The notes under the pieces are model-generated. The model worked only from the letters and a program-made list of their open reading frames with translations. It was not told the origin of the DNA and ran no database searches. Below, piece after piece: positions 1 through 64,000 of a DNA stretch of 64,000 nt (its first letter is position 1; each line of letters begins with the position of its first letter). Position numbers and translations under genes: made by a program. Source of the stretch: Podarcis filfolensis (taxonomy: Eukaryota); the NCBI GenBank assembly GCA_964270895.1, contig OZ185436.1. The stretch is one strand, 5' to 3'.

Positions 1-3000
1 AATTGCCATGACAACTAGAATCTGAGGGGGTTTTCCCCCCATTGCAACAGCGCCAAAAATAATAATAGAAACATTTACAGGTAAACATCAACTAATGAGA
101 GACAGTTTAAAGCAGCCATCCCATTAACCATAAGCAAATTACTCAGCCTCATCGTGTTGACAGGATTTCACATTTGCTTTCATGAAAGCAGATCTAACAT
201 TCTTTGTCATCTACACAATCAAAGCCATGCTGAATATCATGATGACTAGTTGACTTTCCCAAAGATAAATTCTTTTCCCCTGGCCAGAATTGCATTCTCT
301 CAATTACAATATTGAGCCAGTCTCCCTGAAAACCTGAATAGGTTAATAGAAAATTGTACAGTGTTTCTGTTCTCAGAAGCAGCAGAGCCCTCTTCAGGCA
401 TTAACATATTATTGCCTGAAAAGGGAACACTGAATAGAGTTGGGATGCACACTTTTAGCCCATCCCCCAGAGCCATGTGACTTTCAGACCATAGAATTGT
501 TTACAGTGGACATCTGCATCTGGGTGCCTTATGCATTGAAAGGCTCCTTGTGCAAGTGGGAACCCTGATCATCTCACTTGCGTAGGTAGCCTTTACACAA
601 GGCTCCCAGAGTATGCCATAAACACACAAAGGGCCAGAGCTGTCACATAGCTCCAGGAGCGAGACAAAACACACGTCCCTGAAGCCCTGCTAGCGTTCCC
701 CTCTAACGGGAAACAGGCATCTATCAAGGGCGAGGCTAGACGAGAACCCTTCTCCCTGACATCTAGTTTTCTATGTGCAAGGAGTTTTTCTGTAGATGGT
801 CATTCCATCAGATGAGTCACCACTGGTCTTCAACTGGTGGGTTGCAACAGGAGCACTACCATCATGCAAATATATGATAAAAGATTAAGAAATGGGTCCC
901 CAGATGCCAGATTGGGTTAAAAGTAGGTCCTGGGTCTAAAAAAGTAATCCTTGTATTCTGTGTTGAAAACTTTCAATAAAAATTCAGACAAAATAAATGT
1001 ATAAATAAGTTGAAGATACCTGAGTTTAGAGTGACCTATCTAGGTTCACTACTATATGTACTGAGTTCCACCCACAGTACAGAATACATAAGTGATACAT
1101 AAGTACAGAATCCCTGCACACAAGATTATCAGCCTACAAAATGTACACAAATTAAGCATTTCCTTAAAAACGGCAAATTTGTCAAGGACCATGCTTTCTG
1201 ATTTATTGGATGCAGAGCGTTTGAAGACTGACTCTGATTTTGAAATGTTGTACTTTCAGGATTATAGCTGGAGGATGCCTGCATATTTTGTGAATAAAAA
1301 TATGTTGGTATATAAAAGAAATGATAATAATATATATACTGAGAAATTTTATAGGTCCATTTGTTTTTATCTTGTACTCATATCGTTGCTCAGTGAGGGA
1401 ATTTTCTGAACTGGACGTTGGTAGCGTGGCTTTCTGAACTGGAATGTAGAATGGCTTTCACTGTTAGGTTTTTGATTTATAGCAGGATGACTTTAAGTAC
1501 AAGTCTGTCACTGGAGACATCCTGCCCAGATGTTATAAAGAGCTTTATAATCCACCCTTATCATGGGGGGTTTCAGTGCTGCTTCCATATGTTCAAGCAG
1601 ACTAGTTCTAGATGCGGAGCTCTTCACCCCAACTTACCCACAGTAGATCATAACCCCAGGAACAGTAATGTTAATAGGCAGCCATGGTCATCTAAATGAT
1701 AGATCTTGGAGACCTGGTGTCAATTCTCTGCTTTAGCCAGAAGCAAGAAACCATTCTCTTGGCTTTAGTAAAAATGAAATAAGTGTCGCCTGCCTCAGAA
1801 AGAGCGTCTGTATGCTCTGTACATGAAACAAAGGTTAAGTGTAGAATTCATGATCAGAGATGAAATATCTGGCTATGCTTTGTTGCAAGTCCTTTTGGAA
1901 AACTAGCTTAACATATAAAAAGCTGCTTGTCGTTTAAGGATAAAAGTCTTCTTATTTGAAAACAGGAAATAAAAACCTCTGCTGCTCACACAGTTGCATA
2001 ATTCTGTAGATTGTGACCAGATTACTAGTGCACTTATTACATAATTGGTGTACTTATTATACAACCAACATTACACCTGTTTTGAGTCTTCTCTTGTGTT
2101 CACTAGATGCTGATAGTAAATGTACGCGCTCCATGAGCATGGTGTGCAATGTATGCTAGCATTCTACATCTGTGTGTATTCTTGCTGTGACATCCAACCC
2201 TTTCTCCTTTATAATCAATGATTTGTGTTTTTTACAGAATGCATTAAAATGTTGTAAAAAAAAAAAAATCAGAAAGTTACTAGATTCCTCCTTCCCCCCA
2301 AGATAATAAATTAGGTATGATCTAAAGACACATGATACAACAAATTTGCTGAAGCTAAGCAAGCCTGGATTTGGTCAATACCTAGATGGGAGAATGCCTT
2401 TGAACCCTACATAAAAATCAATTCCATTTATGTCTGTGAAAGAAAGGCTGGATATAAATGTAATAATTACAGTAATTCTGGCATCTTCTAGATGGCAGAA
2501 CTCTTAAGTTATCCATGTAAAAATAAACTGGAATGCTAATTTTGAGGTTTAGCATTTTTGGATATTTTAAAGATTTGCTTTACTATATGTATACTCAGAT
2601 AAAGAATGCTGTTTTGCAAGCATAATCTGGGTGGTAGTTTTCTCTCTTACTTTCTCGCGATAGTACTGTGGTATTTAAAGAACTGGGGTTCATTCTTTAG
2701 TTGCTTTACCTGTTTCTCATTGGAAGAGAAAAGACCTTTCACTAATCATTTCTCAAAACTAGGCAGTATCGGAGTCCAATGTCTGCAAGCAGAAACAGAA
2801 TATGCCATTCTGTACCATGCAGGCACACAAATTGGACACGGATGAGTTAGAAATACTAATTACCAATATTTGTGATTAGATGAATTGTTTGGAAGAATAA
2901 AACAAACACCAAGAAACCTTAGGCATAAATTTCTTCTCTTTCAGTAAGTTTACGTACTAGAGAAAGGTCAGTCAGTTTGCAGGCTCAAGGTTTTATCTTT

Positions 3001-3155
3001 AAACTCAAAAATACTGATTCCCTGACCATGTGTCCTGTTTTATTTCTTTCCCTCTCTCATTTTGCTATGCAGTGAGTTTGCAGCCACAGTCCACCCATAA
3101 GGACTTTGTTTTTCTTTTTTTTCACATTGCGATGTTTTGTCTAAACTTCTTATAG

Positions 3156-6053
3156 GGGGATCAAGGTAATGATGGCGCTGCTGGTCCGCCAGGTCCTCCT
3201 GGACAGCCGGGTGCAAGAGGGCCCCCTGGAGACACAGGAAAAGATGGCCCAAGGGGACCCCCAGGCCTTCCTGTAAGGCGTAGTTATTAGCTAAGATAAC
3301 TGTTGAAAACTAAAATGCATGTTTTGCGGGGATATCCTGCTCATGAATGCATTTCAATTATAAGTTCCTGAGCCTCGAACTCAGATGTATCAAGGTGCTA
3401 AGGGAAGGATACAGGCATTTTTGGAGCAAAGAGTAAGAGCGAAGGGAAATCACTCTTCAATATCTTGAAACCAGAGGCAGAACTTATCTTCAAACTGTTT
3501 GCGTTGAACAGGGACGATAATCTAGTCAACAAAGCTTTGTGGTGGCGCCTTGCCTTGGAATGGTTATCTTGCATTTTGCAATGAGCAGCTAATATTCTGA
3601 CAATTCTGCTTGTAGATTCTAGCAATATGGCAGGCTTTGGGGTTTTATCAACATTCAAGTTTCCCTTGCTGATGCAGCAGCAATCTCTTTTGGCAGTGCC
3701 CATGGGATTGTTCTGTAGGGCAAGCGGTAGTTGTGTCATAAAATGATCTTCACAGTAGTCTTTTATTAACTAACCATTCATACTCAGTCCTTAGTCATTA
3801 AATTAATCACTAATTTCCCTGCTGTTGAATTAGGAGAATTAACAGTCATTATCTACTAAGCAAAGATAACTGAGATGAGATACAGTTTATGTGTTCAATG
3901 TTAATCCACAATAAATAGAACCATAGCATACCTGTCTGTATTTTCACTTTATTAATGACACTAATCTAAATCATCAAGACATGGCAACATTTCTACGTTC
4001 CCTAAGTCAATGAAATAACTGAAATAACGCAATCTCCTTAAGCTTCTCTTCTTCACTGTTGTGCTTTTTAGGTGGGAGGGGAGCGTTTTGAAAAAGTAAT
4101 TTTAGAAATGCATTCATTGTCTCTTTATTTAAATAACTTAGATTTGTGTTTCTTTAGGGTGAGAAAGGACAACCTGGAGAAGCTGGTATCATGGTTAGTA
4201 TGCAATCTATGGTATTAAAACATATCCTAATGGATTGATTTCACATATTAAGCATGAGAAGCTTGCCTAGCCTACCTCAGATGTGTGTAACCTCCTCCTC
4301 TTCCTCATTCTGCTCTATAATAGTTTTATACAGCTCCTTTCCTTGACTATGCTTTGGCCATCTAATCACTACCCCTAAATACATGTCTACCATCTGTGCC
4401 ATGTTGAGTTTAGAACAATTGTCAGGCTTAATTGTCTAGGGCTTATGAAACAGTCAGAGTCTCATTTGTTTTTACGAGTCAGCTTTCTGTACTGCACCAT
4501 CAGAAAAAATAAGGTGAGCCTCTTTCCCCAAGCACTTTTTCGTTCTCTTCCATCTTTTGTTGTCCTACAAACATTTCGCATAAGCTCTTTTGTCAGGCCT
4601 TATTTAGGTTATTTCTTTACATCAATATTGTAATATTTTTTAATTGCTACATGCACTGACTGTGGCGCATGAGAACTACAAGTGCCAAAACCTAGACTAT
4701 CAAAAGACTTGCTGACCTCTTTTTAAGTGTCAGAACATTTGTAATAAGATACCATGCTAGCAAACTTAACTCCCAAGTGTATTTCGTCATAGGAGAAATA
4801 CCCATTTCCACTTCTGCATCCTGTGCGTGCTACTGCATGGATGACCCACTGCCCTTTCACAAGCCTTTCAAGGGTACTATATTTACAGCATCTTGACGTA
4901 AAAGATCACAGGCCATGAGTGAAATTTTTATTTATTATTATTTTTATTTATTACATTTATATACCACTCTTCATTTGAGGATCACAGCACGGTTTACAAT
5001 ATAAACACACAAAAATACGTAACATAATAACAAATAAAACAACACCTCCACGCAGAGAGATTTTAAAAGGCCATAGGTTGTTTAATTAGGCAAAGGCCTG
5101 GAAGAAGAGAAATGTTTCCACATGGCTGCTAAACATATGTTGGTGGTTTGTGGTATATTCTAAGAAGCAATCTTCCCACTGTGTGCCCCCACCCCACCCC
5201 ACCACCAATAGGCTAGGATGAGTTGAAAGAACCCCCCAGAACAGCGCATGGGCAGAGGAGAGGGAGATCGTTATAGCAGGCGAGCAGAAATGCTCGTGCT
5301 GACAGAGCGATCTCCTTAGCTCTAAGCTGAATTATTCCCATCATGTTTTGAGGACCCACCCTATTCCTGCGACTGTGTTTTGTTTTGACTGTTTTTTCTT
5401 ATTGAATTAAAAAATGCTGAAATCCACCCTGAGACCTGCAGGTGAGGAAAGGGTAATAATCATAGTGGGCAGGATTCAGCTAGTGAGTCCTGTCAGCACA
5501 AGGGCTTCTGTTTGTGCAGTGGGGCTTTCTCTCTCCCTACCCCAATAATTCCCTTTTAAAGCTTGCGGTAAGGAATTCCATCGTTTTAACTATGCATTGT
5601 ATGAAAAAGTGTTTCCTTTTTCTGAATCTTCCAACATTCAGCTTCATTGGATGGCCTCAGGTATTGTGTTTCTATTTAAGTTTTGTGACTGGTTACACCC
5701 AACAGCCATTTTATAGAGGTGCCCATGTCGCTTCCTCTAAATTGCAAATGGACCTTTGGGCCCCAAAAAGATTGACAGCCCAGCAACATTTTTAATGAGC
5801 TTGGCTGCGTTTTGTTTTGTTTTGAAAATGGTACAATTTTATTTGTAACATTTCCTAGACATTGGAAAAAAAATGTTTTCATTCCTGATATTTTTAAGTC
5901 AAACATAACGTGCTTCACTTATTTGTTTTGAAGGGTGAGCCTGGTATTCCAGGAGGAAAAGTAAGTTATTTATGTTTCTTTCTTTCAAATGCTATCTGCA
6001 TTGAGACAACATGTTCCCAACCCTATCTGTCTGTCTGTCTGTCTATCTGTCTG

Positions 6054-6094
<41 letters not shown>

Positions 6095-9000
6095 TTCTAC
6101 CTCACAACTCAGTTATCACAACAGAGTCACAAAATATCTCCAACTTGAAAGTAAAATAACATGGCAGTTAAAACTACTAAACACATTTAAAATAACCTTT
6201 TTAAAAACAAAAAAAAACCAGCAATACAATAGTGCAAAGCAATCCTCTGATCCAGAGCAGACTGTGGTTTGTTTCTTGCCCAGCGCAGCAGCAGAATGAG
6301 CAAGGGAGGAGCAAAGCTCTTGAGATTTCAGTAGCATCCACCAACATCCCAAACTACAGGGGAGTTGTGTAACTATTGCATTGTAATCAGGGCTAATCAC
6401 ATGGGGCTCACCCATCCATGGATATGATAGATCAAACATTATTCACTCTGTGCTGTTGTATCCCTGAAGCTGATCCAGTACATGAAAGCTTCTGCCATAA
6501 CAGTCTTTAAGGTGTAACAAGACTCTGCCATTCTTGCTGCAAGAAGTGATCACAGCTACCCCTCTAGAAACTGTCCAAATGGAGTGGTTTGCTAATATCT
6601 GGACTGGAGTTTTAAGAAGCAAATATCTGTATATATTTCTCCAAGGCAGCTGAGTCGGGGGCAGGATATGTGTGTATTTATTTTGGATTGTGTTAGCTAA
6701 AGATCCTTTTCCATATAATGGACCTTAGAAGGGCCACCAAGTAGCTGTGGCCAAGTTGGAAAACACTTTATTATTAATTCATGCTGTCAGAGCTACCCTA
6801 GGTCCCAGCTCACAAAGGACCAACGCTGCTTCGTTGTTAAGTATAAAAGTCTTTATTGAAGTTCAGTTTCACTTCCAGAGCCGCAGCGCGCAGCCCCACG
6901 TCTAAAGTGTCAGACCACTGATGCTCCGTCTGAGTCTCCTCCCCCTTGACACCAATTTAAGATTCTAGCCTTGCTCCACCTTCTCCGCTGCTCCTTCCTC
7001 CTCTGGGTCCGCCTGCCCGCCGGGGTTCCGCCCTTTCTAGCCTCTTCTCCCGCTGATTCCCCTGAGCCTTCTCCCTCCCTCCGGCGGGCTTTAGGAGCTG
7101 GTTCCCCATCCGGGTCTCCTGCTGTTCCGCTCGCCTGCACATTTGAACTTGGCGCGCGCGCCCAGCCAGCAGCTTTCCTCCTGACCGTTCCACTGCTGCT
7201 GTCACTGCTTCCCCCATCGGGGGGGGGGCTAGCTGCAACTGACCTCCCCTCCGTTGGAGGCGTGGTCAGCCCTGACTCCCTCTCTGGAGGAGACACTGCT
7301 CCTGACACATGTGACTCCTCCCCCCCACTACGCTCTGGTGGGGAAACTGGTCCTGATCCTCCACTGCTGCTTTGGGGTTCCCCTCTGGCTCCTTGTTTCT
7401 GGTGCGTCCCCCCTGGGACCCCCCTTGCCCTGACCATCGGCGCCCCCTTCTGGGAATCTTCTGATTCGCTGGAGAAGCTCATGGAATCTCTCGGGCCACT
7501 GTCATACTCCCCTACGCTGCCCTCGGATTCTTCCCCTTCGCTCTCCCAATCCTCTCTCCCCAGTGCTCCTGCTCCTGATTCCCTGACACATGCTGTTCAG
7601 AACTGCACATAACCTATGGCTACAGTATGTTTAGGAAACACGTTTAAGGATTACATTTCAGTGTGTTCCACAGATAATGAGTGATGTCTTCATGATTTAT
7701 CCACACTGCAAATAAGACTACTCTGAGCTAATAAATGAAATCTCTCCATCTCTCTTCTGAACAGTTAGAAATTAAGTATTAGAAATTAAGTCCCAACTTC
7801 TGGATCAAAAATATTTGGCAGTTGCTTTTCTGGTTAGGCTTACAGTGTGAACTGTTGAGCTTCTGCCAGCATTGACCCTGGGAAACTTAATGCACTTTTG
7901 TATTTCAGTGTCACCTATGTGTGTTCTATTTCATCAGGGTGATGCTGGAATCCCAGGAGAACCAGGGATTCAAGGGCCAAAGGTAAACTTCCTTTTTGTA
8001 GCTCCCCGCCCCCAGTCATATATATTATGGGTAACAAAGTAGAATCAATGCAGTATTGGCATACAGGCTGATTGTGTTAAATTTCAATCCTAAATATTTT
8101 TGGTGATTGAGAGTCATATTCTACACTACATAGAGCAAACTGAATCAGAAATTAAAGATTGTTTTTCCCTTTCACTTTGGTCCTATGGGGCTCAACCATT
8201 CTTAAAGAATAGCTTGAATAGCCATCAGAACAGCTGTACCGTGTTTAAAGACTGTCATTTAGAGCCTGAATTCTTTTTGAAGGATGCTCAATATTTGGAC
8301 ATTGGGGTGAAAGCAAGATTGTAATGTTCACCTAAATTTGTATTAATCTCAGGGAGAACAAGGAAGTATTGGGCCCATAGGCGAGAAGGGCAAGGAAGGA
8401 CTACCAGGGCCAAAGGTAAGCATCTCCTTGAATGGTACAGTAAAACTGATGAACACCCTTCTTAGAAAATGAGAGTGTTCTTTGCACTTCTTTTGAACGC
8501 TACAGGGAAAACAAGGAAGCGTTGGCCCAATGGGAGACAAAGGCATAGACGGTAAACCAGGGCCAAAGGTAAGCAGCGCATGGGAAAGCATAAAAAGACT
8601 GGCACTTGCCTTGCTCAAAAACTAAGAGTTTTCCACTCCACCTTTTTTAAACACTACAGGGGGAACCTGGAGGCCCTGGCCCAATGGGAGACAAAGGCAA
8701 AGATGGTCTACCAGGGCCAAAGGTAAGTGGTGCATGGGAAAGAATAGTAAGACTAGCACCTGGCCTGCTTAGAAACTGAGAGTTTTCCACTACACCTCTT
8801 TCAAACATTACAGGGAGAACCAGGAAGTGTTGGCCCAATGGGAGAGAAAGGAACAGATGGTCTACCAGGGCCAAAGGTAAGCATCTTCTTGAATGATACA
8901 GTAAAACTGATGAACACCCTTCTTAGAAAATGAGTGTGTTCTTTGCACTTCTTTTGAATGCTACAGGGAAAACAAGGAAGCGTTGGCCCAATGGGAGATA

Positions 9001-12000
9001 AAGGAATAGATGGTCTACCAGGGCCAAAGGTAAGGAACACATGGGAATGGATAAAAGACTAGCACATGTCTTGTTCAGAAACTGAAATTTTTCCATTGCA
9101 CCTCTTATAAACTCTCCAGGGAGAACCAGGAAGTGTTGGCCCAATGGGAGACAAAGGAATAGATGGTCTACCAGGGCCAAAGGTAAGCAGTGCATGGGAA
9201 AGAATAAAAAAAGCTAGTGCTTGCCTTGGTGAGAAACTGAGAGTTTTCCATTGCACCTTTTTAAAACACTACAGGGAGAACCAGGAAGTCCTGGCCCAGT
9301 AGGGGAGAGAGGCATAGATGGTCTACCAGGGGCAAAGGTAAGCAGTGCATGAGAAAGGATAAAAAGGCTAGCACTTTCCTTGGTGAGCAACTGAGAGTTT
9401 TCCATTGCACCTCTTTTAAACACTACAGGGAGAACCAGGAAGTCCTGGCCCAGTAGGGGAGAGAGGCATAGATGGTCTACCAGGGCCAATGGTAAGGAGC
9501 ACATGGGAGTTGATAAAAGACTAGCACATGTCTTGTTAAGAAACAGAGTTTTCCATTGCACCTTTTTTAAAACACTATAGGGAGAACCAGGAAGTCCTGG
9601 CCCAGTAGGGGAGAGAGGCATAGATGGTCTACCAGGGGCAAAGGTAAGCAGTGCATGGGAAAGAATGCTAAGATTAGCACAATCCATGCTTAGATACTTA
9701 GAGTTTCCTATTGCACCTCTTTCAAATAATACAGGGAGAACCAGGAAACATTGGCCCTGTGGGAAAAAGAGGCATGAGTGGTCTACCAGGGCCAAAGGTG
9801 GGTATTACATGGGAAAGGATAACAAGATCCTAAGCACATAGCCTGCTAAGAAACCAAGTTTTTCCATTCTCCCTCTTTCAAAATTGACAGGGAAACCGGG
9901 GAAGCATTGGCCCAACAGGGGAGAGAGGCATGGATGGGCTACCTGGGCCAAAGGTAAGCAGTGCATGGGAATGACGGCTAAGATTTAGCACATGCCCTGC
10001 TTGAAAACTTAAAGTCTTCCATTGCACCTCTTTCAAACACTACAGGGAAATCCAGGAAGCATTGGTCAGACTGGGGAAAAAGGCATAAAAGGGCAACCAG
10101 GAGCAAGGGTAAGCAGCACATCAGAAAATATACTAAGACTTGATGATACCTGCTCAGAAACTGAGAGTTCCATTGCCCTTCCTTAAACACCACAGGGAAA
10201 ACGAGGAAGCGCTGGCTCAGTGGGAGAGAGAGGCATAGATGGGCTACCAGGGCCTAAGGTAAGCAGTGCATGGAGAAGAATGCTAAGATTAGCATATGCC
10301 CTGCTTACCAACTGAGAGTTTTCCACTGCATCTCTTTCGAACATTATAGGGAGAACCCGGAAGCATTGGCCCAATGGGAGAGAAAGGCTTAGATGGTCTA
10401 GCAGGGCCGAAGGTAAGCAGAGCACGGGAAAGATTGTAAGGTTGTTTAGTTCATTTAAGTTTATGTATATGGCACATTTGCACAGTGAGCTGTTCCTAAA
10501 GCAGCTTACAACAAATTCCCTTTTTCCTATTAAACTGCAAAACATTGATTGGGGAGAAAGCAGTTTTGTAAAGACAACAACAATTCAGCAACAAACGTAG
10601 AATATACTGTCTTCAATATTACAAAAATATAATCTAGACCTAACGCCTAAGTATAGAGCAAAATGAAAGTTAACGGACAATAAAAACAGTACAGCAGAAG
10701 AATGGTCTTTTAACTAGATGGTTCACATCTGGCTTCCTCATCTGTCCTCCAGAGGAGGCTGGCAGAAACAGAGGGCAGTGCTGAGGAGGGCAGTGGTGGT
10801 GACTCTTCTTACCCAGCCTCCCAGATGTCCAGCTGCTTGTACTGGTCTTATTGCCCTGCTTAAAAATTGAGACTTTTCCATTTCACCTCTTTCAAACATT
10901 GCAGGGTGAACCAGGAAGCCCTGGTCCAATAGGAGAGAAAGGCATAGATGGTCTACCAGGGCCAAAGGTAAGCAACGCATGGATAGATAGATTGATTTAT
11001 TGCGGCCATTGGCCCATATCAGAAACAATACATCAAAATTTATCCATAAACAATACAATTTAAACAGTTCCAAAATTAAAACACCCATATAAAACCAATT
11101 TTACTTCAGTTAAGTAAACACTATACACAATAAGCTCCCTCTATGTAAACTGCAATTCAAATCCATCAGATTTTGGGGGGTATGCGTCTTAGTTCTGGCA
11201 CTTATTGATGGTACTTAAGTTTAGCTAAGCTGTCAGAGTCATACAGAGATCCATTTCTCCTCTTTTGAAATAAAACATTAATCAGGTATCTAGCGACTGC
11301 AAGGGATCTACTTGTATCTTCGTCGTTTAATAAGTATATTATTTGGGCTTCCTGAGGTCTATCAGCTATTCTCGATAAATATGGGGCCAGAAACTTGGAC
11401 CGTGAAGCCGAATGTAATGGACAACAGAAGATTATATGGTATAACGATTCTATAGATCCACTTTTACAGTCACAGAGGAGTGAGATCTGTCCTTTGGAGA
11501 GTCTGTTACCCAACACGTTTGATGGGAAAACATTGAATCTAGCCTTTATAAAGGCATACCTGTGCGTCACCACAGATAAGGTAGTTAAATAAGATGGAAG
11601 TTTCGTAGGTGGTGTTAAGCCAAGGTTTATCGGCGAACAGGTGCCACCACCTGTCGCAATATTAAATTGTAAATCCATCTCCTCTAATTTGTGAGTTATA
11701 ATTCTCTTGGCAGAAATTAAATCCAATTTTAATAGTTCAGATGGAGATAGTCCTAGGGACACAAGTTTCCCATGTAGTATTTTTGCCCAGGGGCTAGGGA
11801 AGTCATCTCTCCAGAGACACTGTATCAAGAGGAGATTTGGAAGTTTATGCCATAATGCCAACCAGTAACAAAGGATGCATTTCCATAATGTGGTTTCTAG
11901 AGATGTAACATTTAGTTCCAGACGTATAGCAGTATTGCTTACACACCTGGGTAATTTTAGCAACCTTCTTAGAAGCTGGTTTTGGATTACCTCCAAATGG

Positions 12001-15000
12001 GTTAGATTAACAAAGGGCCCCCATATTGGGATTGCATATGCTATTGTTGCAATCACCTTTGCCTTGAAAACTTTTAACATTGATGGAATATGGAAAGCCC
12101 CATCTGAAAAGAAAAAACGCAGTATCGCAAAGGCAAGGGCTTTTGCTCTGTTTAATACATATGCAAGATGGACCTTCCAGCCCATGTTGTGTTGGAGAAG
12201 GACTCCCAAGTACTGAAATTTAAAGACTTGGTCAATAGCTTTTCCGTCTATTCTCCAATTATAGGTTTTTCGACTCTTGGAGAAAATTAGGACTTTGGAC
12301 TTAGCATGGTTAATTGTAAGAAAATTTGATTTGCAGTAAACATCGAAAATTTTTAATGCCCTCCTAAGGCCGACTCTTGAGAAGGAAAGGATCACTGCAT
12401 CGTCTGCGTAGAGTAGAAGGGGGCAACGATATTGGGCAAGACGGGGGGCGTGGATCGTTTCTTGAGAATCTATCAGAGGCACCCTCATATCACTTATAAA
12501 TAGATTAAAAAGGGTCGGAGCAAGGATACATCCTTGACGAACACCTCTATTGATAGTTACTGAATTTGAGAGGTCGCCGGCCGGAGTGATTCTCACCCTG
12601 GCGGCCGATCCGTCGTGCAATTTAGTTATTAGCCACAAAAGTCTTTTGTCTATTCCCCATCGGGCTAATTTTCCCCAAAGTAATCCTCTGGGGATGCTGT
12701 CAAAAGCGGCCTTTAAATCAATGAAGGCCGCACAAAGTTGGCCTCTATTTGGGGAGGAATATTTCCGGGCAAGGTGGTATAAAACTAAGACATGATCAAC
12801 CGCTGACTGATTCGGTCTAAAACCAGCCTGTTCTGGCCCAATCAGGTTGTTCTCTTCGGCCCACTTAGTAAGCTTAGTTAACAAGAACCGTGCATATATT
12901 TTCCCAATTAATGACAATAAACTGATATTCCTGTAATTTCCCGGATCATCTGTCGAGCCCTTTTTATGAATTGGAACAATAATCGCCTCCTTCCATATTC
13001 TTGGTACCTTCCCACTGTTATTTACGGCATCAAACGTAGCGGCCAGGATTTTCGCCCACCAGTCTGCATGAAGTTTTATAGCTTCCGCCGGGACTAGGTC
13101 AGGACCGGGGGCTTTTCCGATTTTAAGATTAGAAATGAGTCCGTGGATTTCTTCCGGGTCAGTGGGTGGCCAAAGAGGGAGCTGCTCATCAAATCTATCG
13201 ATTGTATTAATATTAAGGTCTGGTACGGCAAAATAGTTCCTTAGAAAGGATTCCCAAACTGGGGCCGGAATAACTGTTAAGGGGTATCTTTTAGATTTTC
13301 TGTTAACCAACAGCCAGAATTTTCGGGAATTACGGGTACTTGAGGCAGCTATAAGTGCTTGCCAGCGGTTCAGTTGCCATTCCTGTTTGGCCTTTTTTTG
13401 CACATATTTGTAAGCTGATTTTGCCTGATAGTACTCCTTGGGAAGCGTAGTCGCCCCTGAGGATTTGTAATCATTATAAATAGCACAAAGATGTTGTTTG
13501 GCTTGTTTACAATTACGGTTAAACCACAGTGCACCTGTCTTAAAGTGGGCCCAATTTGCCTGGTGGGTTGGGACAGTAAAGAATGACGTAAGGTCCTTCA
13601 ACAGATTGGCAAATAGATTAATAGTTTGATCGTGTTCATATGAGGTTATGCCAAGGGCTGAATAGGTTTGTATGATCTCCTGCTGAAAAAATTCGGAATA
13701 TTTTTGAGCCTGCGTTACAGACCACTTTATACCCTTCACTCGTAATGCCGTATTAGTACCCTCTACTGGGTTTTCGGCGTTAGTATCTAATTGAGTTGGA
13801 TGACTGTGCTCAACCCCATGCCAGTCTAGGTCAAACGTAGCAGCAAGTGGAAGGTGGTCACTGAGCTGGATATTGCCAATCTTAAAAGAGAGAGCTTTCG
13901 AAATCAGGTCACTCGAGGCTAAAAGGTAATCTAGTACACTGTTTGATTTTATACCTAGGTGGGTATACTCCCCCGGTATATCAGGAGGGCAGCAACCATT
14001 CAGGGGTACTAGGTTTAAGCGAATAGCCATTTGGTAAAGAAGTACTCCAGCCTCGTTTACTTTAGAGTCTTTTGAGGCTCTCCCTAAGGCATGTCTCAAA
14101 TCATAATTGTCGAGGCATGGAGCAGTCCACCATTTAGCTTTAGTTAAATCGACCCAATTTGCTGCTATACGTGCGTTAAAGTCACCACCAATTAAGGATT
14201 GGCTATTGGAATATTTGACTCGGCATGATACTAGATGATCTTCTAATATTTCCCATCTATCATGCAGTTCAAGGGACGAACCCCCTGGCGGGAGATAGAC
14301 ATTGGAGATTAACAGTGATACTTTCCCCCCCGACATCAACCCGGATAAAGCATAAGGGGGGGCAGTCGAAACTAATGAAAATTTGAAATGCAGCTTCAGT
14401 GAGATACCAATTACTAGACCACCTTTCGGCCGTCCTCCTTTCTGGGAGGGGCAAGCTGGAAGGGATAGTAGGTCAAATCCGTTTATGACAATTTCACCCT
14501 CCTCCCAAGTTTCTTGCAATAGAATGATATGAAACGAGTTGATATACGACTGGAATTCTGGGTCACATTTTTTCCTACGCCAGCCAGCGATGTTCCAACA
14601 AAGGATCGATATTGGTGGTTTTCTGGGTTGTCCGGCTAACCGTCATTTAAGCAACGCATGGGAAAGGATAGTAAGATTAGCGCATGTCCTAAATAGAAAC
14701 TGCGTTTTCCATTGCACCTCCTTCAAATATTACAGGGAGAACCAGGAGGCAATGGCTCAGTAGGAGACAAATGCATTGATGGGCTACCAGGGCCAAAGGT
14801 AAGCAGCATATGGAAAAGGATAGTGAGGTTAGGCATCATTCATATCAATGCAAGCATATCTGCTTGCTTGACAAAACAATCTCCCCTCTCCTACCCTCTC
14901 CCCACTGATCTGGGGGTTCTCCCACCCACTCCAGCAAATGGCAGGGCACAGGGGGAGAAGAGGGAAGGAAATTGTGCTAGTAGAATGCCTTGTGTGGGCT

Positions 15001-18000
15001 TCTGCTAGCAGAATCTGGATCCAGCCCTGGAACTTTTCCATTGCACCTCTTTCAAACATTTCAGGGAGAACCCGGAAGCCCTGGCCCGACAGGAGAAAAA
15101 GGCACAGATGGTCTACCAGGGCCAAAGGTAAGGAACACATGGGAAAGAATAGTAAGACTAGCACCTGGCCTGCTTAGAAACTGAGAGTTTTCCATTGCAC
15201 CTCTCTCAAACTTTATAGGGAGACCCAGGAAGTGTTGGCCCAACAGGAGAGAAAGGCACAGATGGCCTTCCAGGGCCAAAGGTAAGTATCACATTGGAAA
15301 GGATAGTGAGACTAGCACCTGGCCTGCTTAGAAACTGAGAGTTTTCCATTGCACCTCCTTCAAACATTACAGGGAGAACCAGGAAGTGTTGGCCCAATAG
15401 GAGTGAATGGAATAAATGGTCTACCAGGGCCAAAGGTAAGTATCAAATGGGAAGGGTAGTAAGGTCTGGATATGAACATGCAAAATGCTTCATTCGCAAT
15501 GAAATTGCAACTTGCCTTTACAGCAGCATCCCCTCACATCTAATGGGATGTTTCACTGCCATGCTCTCCAACATTCAGGAGCAGCTTATCAGATGTTTGA
15601 AGAAAACTTTTGTAGCTGAAAAAGTCCACATGTAGAAGACTTCCCTTGGATCATAGCCCAAGACTAGTATTAACCCTGCTTGGTAACAGAGAGCAAAATG
15701 AACCATGGTAATCAAATGTATGCATCAAAACACAGGTGGTCATTTTTGTTTCAGGATGATGACCATTTTGGATCAGAGAGGTGTTGGGAGGGTCCTGCTT
15801 AATCTGCTCCCCAACTGCTTCTTTTCTTATGTAACTCCTTCCCCTCCCAAGCCTCTTCCTTTCCATATGATTCTCGATGTATGTTTTACTTTTGGAACAC
15901 GCACAAGACATGAATGGTGCAGAGCAGGGTATTTGCATGCTTACTGTGAAATGGTGAGGTCCAGGTTCACATGAAATTCCGTTTCATGTTGAATTGGTGA
16001 GACAGCTTGAGCCCTTTTGTCTATGTGATGGTGAATGCTGAAAAGCAGGGCAGCTAGTGTGGTTTAAAGAGCTGTATGCACTTGGATTTCCACATGGGAG
16101 GATGGCAATGGAATGAGCTTTGGCTGGTATTGGCACATAGATATCAGAAATTGCTAGTGTGCTAGCAGGGCTTCTGGTGCTGCACATCCAACTTCCCATA
16201 CCTAGTGACCTCAAACCCTGGCTCTTTGAATGTTTTATCCTGCACTTATGGAGCTCTGTCCTCCACACCAGGCACCATTAAATTAGAACAAAAACTGCCA
16301 AATTAAGGCAAATTAAGATAGAACGTTCATTTTCTCTGCTAATACAGGATAAAAAACAATACTGCATTAATTTTTTATAAAATAAAATGTAGAATCATTC
16401 TAACATAAAGACATGCAGAGTAAAAAACACACACAAACACGAATCTGCTAATTAATTTAATGCATAATAATTCAATAATTTGATTACCAGTACAGGAAAT
16501 GACAACAGAGTGTACAAATTTTATGTCCCTACAGCAAACGACATTATTTCATAGATGGCATGTTTATTTGCTCTGGTAACAGGAAGAAGCAAATAGGTTA
16601 GTTTGGAAATACTGTATCATGAAATCAGGATGGAATGTAAAATAGCATAAGTATCTTTGTTTCGCATGATCAGCATAACATTAGCCCAAGGAAAATAGAG
16701 AACTGAAATATTTTCAAGAGTTGGGAGTCCTTTTCCAAAAAATAAAAGAGAAGAGGAGTTTGGATTTGATATCCCGTTTTATTACTACCCTAAGGAGTCT
16801 CAAAGCAGCTCACAATCTCCTTTTCCCTTCCTCCCCCACAACAAGCACACTCTGTGAAGTGAGGGAGGCTGAGAGATTTCAGAGAAGTGTAACTAGCCCA
16901 AAGTCACCCAACAGCTGCATGTGGAGGAGTGGGGACGCGAACCCGCTTCACCAGATTACGAGTCCACCGCTCTTAACCACTACACCACACTGTATCTGTA
17001 ATCAGCCTCTTCTAGGGCATTGTATCATATGAGCTGCAGGTTTCTTTATTACCTGAAGATTTTCTGATCCATGGGTCACCAATGCAGTGTCCAACATAGA
17101 GGGATTTTTGTGGGGAGGATCTTTCTGGAGATTACAGCTAGGGTGCTCTTGCTTCCACTGCCCACCCCCAAAAAATAGGCTTGGAGGAAAAAAATTGAAA
17201 TTTCTTCAGATTGCAACTGTGCCCACAAACCCAAAAGGGGTGGTGACCCCTATTCTATTCTGAATGTCAGGCTCAAAGCAAAATGAAGACCTATAGATGA
17301 AATATAAATAAATCATAATCTCCATTTAGGAAGGATGCCCAGTCTAGACTTGAGTTAAAAGTGTATTTGCATTTAACCTGCAAGTTTTTTGCAATGCAAA
17401 TTGCTTCAAGGGGGGGGGGTTGTTGATAATTAGTAATGTCAGAGCTAATATGGAGAAAGAATCTAACCCTTTCTTCCTCTGCTGAGGAAATCGCCTCTGA
17501 TAATCCCTATTTGATTCATAGAATCCTAGAACTGTAGAGTTGGAAGGGACCCTAAGGATCATCTAGTCCAACCCCCTGCAATGCAGGAATATGCAACTGT
17601 CCCATACGGGGATCGCACTTGCAAACTTGGCGTTATCAGCACCAGGCTCTAACCAACTGAGCTCCTTTGAAATAAAATACCAGATACAGAAGAGGATTGT
17701 TTTCCCTGGACCACAGCAGAATTAAATTCCCTCTCCATATTGCCTCTGGTAATTATCCTGCCCACCAAGCAATTACAATTTGCATTCTTAAAAACCTGCC
17801 ATGATGCACACAGAACTGCATTACTGTAGGAACAGCAGGTCTCATTTAAGCCTCCTACTTTTTCAGTCTTCCAGGAAAGAAGATAGGTGTGATATGAAAT
17901 GATAAAACAGTAAACTGGCCAGCTGCATTGAGCTAGATGCCCCTGACATATGACCATAATGGTGATACCTTTCTTGCTTTCTGAAGCACCCACCCAGCTG

Positions 18001-21000
18001 AACTTAATAGCTTTTCCCCACTGAAGGAGGAAGTGGAGCAAGCCAGCAGAGAGGGGACAAAAATGTATGGCTTGAACCAGTGCAACGTTCATTGGTATGC
18101 TTCTCTGTTCAATCAGTTAGGAAGATGGGAAAAGAGTGTTCTTTTAATTGCCTCTTTGGTCATTCCAAGATAAAATATTTTAGAACTGGTTATGTAATTT
18201 TTCATGAGTCTTCTTCTTGAAGAAAGGGAAACATTTGTTTATGCTACGTCCATTTAGGCAAGTTGCTAATCCTTTAGAGCTAATCTGTATTTCATGAAGT
18301 CTGCATCAAACTTACCTTCCTCTTTATTAGGTTATAGCTCTTTTTATGCTGGAAAACTGAAGAACGTAGTGTTTCAGAATACCTACAGTAAATGTGGCAA
18401 CTATCTTAATTTATAAAGATTTGACGTGCTAGAGTGTCTTTTTGCTACTTGCCATGTTAATTTTTCATAAACTACAGAGATTACAAAAAGAAATATTTGA
18501 CAGTGTAAACAATGCAAGCACAAAATACAATATGTGAAAGCAAAAGTATAATCGTGACATGATTAAGTTTATATGCCAGGCTAATTTCTTGTTCAAAAGT
18601 TAGTTGGTTTTGCAGCAGTGTGGTGTGCATATTGTTACACTAAAACCTGCAGGGCGGTTTTATTATCTTGTATCTGATTTGGCTGATTCGTTTTGCAGCT
18701 GGATTGTGTGAAGGTCTTTTAAGCCTGCTATTGCTTATGCTGTGCTCCTCAAGACACATAGATATGTGACGTATCTTGTCTCTGAATCAATATTTTAGAG
18801 TAACAAACATTTATTTTCAGGGTGAACCTGGTGAAAGAGGAGCAGATGGACACATTGGGCCAAGGGTATGAATTACTTTTGTTCTTTCCTTAGCTTGCTA
18901 AAATAAATACTCAAGCTGAAATAAACATACACTGTGAGATTTGTGGAAGATAAATTAACTAGGGATTTTCCCCGTTGTCAACAATACAATCAGTATAAAT
19001 ATTCTGGAGTAGAAAATGGTTTCCTTGAATTTCAGTCTTTGACATTTGTGTGTGGACTTATAAAATGGGTTGGGTACTAGTTTTGACTTTTATAGGCCAT
19101 TGAAAACCTCAAAGGGAGGTTCCATGTGCTATGACATCTCTGTATTCCATATTGAAGTGCATTCGAATCATTTTGCACCAGGACCTATGTCATGAATCAT
19201 TGTCAGGGACTGGCAGCTCTCTGATGATTGTGTTGCAGAAAGAAGAGGGCAGGAGATTGATCCAGGAGGAGGGGGCAGTTATTTATGGTGTTTGGCTCCA
19301 CCTGCGAGGCTGGAGCCGGGGGGGGGGGCTGGGGGCTTAAGAGAAAAGGTCCAACAGAAATGGAGGTGGGTGCAAGATGTGTGAAGAGACAGTAAGATTT
19401 AGACTGCAGCCCTAGACACGCTTAACTGGGTGGTTCCATCATTGAACTCAAAGGGGATTTACTACTGAGTAGACATACATAGAGAATTGCACTGTTTGGC
19501 TGCAGCCCTATAGCTGCTTCCCTTTGAATAAGCTCCTTTGGAATCTGACTTCTTATTTACTTCTGAGTAGACAAGCATAGGATTGTTGTGCCAAAGCATA
19601 GAGGAATAAAAATATTTTCATAGCTCATGACATTGAGAGTGTGCTTGGAGGATTTCCGTGGTGGAGGAATTCCGTAGTTGTGTTGCTACTACTGCAAAAG
19701 CATCTGCCAAGGTTATCTTAACTAATGATGGCTCTAAGAGCAGGACCTCCAGTACCCAATGGGCCTTAATGGGACTGTCACAGCATAGGTGGTTTATTCC
19801 ACTTTCATCCAGTGAACAGTTATTATCTAGACTGTAGCAATTAAAGCACCGTATTTAAGTATGAAACTAGAATTTACTGTGACTTCTTAATAGCATGTGA
19901 CAAGCAGAAAATTATTTCTATTCCCATAAAGTTTACAATTACCTTTTCTTTTCTTTGTAGGGTCCTCCAGGCCTGAAAGGAGAACAGGGTGATACAGTAG
20001 TAATTGACTATGATGGTAGAATCTTGGAAGCTCTCAAGGTAACCTTTATGATAATAATGTGATAATTATACAATTTGCTTCAACATGAAGTGGCACTAAA
20101 TTTTAGTAACATTAGAAGTGCCCTGATACATCAGACCAAAGGGTGATTTGGCTCAGTGTCCTGTTTCCCACCTTTGGAAAGCCTACAAAGAAGGACATGA
20201 TGGCAAGATTGATACTCAAATAGAATCAAAAGTCCAACATACAAGCCAGTTTGAGGAATTTGGGCATGGTCCACAGAAGCCATCGCAAACTGTCCACGTT
20301 GCCAGAGCTTTTTGCTACAACTCCACCACCAAATCTGTCATCAAAAGCAAGGGACAATCAAAGGCAAAGGACCTTGAAAGAGAAATGTTATGACAAGGCA
20401 ACAATGTCTGGATGCTCTGGAAGGAAGTGAGAGTCAAATGTGGAATCCTTTATACAGTTCATGCTAGGCTAGTGCAATAATTTGTGCCTATAGTGGTATA
20501 TATGTTGTTTCTGAATAGGCCAAAAGCAGCTAAGCTGTTCAGAGTGGTGACTATCAAAACTGTTTTTAGAAACCACTAGAAACAGCTGTAGGCAAATTCA
20601 GGCACATCTGGTGGGAGTGACTCACAAATGAAATAAGCAGCTCTTTGTTACTTAGCGGGTTGTAACTTCCATAATGACTGCAAGGAGACTGATTGGGGTA
20701 GAATTTCAGTTTGTCCTTTCAGATCAAATGGGGGGGGGGGTTATATAATAATGTTCTCAACAATAAAAAATGTTTAGATGATGGTCTTTTCAATTGGAAA
20801 AGTATTTGAATAGCATAAATATTTAATTCTTAATACATTTGAAAACTATTCTAACTGTTTTATAACAGGCTGCAGGGAAACTCAGATTGACGGTAAAATG
20901 GTTTTTTGCCAGATGCCTGTGTGGATTTATTTTTTTTAATGGCCTAGCATGTGGCTTTTCTGCTTTAGATTTTTTGATCATGGTTCTCAGAAATTTTCTA

Positions 21001-24000
21001 CCAAACATTTGATTTCTGTTAACAAAATAATGACATAATCCCTTAGGTTGAATCATTGGCAGCATGATGTCAGACACAGTGATAATCAAGTAATGAATGT
21101 GTTTAATTGCTTTGTTTCATAGTTTCTGGCTTGCTTCTTTAAAATTGCATTAGGCATTATTTTGAAAACATGCTTCACATTTCATGTTGAAATCAGTGGG
21201 ATTTAAGAGTGCTTACGTTTGGCTCACTATTCCCATCATCATTACATTAAGATGGCAGAACTCCCAAGGGGAGTTGTCCTCTGTCCCAGCTAGGTGTTGC
21301 TCTAGTCATCTGCAGGGGAAACTGTAGCTGTGCTCTAATGGTTGAGAATTCTGAAGACTCCTTTGGAGACAGGCAGAAAAAGCAGCAGGGGGTCATGGAG
21401 TCACTTCCCACCTTTCTCTATTGTTTCTGATCATCCCCTTCCTAGCCTCTTGGGGAAATTATCTGCATTATGGAAGATGGATTTAAATTGGAAACTAGAT
21501 GACCTGCTAACCGTAGATTTTGTTGCCAGTTGTTTTTCATCTCTGTTAATTCAAAATGTTTGTATTAACAGCAGTTAACAGATAATTTGCTGTCTTTTGT
21601 TCCAGGGCCCGCCAGGTCCCCAAGGGCCCCCAGGCCCCCAAGGAGCTCCAGGACCAAAGGTTGGGTTTTACTCCCTTTTACATAAAATGTATTTTGTTCT
21701 GTACTGTACTCAGTACCTGCTTGGCAACACTGAGCTTGGTTTATATGTGAATCTTCTGTTCATGGCATATCCCCTTGGATAACTTTGGGGGAGTCAGAGT
21801 GATGGGTAACGTGTTCAAAGTTTCAAAGATTAGCAAAGGGAGAAGAATTTTAACAAGTGTCTATAATCACTTGTTTGTGGGCCCAGGCATAGTGAGACCA
21901 TGGTGGGATGTGCAGATGGCAAAGGAAGCAAGAGACAAGTGTTGGATTCAAATTAAGCCACAATTTTATTGGTTCCAGATAAAACAGTGTTGGCAATGGC
22001 ATTAGGCATGAATTGATTGATGAGCTAGCCCACATGCTGGCTGAAGATCCTCTAGGGCTGACCTAGTTTAATCTCTATTTGGAAGGTTTGTTGAAAAGTC
22101 ACCAGGTCACAAGCGGTATAGGGCTTTGTCTTGGCTTAAATAAATTTGACACTTCCCTTGAAATATGTAACATTAATCATGCACCTTTAAAATATTGAGT
22201 ACTGCAATATATACTTCTTTGGGGGAAGGGAAAAAGATTTTTATTGGTTAGATTCATGATGCAGTCATTGCTCTGATTTATCCCGTTTTTTTGTTCCAGG
22301 GGGAACTTGGATTGCCTGGCCCGCCTGGAGTTGATGGAGAGAAGGTGTGGCTGGGAGCATTATTAATAAATTTGCATTCAGTTGTGTGACTAAAGTTCTG
22401 TAATAGGCTGAAACTACCTATTAAATGTTTGAGAGTTACTAAAGTGGTTGGAATGCATGCAGTCTTCAGAGGCACATATAGGCAAATTGCAAACTCTTCA
22501 TCCTGCAGTTTTTCCAACCATTCCATATCCTTGACAACCTACTATTNNNNNNNNNNNNNNNNNNNNNNNNNNNNNNNNNNNNNNNNNNNNNNNNNNNNNN
22601 NNNNNNNNNNNNNNNNNNNNNNNNNNNNNNNNNNNNNNNNNNNNNNNNNNNNNNNNNNNNNNNNNNNNNNNNNNNNNNNNNNNNNNNNNNNNNNNNNNNN
22701 NNTTTGGTCTCTGTGAGGTTCACACCTGATTGTCATTTCCCAAATAAAGTGTTCATGCAACCGGAACTACAGCTCTGCTCCACCCTCCAATCATTCCTGA
22801 GCACAGAGAGGGAAGACAGTGCCATTATCCGATGTTGCATCTTTCCATCCGAGTCTTTATTAAGCACCCCTCCATGATACATGATCAAATTATTGCAGTC
22901 AGTAATTTAATTTACATCTAATTCAAAATAAATACTTAAGATTGTTGTGTGCAGGATGAGTGTGTGCATGTCCGAATCTTTATTGAAGTTTCCTGTGCTT
23001 TGAAGTGGTCACATCCACCTGATCTATTAAATTCCATTCCACTTCTTAATCAGTGTTTGATTGTCAGCAGTTCCTCTAACACAATCAAAATAAAAAATAT
23101 TCTAACAGAGTAACACTGGAAAATAATGAATACTATTAATTAAAACCCAATTATCTTACATTCCACCCCCCCCCCTTAAAATTACAGGGTCCTAAAGGTT
23201 CAAAAGGAGACCAAGGAAGCTCCGGACTCATAGGACAAAAAGGAGAGAAAGGAGATGTTGGCATGAGTGGTCTCCCAGTATGTCTGTTTTCAGTATCTAT
23301 TACTAAATACTGTTTTCACAGATACAGTTGTTTGGTATACAAGGTGCATTACACACACATTATGGGAAATGGGTGTGTAAGTGCCTGGTATAGCGTCTCT
23401 GATAATCTGAGGGGTGGGGAGATCCCTGAAGGAATTCATAAAGCTACTTGGAAAACAAGGTTAGATTCCTAAATAGAGCCTCCTCACAGAGGCTCCCTGA
23501 GAAAGTCATGGTCCACACTTTAAAGAGATCAGTAGGCCCTTTTTTGGCTGGAGCCTGGAATGGCCACTTTGCCCTCAGTCAGGGTGGCATCAGCTGCTGC
23601 AGTTCTCAGCATCTGTTCACTAGCAGGATTTGTGTCCAGCCTGTCTCCTCTTTCTGTTCTATTTTGGCTCCCCAGGTTTTTGCACATCCCACTAACTCAG
23701 CGAGTATCTGGACAAGATGTGCAATCTGATAGGTAACAAGCAGCCTGAGGTTTCTTTTCTTTTTAAAGTTCCTGTGACTTCTTTTGGCAAAACAACTCCC
23801 TCCCCTCAAATTCTATCCTTCAGTTTAAAAATCTACATTTGTGTTTATGGGTGGTGTTCAACTAAGGTTTACTCAGAGGAGACCCACTGCAATTATGGAA
23901 CATGGCTGAGTTAGGTCCATTCATTTAATTGGTTATGCTCTTGTAAAATACCACCCTCTGCGTTCCCACAGCATTCTTTCTATTGCTGCATCTGCACTCA

Positions 24001-27000
24001 TAATGGAAAAGGGTATTTGTTAGGGGACTGGGGTGATAGATGTAGGTTGTTACTTGAGCAAATTACATTCCAAAGTAACAGTAAGTGACTCTGTTGTCCA
24101 CTTGTCTGCTGTGAGTATCAGTTCTTTTAATAAAAGAGCTTTCTGGTGCTTCCATTCAGCACCTACCATTTACATATGTTTTGTGGGCTGACAGATGTTT
24201 TCTAGCAGGCTGTATTAGGAAATTATTAATTTTAGCTTATAGAAACCTGTTAAAGAAAAGTGTCTGTCAGTATATGTGTATAATACTGATCTGATTTTCC
24301 CTTGCCAAGTCCGCCAACCCCTTTTCAGAGTTCGCAGACTACTGAATATGGAGGGCTAGTTTGGGTGGGCATGTGCAGAATGTGTGTGTTCATAACTCTG
24401 AATCTATCTGGTGATGAGGGGGGGAAACATGCTGTTCCTTTACATTGTAGGGTCCGAAAGGATTGAAAGGAGACCAAGGAAACCCTGGAATAGCGGGAGA
24501 GAGAGGAGAGACAGGAGAAATGGGCTTGTCTGGTCCACCGGTATGTCTGTCTTCAACATAATTTGGGACTAGACGGTTGTCATAGATGCTAATTACCAGA
24601 AAAAAGTTAATTTTCACTTGTATGTATTATATATCAGGGGCTTAAGAGCATAAGCATAAGAAAGAGAAACATAAGCCTCGCTCGATCAGGCCAAAGGCCC
24701 ATCTAAGTCCAGACTCCAGCATCCTGTTCTCTGAGTGTCCAGCTCGATTCCACTTGTGAATCTCTTCACCTCACACTGCCTCTGACAGTGGAGGAAGAGC
24801 ATAGATACACTAGCTAGTAGCAGTTGATAGCTGTTTCCTCCATATGTTGTTCTACTCATATTTTAAAGCCATTTGAGTTAGTGGCCATCACTGCCTCTTG
24901 TGTGAGCAATTACCATGTTTTATCTGTGCGTTGCGTGAAAAAGTGCAGCACAATTCAACCCACACAGACTTCTATAAATGTGTCTTCAGAGGTTTTTAAA
25001 AGACTAGCAGTTATTAAGCCATACTTAGCTCCCTGGAGTGGGGAGTTCCAAAAGCATGGAAGATAGTCTTTTCCCCGTTACCTGACAGTCTAATGGCTCT
25101 TGCCTCCAAAGCCAATGCTTTGGCAAGCTCAGGCAGGTACAGGTGACTCTTTAGATAACACTGTCTCTTAATCATTTGAGGCTTTATTCATATGCTAGCA
25201 GGATGGGAACTACTTTTCTGAAGTGTTATGAACCTGAATCCTGGAGTAAAATTAGGGAGGTGAATTGTTTTGAGTCCTTCCTGGGAGTGAGGGTTGTGAT
25301 TGGGTGAGAAGAGCCATGTGACTGGCCTCACAGACATGGGTTGCAGGTGCATAGACATCCGCATGAGATCTCGCTATGAAGAAGTGGTTGATAGCAGTTT
25401 ATATAGATGGGACTTTCTACAAAAAACATGAAGAGTAACAAGCACATTGTATATAGCCATTTACAGTGCTGTCATGCTGCCTACTGTTTCCTAGCACAGC
25501 TCAGCTGGAACTGCCAGGCATAGGGGAAATAATTCACCTTCCATTTGCCTGTTACTGACACAATATCAGAGCCAAGAAAAGTTCAGCCCTGCAAGGAAAA
25601 ACTCCCACCGAAAATTAATAGGTTTGTAGGTTAGTTTAGATAAAGAGAATCCCCACCACAAACTTCTTATTCCACAAACTTTATATCTTAAAATACATCT
25701 TCAGACACCAGACTATTTCTTTTTACTATTTAGGGCATTGATGGACCAAAAGGAGAACCTGGCGCTCCCTGTGAGAAGGATCTTGTAAGTTGTAAACATA
25801 CTGAGAGAGACGTATGTTCCGTTTATCTGTTCTATTTCATTTATGTTTATATCGCCATTAAGAAATGTTCACAATGCAAATACAAAGTAACACAGAGCCA
25901 ATAGGAAAACATATTTTAAAATTCCCAAATCCGTTACATTGTACAAATCAGCAGTAAGATTAAAGTCCTGTGGGCTGTACAGCAAATCAAAAGATCCAAA
26001 AGACCTATGCCCAAACACTATCAGGAGGGGCACATTGTGTGAAGAGGTGCTCCTTAAGCAAATGATGAAACTGAATATTTGGTGGCACATAGCACTCCTC
26101 CAAAGGCGACAAATTCCATATGGAGGGTGCCACCACTGAGAAGGCCCCTCCACTGGGTCACCCCACTTCAGGTATTCCACACTGGCAGGACAATAGTCAC
26201 TTTTTAATATGAAACAGGACTTTTGTTTCACTGAGACTCCACATTACAGGTTCCTGAATTAATATGTGTTGTGACAGTCTTTACTTTTAATAGTATTTTC
26301 AGAACCCAAGTCAAAATGCATTCATTTGGAAATAAGTCCTGTTGATTTCAGTGAGAATCACTTACCAATAAAGATCATGACCTAAAGACTGCTTCACATG
26401 CTAACAATTTTCCTACAGGCAAGGAACTTTCTTCAACACAACAAGTATTACATATGTCTGCTGTTTTCTGCCTGAACTATCTGTGTACCTCAATACCTGT
26501 GTATAAATCAAATATATATGGTAGGCTTTCCAGGATGAAAAACTATCACATCTGATTCGAATTTAAATTGTTTGCCTAAGATACAGAAATGAGGTCAGAA
26601 GAGCAGCCTTAGAAATGGCCAAGAGATTAAATTTCAGTCTTCCCCTGAATGGCCTGCCATGCCATCTTTGCACACACCCATCAGCAAGGCATTGGGGAGA
26701 ACAGAGCACTATTCAGCCTGTGGGTATTGGTTGCATGTGCATACTGCACCCATAATAACCTGGAACACACTCATTATGTGTTACGTTAGCTTTTTTAAAA
26801 GAATGTTTTTTTTAAAAAAAATGACTTTTAAAAAATACTTTTTTATTTAATGTTCTTTAAAAAAGTTTTTATTAATTGCTTTGTTCTCTATATTTCTTAA
26901 GAGCATTTTCATTCACCAATAATTATTTTTCATTCTAAATGTTTTTTTTATCATGCCCATACAAGTCTGTATTCTGTCAAATCACTTCACTGTGTAACAA

Positions 27001-30000
27001 AATCCATAGGTGCAGATTATAGCTGAACCAGGACCTCCTGGCGTTCCAGGTCTACCAGGTCCACCAGGCCCTACGGTAAGTCTTCTGTTTTAATACTCAG
27101 ATTTTTTACCAGGTTACAATCTCTGTGGCTCTAACCTATCCAGGGAGGTTTATTTTGTGTGTAGATCAACAATCATTGATGATGAGTGTACAAATCTAAA
27201 ATACTTAATCACTGAGTTGTTGCAATAAAATCAATTCAGTACTTTAGCAAATGAGATGATTTTATCTCTAATATTTTATCTACTTTTTCTGTGGGATAAG
27301 CATGGAATAACACCCAGCAGAGTTGGGAGCCAAAAAACAAAACCCCGTAACAAGGGTTTCCATGCAGCTATGAAATGATTCCTTGTGTGAAGTAAAATGT
27401 TTGTGATGGAATGTAGTGCTAAAGACCCAAACGCCACACTGCACACACGCAGAATAGATGCTGTGCTGAGAGCATGCCCAGAACAGCTAAGCTTCATTAA
27501 GCTTGGATCCCAATATGCTCAGCAGGCATTTTACTGCTGACCCTAGTTGTTTGACAGGAAGGTTGATCCCACTGACTATATATAGGAGAGATCCAGATAG
27601 TCAAACGTTTCCTTTGATATAATTAGCCATTAGATCAGATCCTAAACCTTCCAGCAGATGGCAAGCCCATACCAGAGCATTGACTTGAGGTACGTAAGTG
27701 GACTGTAAGAACTGCTGCGTGGTAATTTCAGCACATATCTGGGGGAGGGGAATTTGGGGGTCCAGCTTGAATAAAAAGTGAACAATGTACACTGTTAAAC
27801 ATTTTCAGTCTTAAAATTTATTTCTCTTTGTTACAACTGTTTGAATGTGGACATTTGTAGCGACACACATATTGGTGATCACAGATTGGTAAGACATTTT
27901 CCAGAAAAGGATGCACATTGCCATAGGAAGTATATTTATGGATATTTGGCAGGGGACGGTGAAGTCAGGGTAGGCTCCTTTCTACAATTTTAGAATCCCT
28001 GACAACTTCATTATACATAGTTAGATCAAACTTTTATTTTGTTTAGATTGGGGTGGGTTTTTTAACCCATGATAATGGGGGGGGGGATACAAACAAATGT
28101 ATTCTACCTAGAGAGGAAGTCTGATAGCTGTGTGTACAAAATGAAAGATGTACTAGGGATACTTTAAGCATTCTTTAACAAATGAACTATTGCTGTCTTT
28201 AGGGTCCTCAAGGAATACAGGGGCATAAGGTGAGTCTATTACCTAAATGCCATGTGGTTTTTCCAACCTACATTAAATATCTTTGTTGAGATCATGGCAT
28301 AGTAATATGTGCCCTTGCTTGAAATTCTGCTATTTTACTTCTTGCTGAATACAATTTATTCATGTTATTTAATTATATTGTTGCCAAAGGATACACACTT
28401 GAGCCTATCCCTACAGATTTCTTGGGAGGGGAATGTTATCCTTCCCTTTCTTCCTTCAGTTATTTTTAATGTTAAGGCAAATAACTTTTACATTTGCCTT
28501 AGTCCATGAATGATGCTTGATACCATTTTCTCTTGTAATTATTTTTCAGTAGCACCTTAGAGACCGACTAAGTTTGTTCTGGGTATAAGTTTTCATAATA
28601 ATATATATATCATAATTTATTATTTATACCCCACCCATCTGGCTGAGTTTCCCTAGCCACTCTGGGCGGCTCCCAATCGAGTGTTAAAAATGTTAAAAAC
28701 AATACAGCATTAAATATTAAAAACTTTCCTAAACATGTGCATGCTTATACCCAGAACAAACTTAGTTGGTCTCTAATGTGCTACTGGACATTTTTTTTTA
28801 TTTCTTGTAATTATGAATCTTTAAAAAAAATTAAGGGGAGATATATTGATCAATTAATCCTTTTGAATATTGGCCAAAATACTGCGGCATTGCCTACTTC
28901 AACAGCAAACTAAAAGTTGACAAATAAATAAATGATAGGTAACATCAAGAACATGCCAAGACATTTCGCTTCACTGTTTCCTAGACCTTCCATGATTCTG
29001 TGTCCTCAGCATGTCAGTCACCTTCTGGCTGTTCAAACTCCCTTTAGAGTTACCATTTATTGACACTATTTTTAATACATTTACTGTTAAATTTTATAAG
29101 ACAAATGGGACATGACAGAAGCTACCAGTTTTGCTCTTCATCTGTTTTCCCTGTTCATATTTAAAGAAAGGGAAGTGGTAGGATGTAATTTTTTATGACA
29201 AGATTCAGAAAAGATGAACTGAATGGACCACTTTGCCTCTCATCCCCATTTTCCCCAGAGCAGTGGGGTATGGCAGGGCCAGGATTGAGCTACCTTTACC
29301 AACCAATCTATAAAAATTAAACACACAGCCTCACTTTAGAGATGAACAAACATGGCTGCCCCCTGGTTTTTCTCACTTGGCTTTAGGAGTTGATATTTCT
29401 GTCTGAAAGAAAAATTTCCATGCTCACAGCTTCCTTCCACACTGAAATATAATGTAGATTTCTAAAGAAAAATGCAATGGGTTATATGGTTTCATCTTAA
29501 AGAATACTTTTAGAATGATAACTTTAAGACGTGCACCATTCACCAAAACCTGGTGTAGAACAACTGCATTTAAAGTTCTAGCTTTGTGCCTTATTCTTTT
29601 CAGGCTATAGGTTGGCCAGTAACATACTAAGATGACAGCATTCTAAAAAAGAAAAAGAAAAACAGTTAGGCCTGTCTACTGTAGCCACATCCTCTGAATT
29701 ACGCAGGCATATTTGCATGAGTGGCTTCTGTTTCTCTCTACATCAAAATAGAATGTCTGAAAGATATATATTATGGCACAGGCATTGAGGATTTGAGGAT
29801 AAGGCTTGAATTACAGATCAACTTTCCCCCCAACCTCCCTTGTATTTTCTTTTCTCATATGCATCATTGATATCTTGCAGGGTCCCCAAGGAATTCAAGG
29901 ACACAAGGTGGGTCACTAAAATTGTGCACACCATTTATGAATTGAACTGGAACTGAGCACAAGGACAAACCACTTTGACCACTGAAGACTAACTAAACTT

Positions 30001-33000
30001 ATCCTAGAGCAGACCCTGCCCTACAATTAGGCCAAATGAGACAGCCAGCTCTGTCAGCAGAAGCTGGGAGGCAGCAGGGTCAGCCTCCCATGTTATTTTC
30101 ACCCAAGGCCCCTGGCCTTACCCTTCTGTGGGAAGACAGAGGTGGGTGGGTGTGCCACACAGCCTTTCCTACACCCTTAGCCTATTTCATTGCCAGTACT
30201 GAAGTAAGATTAAGCTTCAAGTCCAGTCAGCATCTGGGCATGGAATAGGGAGGTGGGATGCCATCTTGTTCTTCAGCTCAGGAAGCAAAATGTCTTGGGC
30301 CAACCCCAACTTAGAGCCCACCAGTACAAAAGATTTATTTCAGGCAGATAGATATAAGAACCCAATATAGGTTGAGATCTTTTGGTCACTGCCCAATCTG
30401 CCACCAGTCAAATTCCTTTCTGATTCAGACCATGTGAGTTTCAGAAGCAAGAATTCAGGAATGGAATTATACTGTTCATAACTCATACCTTTGGTTTGAA
30501 ATTTTCTTATGCAATCTATTTTATAAAAAAAATAAAAATGCTTGTATAACTTTATGTAAGCCAATAAAGGGTGTGTTTGCACTTGCCCTTTCCCACAAAA
30601 TCCGCCGCTGCTGCTATTACCAAGATCAGTGTTTCATTGTTCTACTATCTCTCCCCGCAATCTCTTGTTCCTCTGTAAACAGATACCAAGGCTGGTACTG
30701 GGTACTCTTGGTCTGGTGCAATATTATAATAGGGAGCTTTTATTTGTATGTTGACTTGCATTTCCTTTAGTATTTTTAAAAGATACCTTGAGTGAAATTT
30801 TGATAACATTAACCTTCATTTTAACTTAATTGAAAAGAATGAATTGGGCATAAAGCAAGTGATTTTTTAAAAAACCAACTAGTTGAAACCCTAATAAATG
30901 TATTTGTTTTTATGCAGGGCTCAGATGGTGCAAAGGGTGCAAAAGGTGAAAGTGGTCATAAAGGTGAAAAAGGTGTCCCTGGGCCACATGTGAGTAGTAG
31001 TATAAAATCTGCAACATCCTTGTGCTTCAGCAGAAAGCAGAAAGCAGATAGCAATATTCCAAGCCTTTTTCTAGTAGTTTTCTTTTCTCTCTAGGGTCCT
31101 GCTGGTACTCCTGGGCTTATCGGTTTACCAGGCACCAAAGGGGAGAAGGTAAGGATGCATATGGATCTGCTATGGGAAATGGGTTAACGCGTTCATCCAC
31201 CACAGTCCTCCAAAGGAATACAAAATGACTCATAACTGTATTTTATTTTATTTGAAACTACTAAATTTTAATGAAGCAGTAAGCTTCTGTGTTACATAAA
31301 AGTTCCTTACAGGCAAACTTAAATTGTTTTCTAAGTATTATTGTAATGGTAGAGAATTTGATAAGAATAGTTATTGAGCCCTACATGGAAATTTAAAACA
31401 GATTTCAGACACCTTTTTGAAACCTCATAATTATTGTGTGGTCTTTTTCTCAGAGACTTCCCATCAGTGTTGCAGAGAGTTGCAGCAGTGATAATTCTGA
31501 TCGTCTGCTGTAAAAGTGTAAAAGTGCATGTGATTAGCTTGTCCGAACTATAGACATCATATCTGAGTCAGTGGTGAAATTCTGCAGTTTTCTGTTTTGT
31601 TTTGTTTTTTAAACGATTCGTCTGTGGAAATGGAAAAAACGGAAAATGGAAAAACAACAACACAATAATAGTATTTCCTCTTTGGTTGTTTTGTGTTACT
31701 AAAATTACAGAAGTTCTGTTAAAACAAAAATATGTGTGTTGTCCAGATGCTGTACACAGGGGCCAGAACCCAGTCAGCAAAGCACTTTTAATACTTACGG
31801 ATTTCAATGGGAGGGAGCTGGGTATCTGCTTAACATAAATGTAACCCACTTAACATGGGGAGAAATTCAACATCGCACTAAGGCCGTTGTTCCATCAGGA
31901 GAAGCATTTTGGCGTAACAGACAGAATGATATCCTCCCTCTGTGTGCTGTTGTGGATGTTATCCCAACCACCACCACCCCCAAGCCAATTTCAGGGCAGC
32001 ACTGAAATTGTTTGTACAGGCTGAGGAGGGGAGAAGCCCTATTTCACAAGCATAAGTCCTTGCACAGGGCTTCCTCTGACGGGACCCGTTAGTTGAATCC
32101 TGCCCATGATGTCCCACTCTCACCAGTTCACTGTCTCCATTTCTTTCTCTTAACCCTAGGGAAAGCCAGGGGAACCAGGATTAGATGTAAGTAATGAGTA
32201 TACTATCTATACTATCAGTATGTCAGCAAACAATGCAGGAAGCAATTAAACAGAATTTTTCATACGTTATAAATGATTAGTAGAGGGAGGGGTCATGACT
32301 GTGTACCCGGGCAAATGCTTTCTTCTCAGGTTAAGATTTGCCTTTCCTGGCCAAGGGTCTCTGGTTGCATTGTCAGAAGCAACTTCCACCAGCAATCCTA
32401 AAGAGTCCCTTGCAATCATAACAGACGCCAGTACTGCTGAGGTGGACCTATTGCCTGATTTGGGGTGGATCTACACTTGTTGCGCTGCAGAGCAATGAAC
32501 CACTGACAAAGGGAAACTGCCACTGAACCTTATAGAATGTTCAGTTCAATAGCGTTTAGAAGGTCAATGTAGATCCAGCCTTGGTTTATACCAAGGTGAA
32601 AGAGGTGTCCCTGGGCCACATATGAGTAGCAGTGTAAGATCTGCAACATCCTTGTGTTTCATCAGGATAAATGCTTTAATAGCAATATCCCAAGTGATTT
32701 TTTATTTTTTTTGCACTTTGTAGTGAATCACAGCCTAGCTTTGTTTTTAATGCTGGACTTTATAAATGGTGTTAAGCTGTTCTGGGCTTTGTATGAGGAA
32801 GAGTGGGGTGCAAGAAATAAACAAACAGTACTAGCACAAAACATGCACATACTTTTTTTCTGAAAATGTTTCGTTGTCTCAATTCATAGTGGTTGCTTTT
32901 AAAAAACAACAACAACAACCTTGTTTTTCCTTTTCCTCATTACCAGAACTATTTGGCACTAAACACATACTTTTCCCCCCATGTTGCTCTTATAGGGTTT

Positions 33001-36000
33001 CCCAGGCCTAAGAGGAGAAAAAGGAGAAAAAAGTGAGAGAGGAGAAAAGGTCTGTATTGCTTCTAATTCACTGAGCTAAATGTCTGCCTCTAATTCATCT
33101 GTTCACACACAAAAAGTCCATACTCACTGACAACATCCCCTTTAATCTTTGAGGACAGGGGAGCCCAACTATATCTTGTTCAATTGAAGCTAGTTCAAAT
33201 TTGCAGAAATAGTATGTGGTCATATGCCAGATTTTGTAGGTGAATGCATATGCAAGGCAAAAGTATAAAGCATTATGAGCAGTAACCAGGTTTGTTCTTG
33301 ATGTCCCCCTTTGCTTCTCTCCTACTCCTGATTCCGCTGCCATGCTGCCAAGAGCAAAACCATAGTCTGGCTAAGCACTACATCCAAACCGAAGCAGCTC
33401 AGTAGTTTGCTGCTCTCCAAATGAACCATGAGTGCTAACCAAGGTTTGTTCTTAAGTGACCACTCATGGGCTGCATTCACGTAGCAGGTTATTCTTTCTT
33501 TCCGGTGCTTCTCTGTTAATTTCTGTATTATATTTGAGCTTTCACATGATATATAAGCTACTTATATAAGTCTAACACAATGCAAACAGGTGGACACTAA
33601 ATTCAGGACTTAACAAGTGGTATTTCTCTCGCTCGAGTCTTTCAGATTATAAAAGAGCTTTGATTTTTCTGTTGTGTCACAGGGAGAAAGAGGACTTCCA
33701 GGTAGAAAAGGAGCAAAAGGGCAAAAGGGAGAGCCAGGGCCGCCTGGATTGGATCAGCCTTGTCCAGTGGTATGGTTTGATATTGCTGGGAATATATGTT
33801 TGCTTTAAATTATCTCCGTTGCTTTTTGACATCTGAAGCACAAAAAGGTTTCTGGAGGCAGACTCCTTTGAACTTGGATAACGGCAGAAGGCCAATAGTT
33901 GCATTTCTCTAGCCTTTCTTTTTATCATGATGCTGGAACGTCACTTTCTTGGCGTACATGTTTTAGGGTAGACACAAAATAGGAAAGGCAACTCATATGC
34001 AAATCAGCAATCAAAGAAAGGAACCCATAAAAAAACAATGTGACTGCTCGCTGTGTGCACAAGCAGGTGGTTCATTCTTCAAGCCAGTTTTGATTTATTT
34101 CAGTCTTGTATACAGGCAGTGACCATTTTTGGCGTGTCCGATATGTGTGCAACAGCGTACAATGTGCCAAACCCAGAAGTGACCATGCGCGACTGCCGAA
34201 ACCCGGAAGTAATCTGTTCCAGTACTTCCGGGTTTCAGCGGGTCCGTAACCTGAAAAAACGCAACCTGAAGTGTCTGTAACCCGAGGTATGTCTCTAAGA
34301 GGCATTCTTACAGTTGAAGGACACAAGGAAAGCAGCCCAAGAGGGTGTGGGCCAGGGCCAGTGAGGGATGTGGCCTGAGGAGAGTACAAAGGGCCGAATA
34401 AGGGAGGCCTGGAGGACAATATCTGCCCTCCAGGTCAGAGATCTCCCATGCTTAACGTTTCTGTAAGCTTCTGAATTATTTCTTCACTTTTTTCACCTTC
34501 TTTCCTTTTTCTTTCTTATAAACTTTTCTATGTATTTCTCCGTTTTCAATTAACAGTTCATTTTTAAAGGGGAGCCAGGTTTACCTGAACTGGATGGTGT
34601 GGATATGCTCTGCCCTTTGGTATAGTATCCCCCCTTTCTTTCCTCTTTTGCATGACTTTTTCTGCATAACTTAGCCCTTTTCTTGCATAACATAGTCTTT
34701 TTCCGCTTTCTCCCTTCCTTTCCCTCTGGAAGCTCCATTCTTTTATATGAACATGTGGCCAGAATTTGTCAGGTGTCTGTATGATTTGTGAAAGACCAAA
34801 AGTTGTACAGACATATGGAAGAACTGACATTTCACAAGCCAGGGCACGCTCTAGTTCGTTCCACTCAGATTCATGCCACGTTGTGAAACTAAACGCTTAT
34901 ATATTTTTAATTCTAGTGTCTGGCTTTGTAGCCAAAGGTGTGTCAATGCTTCTGGCTACTATAAGCTTAGCAAGTTGTATGCATGGACCAGGCAGTTAAA
35001 TACCTGGAAGGGCGGAGGGAGGAAAACTTTTTAAAACTGATATGAATTTGCACAAACATTTAGTATGTGTGTGTCATTCAGCCACATATTCCTGGATGTC
35101 ATGGGGTTTGAAACACGTTCTTTGTGCAAATAAGTTTGAGTAGTTTCAGAGTGCACAGGTTGAAATTGACAGCTATGCCTATTTATGTATCTGATGCCAC
35201 AAATGATTTTAACATTTCAGTTATCTAAAGCACTCTCCTTGTCTTGTGACTTCTGAATGAATGGCCAGCTTGCATACATTATCACATCAGCCAATCCCAT
35301 AGGCTATAATTATTCTGATGTTGTGAGCCTATTCCACCCCCCTCAAGAGCATTGCTATATCTATACAGATATAAAAATATGCCATTAAAATGCTGGGGGG
35401 GGCGGGGAGAACGCTCCCAAGGTATCTGCCATTGACTTTAGATTCTGCTCTACAGCACCATCTAGTGTCACATTTTTATAATGCATTTTTAACATTATAA
35501 ATTGACCTGTGTAGCCGAGTCGCAAGAAAGAAAATGGTTTGCAAGCAAGGAAAGTATTTTACAACTGATAGCCAGAAACTAAACCTGGAAACAGTATGGA
35601 TAATACGCAAAGAATGCTTTACCTAAGATAGGTAGGGAAGATGTTCATGCCTCTGCTTGTCCTTTGGCAATGTACTTCCCATTTTGAAAGACAGCCATTC
35701 ACCAGTCAGTCTCCCGTGTCACAGAGTTGAGCTAAGAGATACTGTCTGAGAGTTGCCTGAAATAATTTTAATTAAATTGGTGTTGAGTTTATCCTTGTAT
35801 AGCTCTTTCCTCCCTTCATCAAACTCATATTACAGCATGAAACAAAACATCTTAAAATCAAAAAACTAAATTTGCTTTAATACAGAGAGCTTATGAATTT
35901 TTTAAGCAATTGTTTATGAATTCGACTAATTGTTTTATTTCTGAAATTTATACATGGAATCTGATTTGTTCCTGCATACCTACTTTTCAAACACAGCACA

Positions 36001-36066
36001 TGGTTTTTGCATGGATATTTCCAATACGTTTATGATAATGGTAGGTCTTGCAGATCAATCATAAAT

Positions 36067-36110
<44 letters not shown>

Positions 36111-37843
36111 GCTGTTATGATTCACTTGGTGCTTTCCAAGAATACAAAATTGTTACTTACTTTTTGCAGGGACCAGATGGATTACCGGTACCAGGATGCT
36201 GGCACAAGGTATCGTACCCTACCTTAGATTTTTTCTTTGGCTTGAATTAAGATTGTTGCTTAGCAAGAGTAAGAGCATGGAACTAATACATAATTGAGCT
36301 ATTTTGTAAAGGGAAAGGGCGGAAAGGGGGAGAAAATGAACTGAGGCAAATGTAGATATCTTTGCTAAATACCCACATATTAATATAGCCATCATAGAGG
36401 GATTAGACCAAAGAGACAAGAAACTCAGCATTTTGCTTATGAAATTATAACTAAAATTAATTGGTCAGGAAATATGCCAACTTATTCCTGCTTGATTCTA
36501 TCTTTTTGATTCTATGCCTGGCAAATAAATCTGGTTTATTTCCATTTTAATGCTGACTTTGCATCTTGCTTTCATGTCCGCATTATGCTATATATATTTT
36601 TAAAAAACATTTAGATTAGTGTAAATTTAGGGCAGAGCTGCCCATGATGGTGGCAAACCAGTGTCCTTGAATGCAGCCCACAATCACACAGCAGTAAATT
36701 TGTCCTGGCAGGCAGCAATTTCCATGAGAAGCAGAAGGTGAAAGTGGGCCGTCACCATAACCCTCTTCTTAAGTTATTTTTCTGAGTCAGGTTTTAATAC
36801 TAGAGCTGCATCGATTTTGGATTTCCATACAGTATAGCTAAACAGGGGGAAATGGCTCTGCTGCCATGACTGCTGAGACTCTTTCTGCAAATACTTCATG
36901 CTCCCCCACAACTATATGACACTTTTCAATGGGCATGAAGCCATGTACAAAAGTCAGTTCCCCCATTTTAGCTCAGCTCTTGTGTGAGAGGCGAAAACAA
37001 AACAACCTAGTGCCTTTTTTTTTCTTTATTATTGTAACTCTTCCTATGTCCAACCAACCTTTTCTGAGAGTCTCTGTGCAGCTTTCCGCTGTAGTGTTTT
37101 GTTTTCAGGGCTACATATACAAAGAAGGGCAGCAAATGACTGGGTGGTGCTTCTGTTTCAAGCTATGGTAGAGAGGAAAGCCGTCCCAACCAACAGGAGG
37201 ATTGCACAAGCAACCTAGAGATTATTACACATGTCAGGCATTATTAAGCAAGGGCAGAGCAATCCCTCAGATCTACTGACTAGAAAAGATGAGGATAGGG
37301 TGGAGCTGTCTTTCTACCACTGAGGAAAGCATGTGGACATAGATCTATTGCAGGCATAGATTTCCATAGGCCTATTGCAAGTGGTATTTCTACCTGCAGT
37401 AGCTAGTGTTAGGCCCCCAAATGGAGCATTTTAGGGACAGAATGGACTCAGCAGAGGCAGGGCAGAGGTGGCCTTCAGGCGACTGAATCCAAAGCCCATT
37501 CATTCCCTCAAGAGGCCCTGGGATTGGGCCCACTAATCTCCCCACCATCCATCTCCTCCAAAAAATTTCCGAATAGCGAGAATTAAAGAAAAAGAATCAG
37601 CACTGCTAGATGGAATAATTACATTGCCTACCTTCCACCTTGGATGATACAGCTTTGGAAAAAGTAGATAGTCGTCTACTTTACTCCCTCCACATCCCTC
37701 CACATATGATAATAATTATAAAAGATGGAAGTCAGCAATGTCACCAAATAGTTGCAAACACTGTCTCGCAGTAGATGAGAGTGAGATGCATGCTATGCCC
37801 GTGTGTGTGTTTTTTTAAACATGTTTGTGTTCTTTTACAGTGA
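3156..37843 (+). CDS. COL23A1: Collagen type XXIII alpha-1 (transmembrane MACIT collagen), 3' portion; multi-exon, 5' exons upstream of the window
   Basis: Phase-0 Gly-X-Y exons, each flanked by AG/GT: 3156-3272 ([39 protein letters not shown]), 4158-4193, 5934-5960, 7938-7982, a 19-copy 63-nt array at 8353-15435, 18821-18865, 19961-20038 ([26 protein letters not shown]), 21606-21659, 22300-22344, 23188-23277, 24451-24540, 25734-25784, 27010-27075, 28203-28229, 29881-29907, 30918-30989, 31095-31148, 32160-32186, 32996-33049, 33683-33769 (...GLDQPCPV), 36170-36208 ([13 protein letters not shown]), and a last exon starting with TGA at 37841-37843. The [11 protein letters not shown] linker and the [21 protein letters not shown] terminus match COL23A1. 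Synteny with PHYKPL and HNRNPAB agrees. Using all these exons would give 776 aa within the window. Confidence 0.97.
6023..6094. repeat. (TCTG)n/(TCTA)n compound microsatellite
   Basis: Seen directly. Confidence 0.95.
6785..7588 (-). mobile_element. Solo LTR (Gypsy/ERV-type)
   Basis: Termini are TGTCAG...CTGACA (TG..CA with a 6-bp inverted repeat). A perfect 5-bp TSD CATGC sits at 6780-6784 and 7589-7593. The body is GC- and CpG-rich relative to its flanks, with an AATAAA on the minus strand near 6852-6857. Confidence 0.85.
10441..10850. mobile_element. Unclassified ~400-bp insertion in array intron 14
   Basis: The array intron consensus breaks at 10440 and resumes near 10851. The left part looks like a decayed, reversed LINE tail. 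Confidence 0.45.
10983..14647 (-). mobile_element. 5'-truncated non-LTR retrotransposon (RTE-X-like, clade inferred) inserted in an intron of the exon array
   Basis: 14-bp TSD TAAGCAACGCATGG at 10969-10982 and 14648-14661. On the minus strand the 3' end is AATAAA followed by a short TCAA/TCTA repeat tail. 3' UTR is 10983-11201 and ORF2 is intact. The clade call rests on remembered motif patterns, not a search. Confidence 0.9.
11202..14642 (-). CDS. LINE ORF2: APE endonuclease, reverse transcriptase and C-terminal Cys/His knuckle
   Basis: The frame is open from 14642 (right after an in-frame TGA at 14645-14643) to the stop at 11202, giving 1146 aa. This extends the track ORF by 41 codons and adds ILCWNIAGW...[11 protein letters not shown] motifs: WNI, QET, NVYLPP, GDFNA, DYLL, SDH. 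RT motifs: [39 protein letters not shown]-terminal CDC...E...H...C. Confidence 0.95.
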   Translation of the reverse strand, partial: RLAGQPRKPPISILCWNIAGWRRKKCDPEFQSYINSFHIILLQETWEEGEIVINGFDLLSLPACPSQKGGRPKGGLVIGISLKLHFKFSLVSTAPPYALSGLMSGGKVSLLISNVYLPPGGSSLELHDRWEILEDHLVSCRVKYSNSQSLIGGDFNARIAANWVDLTKAKWWTAPCLDNYDLRHALGRASKDSKVNEAGVLLYQMAIRLNLVPLNGCCPPDIPGEYTHLGIKSNSVLDYLLASSDLISKALSFKIGNIQLSDHLPLAATFDLDWHGVEHSHPTQLDTNAENPVEGTNTALRVKGIKWSVTQAQKYSEFFQQEIIQTYSALGITSYEHDQTINLFANLLKDLTSFFTVPTHQANWAHFKTGALWFNRNCKQAKQHLCAIYNDYKSSGATTLPKEYYQAKSAYKYVQKKAKQEWQLNRWQALIAASSTRNSRKFWLLVNRKSKRYPLTVIPAPVWESFLRNYFAVPDLNINTIDRFDEQLPLWPPTDPEEIHGLISNLKIGKAPGPDLVPAEAIKLHADWWAKILAATFDAVNNSGKVPRIWKEAIIVPIHKKGSTDDPGNYRNISLLSLIGKIYARFLLTKLTKWAEENNLIGPEQAGFRPNQSAVDHVLVLYHLARKYSSPNRGQLCAAFIDLKAAFDSIPRGLLWGKLARWGIDKRLLWLITKLHDGSAARVRITPAGDLSNSVTINRGVRQGCILAPTLFNLFISDMRVPLIDSQETIHAPRLAQYRCPLLLYADDAVILSFSRVGLRRALKIFDVYCKSNFLTINHAKSKVLIFSKSRKTYNWRIDGKAIDQVFKFQYLGVLLQHNMGWKVHLAYVLNRAKALAFAILRFFFSDGAFHIPSMLKVFKAKVIATIAYAIPIWGPFVNLTHLEVIQNQLLRRLLKLPRCVSNTAIRLELNVTSLETTLWKCILCYWLALWHKLPNLLLIQCLWRDDFPSPWAKILHGKLVSLGLSPSELLKLDLISAKRIITHKLEEMDLQFNIATGGGTCSPINLGLTPPTKLPSYLTTLSVVTHRYAFIKARFNVFPSNVLGNRLSKGQISLLCDCKSGSIESLYHIIFCCPLHSASRSKFLAPYLSRIADRPQEAQIIYLLNDEDTSRSLAVARYLINVLFQKRRNGSLYDSDSLAKLKYHQ
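14880..15028. mobile_element. Unclassified ~150-bp repeat insertion in array intron 16
   Basis: The intron consensus is interrupted by a GC-richer block ending in AGAATCTGGATCCAGCCCT; boundaries approximate. Confidence 0.4.
16766..16992 (-). mobile_element. MIR/CORE-like squamate SINE
   Basis: Minus strand: tRNA-like head (CAGTGTGGTGTAGTGGTTAAGAGCGGTGGACTCG...), CORE-like GGGTGACTTTGGGCTAGT, and a LINE-type tail. Confidence 0.7.
17516..17664 (-). mobile_element. tRNA-derived SINE with CR1-type 3' tail
   Basis: Minus strand: AGCTCAGTTGGTTAGAGC...GCTGATAACGCC head with degenerate A/B boxes, followed by the CR1 tail GGACTAGATGATCC...CCCTTCCAACTCT...ATTCTATGA. Confidence 0.8.
22547..22702. other. 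Assembly gap (156 N)
   Basis: Run of N inside a COL23A1 intron. Confidence 0.99.
24655..24735 (-). mobile_element. CR1-type LINE 3' end fragment (similar pieces near 47535-47612 and 62325-62380 on +)
   Basis: CATAAG repeats followed by GATCAGGCCAAAGGCCCATCTA..TCCAGCATCCTGTTCTC, the reverse complement of the common squamate CR1 3' end. Confidence 0.55.
28543..28802. mobile_element. Composite insertion: inverted Penelope-like terminal fragments around a LINE-tail fragment
   Basis: 43-bp inverted arms at 28547-28589 and 28744-28786 (41/43 complementary) resemble the squamate Penelope terminus (CAGAACAAACTTAGTTGGTCTCTAAGGTGCTACTG). The 12-bp direct repeat TCTTGTAATTAT flanks them at 28531-28542 and 28803-28814. 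Confidence 0.6.
34111..34297. mobile_element. Tc1/mariner (Tigger-like) MITE fragment
   Basis: CpG-rich patch ending in GTAACCCGAGGTATGTCTCTA, resembling a Tigger-type TIR; the left end is degenerate. Confidence 0.4.
36068..36109. repeat. (GT)21 microsatellite
   Basis: Seen directly, about 60 nt upstream of the last coding COL23A1 exon. Confidence 0.95.
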
Positions 37844-40800
37844 TCCTCCAAGCATGGACTGTGTAAATAATAGTGTGATATATTTTGATCTTTTTCTAAT
37901 TTTTATACAAAAAAGAGGGGGGAAGTCACAAAAAAAACAATAACTCTTCAACAGTAATATATTGATCTTTTTATACTGGATGCTTTCATGTATGGATTTT
38001 AAAAGATATAAACGTTTCCAAGGCCCATAGGACAAGCGTACATAACCAACAACTATTTTATAACTGGACACTCTGAAATAATTGGGAATGATTGTTACTT
38101 GCTGCTAACGCTACCGTGTGGAATAACAGCACTGAGAAACTGTGCCTTGTGTGCCTTATTGCATGGGAGAAGGAACTTCCCCTCTTCTCAACCGATGGCT
38201 TTCAACTCTGCAATTCTGTTGCACATAGCCACAGATAGAAATGGAGGAGAAAATGAAAAAGAAAAAGAAGTTGCAGCCTTAGAAATGAGACAAACGGTGG
38301 CTTGTGGATGAATGTAGGAGGAACCTCCAACCCGGAAATACAACACAAACGTTACCACACATGCTGCTACATACCTCCGCCTTGAAGAAAACAGTTACGT
38401 TCTTGGTCGTTATGATCATCTCTGTCATCTGTGGCAGCTTTTTCCACATGTAGAAAACTTTGTCGCCGGGAGAACCTCTGCTTATTCATTCTACAATCTG
38501 TGACTTAAAGCGGGTTGATTCTCTTCGGGAACTTTTGTAATTACTGCGGAATTGGAAAAACTTGTAGTGCCTCACATTATCATACAGATCACACACAAAC
38601 ACACACACACACAGAGGAAACAGTACAATATTCATCTCAGTTTTACAGATTTGCAGCATAACACCAGTGCTGGTTAAAACCTCTTCCATAGCCACAGTCC
38701 ATGAGTTGCCAGCTCATGTTTGCAAACTGGGAAGGGATTCCTGTATGAAGTCCAGTGCTTGCTTCCCGGAATTGGCAGGGCTTGCCATATCAGTACTGAT
38801 AAACTGGAGCTCTGTTTTTGGACTTTGCTCCCCCACTCCCATATGCAGAACCAAGTACACAACTCGAGGAGTATCTTCATTGGTGTGTAAGCACCTCCCA
38901 AATAAAACTACCTATGGTCAGAAGTGCAGGAGTTCAATAATAGCATCAGTGGTTGTTTGGTCACTTACTTGGTCATGGAAACAACTCTTTCAGTTTCAGT
39001 TCTTCAGAGTAAAGGTGTCTAGGAGAATCTCCATATTTTATGCAGCAAACAAAGGTGCACCAGTGTTACATCAGTGATCCCTTACAGCAAAGCATAAAGT
39101 GAGAACAGGCACATTTCTTTAGCGTGCCTGAGAACTTCTGGCCAAATCAAAACACAATGGCTACAAAAAGCATGGAACTCTAGCAATTGATTGGATTGCA
39201 GCTCGTCCCAGTGGATTGTGGGTATGAGCACAAATAAGGGAGAAAATACTGCTAGTGGAGTATCCTGCATATTTACCATTGGTATATTGAACAATAGCTT
39301 ACTAATTTCAAGAACCTAAGCATGTCCACACATAGCCTACCTTGAACCTATATTTGTAGCAATAAGCAATTTCATTTCAAGCAGCACAGCCAAAACTGTT
39401 CACCCATTTATGCAACTATATAGTGTTCTATACACCCCTTGTTGTTGTGCTGCCAATGGGATCACATACACACAGTTTGTTTACTTTAGGGATGAGGAGC
39501 CATTCCGATGTTGCTGGACTGCAACCCCGTCATCTCAGGTTAGGGCTGATGGGGGCTGCAGTCCAACAGAATCTGGAAGGATACAGGTTAACTTCCACCG
39601 GTTTGCTTCCTCTGCCAAACACCACATTGGCGAAACTCTTCACGCTCCAGGTTTCGAATCTTTTATTTAAAAGGCCATGTTAACGAAAATGTTTCACAAG
39701 TATACAATGAGTATAGAAAGGTTCTGGCAATGATGTTTTGATGCTGGGTGGATCTAGGAGCATCCAGGAGGCATGCTACCTAAGAAGTAAGGGCTACAGA
39801 ACATGTTAGGTAGAAGTATATTGCTTGGAAGGTACTGAGGTAAATAGGGAGAGCAGCAGAAGTGGAGTTAATGGCTCCTGGCTCTGAAGAGCACCAATGT
39901 CTTCCATAGGGCAAGAAAAAGTTCATCTGGTCCTGCTGGTCTGACCACTGTGATAGCAGAAGCTGTTTGCCTTAGTCCTCTGCCTCACAGCTGTTAAAAG
40001 CACAGGAGTTCTCTGTGAGTTGGCAAGCATAGTTGGGAGCAGCTGCAGAACTGACTGAGCAATGTTGACTCGTGGAAAGAGGTTACAGCTTCATGGAAGC
40101 ATCTGAACCCTTTTGCCTCTGAACATTTAGCTAAGGCCTTATATGACAGTTTCCTCAGTGTCATGTTTGTTTGAACACTAGCAAGCTGTGACAGTGATCA
40201 ACTAGGCACAAAACTATGATGAAAGCTCACGTTTATAGGAACCAAGGGACATAATACTTCGCGGTTTGAACAAAACCTAGGAAGCCTGGATTTCCCTCTC
40301 CCGTTTTATTTTGGTGCTAATTGGCTTCATCCTAATTCAGAGTTTAAGCCCTCATTCCCAGAGATGGGGTGTAATTCTATTCCAAAGTGCTGGTTCGCGT
40401 TACTGATCAGAATTCACATGTGTAAGGATGGCATGGTGCTCTCCGTTAGTGTAAGGTAGAAGAGGGGTTCTGGATTGCTATCCTCTGAATCTTTAGCAAT
40501 AATGTATATTATTTCTATTATTACTACTTGTAAAGTCTTCTAGAAAAACTGCAGTTAATGCTTTAAACAGTGTACAATTCTTCACATGGTAGAAGATGCA
40601 TACTATACACACAAAAATAGACTATAAAGTTAACATTGCTTCACTTGTTAACTACTTGGGTTACATATAAGATAGCTTTATTGTATGATTTCTGATGTCC
40701 ATATGGCATTTTGCTCGGTAATGATATTAGACTGTTGTGTAAATGAAGATAAACTACACTGACTTAAGAAAGAAATTAGATACTTTAAATTGTCAATTAA

Positions 40801-42385
40801 AATGCTGTAACCTTCCATACAAAAGACTAGCTTTCAAGGCTTCCTTGAAAGTCAAACAGCTGTGTGCATAGCTTCGTTTTCTGCATGTAATACTCTTTTA
40901 CAGGTGGCAAAAACCAGTGGCAAGTCCATGGGCAGCAAAATCAACTCTCTTCTTCCTCGTCTACAGCATATCATTTCCTCCAAATCTTATCTCCTGGCAA
41001 AATATTTCCCTGCAGTCTGTAGTGTTTGCTGAGTACACTGTACATCTATCTAATTGCCATTCTGTTAATGTCATCCTTAGCAAAAGGAAAGAAAGCAAAA
41101 GGCTGGAGCATGTATGTGGTAGTGTGACAATAGTAATAATGCACAATTATAGCCCCAGTCAAGATAGATGCAGGTGGACCTGCTGCTTTAAATCCCACCC
41201 CCCAACTCCCATTTTCGTGCCAAATCCCCTCACTGTTTTCAATTTTGGAAGTTCAGTTAGTAATTTACTGGCTTTGGCGGGGAGGGGGGCAAAGTTTCTG
41301 TGAGTGAACACTCAAAAAAAGGCCACATGCATCCATGCCCTTCTGGATCACTGCTTATGAAATTTAATACTGGCTATACTATTCTTTTTTTGAGAAAATA
41401 GACAAATTACCTCTTCATCATTCTCTCTTATTAACAGCTGTCAGTGGCAGCACTGGAAAAACAAAATCCAGAAGAAATATTTAAAAGTACTTTTCATTTC
41501 TGAACTCTTTTAAAACAACTCATTAGTGCCACAATAAAATATATTTATTCAAGAAGTGGGCACACACAAGTGTAGAAGATACATTGTTCTTTAGCACATT
41601 AAACCCATTTTTATTTGTGAGTCCTTGGCAAGCTGTTCAGTGATAACCTATTTGTAAAGAAAGAGCAACCTTCAACAACAGTTATTTCTTCAATTGCAGA
41701 CAGCACCAAAGTGAGACTCCTTATAAAATGTGACTCCACATCATCTATTGTTAGCAACTGCATATTTTTCTTTCCCTTCCTCCAAGAAGGTCTAAGCGAT
41801 TTGGAAATATCTATAAGAAGTAATTTAAAAGAACACATAGCGTTATCTCGTTCAATCCACATAACAACTTTATGAGGCATAGGTGCCAACTCCCTGGGGT
41901 CTTGGGTGCCCGAGCACCCACAAAATTCCCCATAAAGGGGCTGGGCACCCACAAATTTTGGTGCCAGGGCCATGCACATTGCATGGCACCCATGGTCAAG
42001 GGGCTAAGTTGGCACTCCTGTTGTGAGGTAAGTTAAAGGATTGTGAGTTGCCCAAGACCTGCTCCTAAGCTTCATAGTTCAAACCTAAGTCTATACCACA
42101 TGGAATGCATGTCAGAGTGAATTCACTGAATATATTAGCAATGTGACTCCTGTATGGGATGCTTCAGAACTGCCTATTTTGTCTACATATCATTTATTTT
42201 GGTGGTGGCAGCAGGTACTGGCCTGGTTCAAAAGTCATGCTATTCCCCTCCCTCTCTTCCCTTTGTCCCCCAGCACAGCTGCAAGGAAGAATCAGAAGCT
42301 TTGCTTCTGCATTAAATTTCTACACACCAGCACCAAGATACAGTAATTTGATCCATTTCTGTTCAGTTAAAGACATACTTCAGAT

Positions 42386-42520
42386 CTGGAGTGGGGAGCC
42401 TTTGGCTCTCCAGATGTTGCTGAACTACAGCTCCCACCATCCCTAGCCATTGGCAGTGCTTACTAGGGCTGATGGGAGTTGTAGTTCTAATCTGAAAAGC
42501 CAAAGATCCTGTAACTCCTG
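42386..42520. mobile_element. Degenerate hAT-type MITE related to 60091-60226
   Basis: Shared CCAGATGTT..GAACTACA.CTCCCA..ATCCCT...GATGGGAGTTGTAGT core. 8-bp TSD CTTCAGAT/CTTTAGAT with one mismatch. Confidence 0.6.
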
Positions 42521-44343
42521 CTTTAGATACTCATTTAAAATGCTTATCGGCATCACCTTTCATAGCATTGGGAATTGTGGGAAATAACAGCTTTAAAGCC
42601 CTGAAAGGAATTCGGTAATTCCTTTTTAATAGAAATGCTCTATTTACAGTGCCTAAGTACCAATTAAAATCACCAAATCACTACTAGCCATCAGAATAGT
42701 AGTGATTTGGGTTTTTTAATCAGCACAGTATTTTTAAAAATTGAAGATTATCAACATGGCTTCTTTATATAAGAGGACATTGATATGCTTTCAAAAGCAC
42801 CAATCTGTGTAGTATGTGAAATAAAGACAATTTTGTTTTACGCTTTAAATTGCTCTTATTTTGAATGGAAATATAAAGAATAGCCAGCATTCAATATTTT
42901 AACTACATGTTTTCAGTTTTTGATAATTTTCTAATTTTTCAACTTGATACCTTTAAAAAGTGAAGGTTTGCACTATATGGTACTAAAACCCTTCCATAAT
43001 TTGATTAAGCAGAATGGACAGGCTTAAATCTCTTCCACTTAAAGAGATGGAACTTGAAAGTATTTCACATCTGCTATATCACGCTGTGTTTATCTCAATA
43101 GAATGTTGTGCCACAGAACTGAAAAACAACACTGTCAACGTTTTCAGCCTACTTCTAAATTGGCATTTTGAATATATATTGCTGCAACTATAAATATAGT
43201 TTGGCTCTGCCTCTTGTTTATTTCAATGTTTTGCTGTAAAAAAAATGTGCAGTAATAGTAGTTTAAACCCACTGGTGCCCAAGTTGCTCAAGTTTTAAGA
43301 CAAATTACTGCTACTCATTGCACAGGCAGAAGCTGAACTACAGTGAACAATGTGATTCACTGCTCAATATACAGGAAGATTTTGCTAACTTGCTTGTATG
43401 CCTTGCAAAAACTAGGGCATGCTTCTACAGCCCCGGTCAACAGTTTCCCTACAGGCCACTTAAGAGTGGGGAAGGAAGCAACAGCTATAAAGTTTTGTTG
43501 TCACAGATGCCACTTTCTGCATACCCCTTTCACCTCTACATTGACAAATGCAATATCTGTCAGGGGCCTGGATTTGGCCCAGGTGCCTCCACTTGCTGCC
43601 CCGTTTTACAGTGTGCTGAGCACCTACAGTAACTCTGTATCAGAATGAGTCCTAGTAAATCAAGTGTCCTTGACTTCAAGTGAGAGCAAAGGACAATCCC
43701 CCCAAAAAGCAGTTGGACTGCATTATCTTCTACTTTTTGAGATTCTAAGCAAAGATCAACATAATACAACTTGTGTTTTATATTCAGTAAAACTCTTATT
43801 CAGGAAGTATATATAGAAGCTGTATGAATGTGCAAATGAAGGGGTTGACAGACTCATAATTACCAAGGTAGTGTCCGGTATTACAAACTGCACATAGAAG
43901 TCTCCTTTTCATGCAAGTAATCTCATTCAGTAACTAATAAGTAAAAGGGCTTTGAGAATTATGCCTCTTTCATGAAGAATTTTGTGGAATGTATTTTACA
44001 TGCTTTATAATGAAATACTCTTCTGAGCTTCAATAAAATGTACGGTATAGCTTAAAGTTGGAAGGGAATATTTATGCGACATGTTTAGTTGTCATTGATT
44101 ACAACTTTATGTAAAATTTCTAACACGTACAAGCCAGAACAACTGCTATATTTAGTTGTACTATGGGGGAACAACTATTTTTAAAATGAAGGCATTAATA
44201 CAGTATTATGAATTATTGAATAAAAATATAGACTTGTACTGATCTGTTTTGTAAATTTTACAACTGGCACTGCACAGTTTGGCAGTGTTCCCATTGTTTT
44301 GTGCTTTGATTTGTAGTAAGACTTGATATTTGAACCATTTTAG

Positions 44344-44349
44344 AATAAA
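44344..44349 (+). terminator. Candidate distal COL23A1 polyA signal (others at 44032 and 44219)
   Basis: Cluster of AATAAA hexamers in U-rich sequence just before the PHYKPL CpG island. This would imply a 3' UTR of about 6.5 kb; it cannot be confirmed from sequence alone. Confidence 0.35.
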
Positions 44350-44672
44350 CTGCTTCTTGTACAGATTGTTTTTACTATGTTGTGAATTATATACCTGCAA
44401 CATTCCTAACCAGAGCTATAAAACAATCAAAAGCATTTGAATTCAAATTAGCTTCATTATTTTTTGAAATTAAAGTAAGTTGTTCCATTAATCAGACCAA
44501 TAGTTTTAAAAACAGTTACTTAAAAATAGTCCCATTACAAAAACAAAACCAAACTGGAATTATTCCAATTCATTTTCTTACTAATACTCACCTTACTCTT
44601 ACTTTCAAATACATGTTTGGAATGCCCACTGTCATAATCCAAAACAGATTTACATTGGATTGTATAAAGAAT

Positions 44673-44700
44673 ACACACACACACACACACACACACACAC
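44673..44700. repeat. (AC)14 microsatellite
   Basis: Seen directly. Confidence 0.95.
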
Positions 44701-45557
44701 GTATATATATGAATGAACTGGAAAGCTTTGCACAGAAAATATATTTGACAAGGTCAGATAAACATTTGATTAGCGGACAAACATTAATATTCTCTGAAAC
44801 TTTCGGCTCAACATGTTAAGAGCCTTCCATGTTAACTCCAGCTCCAAAATGCCAGAAAATTAACTGGAGGATGAAGCGCTGCAAGGACAAGGGCACCTGC
44901 TTCTTGGACACAACAATTCAACGGGTGGAGCGCTTCCCGGCACGCCAATGTGGTGAGGGGAAAGCATCGCCCATTGAATCGCGCAGGGTTGGGAACCCCA
45001 CCTACTAAACTGCTTCATTGCGAGGCTCTTAAGCGGCTTCTGACGCTGCCCTCGCGAGAGCCGCAGACTCTACTCTTTGGGTTTCGCCACCTGCAGCCCA
45101 GCCGAGGAAGTTCCACCGCGCGCCCACCAGGGGGCATTGCAGAATCCCGGCTGCTCAGGCCAGACGCGGGAGCGGATTTCTCGCTTCCGTTCGTGCACGG
45201 AGCGGGCCGGTGAATTCTCGGTTATCATGGATCCCCCCCCCAAGCTGCGCCTTTTAGATAACAGGCTGCATTGGCTTGGGGGGGTCGAGGGGGGAACGCA
45301 AAAAGATAACATTTCACACAAGAGAATAAAAAACGGGAAGGGCCTCAGCTTCCTCTCTTTGCCGGGGCGGAGAAACCGCTGCCCAGCCCTACCCCCCCCC
45401 CCTGTCTCCTATAGGCAGCTCTCACTTCCGCCTCCCCTAGCAGGGGAAGAGCTTCACAAGGAACCCGGAAAGCCTTCCTCCAGGAAAACCAGGTTGCCCC
45501 TAAGTGACATCTTCATCCTATCTCTACGGTTCCTTTTCCCCACACTCCTGGGCAGCC

Positions 45558-55104
<9,547 letters not shown>

Positions 55105-55344
55105 AGAAAGTTCACTTCCACTACCTTCGTATGGTAAGTATTCAGGTAATCTGATGATAAAAAAAGAGTCAAATACTCCATGAAGGAATCCAGTCAATTC
55201 ATTAATCTAAATACACAATGAATGTACACAATTATATCCTAGCAATGTATAATCTACAATAAGCATGTTATTACAAAGTATTAAGGAAACTTTCACTGAG
55301 CTTTGAAATGAGAATATTTAATTCTTTCATTCCATCTCTTACAG

Positions 55345-55680
55345 GTTACAGACATGGTGCTGAATTCTACCATGTTTCTAATATATTTTACTTAAGCTAC
55401 AATACCAAAAATACTACCTTTTCCCAACTACAATTATTAAATTTATTGTCTTTGTTGTAATACTGATAGTACATAAATTCAAAGCTCTACAGATGTTATT
55501 TGTTAATCCAACTCTTCATGCAGTGGAGTAAAAATCAATTGATTTATCCAGAAAACAAACTGCTTTATTGGTTACAGAACCTAAACCACAACTTACACTC
55601 ATTTCTGTTTATATTATAAAATTAGCACCTTCCAGTCATTTGTGGGCATGTTTTCTTCCTTCCTAACAATAAAGTAAGCA
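55345..55680 (+). other. PHYKPL: Probable non-coding last exon (3' UTR) of PHYKPL
   Basis: Donor ATG|GTAAGT after 55133, 29 nt past the stop. Pyrimidine-rich acceptor ...CTCTTACAG ending at 55344. AATAAA near 55668. Confidence 0.55.
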
Positions 55681-58021
55681 ACGGCTAAAGTTAGCAAAGC
55701 TTATACCTAAACATACCAACATTTTAATTATGCGGGAACCTTTTCTAAGTTTTGTAGGGATGAGCATTTCAGAGAAAAAATATTTTTTCCGAATGTTTTC
55801 AACAAGCAATTTTACATGGAAAGTGTTTACCTACCATCAAATCCATGTTATATTTTTCATTCAGGATCGAAGGGAGGTACTAAAGAACTATTAAACCAGA
55901 TAGCAGATTTGGCTATGCTAATAAAAAATAACAGTTCATTCTTTAAAAAAAAAGTTTTACTTTTAGATGACATAGATTTAGGAACTACCCACCTACATTA
56001 TTTAGAACTAATTTGCTGGTTAAAATGTTACTGTGTCCCTATCAGCAGTGACCTTATTTCATAGTATCTCTTCAGACTGCTGGCTCCTAGTGCTACAGGT
56101 ATGGAAGGACAATTTTGAGCATGCTTCTTAGATTTTCTTTAAATGCAGTTACACAAATTTCCATCTTTAAAAATAATACGCTAAAAAGTATTTTTAAAAT
56201 TATTTAAAATTCAACTTGCTATCGTTTAACCTGCACTAATACAATAAAATGGTGCTGACCAGAACCACAGCAGTAAACATGCCAAAGCACAGATGCATGG
56301 CAACAAGTTCACATCCCGATGTGTCAAGACCATGTCCCTCTCTCTCAAAAAAGGCAAAAGCTACAATAAGCCACACATGGATCTGCACTACTTTTCCATT
56401 CTTTGCACATGAAAACATAGGAGAAAAAAAGCACAAGATGCCAACAATTTGACATCATTTTGCCCTATAAGGACTCAGTGAATGGAAGAGTATGGAACAA
56501 TCCATAATTGCATGATGCAGAGAGCAGAACTGCCCCCCCCCCTCACACTGGGGTTTTCCTCTTCCACTCAGCCTCCTGAGTAGTGCCTCATGATAGTTGA
56601 GACAACCTGCTTTTGGGTCAGTAGGGTTTGCTTATAGGAGCCTTTAGCTTTTGCATGGGACAATTTAGAAATGAATAGATTACATTTAGCGATAAAAAGG
56701 CTAAATCACAGTCTTTTCTTTCAGGCTCTGTTCACTGCAACCACTCATGCTTTGACAAGCAAACTATGGGGTCTATGAAAATGGTAAAAAAAAAACAACC
56801 AAGTAACTAGAGCTATGCTACATTCAGCAGCCATGAACTTGTAATATTTAGGCCTAATTTGGGTCTCCTAAGAGCTGCACTTAGAAAATAAAATCAGCTT
56901 ACAGATTGGTGCAGTTGTCACATGACCAACCACTTCCTTCTCATCTTTAATCCTAGTTGGCAACATACTTTTAAACCATAGCTAATGCTAACCAAAATTT
57001 AAAGCCAATGTCAGAACCAAAGTTAACACTAAATACGCTCAATGGTGAAAGAGGAAGCATTTGTATTAAGAGGAAAACACAATCTCTCACAGCCTTCCCA
57101 TTACCTTAATTATGATTCAGCAGCAGGCTACAGCAGCGCTATGTTGCTTTGCATTCAATACAGCATATTTTAAATACCATGAGAGTTGAGGCAGCTTAGC
57201 ATGCTGTAAAATGTGAAAAGGTTCTCCCTCTACAAAGTCCAGGTCATCCTAGTTGATCTAATTTTTGTTAAAATAATAAAAATTGAAGGCTGCTATAAGA
57301 TAGAAAGTAGAAACAAAAGTAGTACTGAAAATCCAACTTTTTAGGCATCTTTAATATTATCTTAGCATTTTTAGCATTAAATGCTTAAATTCTAAACAAT
57401 AGTTAATAAAGCACACAAGAGCACAAAGCCAGGCAGGCTGACAGTTTTAAGTGTGGTCTGTCATTTATCGACTAGAGCCTACTGGGAGGTTCAGACAGAA
57501 TGCACATACTACATGAGATGCTGGAGGGCGGGGTTGTATATATAGTACTAAGCATGTTTCCCAATTTCTAAAAGCAGCTCAAGTGAGCTCAAATATACAA
57601 CAAAATCAGACTTTGATGTGGCAAACGTGTCTAACATTTTCTTGCGTGTGTAAATACAGCCTTGAGCCTCACACTGGTTTAAATGTCTAATTTTACAAGT
57701 AGATTCCTATTCCCCTAATTCCTACTCAAGCCAATCAGATGCAGTTATCCAATAAGTCCATGCATTTGCCTGAAAGCATCTCAACACCTATTCTGATTAC
57801 CATTTTTTTCTTAGCTTTGCAATACATACTACTTTGAATCCAAAACTGTTTAACCAAACTCACTGATCACTCATCAATTTTAGGGTTAGAACATGTTCCA
57901 AATCTGAACCCTGAAATTTATGCACCAGCCACCATCATTTCTACTGAAATTCTAGTAGGCATTTCCCCTGAGCTACAATAGGATAGCTGGAATAATGGCA
58001 CAGGATACTAGATTATGCTTT

Positions 58022-58027
58022 TTTATT
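58022..58027 (-). terminator. HNRNPAB polyadenylation signal (AATAAA)
   Basis: AATAAA on the minus strand, at the end of a block resembling (from memory) the conserved mammalian HNRNPAB 3' UTR (GGAAGTGTTAATTTTACTGTACTTTTTGGTACC...). Confidence 0.7.
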
Positions 58028-58581
58028 CAAAAGCTAAGATAGCATCAATATCCATGTCATGGTGAATCAGAACACATGTAAAATACCTTACAATACATTA
58101 GATTCCAAAAAGGTACCAAAAAGTACAGTAAAATTAACACTTCCGTTAGAGGAAATGTATGACACAAAACCAATACAAAATAAAAAGGTGGAAAGTGACA
58201 CTGGTTCCCTAAAATGCATCTCATTCTGTACAACTGGAATAACGTAGTTCATAGTTAACTCCAAGAGGCAGTCCCTAGATGCAGAGCTGCAGCTTTAAGC
58301 AGACCATCAAAATCAGTTTCAATTTAACCTATCAATAAAATCATTAATCTTCAGCAAGGCTGAAATTTACACACCACACTGTCTAGACAACTATTATCTG
58401 TAAATATTAAACAAAGACATTTCCAGGGAGCTCTTCAGATACACATAACAGGCCATAGAAATGTATTGTAAAGTTAATTTTGGTACATAATTGTAATGTC
58501 CATCTACAGCATTGAGTACAAAACCTATGCAGTTGTTTTCTGCATTACAGCGTGCCACTGCATACCTGAATACCTTTTTGA

Positions 58582-61500
58582 TCAATATGGCTTGTAGTTA
58601 TTCTGATGACCACGTCTTGGAGCTTTCCCATAATTTGAACTGCCTTGACCTATAAACAAGAGATCAAATGCATTAAACTGCTATTAAGTTATGCTTGCAT
58701 ATACCTAATACAGTTCTCTTTACTTACTGTAATCATAGCCCGGTCCATATCCAAAATACCCATATCCTGAATAATCATAGCCTCCATAGCCATCATAACC
58801 TTCCTGATAGCCGTATCCTTGACTCCCATAACCCTGGTTCCAGTAATTGCCATAACCTGGACTCCAATTTTGACTTTGAGCTATAGAAAGGAAAACCATC
58901 CACAAAATCCCATTTTAGTATAGAGGTTTGTTTTAGAATGTGTCCATACTAACGTACTGTGCATAATACGTACCTCTTCTTCCACCTCTTCCTCGGCCAC
59001 CCCCAGATCCAAACTGTTGTTGCTGATACACTTCTTTCGGTTGTGCAACCTTTATCTCACACTGGAGGGGGGGAAAATCAAGGTTTGTATTTCAAACACT
59101 TCCTTCCAACATTTATCTATGGTTGAAATAATTTTAATTTGAATAGAATTCCCACATGTTATTAACATACATTAGGCTCAGAGTAGATTCAAGTTTTCAT
59201 CTGAATCTCTAGCTACTGGATGGAAAGAGGCAGGACAGCAGGACTTTTAAACACTTATCTTCAGTGTACATCTTAAAAAGACTCAAATCACTAGAATTTA
59301 TAATGATTAAAGTTGATGGCAGCCTCTCTATTTTAGTCCATTTATTCCATGCACAATTGCCCTCCAAATAACAATGCTATGCATGTCAACCTGCTGTCCT
59401 AGGATTCTAAGTCAACAGCATGCAATTTCCCTTTAAAGGTTTTCTATCAAATGCTTCCATTCAAACCAGTCCCCTCTGTGATCAGTTAGGCAACCTCCTT
59501 TGACTTGTTTGGTATGGCAAAGCACATCCTAAACAATGTAAGCTTCGCCTTACAAAGAATATGGTGGTAAGACTATGTATTTTAATCAACTTTTAAAATT
59601 AAGCCAAAATTCTGTTTTTAACCAGTTGTCTTGGCACTTAAGGTAAGCAAAACTACAAAAAATAATAGAAGTAAAGATTACTGCCCCTTTGTCCCTGATT
59701 TCTTCCAAAAAGTCTTTCCAGAGTAATGGAAAGGGGTGTGTTTGCTACTCCTGAACAATGTGGGCACATAAAACTGGGCAGAGTGGAGATCCATTTACAC
59801 AAAGTGTTGTTGCCTGAGTTGGGATTTCAAGAAGCTTTTCAGGAACAAGGGCAATTGCAAAACTATTTTGTTAACTTTCCTTGGTTCATTCATCTTAAAA
59901 TCCAATAGATGTTTTAAAAACATTGGTTTAATGTCTATAAAACTTGCAAAGGAAGTCCCAAACGCCATAAATTACACTGGTCTCTTAAAAGTGACCATTC
60001 TATCTTAAGGTTTGACATCTGTGGCTAAAAACTATTAATCATTTTTTTGGCTTCTACTAGACACAGGGACTAGCAAGATAGGTGCTAGATCAGGCATAGG
60101 CAAACTCGGCCCTCCAGATGTTTTGGGACTACAACTCTCCCCATCCATGACCACTGGTCCTGTTAGCTAGGGATGATGGGAGTTGTAGTCCCAAAATATC
60201 TGGAGGGCTGAGTTTGCCTACTCCTGTGCTAGATATTGGAAATGCTATCCAGCATAACATAAATCAAAGAGCCTTGTGCTACTATATGCTCTGTCTTCCC
60301 TCCCAACAGGCTCAATTGAGTTACTTTCACACTGGATCCACACCAACAAACTATGGTTGTATGAACTCTGCAAATCAAGATCAAAAATTAATGATAGTCT
60401 AAAAGGGTCACACAACCTATAGCAGTACTAAATAAAAAAAATAAAACCACTATCTATATTTGTACCTACTCTTAACTACCAAAAGGAATTACTGTAAAAA
60501 TATTTTTGGGGGGTGGGGAGCACCAAATATTGTCCTCACTCAGGGCACTTTATTACCAAAGTCACCCCCCCCCCCGGGTCTATATGACAGTTTGAAATGC
60601 AACATCCAACTTGTTTCCATGGAAGCTGTTCCGGAAGGAAGGAAGGAAGGAAGGAAGGAAGGAAGGAAGGAAGGAAGGAAGGAAGGAAGGAAGGTCCTCC
60701 TTGAATTGTATAGGGATTTGCAATCGTGATTTGATGTTACATCTGATCCACCTTGCTAACAAAGATCATTTGTGGAAACCATATGGATATCCTTCCATTA
60801 TTTTATGTCCTTCAACTACTCAAGCAATGTGGCATTTCCCCAATGGACACTACCAACTAAAATCAGTATTGCCATTTTATTTTCTGTAACCTAGAGAAGA
60901 ATAATTAACTACCAGCTCTTGTTTCTGGAAACACTAGACTCTGAAAACTTTCAAATAAGCACTTGTAGTATTGCAGCCTTAAACTTTCAAGTGAGTGATC
61001 TTACGCTGGTTCCTTAAATGTGTACAAATTGCATGTAATTCTTTGGCTGTCTCTTAAGATGTAATTCTATTGTGCAGATGGCATGGGGGCTGCATGAGCA
61101 AAAGACTGTAAGCATTATTACGTTCCAAACCTATGGGCTCATTCAGTCCCTGTGCATAGCTTCCATGCACAAAGACGCTCATAGAATAGAACAGCCTTGT
61201 TTTCTTTATCCAGCTGTAACACATGGTGTGTGCAAGGATCATCGCAGGCCTTTACACAAACTGGTGTGTGGGTGTGGGTGGGTGTGACACTTGTGTGAAA
61301 GGGAGGAGAAAAAGGAAAACAAACTTGTGTGTCTTATAATGAGCCTACATATACAAGTAGATTAGATCAACCGCAATCAGATTTCAGTTGTTATGGGACC
61401 TAGTTAATAGGCATGGTTGTTCAGGAAATATTAACATTGAAAGCTTATATACCCAGAGATAGTATTTTAGAACAAGGGTGTCTTCAGCTCTGAACAAACA

Positions 61501-62833
61501 AACTATAAATGCTATGCAGCAGTAAATCTTTTCCAACTGTATTTTCACATAAACACAAATTAACCACTGTATGAACAGCCCCTAAAAAAAAATATTATAG
61601 TTAGTTCATTAAAACATGAATACCCACCTTGCTACCACTGACATTGTGGAATTTTTTCTCCAAAATCTTTTTCACTGGATCTTCTTCTTTAAAGGTGATG
61701 AACACAAACCCCCTTCTTTTATTGGTCTTTGGATCCATTGGTAGTTCAATTGCCTCAATCTAATGAAACATAATTTCCATTCAAAGTTTCATAAATTTCA
61801 CTGCATTACTGTACCTTATAACCCCATCCTGCAAGTCTCAGATTTCAGTGTACAATTGCCCAGTGTTAAAGTAAGTTGAATTCAATGGTTAAGTTCTAAG
61901 ATTTTATTGGAAGAAAGCAACAACTGGGTTTCATAAGCAAATGGTTAGTGCTTTATGAAACTATAATGGGGGGAGGCCTTTGGTCTACTGACTTGTCAAA
62001 TTATTACATCCAAGGCTCAATCCCTCAGACTTAACAGTGTTTATCAGGAAAAGTTTTAAGATCCTAAAAAGCAGTATCATTTAAGACCGTATCAGTCAGT
62101 GTCAGATCTAGCTACTACAGTATGCAGTGATACATGGTTTTATGTAGGACTATCAGGGCATTTCCAATTCCCATATTTTTCCCAACTATGGGTTGGTTGA
62201 AAGACTGACATATCAGGTGCATGAATGTGTACATATCATGTAGCAGTCAATATGACTCTAGAGCCCAAAGTATACCCTATATTTCCAATTATGTAATTCT
62301 GAATCTGAAATTCTCATGTGAGAATAGGATGCTGGACTAGATGGGCCTTTGGTCTGTTTCAACATAATTCTTATTTTCTTAGTTCCTATTCTATTTAAAC
62401 TCTTTCCCTGATTACACACCTCTCCAAACTCTCCAAAATATTCTCTGATTTTGTCTTCTGCTGCTTCTGGGTTAAGTCCACCAACAAATATTTTCTTCAC
62501 AGGATCCTTTTTCATTGCCATTGCCTTTTTAGGATCAATCACTCGGCCATCCAATTTATGTTCTTTCTGTTCCAAAACCTACAAAGTAGTTTAATAAATC
62601 AGAATGAAACTGGCAGGATATACAAAAGTATTAAAATGTTAGGGCTTGAATCCTTTCAACTCACTTTGTCAACACTTGCTGCCTCTTTGAACAGAATGAA
62701 TCCAAAACCTCTTGATCTGCCTGTGTTAGGATCCATCTTTATTGTGCAGTCAGTCACTTCACCAAATTTTGTAAAGTAGTCTTTCAAGTCTTTTTTGCTT
62801 GTATCCCAACTGAGACCACCAACAAACATTTTC
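58582..62833 (-). CDS. HNRNPAB: Heterogeneous nuclear ribonucleoprotein A/B, 3' portion (RRM1, RRM2, Gly/Tyr-rich tail); N-terminal exon beyond the window end
   Basis: Minus-strand exons: 62833-62665 ([20 protein letters not shown]...), 62578-62420 (...[16 protein letters not shown]...), 61759-61628, 59061-58974, 58880-58728 (153 nt, frame-preserving, GY-rich) and 58649-58582 (...[11 protein letters not shown]). Splice sites are canonical. Confidence 0.97.
60091..60226. mobile_element. hAT-type MITE
   Basis: Long imperfect palindrome with TIRs CAGGCATAGGCAAACT / AGTTTGCCTACTCCTG and a perfect 8-bp TSD TGCTAGAT at 60083-60090 and 60227-60234. Confidence 0.85.
60633..60692. repeat. (GGAA)15 microsatellite
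   Basis: Seen directly. Confidence 0.95.
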
Positions 62834-64000
62834 CTGAAATAATGTTTAAATGTTAACTTTAATGCAGCAGCAAAATGGTATAGCCTAAGGTGCTTACAAT
62901 TATGAAAGTCAGTGTCTTAACATGCAACATAAACAGGCAACTGATGTCATCAATTTCCTTTAAACTGTGACATTAAATCTCACTTCCCAAATATGCATTT
63001 AGATTTAACTACCAGAAAATAAGTACAAAGTGTTATATTAGAAGTTCAATTTCCTCCCAAATCAGTCTATTTCAGGTTTCAGCTGTCTGTAACAAAAACT
63101 AAATACAAGGTTAAAATACTATGCATGCTACACATTGATATTATAAGTGGAAAAAATATTGCAACTCATATTGTCATTTCTAGTCTCATCAAAACAGGTA
63201 TAAATGAGTACCTGTTTTACTTTCTATGATTATTGCTCAATACTTCTAGTAACTTATGGACATGCTGCATACTCCTTTGACATTTCAAAAATCAAGCATG
63301 TAAAAGAAGCCTACCAAATTTGCGCATCATAACCTTTTTATGTTGATTTGAATGTCTTACATTACTGATACAACAGAAATAAGACTTAGCAGTTTCATTA
63401 AGCCACATATTGGGAATCACTACTCACAACACATTTCTTAACCGTTCCTAAGATGCGTCTCGTCATAGGAGCGTCACTCAAACAAGTTAGTCCCAAATGG
63501 TTAATAAAATGAAAAGAAATAAAAAGCATAGTCTTACAAAGTTAAAAAAGTATCAACTGACTGTTTACAGTCAGTGTTTATCCTACAGTTCAGGTAAGAG
63601 ACCATGTGAAATTCTATTCAGCATTTGCTAAGCAGTCTGGAATATTGTTTACTTGTATCATAAAATTTGTGTTCTATTCCTAAAGGGAGAAAGAGTGTTA
63701 CCTGGCAGCAGCAAAAAGTACTATGATGCTTTTTTAAAGCATAAATGTTTGTAAGCAATCTACTTTTATCAAATGCATTAAAAAAAACCCAAGATTAATA
63801 TAGAAACTGCTTAGTTGTTTGATCAAGTTTTGTTTATACATTCACTGCTCCTGTTTCACAAAAAATGTTGCCCATTTAAGTATGAAAGCTTAAAAAGCAT
63901 CTCCATTGCTGCAAAGCCAATAAAATAGCATGGAGCCAAGTGAAGGGGGTTTAGTTTGTCCAATTGCTTTTTAGGAGAGTCTCTCAACTGAAATCGCTAA

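Follow-up and report, generated by a model that had tools for sequence, protein, structure and literature searches.

A tandem array of 19 collagen exons in the COL23A1 gene of Podarcis filfolensis

The window, the whole 64,000-nucleotide stretch of Podarcis filfolensis DNA analysed here, contains 19 head-to-tail copies of a 63-nt collagen exon in a gene identified as COL23A1. Purifying selection acts on the Gly codons and the splice sites of these copies, whereas the X and Y positions of the Gly-X-Y triplets and the introns drift. Collagen XXIII, the product of COL23A1, is a MACIT type II transmembrane collagen; the human protein comprises 540 aa. Its rod is probably much longer in this lizard than in other vertebrates.

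Structure of the array and identity of the gene

The window was scanned for 63-nt exons using the regular expression (GGN-NNN-NNN)7, and the copies were listed individually (Table 1). The scan and the listing yielded 19 (Gly-X-Y)7 exons, each flanked by AG on its 5' side and GT on its 3' side, with no indels and no stops. All 19 copies are in phase 0/0 and have a length that is a multiple of 3, such that the units are symmetric. Gly codons are intact at 132 of 133 positions, the single break occurring in copy 16. These values reproduce the array described in the original prediction. The repeat unit is 154 bp, consisting of the exon and approximately 91 nt of intron. A profile of this unit found exactly 19 units in the whole window and no further ones, and Tandem Repeats Finder reported a period of 154 at 8350-10433 and 15034-15463.

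The introns are less uniform than had been claimed. Specifically, the predicted length of 87-93 nt holds for 15 of the 18 internal introns, but not for the remaining three, which follow copies 14 (492 nt), 15 (3768 nt), and 16 (266 nt). These three carry insertions that are absent from the earlier account. The LINE in the intron after copy 15 was Podarcis-like in a protein search. A 193-aa antisense ORF spanning copies 7-10 had no match in a protein search.

The gene was identified as COL23A1, as originally proposed, based on the agreement of its interruption, C-terminus, and exon order and sizes with those of collagen XXIII. The non-collagenous interruption, VIDYDGRIL, is of the XXIII type, versus MVDYNGNINEAL in collagen XIII and IIDYNGNLHEAL in collagen XXV. 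The exon at 33683 encodes an end, GLDQPCPV, that is part of a collagen XXIII-type C-terminus; the C-terminal ends of collagens XIII and XXV are WNK and WQK, respectively (alignment, PMC4678570 Additional file 1). In that alignment, the NC2 and C-terminal motifs of the window agree with collagen XXIII and not with XIII or XXV.

A search of 1.84 billion representative proteins using the VIDYDGRIL exon returned short genomic read-through ORFs only and no full-length collagen, with composition filtering being probable. Orthologous contigs were reached via these read-through ORF matches. The exon order of 117, 36, 27, 45, 63, 45, 36+NC, 54, 45, and 90 nt is common to contigs L004, L006, and L008, and the exon order and sizes in the window match those of the orthologous contigs. 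The first COL23A1 exon within the window is a collagenous exon at 3156; the 5' exons, which would encode the N-terminal cytoplasmic tail, the transmembrane helix, and the furin site, fall outside.

Table 1. Features of the array and of its flanking regions.
Feature	Position	Strand	Evidence or remark
Unique 45-nt exon upstream of array	7938..7982	+	orthologue in contig L006
Whole array, 19 exon+intron units	8353..15435	+	regular expression, listing, unit profile, Tandem Repeats Finder
Copy 1	8353..8415	+	ancestral-type upstream intron kept; basal in exon tree
Copy 2	8506..8568	+	per-copy listing
Copy 3	8660..8722	+	clusters with skink units 2 and 3 in exon tree
Copy 4	8814..8876	+	per-copy listing
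Copy 5	8967..9029	+	partner is copy 2 (intron identity 87%); three-unit higher-order repeat
Copy 6	9120..9182	+	per-copy listing
Copy 7	9275..9337	+	exon identical to copy 9
Copy 8	9429..9491	+	last residue Met (donor ATG/GT)
Copy 9	9581..9643	+	exon identical to copy 7
Copy 10	9735..9797	+	weakest donor of the copies (GTGGGT)
Copy 11	9891..9953	+	per-copy listing
Copy 12	10046..10108	+	most divergent peptide
Copy 13	10196..10258	+	per-copy listing
Copy 14	10350..10412	+	followed by 492-nt intron with ~410-nt insertion
Copy 15	10905..10967	+	followed by 3768-nt intron
LINE ORF, 1105 aa, endonuclease and reverse transcriptase	11202..14519	-	antisense, inside intron after copy 15; ORF intact
Copy 16	14736..14798	+	only copy with broken Gly (Gly13 to Cys, TGC); splice sites intact
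Copy 17	15065..15127	+	per-copy listing
Copy 18	15219..15281	+	per-copy listing
Copy 19	15373..15435	+	per-copy listing
Unique 45-nt exon downstream of array	18821..18865	+	orthologues in contigs L003, L004, L006, L008
Exon with collagen XXIII-specific VIDYDGRIL interruption	19961..20038	+	published alignment comparison
Exon for MACIT C-terminus	36170..36208	+	published alignment comparison

Selection on the exon copies

Substitution rates differed sharply among the site classes of the unit. On the unit tree, there were 0.07 changes per site at positions 1-2 of the Gly codons and 0 at the AG and GT bases. The corresponding values were 2.86 at position 3 of the Gly codons, 2.07-2.71 at X/Y, and 2.95-3.96 in the introns. 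Thus, the Gly and splice-site rates are far below the intronic ones and the value of ~3 in the neutral classes, which bears out the proposal of purifying selection as opposed to a neutral minisatellite. A minisatellite with equal substitution and indel rates over the unit is contradicted by these site-class rates.

Analysis by codon position was in agreement, with a dN/dS of 0.02 for Gly versus 0.82 for X/Y, the latter indicating weak selection only; the value at Y positions was 1.29. At Gly positions 1-2, a single difference from the consensus was observed versus ~41 expected (P ~6e-17). Indeed, the share of sites that differ among copies is only 0.8% for this class, versus 25% for exon sites other than Gly and 34% for sites in the introns. 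The array contains no stops (~6 expected; P=0.002), X/Y positions contain no aromatic residue, Cys, or His (3.4 expected; P=0.03), and none of the 19 exons has an indel, although intron lengths vary.

As X/Y positions are nearly neutral, the selection observed is for a helix without a Gly break and not for a particular sequence. Constraint on Gly codons and splice sites amid drift of X/Y and introns argues for a translated array. The pattern affords an unusually clean view of what a triple helix needs, with Gly retained, X/Y left almost free, and the splice sites frozen.

Copy number and age of the array

At the position of the 19 exons, a single 63-nt exon occurs in four other vertebrate contigs, as well as in human collagen XXIII in the PMC4678570 alignment. 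This corroborates and extends the earlier statement that the human gene has one copy. Searching with a profile built from the read-through peptides of the 19 units gave seven matches, none of which was a spliced multi-unit fragment of 36-115 aa. The only array-like match, P0039, was from a skink (Prasinohaema).

The skink contig, which is independent and PacBio HiFi-derived, contains three intact units and one decayed unit that has lost its acceptor and its Gly pattern. The inter-unit introns of the skink are collinear with those of the Podarcis array and similar in length (86-90 versus 87-93 nt), and the two arrays therefore have one origin. Based on this comparison, the array was present before skinks and lacertids diverged, as both lineages carry it, a point that the original prediction missed. 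The decayed skink unit offers a picture of an unselected copy, and the presence of just three intact copies in this animal suggests that length is under no tight constraint. So far, the array is known from squamates only. The copy numbers of the two lineages, three plus one decayed versus 19, make for a tractable system in which to study exon birth, selection, and death.

Splicing of the copies and length of the helix

The splice signals of the copies were compared with those of the gene's other exons. The array donors have 7-8 of 9 matches to U1, as compared to a mean of 6.2. By contrast, the array acceptors score ~1.4 SD below those of the other exons and have a purine-rich stretch directly before the AG. 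Such weak acceptors are typical of cassette exons, and some skipping is therefore plausible. In four species, lengths of 84-105 nt are ordinary for COL23A1 introns. The 91-nt intron also contains a conserved candidate branch site, CTGAG/CTTAG, at a distance of 49-57 nt from the donor.

We consider it probable that the array arose in tandem, expanded, and is spliced in series. A 154-bp COL23A1 cassette, consisting of the phase-0/0 exon and its ~91 nt of intron, would have been duplicated in an early squamate, and unequal crossing-over would later have raised the number to 19 in the lacertid. The copies, which have retained all of their AG/GT sites and nearly all of their Gly codons, would be genuine coding exons, most or all of which undergo ordinary serial splicing; we infer their inclusion in mRNA from the selection acting on them. 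Serial inclusion is the most likely outcome, in which case the collagenous domain N-terminal to the VIDYDGRIL interruption would gain up to 378 residues, or ~100 nm of triple helix. The ectodomain, shed or membrane-bound, would then be a far longer rod than that of the 540-residue mammalian protein. Counterpoints to this reading are the Gly-to-Cys change of copy 16, the weak acceptors, the near neutrality of X/Y, and the mere three intact copies of the skink.

Alternatively, the copies could be cassette exons that are included in variable subsets, giving an in-frame family of isoforms of differing helix lengths. We regard this as possible but considerably less probable. Every subset of 63-nt, phase-0/0 exons is in frame, the acceptors are weaker than elsewhere in the gene, and the skink tolerates three copies, with one lost. 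Moreover, collagen XIII, within COL1/NC2, and C. elegans col-99 undergo extensive in-frame exon skipping (PMC4678570). These cases involve the same gene family, the same protein region, and short phase-0 exons that can be dropped without a frameshift, although the exons there are unique whereas those here form an amplified array. However, near-perfect retention of Gly codons and splice sites in 19 of 19 copies argues that each is included often enough for selection to act, and the strong donors and short introns suit intron definition. It is possible, but not probable, that the array is an evolvable, possibly splice-regulated length ruler: copy number (three in the skink, 19 here) and skipping of weak-acceptor copies would set the reach of the ectodomain, and rod length could be tissue-specific or population-variable.

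The suggestion of a combinatorial, Dscam-like cluster fared poorly. Mutually exclusive use of one of 19 variants per mRNA would keep length constant while diversifying the X/Y surface, and the exons are indeed tandem, homologous, equal in length, and X/Y-diversified, with the dN/dS of 1.29 at Y noted above. Unlike in Dscam-type clusters, however, a crude inverted-repeat scan of 7000-19500 revealed no convincing docking/selector complementarity, the best inverted pairs (14-31 nt, 70-94%) having no relation to the unit. The CCTCTTTCA of the unit was considered as a docking partner of the downstream 45-nt exon and rejected, the 9-nt match being at chance level. In addition, two included copies would stay in frame, such that NMD would be unable to enforce exclusivity; a steric block is not evident from the position of the putative branch point; and rare use of each alternative would entail weak per-copy selection, which is at odds with the retention of Gly. 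We therefore judge this arrangement very unlikely. Still more improbable is a neutral intronic minisatellite in which one copy is spliced and the others are intact through youth or gene conversion. The higher-order repeats and the identical exons 7 and 9 do point to recent unequal exchange or conversion, but neither youth nor conversion can yield the contrasts among site classes, the array predates the skink-lacertid split, and the truly unselected skink copy has decayed. Finally, tandem repeats mis-assemble easily, and the window has an N-run elsewhere (22547-22702), but mis-expansion of a repeat during assembly is scarcely credible here: the longest exact repeat within the array is 79 nt, all units are distinct with introns 40-87% identical, three different insertions lie inside the array, and the same kind of array occurs in the independent skink contig.

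Searches of the literature on COL23A1 exon duplication, lizard collagen XXIII, and tandem collagen exon duplication returned no prior description of the array. The kind of event is already known: tandem exon amplification underlies the origin of fibrillar collagens from a 54-bp exon, the LPA kringle IV-2 array, and the repeat exons of nebulin and titin. As in those systems, a symmetric-phase exon and its intron are repeated head to tail, the frame is kept, a structural domain would be extended, and copy number varies by lineage. The present array differs in its tiny unit, its occurrence in a membrane collagen, and its restriction to squamates so far; it is known from genomic sequence.

Should splicing join the copies serially, the membrane-proximal helix of squamate collagen XXIII would be approximately four times as long as that of mammals and birds, constituting a natural experiment on the rod length of a transmembrane or shed collagen in epithelia. 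For annotators, long COL23A1 models are to be expected in lizards, and the array should not be masked as a repeat. A 90-nt exon and a 27-nt exon are likewise present in additional copies in the COL23A1 gene of the window.

Structure of the array and identity of the gene

Tandem Repeats Finder revealed a 154-nt period at 8350–10433 (13.6 copies) and at 15034–15463 (2.8 copies). Scanning the window for the pattern AG-(GGN NNN NNN)n-GT, combined with a copy-by-copy listing, yielded 19 exons of exactly 63 nt, each flanked by a 5' AG and a 3' GT and none containing a stop or an indel. The Gly codons were intact at 132 of 133 positions, the sole break being TGC (Cys) at Gly13 of copy 16. A nucleotide profile of the unit detected no additional copies, full or degenerate, elsewhere in the 64 kb. 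The 19-copy array described in the original prediction was thus correct. The intron length that it reported, 87–93 nt, applies to 15 internal introns and not to those following copies 14, 15 and 16, which insertions have lengthened to 492, 3768 and 266 nt, respectively. Higher-order periods of 306 and 461 nt, also identified using Tandem Repeats Finder, and groups of related units (2/5, 1/4, 3/6 and 7/8/9) are higher-order repeats of the type made by unequal exchange.

The largest of the three insertions is a LINE lying antisense to the array. Its protein shares 94% identity, across the portion that aligned, with a UniRef reverse transcriptase from Podarcis muralis, a member of the Lacertidae; judging by this identity, the LINE probably inserted recently and may still be active. 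All three insertions lie ~30 nt inside the unit intron. A (CTAT)18 microsatellite occurs at 6023–6094, in the intron 5' of the array.

Sequence features of the gene identify it as COL23A1. The VIDYDGRIL interruption and QPCPVGPDGL.VPGCWHK are those of collagen XXIII in an alignment of the MACITs, a group of transmembrane collagens whose C-terminal end is W(H/N/Q)K; collagens XIII and XXV depart from XXIII at both places (PMC4678570, Additional file 1). An ORF near the end of the window, resembling the hnRNP A/B or D family, probably belongs to an adjoining gene on the opposite strand. Such an hnRNP A/B-like neighbour presumably matches the surroundings of human COL23A1.

Features of the COL23A1 locus and their positions in the window
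Feature	Position	Strand	Remarks
Array exons, copies 1–10 (starts)	8353, 8506, 8660, 8814, 8967, 9120, 9275, 9429, 9581, 9735	+	63 nt each
Array exons, copies 11–19 (starts)	9891, 10046, 10196, 10350, 10905, 14736, 15065, 15219, 15373	+	63 nt each
Insertion, ~410 nt	10437–10850		Intron after copy 14; single occurrence in window
LINE	11202–14519	-	Intron after copy 15; intact 1105-aa ORF, endonuclease/reverse transcriptase (Exo_endo_phos_2 + RVT_1)
Insertion, 196 nt	14825–15020		Intron after copy 16; single occurrence in window
Collagen XXIII interruption exon	19961–20038		VIDYDGRIL
90-nt exon, two copies	23188–23277; 24451–24540	+
27-nt exon, two copies	28203–28229; 29881–29907	+	Encodes GPQGIQGHK
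Exon ending GLDQPCPV	33683
Exon encoding MACIT C-terminus	~36170
RRM ORF	62258–62575	-	Start of RRM (Pfam RRM_1)

Substitution patterns among the copies

Parsimony changes were counted on a tree built from the 154-nt units. Positions 1–2 of the Gly codons had 0.07 changes per site (1 change, 14 sites) and the four AG/GT bases had none. The corresponding values were 2.86 for Gly third positions, 2.07, 2.07 and 2.71 for X/Y codon positions 1, 2 and 3, and 2.95–3.96 for introns outside the splice-site regions. Departures from the array consensus amounted to 15.5% at non-Gly exon sites and 16.5% at Gly third positions. Based on these two rates, 41–44 differences were expected at the 266 Gly position 1–2 sites and one was observed (Poisson P ~6e-17 to 4e-18). 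Similarly, no stops were observed versus ~6 per array in simulated neutral copies (P = 0.002). By the Nei-Gojobori method, Gly codons had a dN/dS of 0.02; X and Y gave 0.55 and 1.29, respectively, and 0.82 when taken together. Finally, aromatic residues, Cys or His did not occur at X/Y (3.4 expected, P = 0.03). Together, the changes per site, dN/dS, Poisson test and stop simulation bear out the proposal that purifying selection acts on the Gly codons and splice sites while the X/Y positions and introns diverge. They indicate that the array is maintained stop-free, splice-competent and without Gly breaks, and that X/Y residue identity is almost free.

Splice sites and use of the copies

Splice sites were scored using position matrices from 39 non-array exons of COL23A1 from four species. 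The array donors scored 7.4–12.8 versus a non-array mean of 7.5, and matched U1 at 6–8 of 9 positions versus a mean of 6.2. The acceptors scored 4.4–13.6, mostly 6–10, versus 13.4 ± 4.0, which is below average and still in range; a purine-rich AAACAYTAC stretch lies immediately 5' of their AG. In all four species, two ordinary exons of the gene are separated by an intron of 84–105 nt, so introns this short are processed in COL23A1. Candidate branch sites (CTTAG/CTGAG) lie 49–57 nt from the donor and 34–42 nt from the acceptor, and a steric block against splicing adjacent copies together is not evident from this spacing.

We consider it likely that the copies are translated exons, mostly spliced in series. 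Large protein searches using unspliced queries found no lizard collagen XXIII, full-length or spliced, so the case that the copies are included in mRNA is drawn from selection. An assembly error is an improbable source of the array, as the longest exact repeat in 8300–15500 is 79 nt and pairs of units are on average 66% identical across their introns and 75% identical at exon sites other than Gly. A neutral minisatellite is also unlikely: the site-class contrasts occur within the same copies, and neither gene conversion nor youth accounts for them. The main competing explanation, use of the copies as variable cassette exons, is a lesser but real prospect, favoured by the weak array acceptors and by the in-frame exon skipping known in this gene family (PMC4678570). 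By contrast, the Dscam-like isoforms initially envisaged were not borne out: an inverted-repeat scan of 7000–19500 detected no docking/selector pattern, which, with no steric block evident, makes the choice of one of 19 copies per mRNA improbable.

If spliced in series, the copies would add as many as 18 × 21 = 378 residues to the collagenous domain on the N-terminal side of the VIDYDGRIL interruption, or roughly 100 nm at ~0.29 nm per residue. Tandem exon amplification is a textbook route of growth for collagens and other modular proteins, so the kind of event is already known. A literature search found no description of this array or of any COL23A1 exon amplification, and the array may already be present, unremarked, in lizard gene models.

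Copy number in other vertebrates and further exon duplicates

Comparison was made with four vertebrate Logan contigs (L003, L004, L006 and L008), reached via read-through ORFs containing the VIDYDGRIL exon. In each, one 63-nt exon precedes a 45-nt exon and then the VIDYDGRIL exon. L006 spans the full 1.8 kb from one 45-nt exon to the other and has one 63-nt copy there. Human collagen XXIII (540 residues) likewise has one such 21-residue unit, between residues 250 and 321, the published alignment confirming the single copy given in the original prediction (PMC4678570). The protein cluster of P0018, made up of 50-aa VIDYDGRIL read-through ORFs, also contains an unrelated 390-aa protein resembling bacterial radical-SAM enzymes (P0033), which appears to be a database clustering oddity.

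Searching proteins with the unit profile identified P0039, encoded on contig L002 from PacBio HiFi reads (SRR31508491) of the skink Prasinohaema aff. flavipes, Scincidae (PMC12400806). This contig contains three intact units between unique flanks, with AG/GT present and Gly 7/7. A fourth unit (L002:607–666) has decayed: its CAG acceptor is gone, the Gly-X-Y pattern has disappeared from its 5' half, and the unit can still be recognised from its 3' half (GINGLPGPK and GT). This copy provides an internal control for the effect of relaxed selection. The skink inter-unit introns, 86–90 nt, align end to end with those of the window (63–73% identity to the window-intron consensus) and share a conserved TTAGAAACTGAGAG block. 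Such collinearity indicates the same duplication junction and hence one origin of the two arrays. The exon tree places the first skink unit and window copy 1 in basal positions, nearest to the orthologues present in single copy; units 2–3 of the skink cluster with window copy 3. The match of the array LINE to a P. muralis protein hints at the source genus and makes the window probably lacertid, in which case the first duplications predate the split between Scinciformata and Episquamata. Copy number has since diverged, to 19 in the window versus at least three plus one decayed in the skink.

Two further COL23A1 exons, of 90 and 27 nt, are each duplicated in the window and single in L004 and L006, which suggests that the locus readily retains exon duplicates in this lineage. 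The 90-nt copies, both with AG/GT and Gly 10/10, are identical at 65 of 90 nt and 18 of 30 aa. Their alignable flank is just ~15 nt per side, and the pair is interpreted as an older tandem exon duplication. Between the 27-nt copies there are five differences, every one synonymous, and the introns cannot be aligned, which argues for strong protein-level selection on both copies. The intron separating the 45-nt exon from the first 90-nt exon contains a run of 156 N bases (22547–22702).
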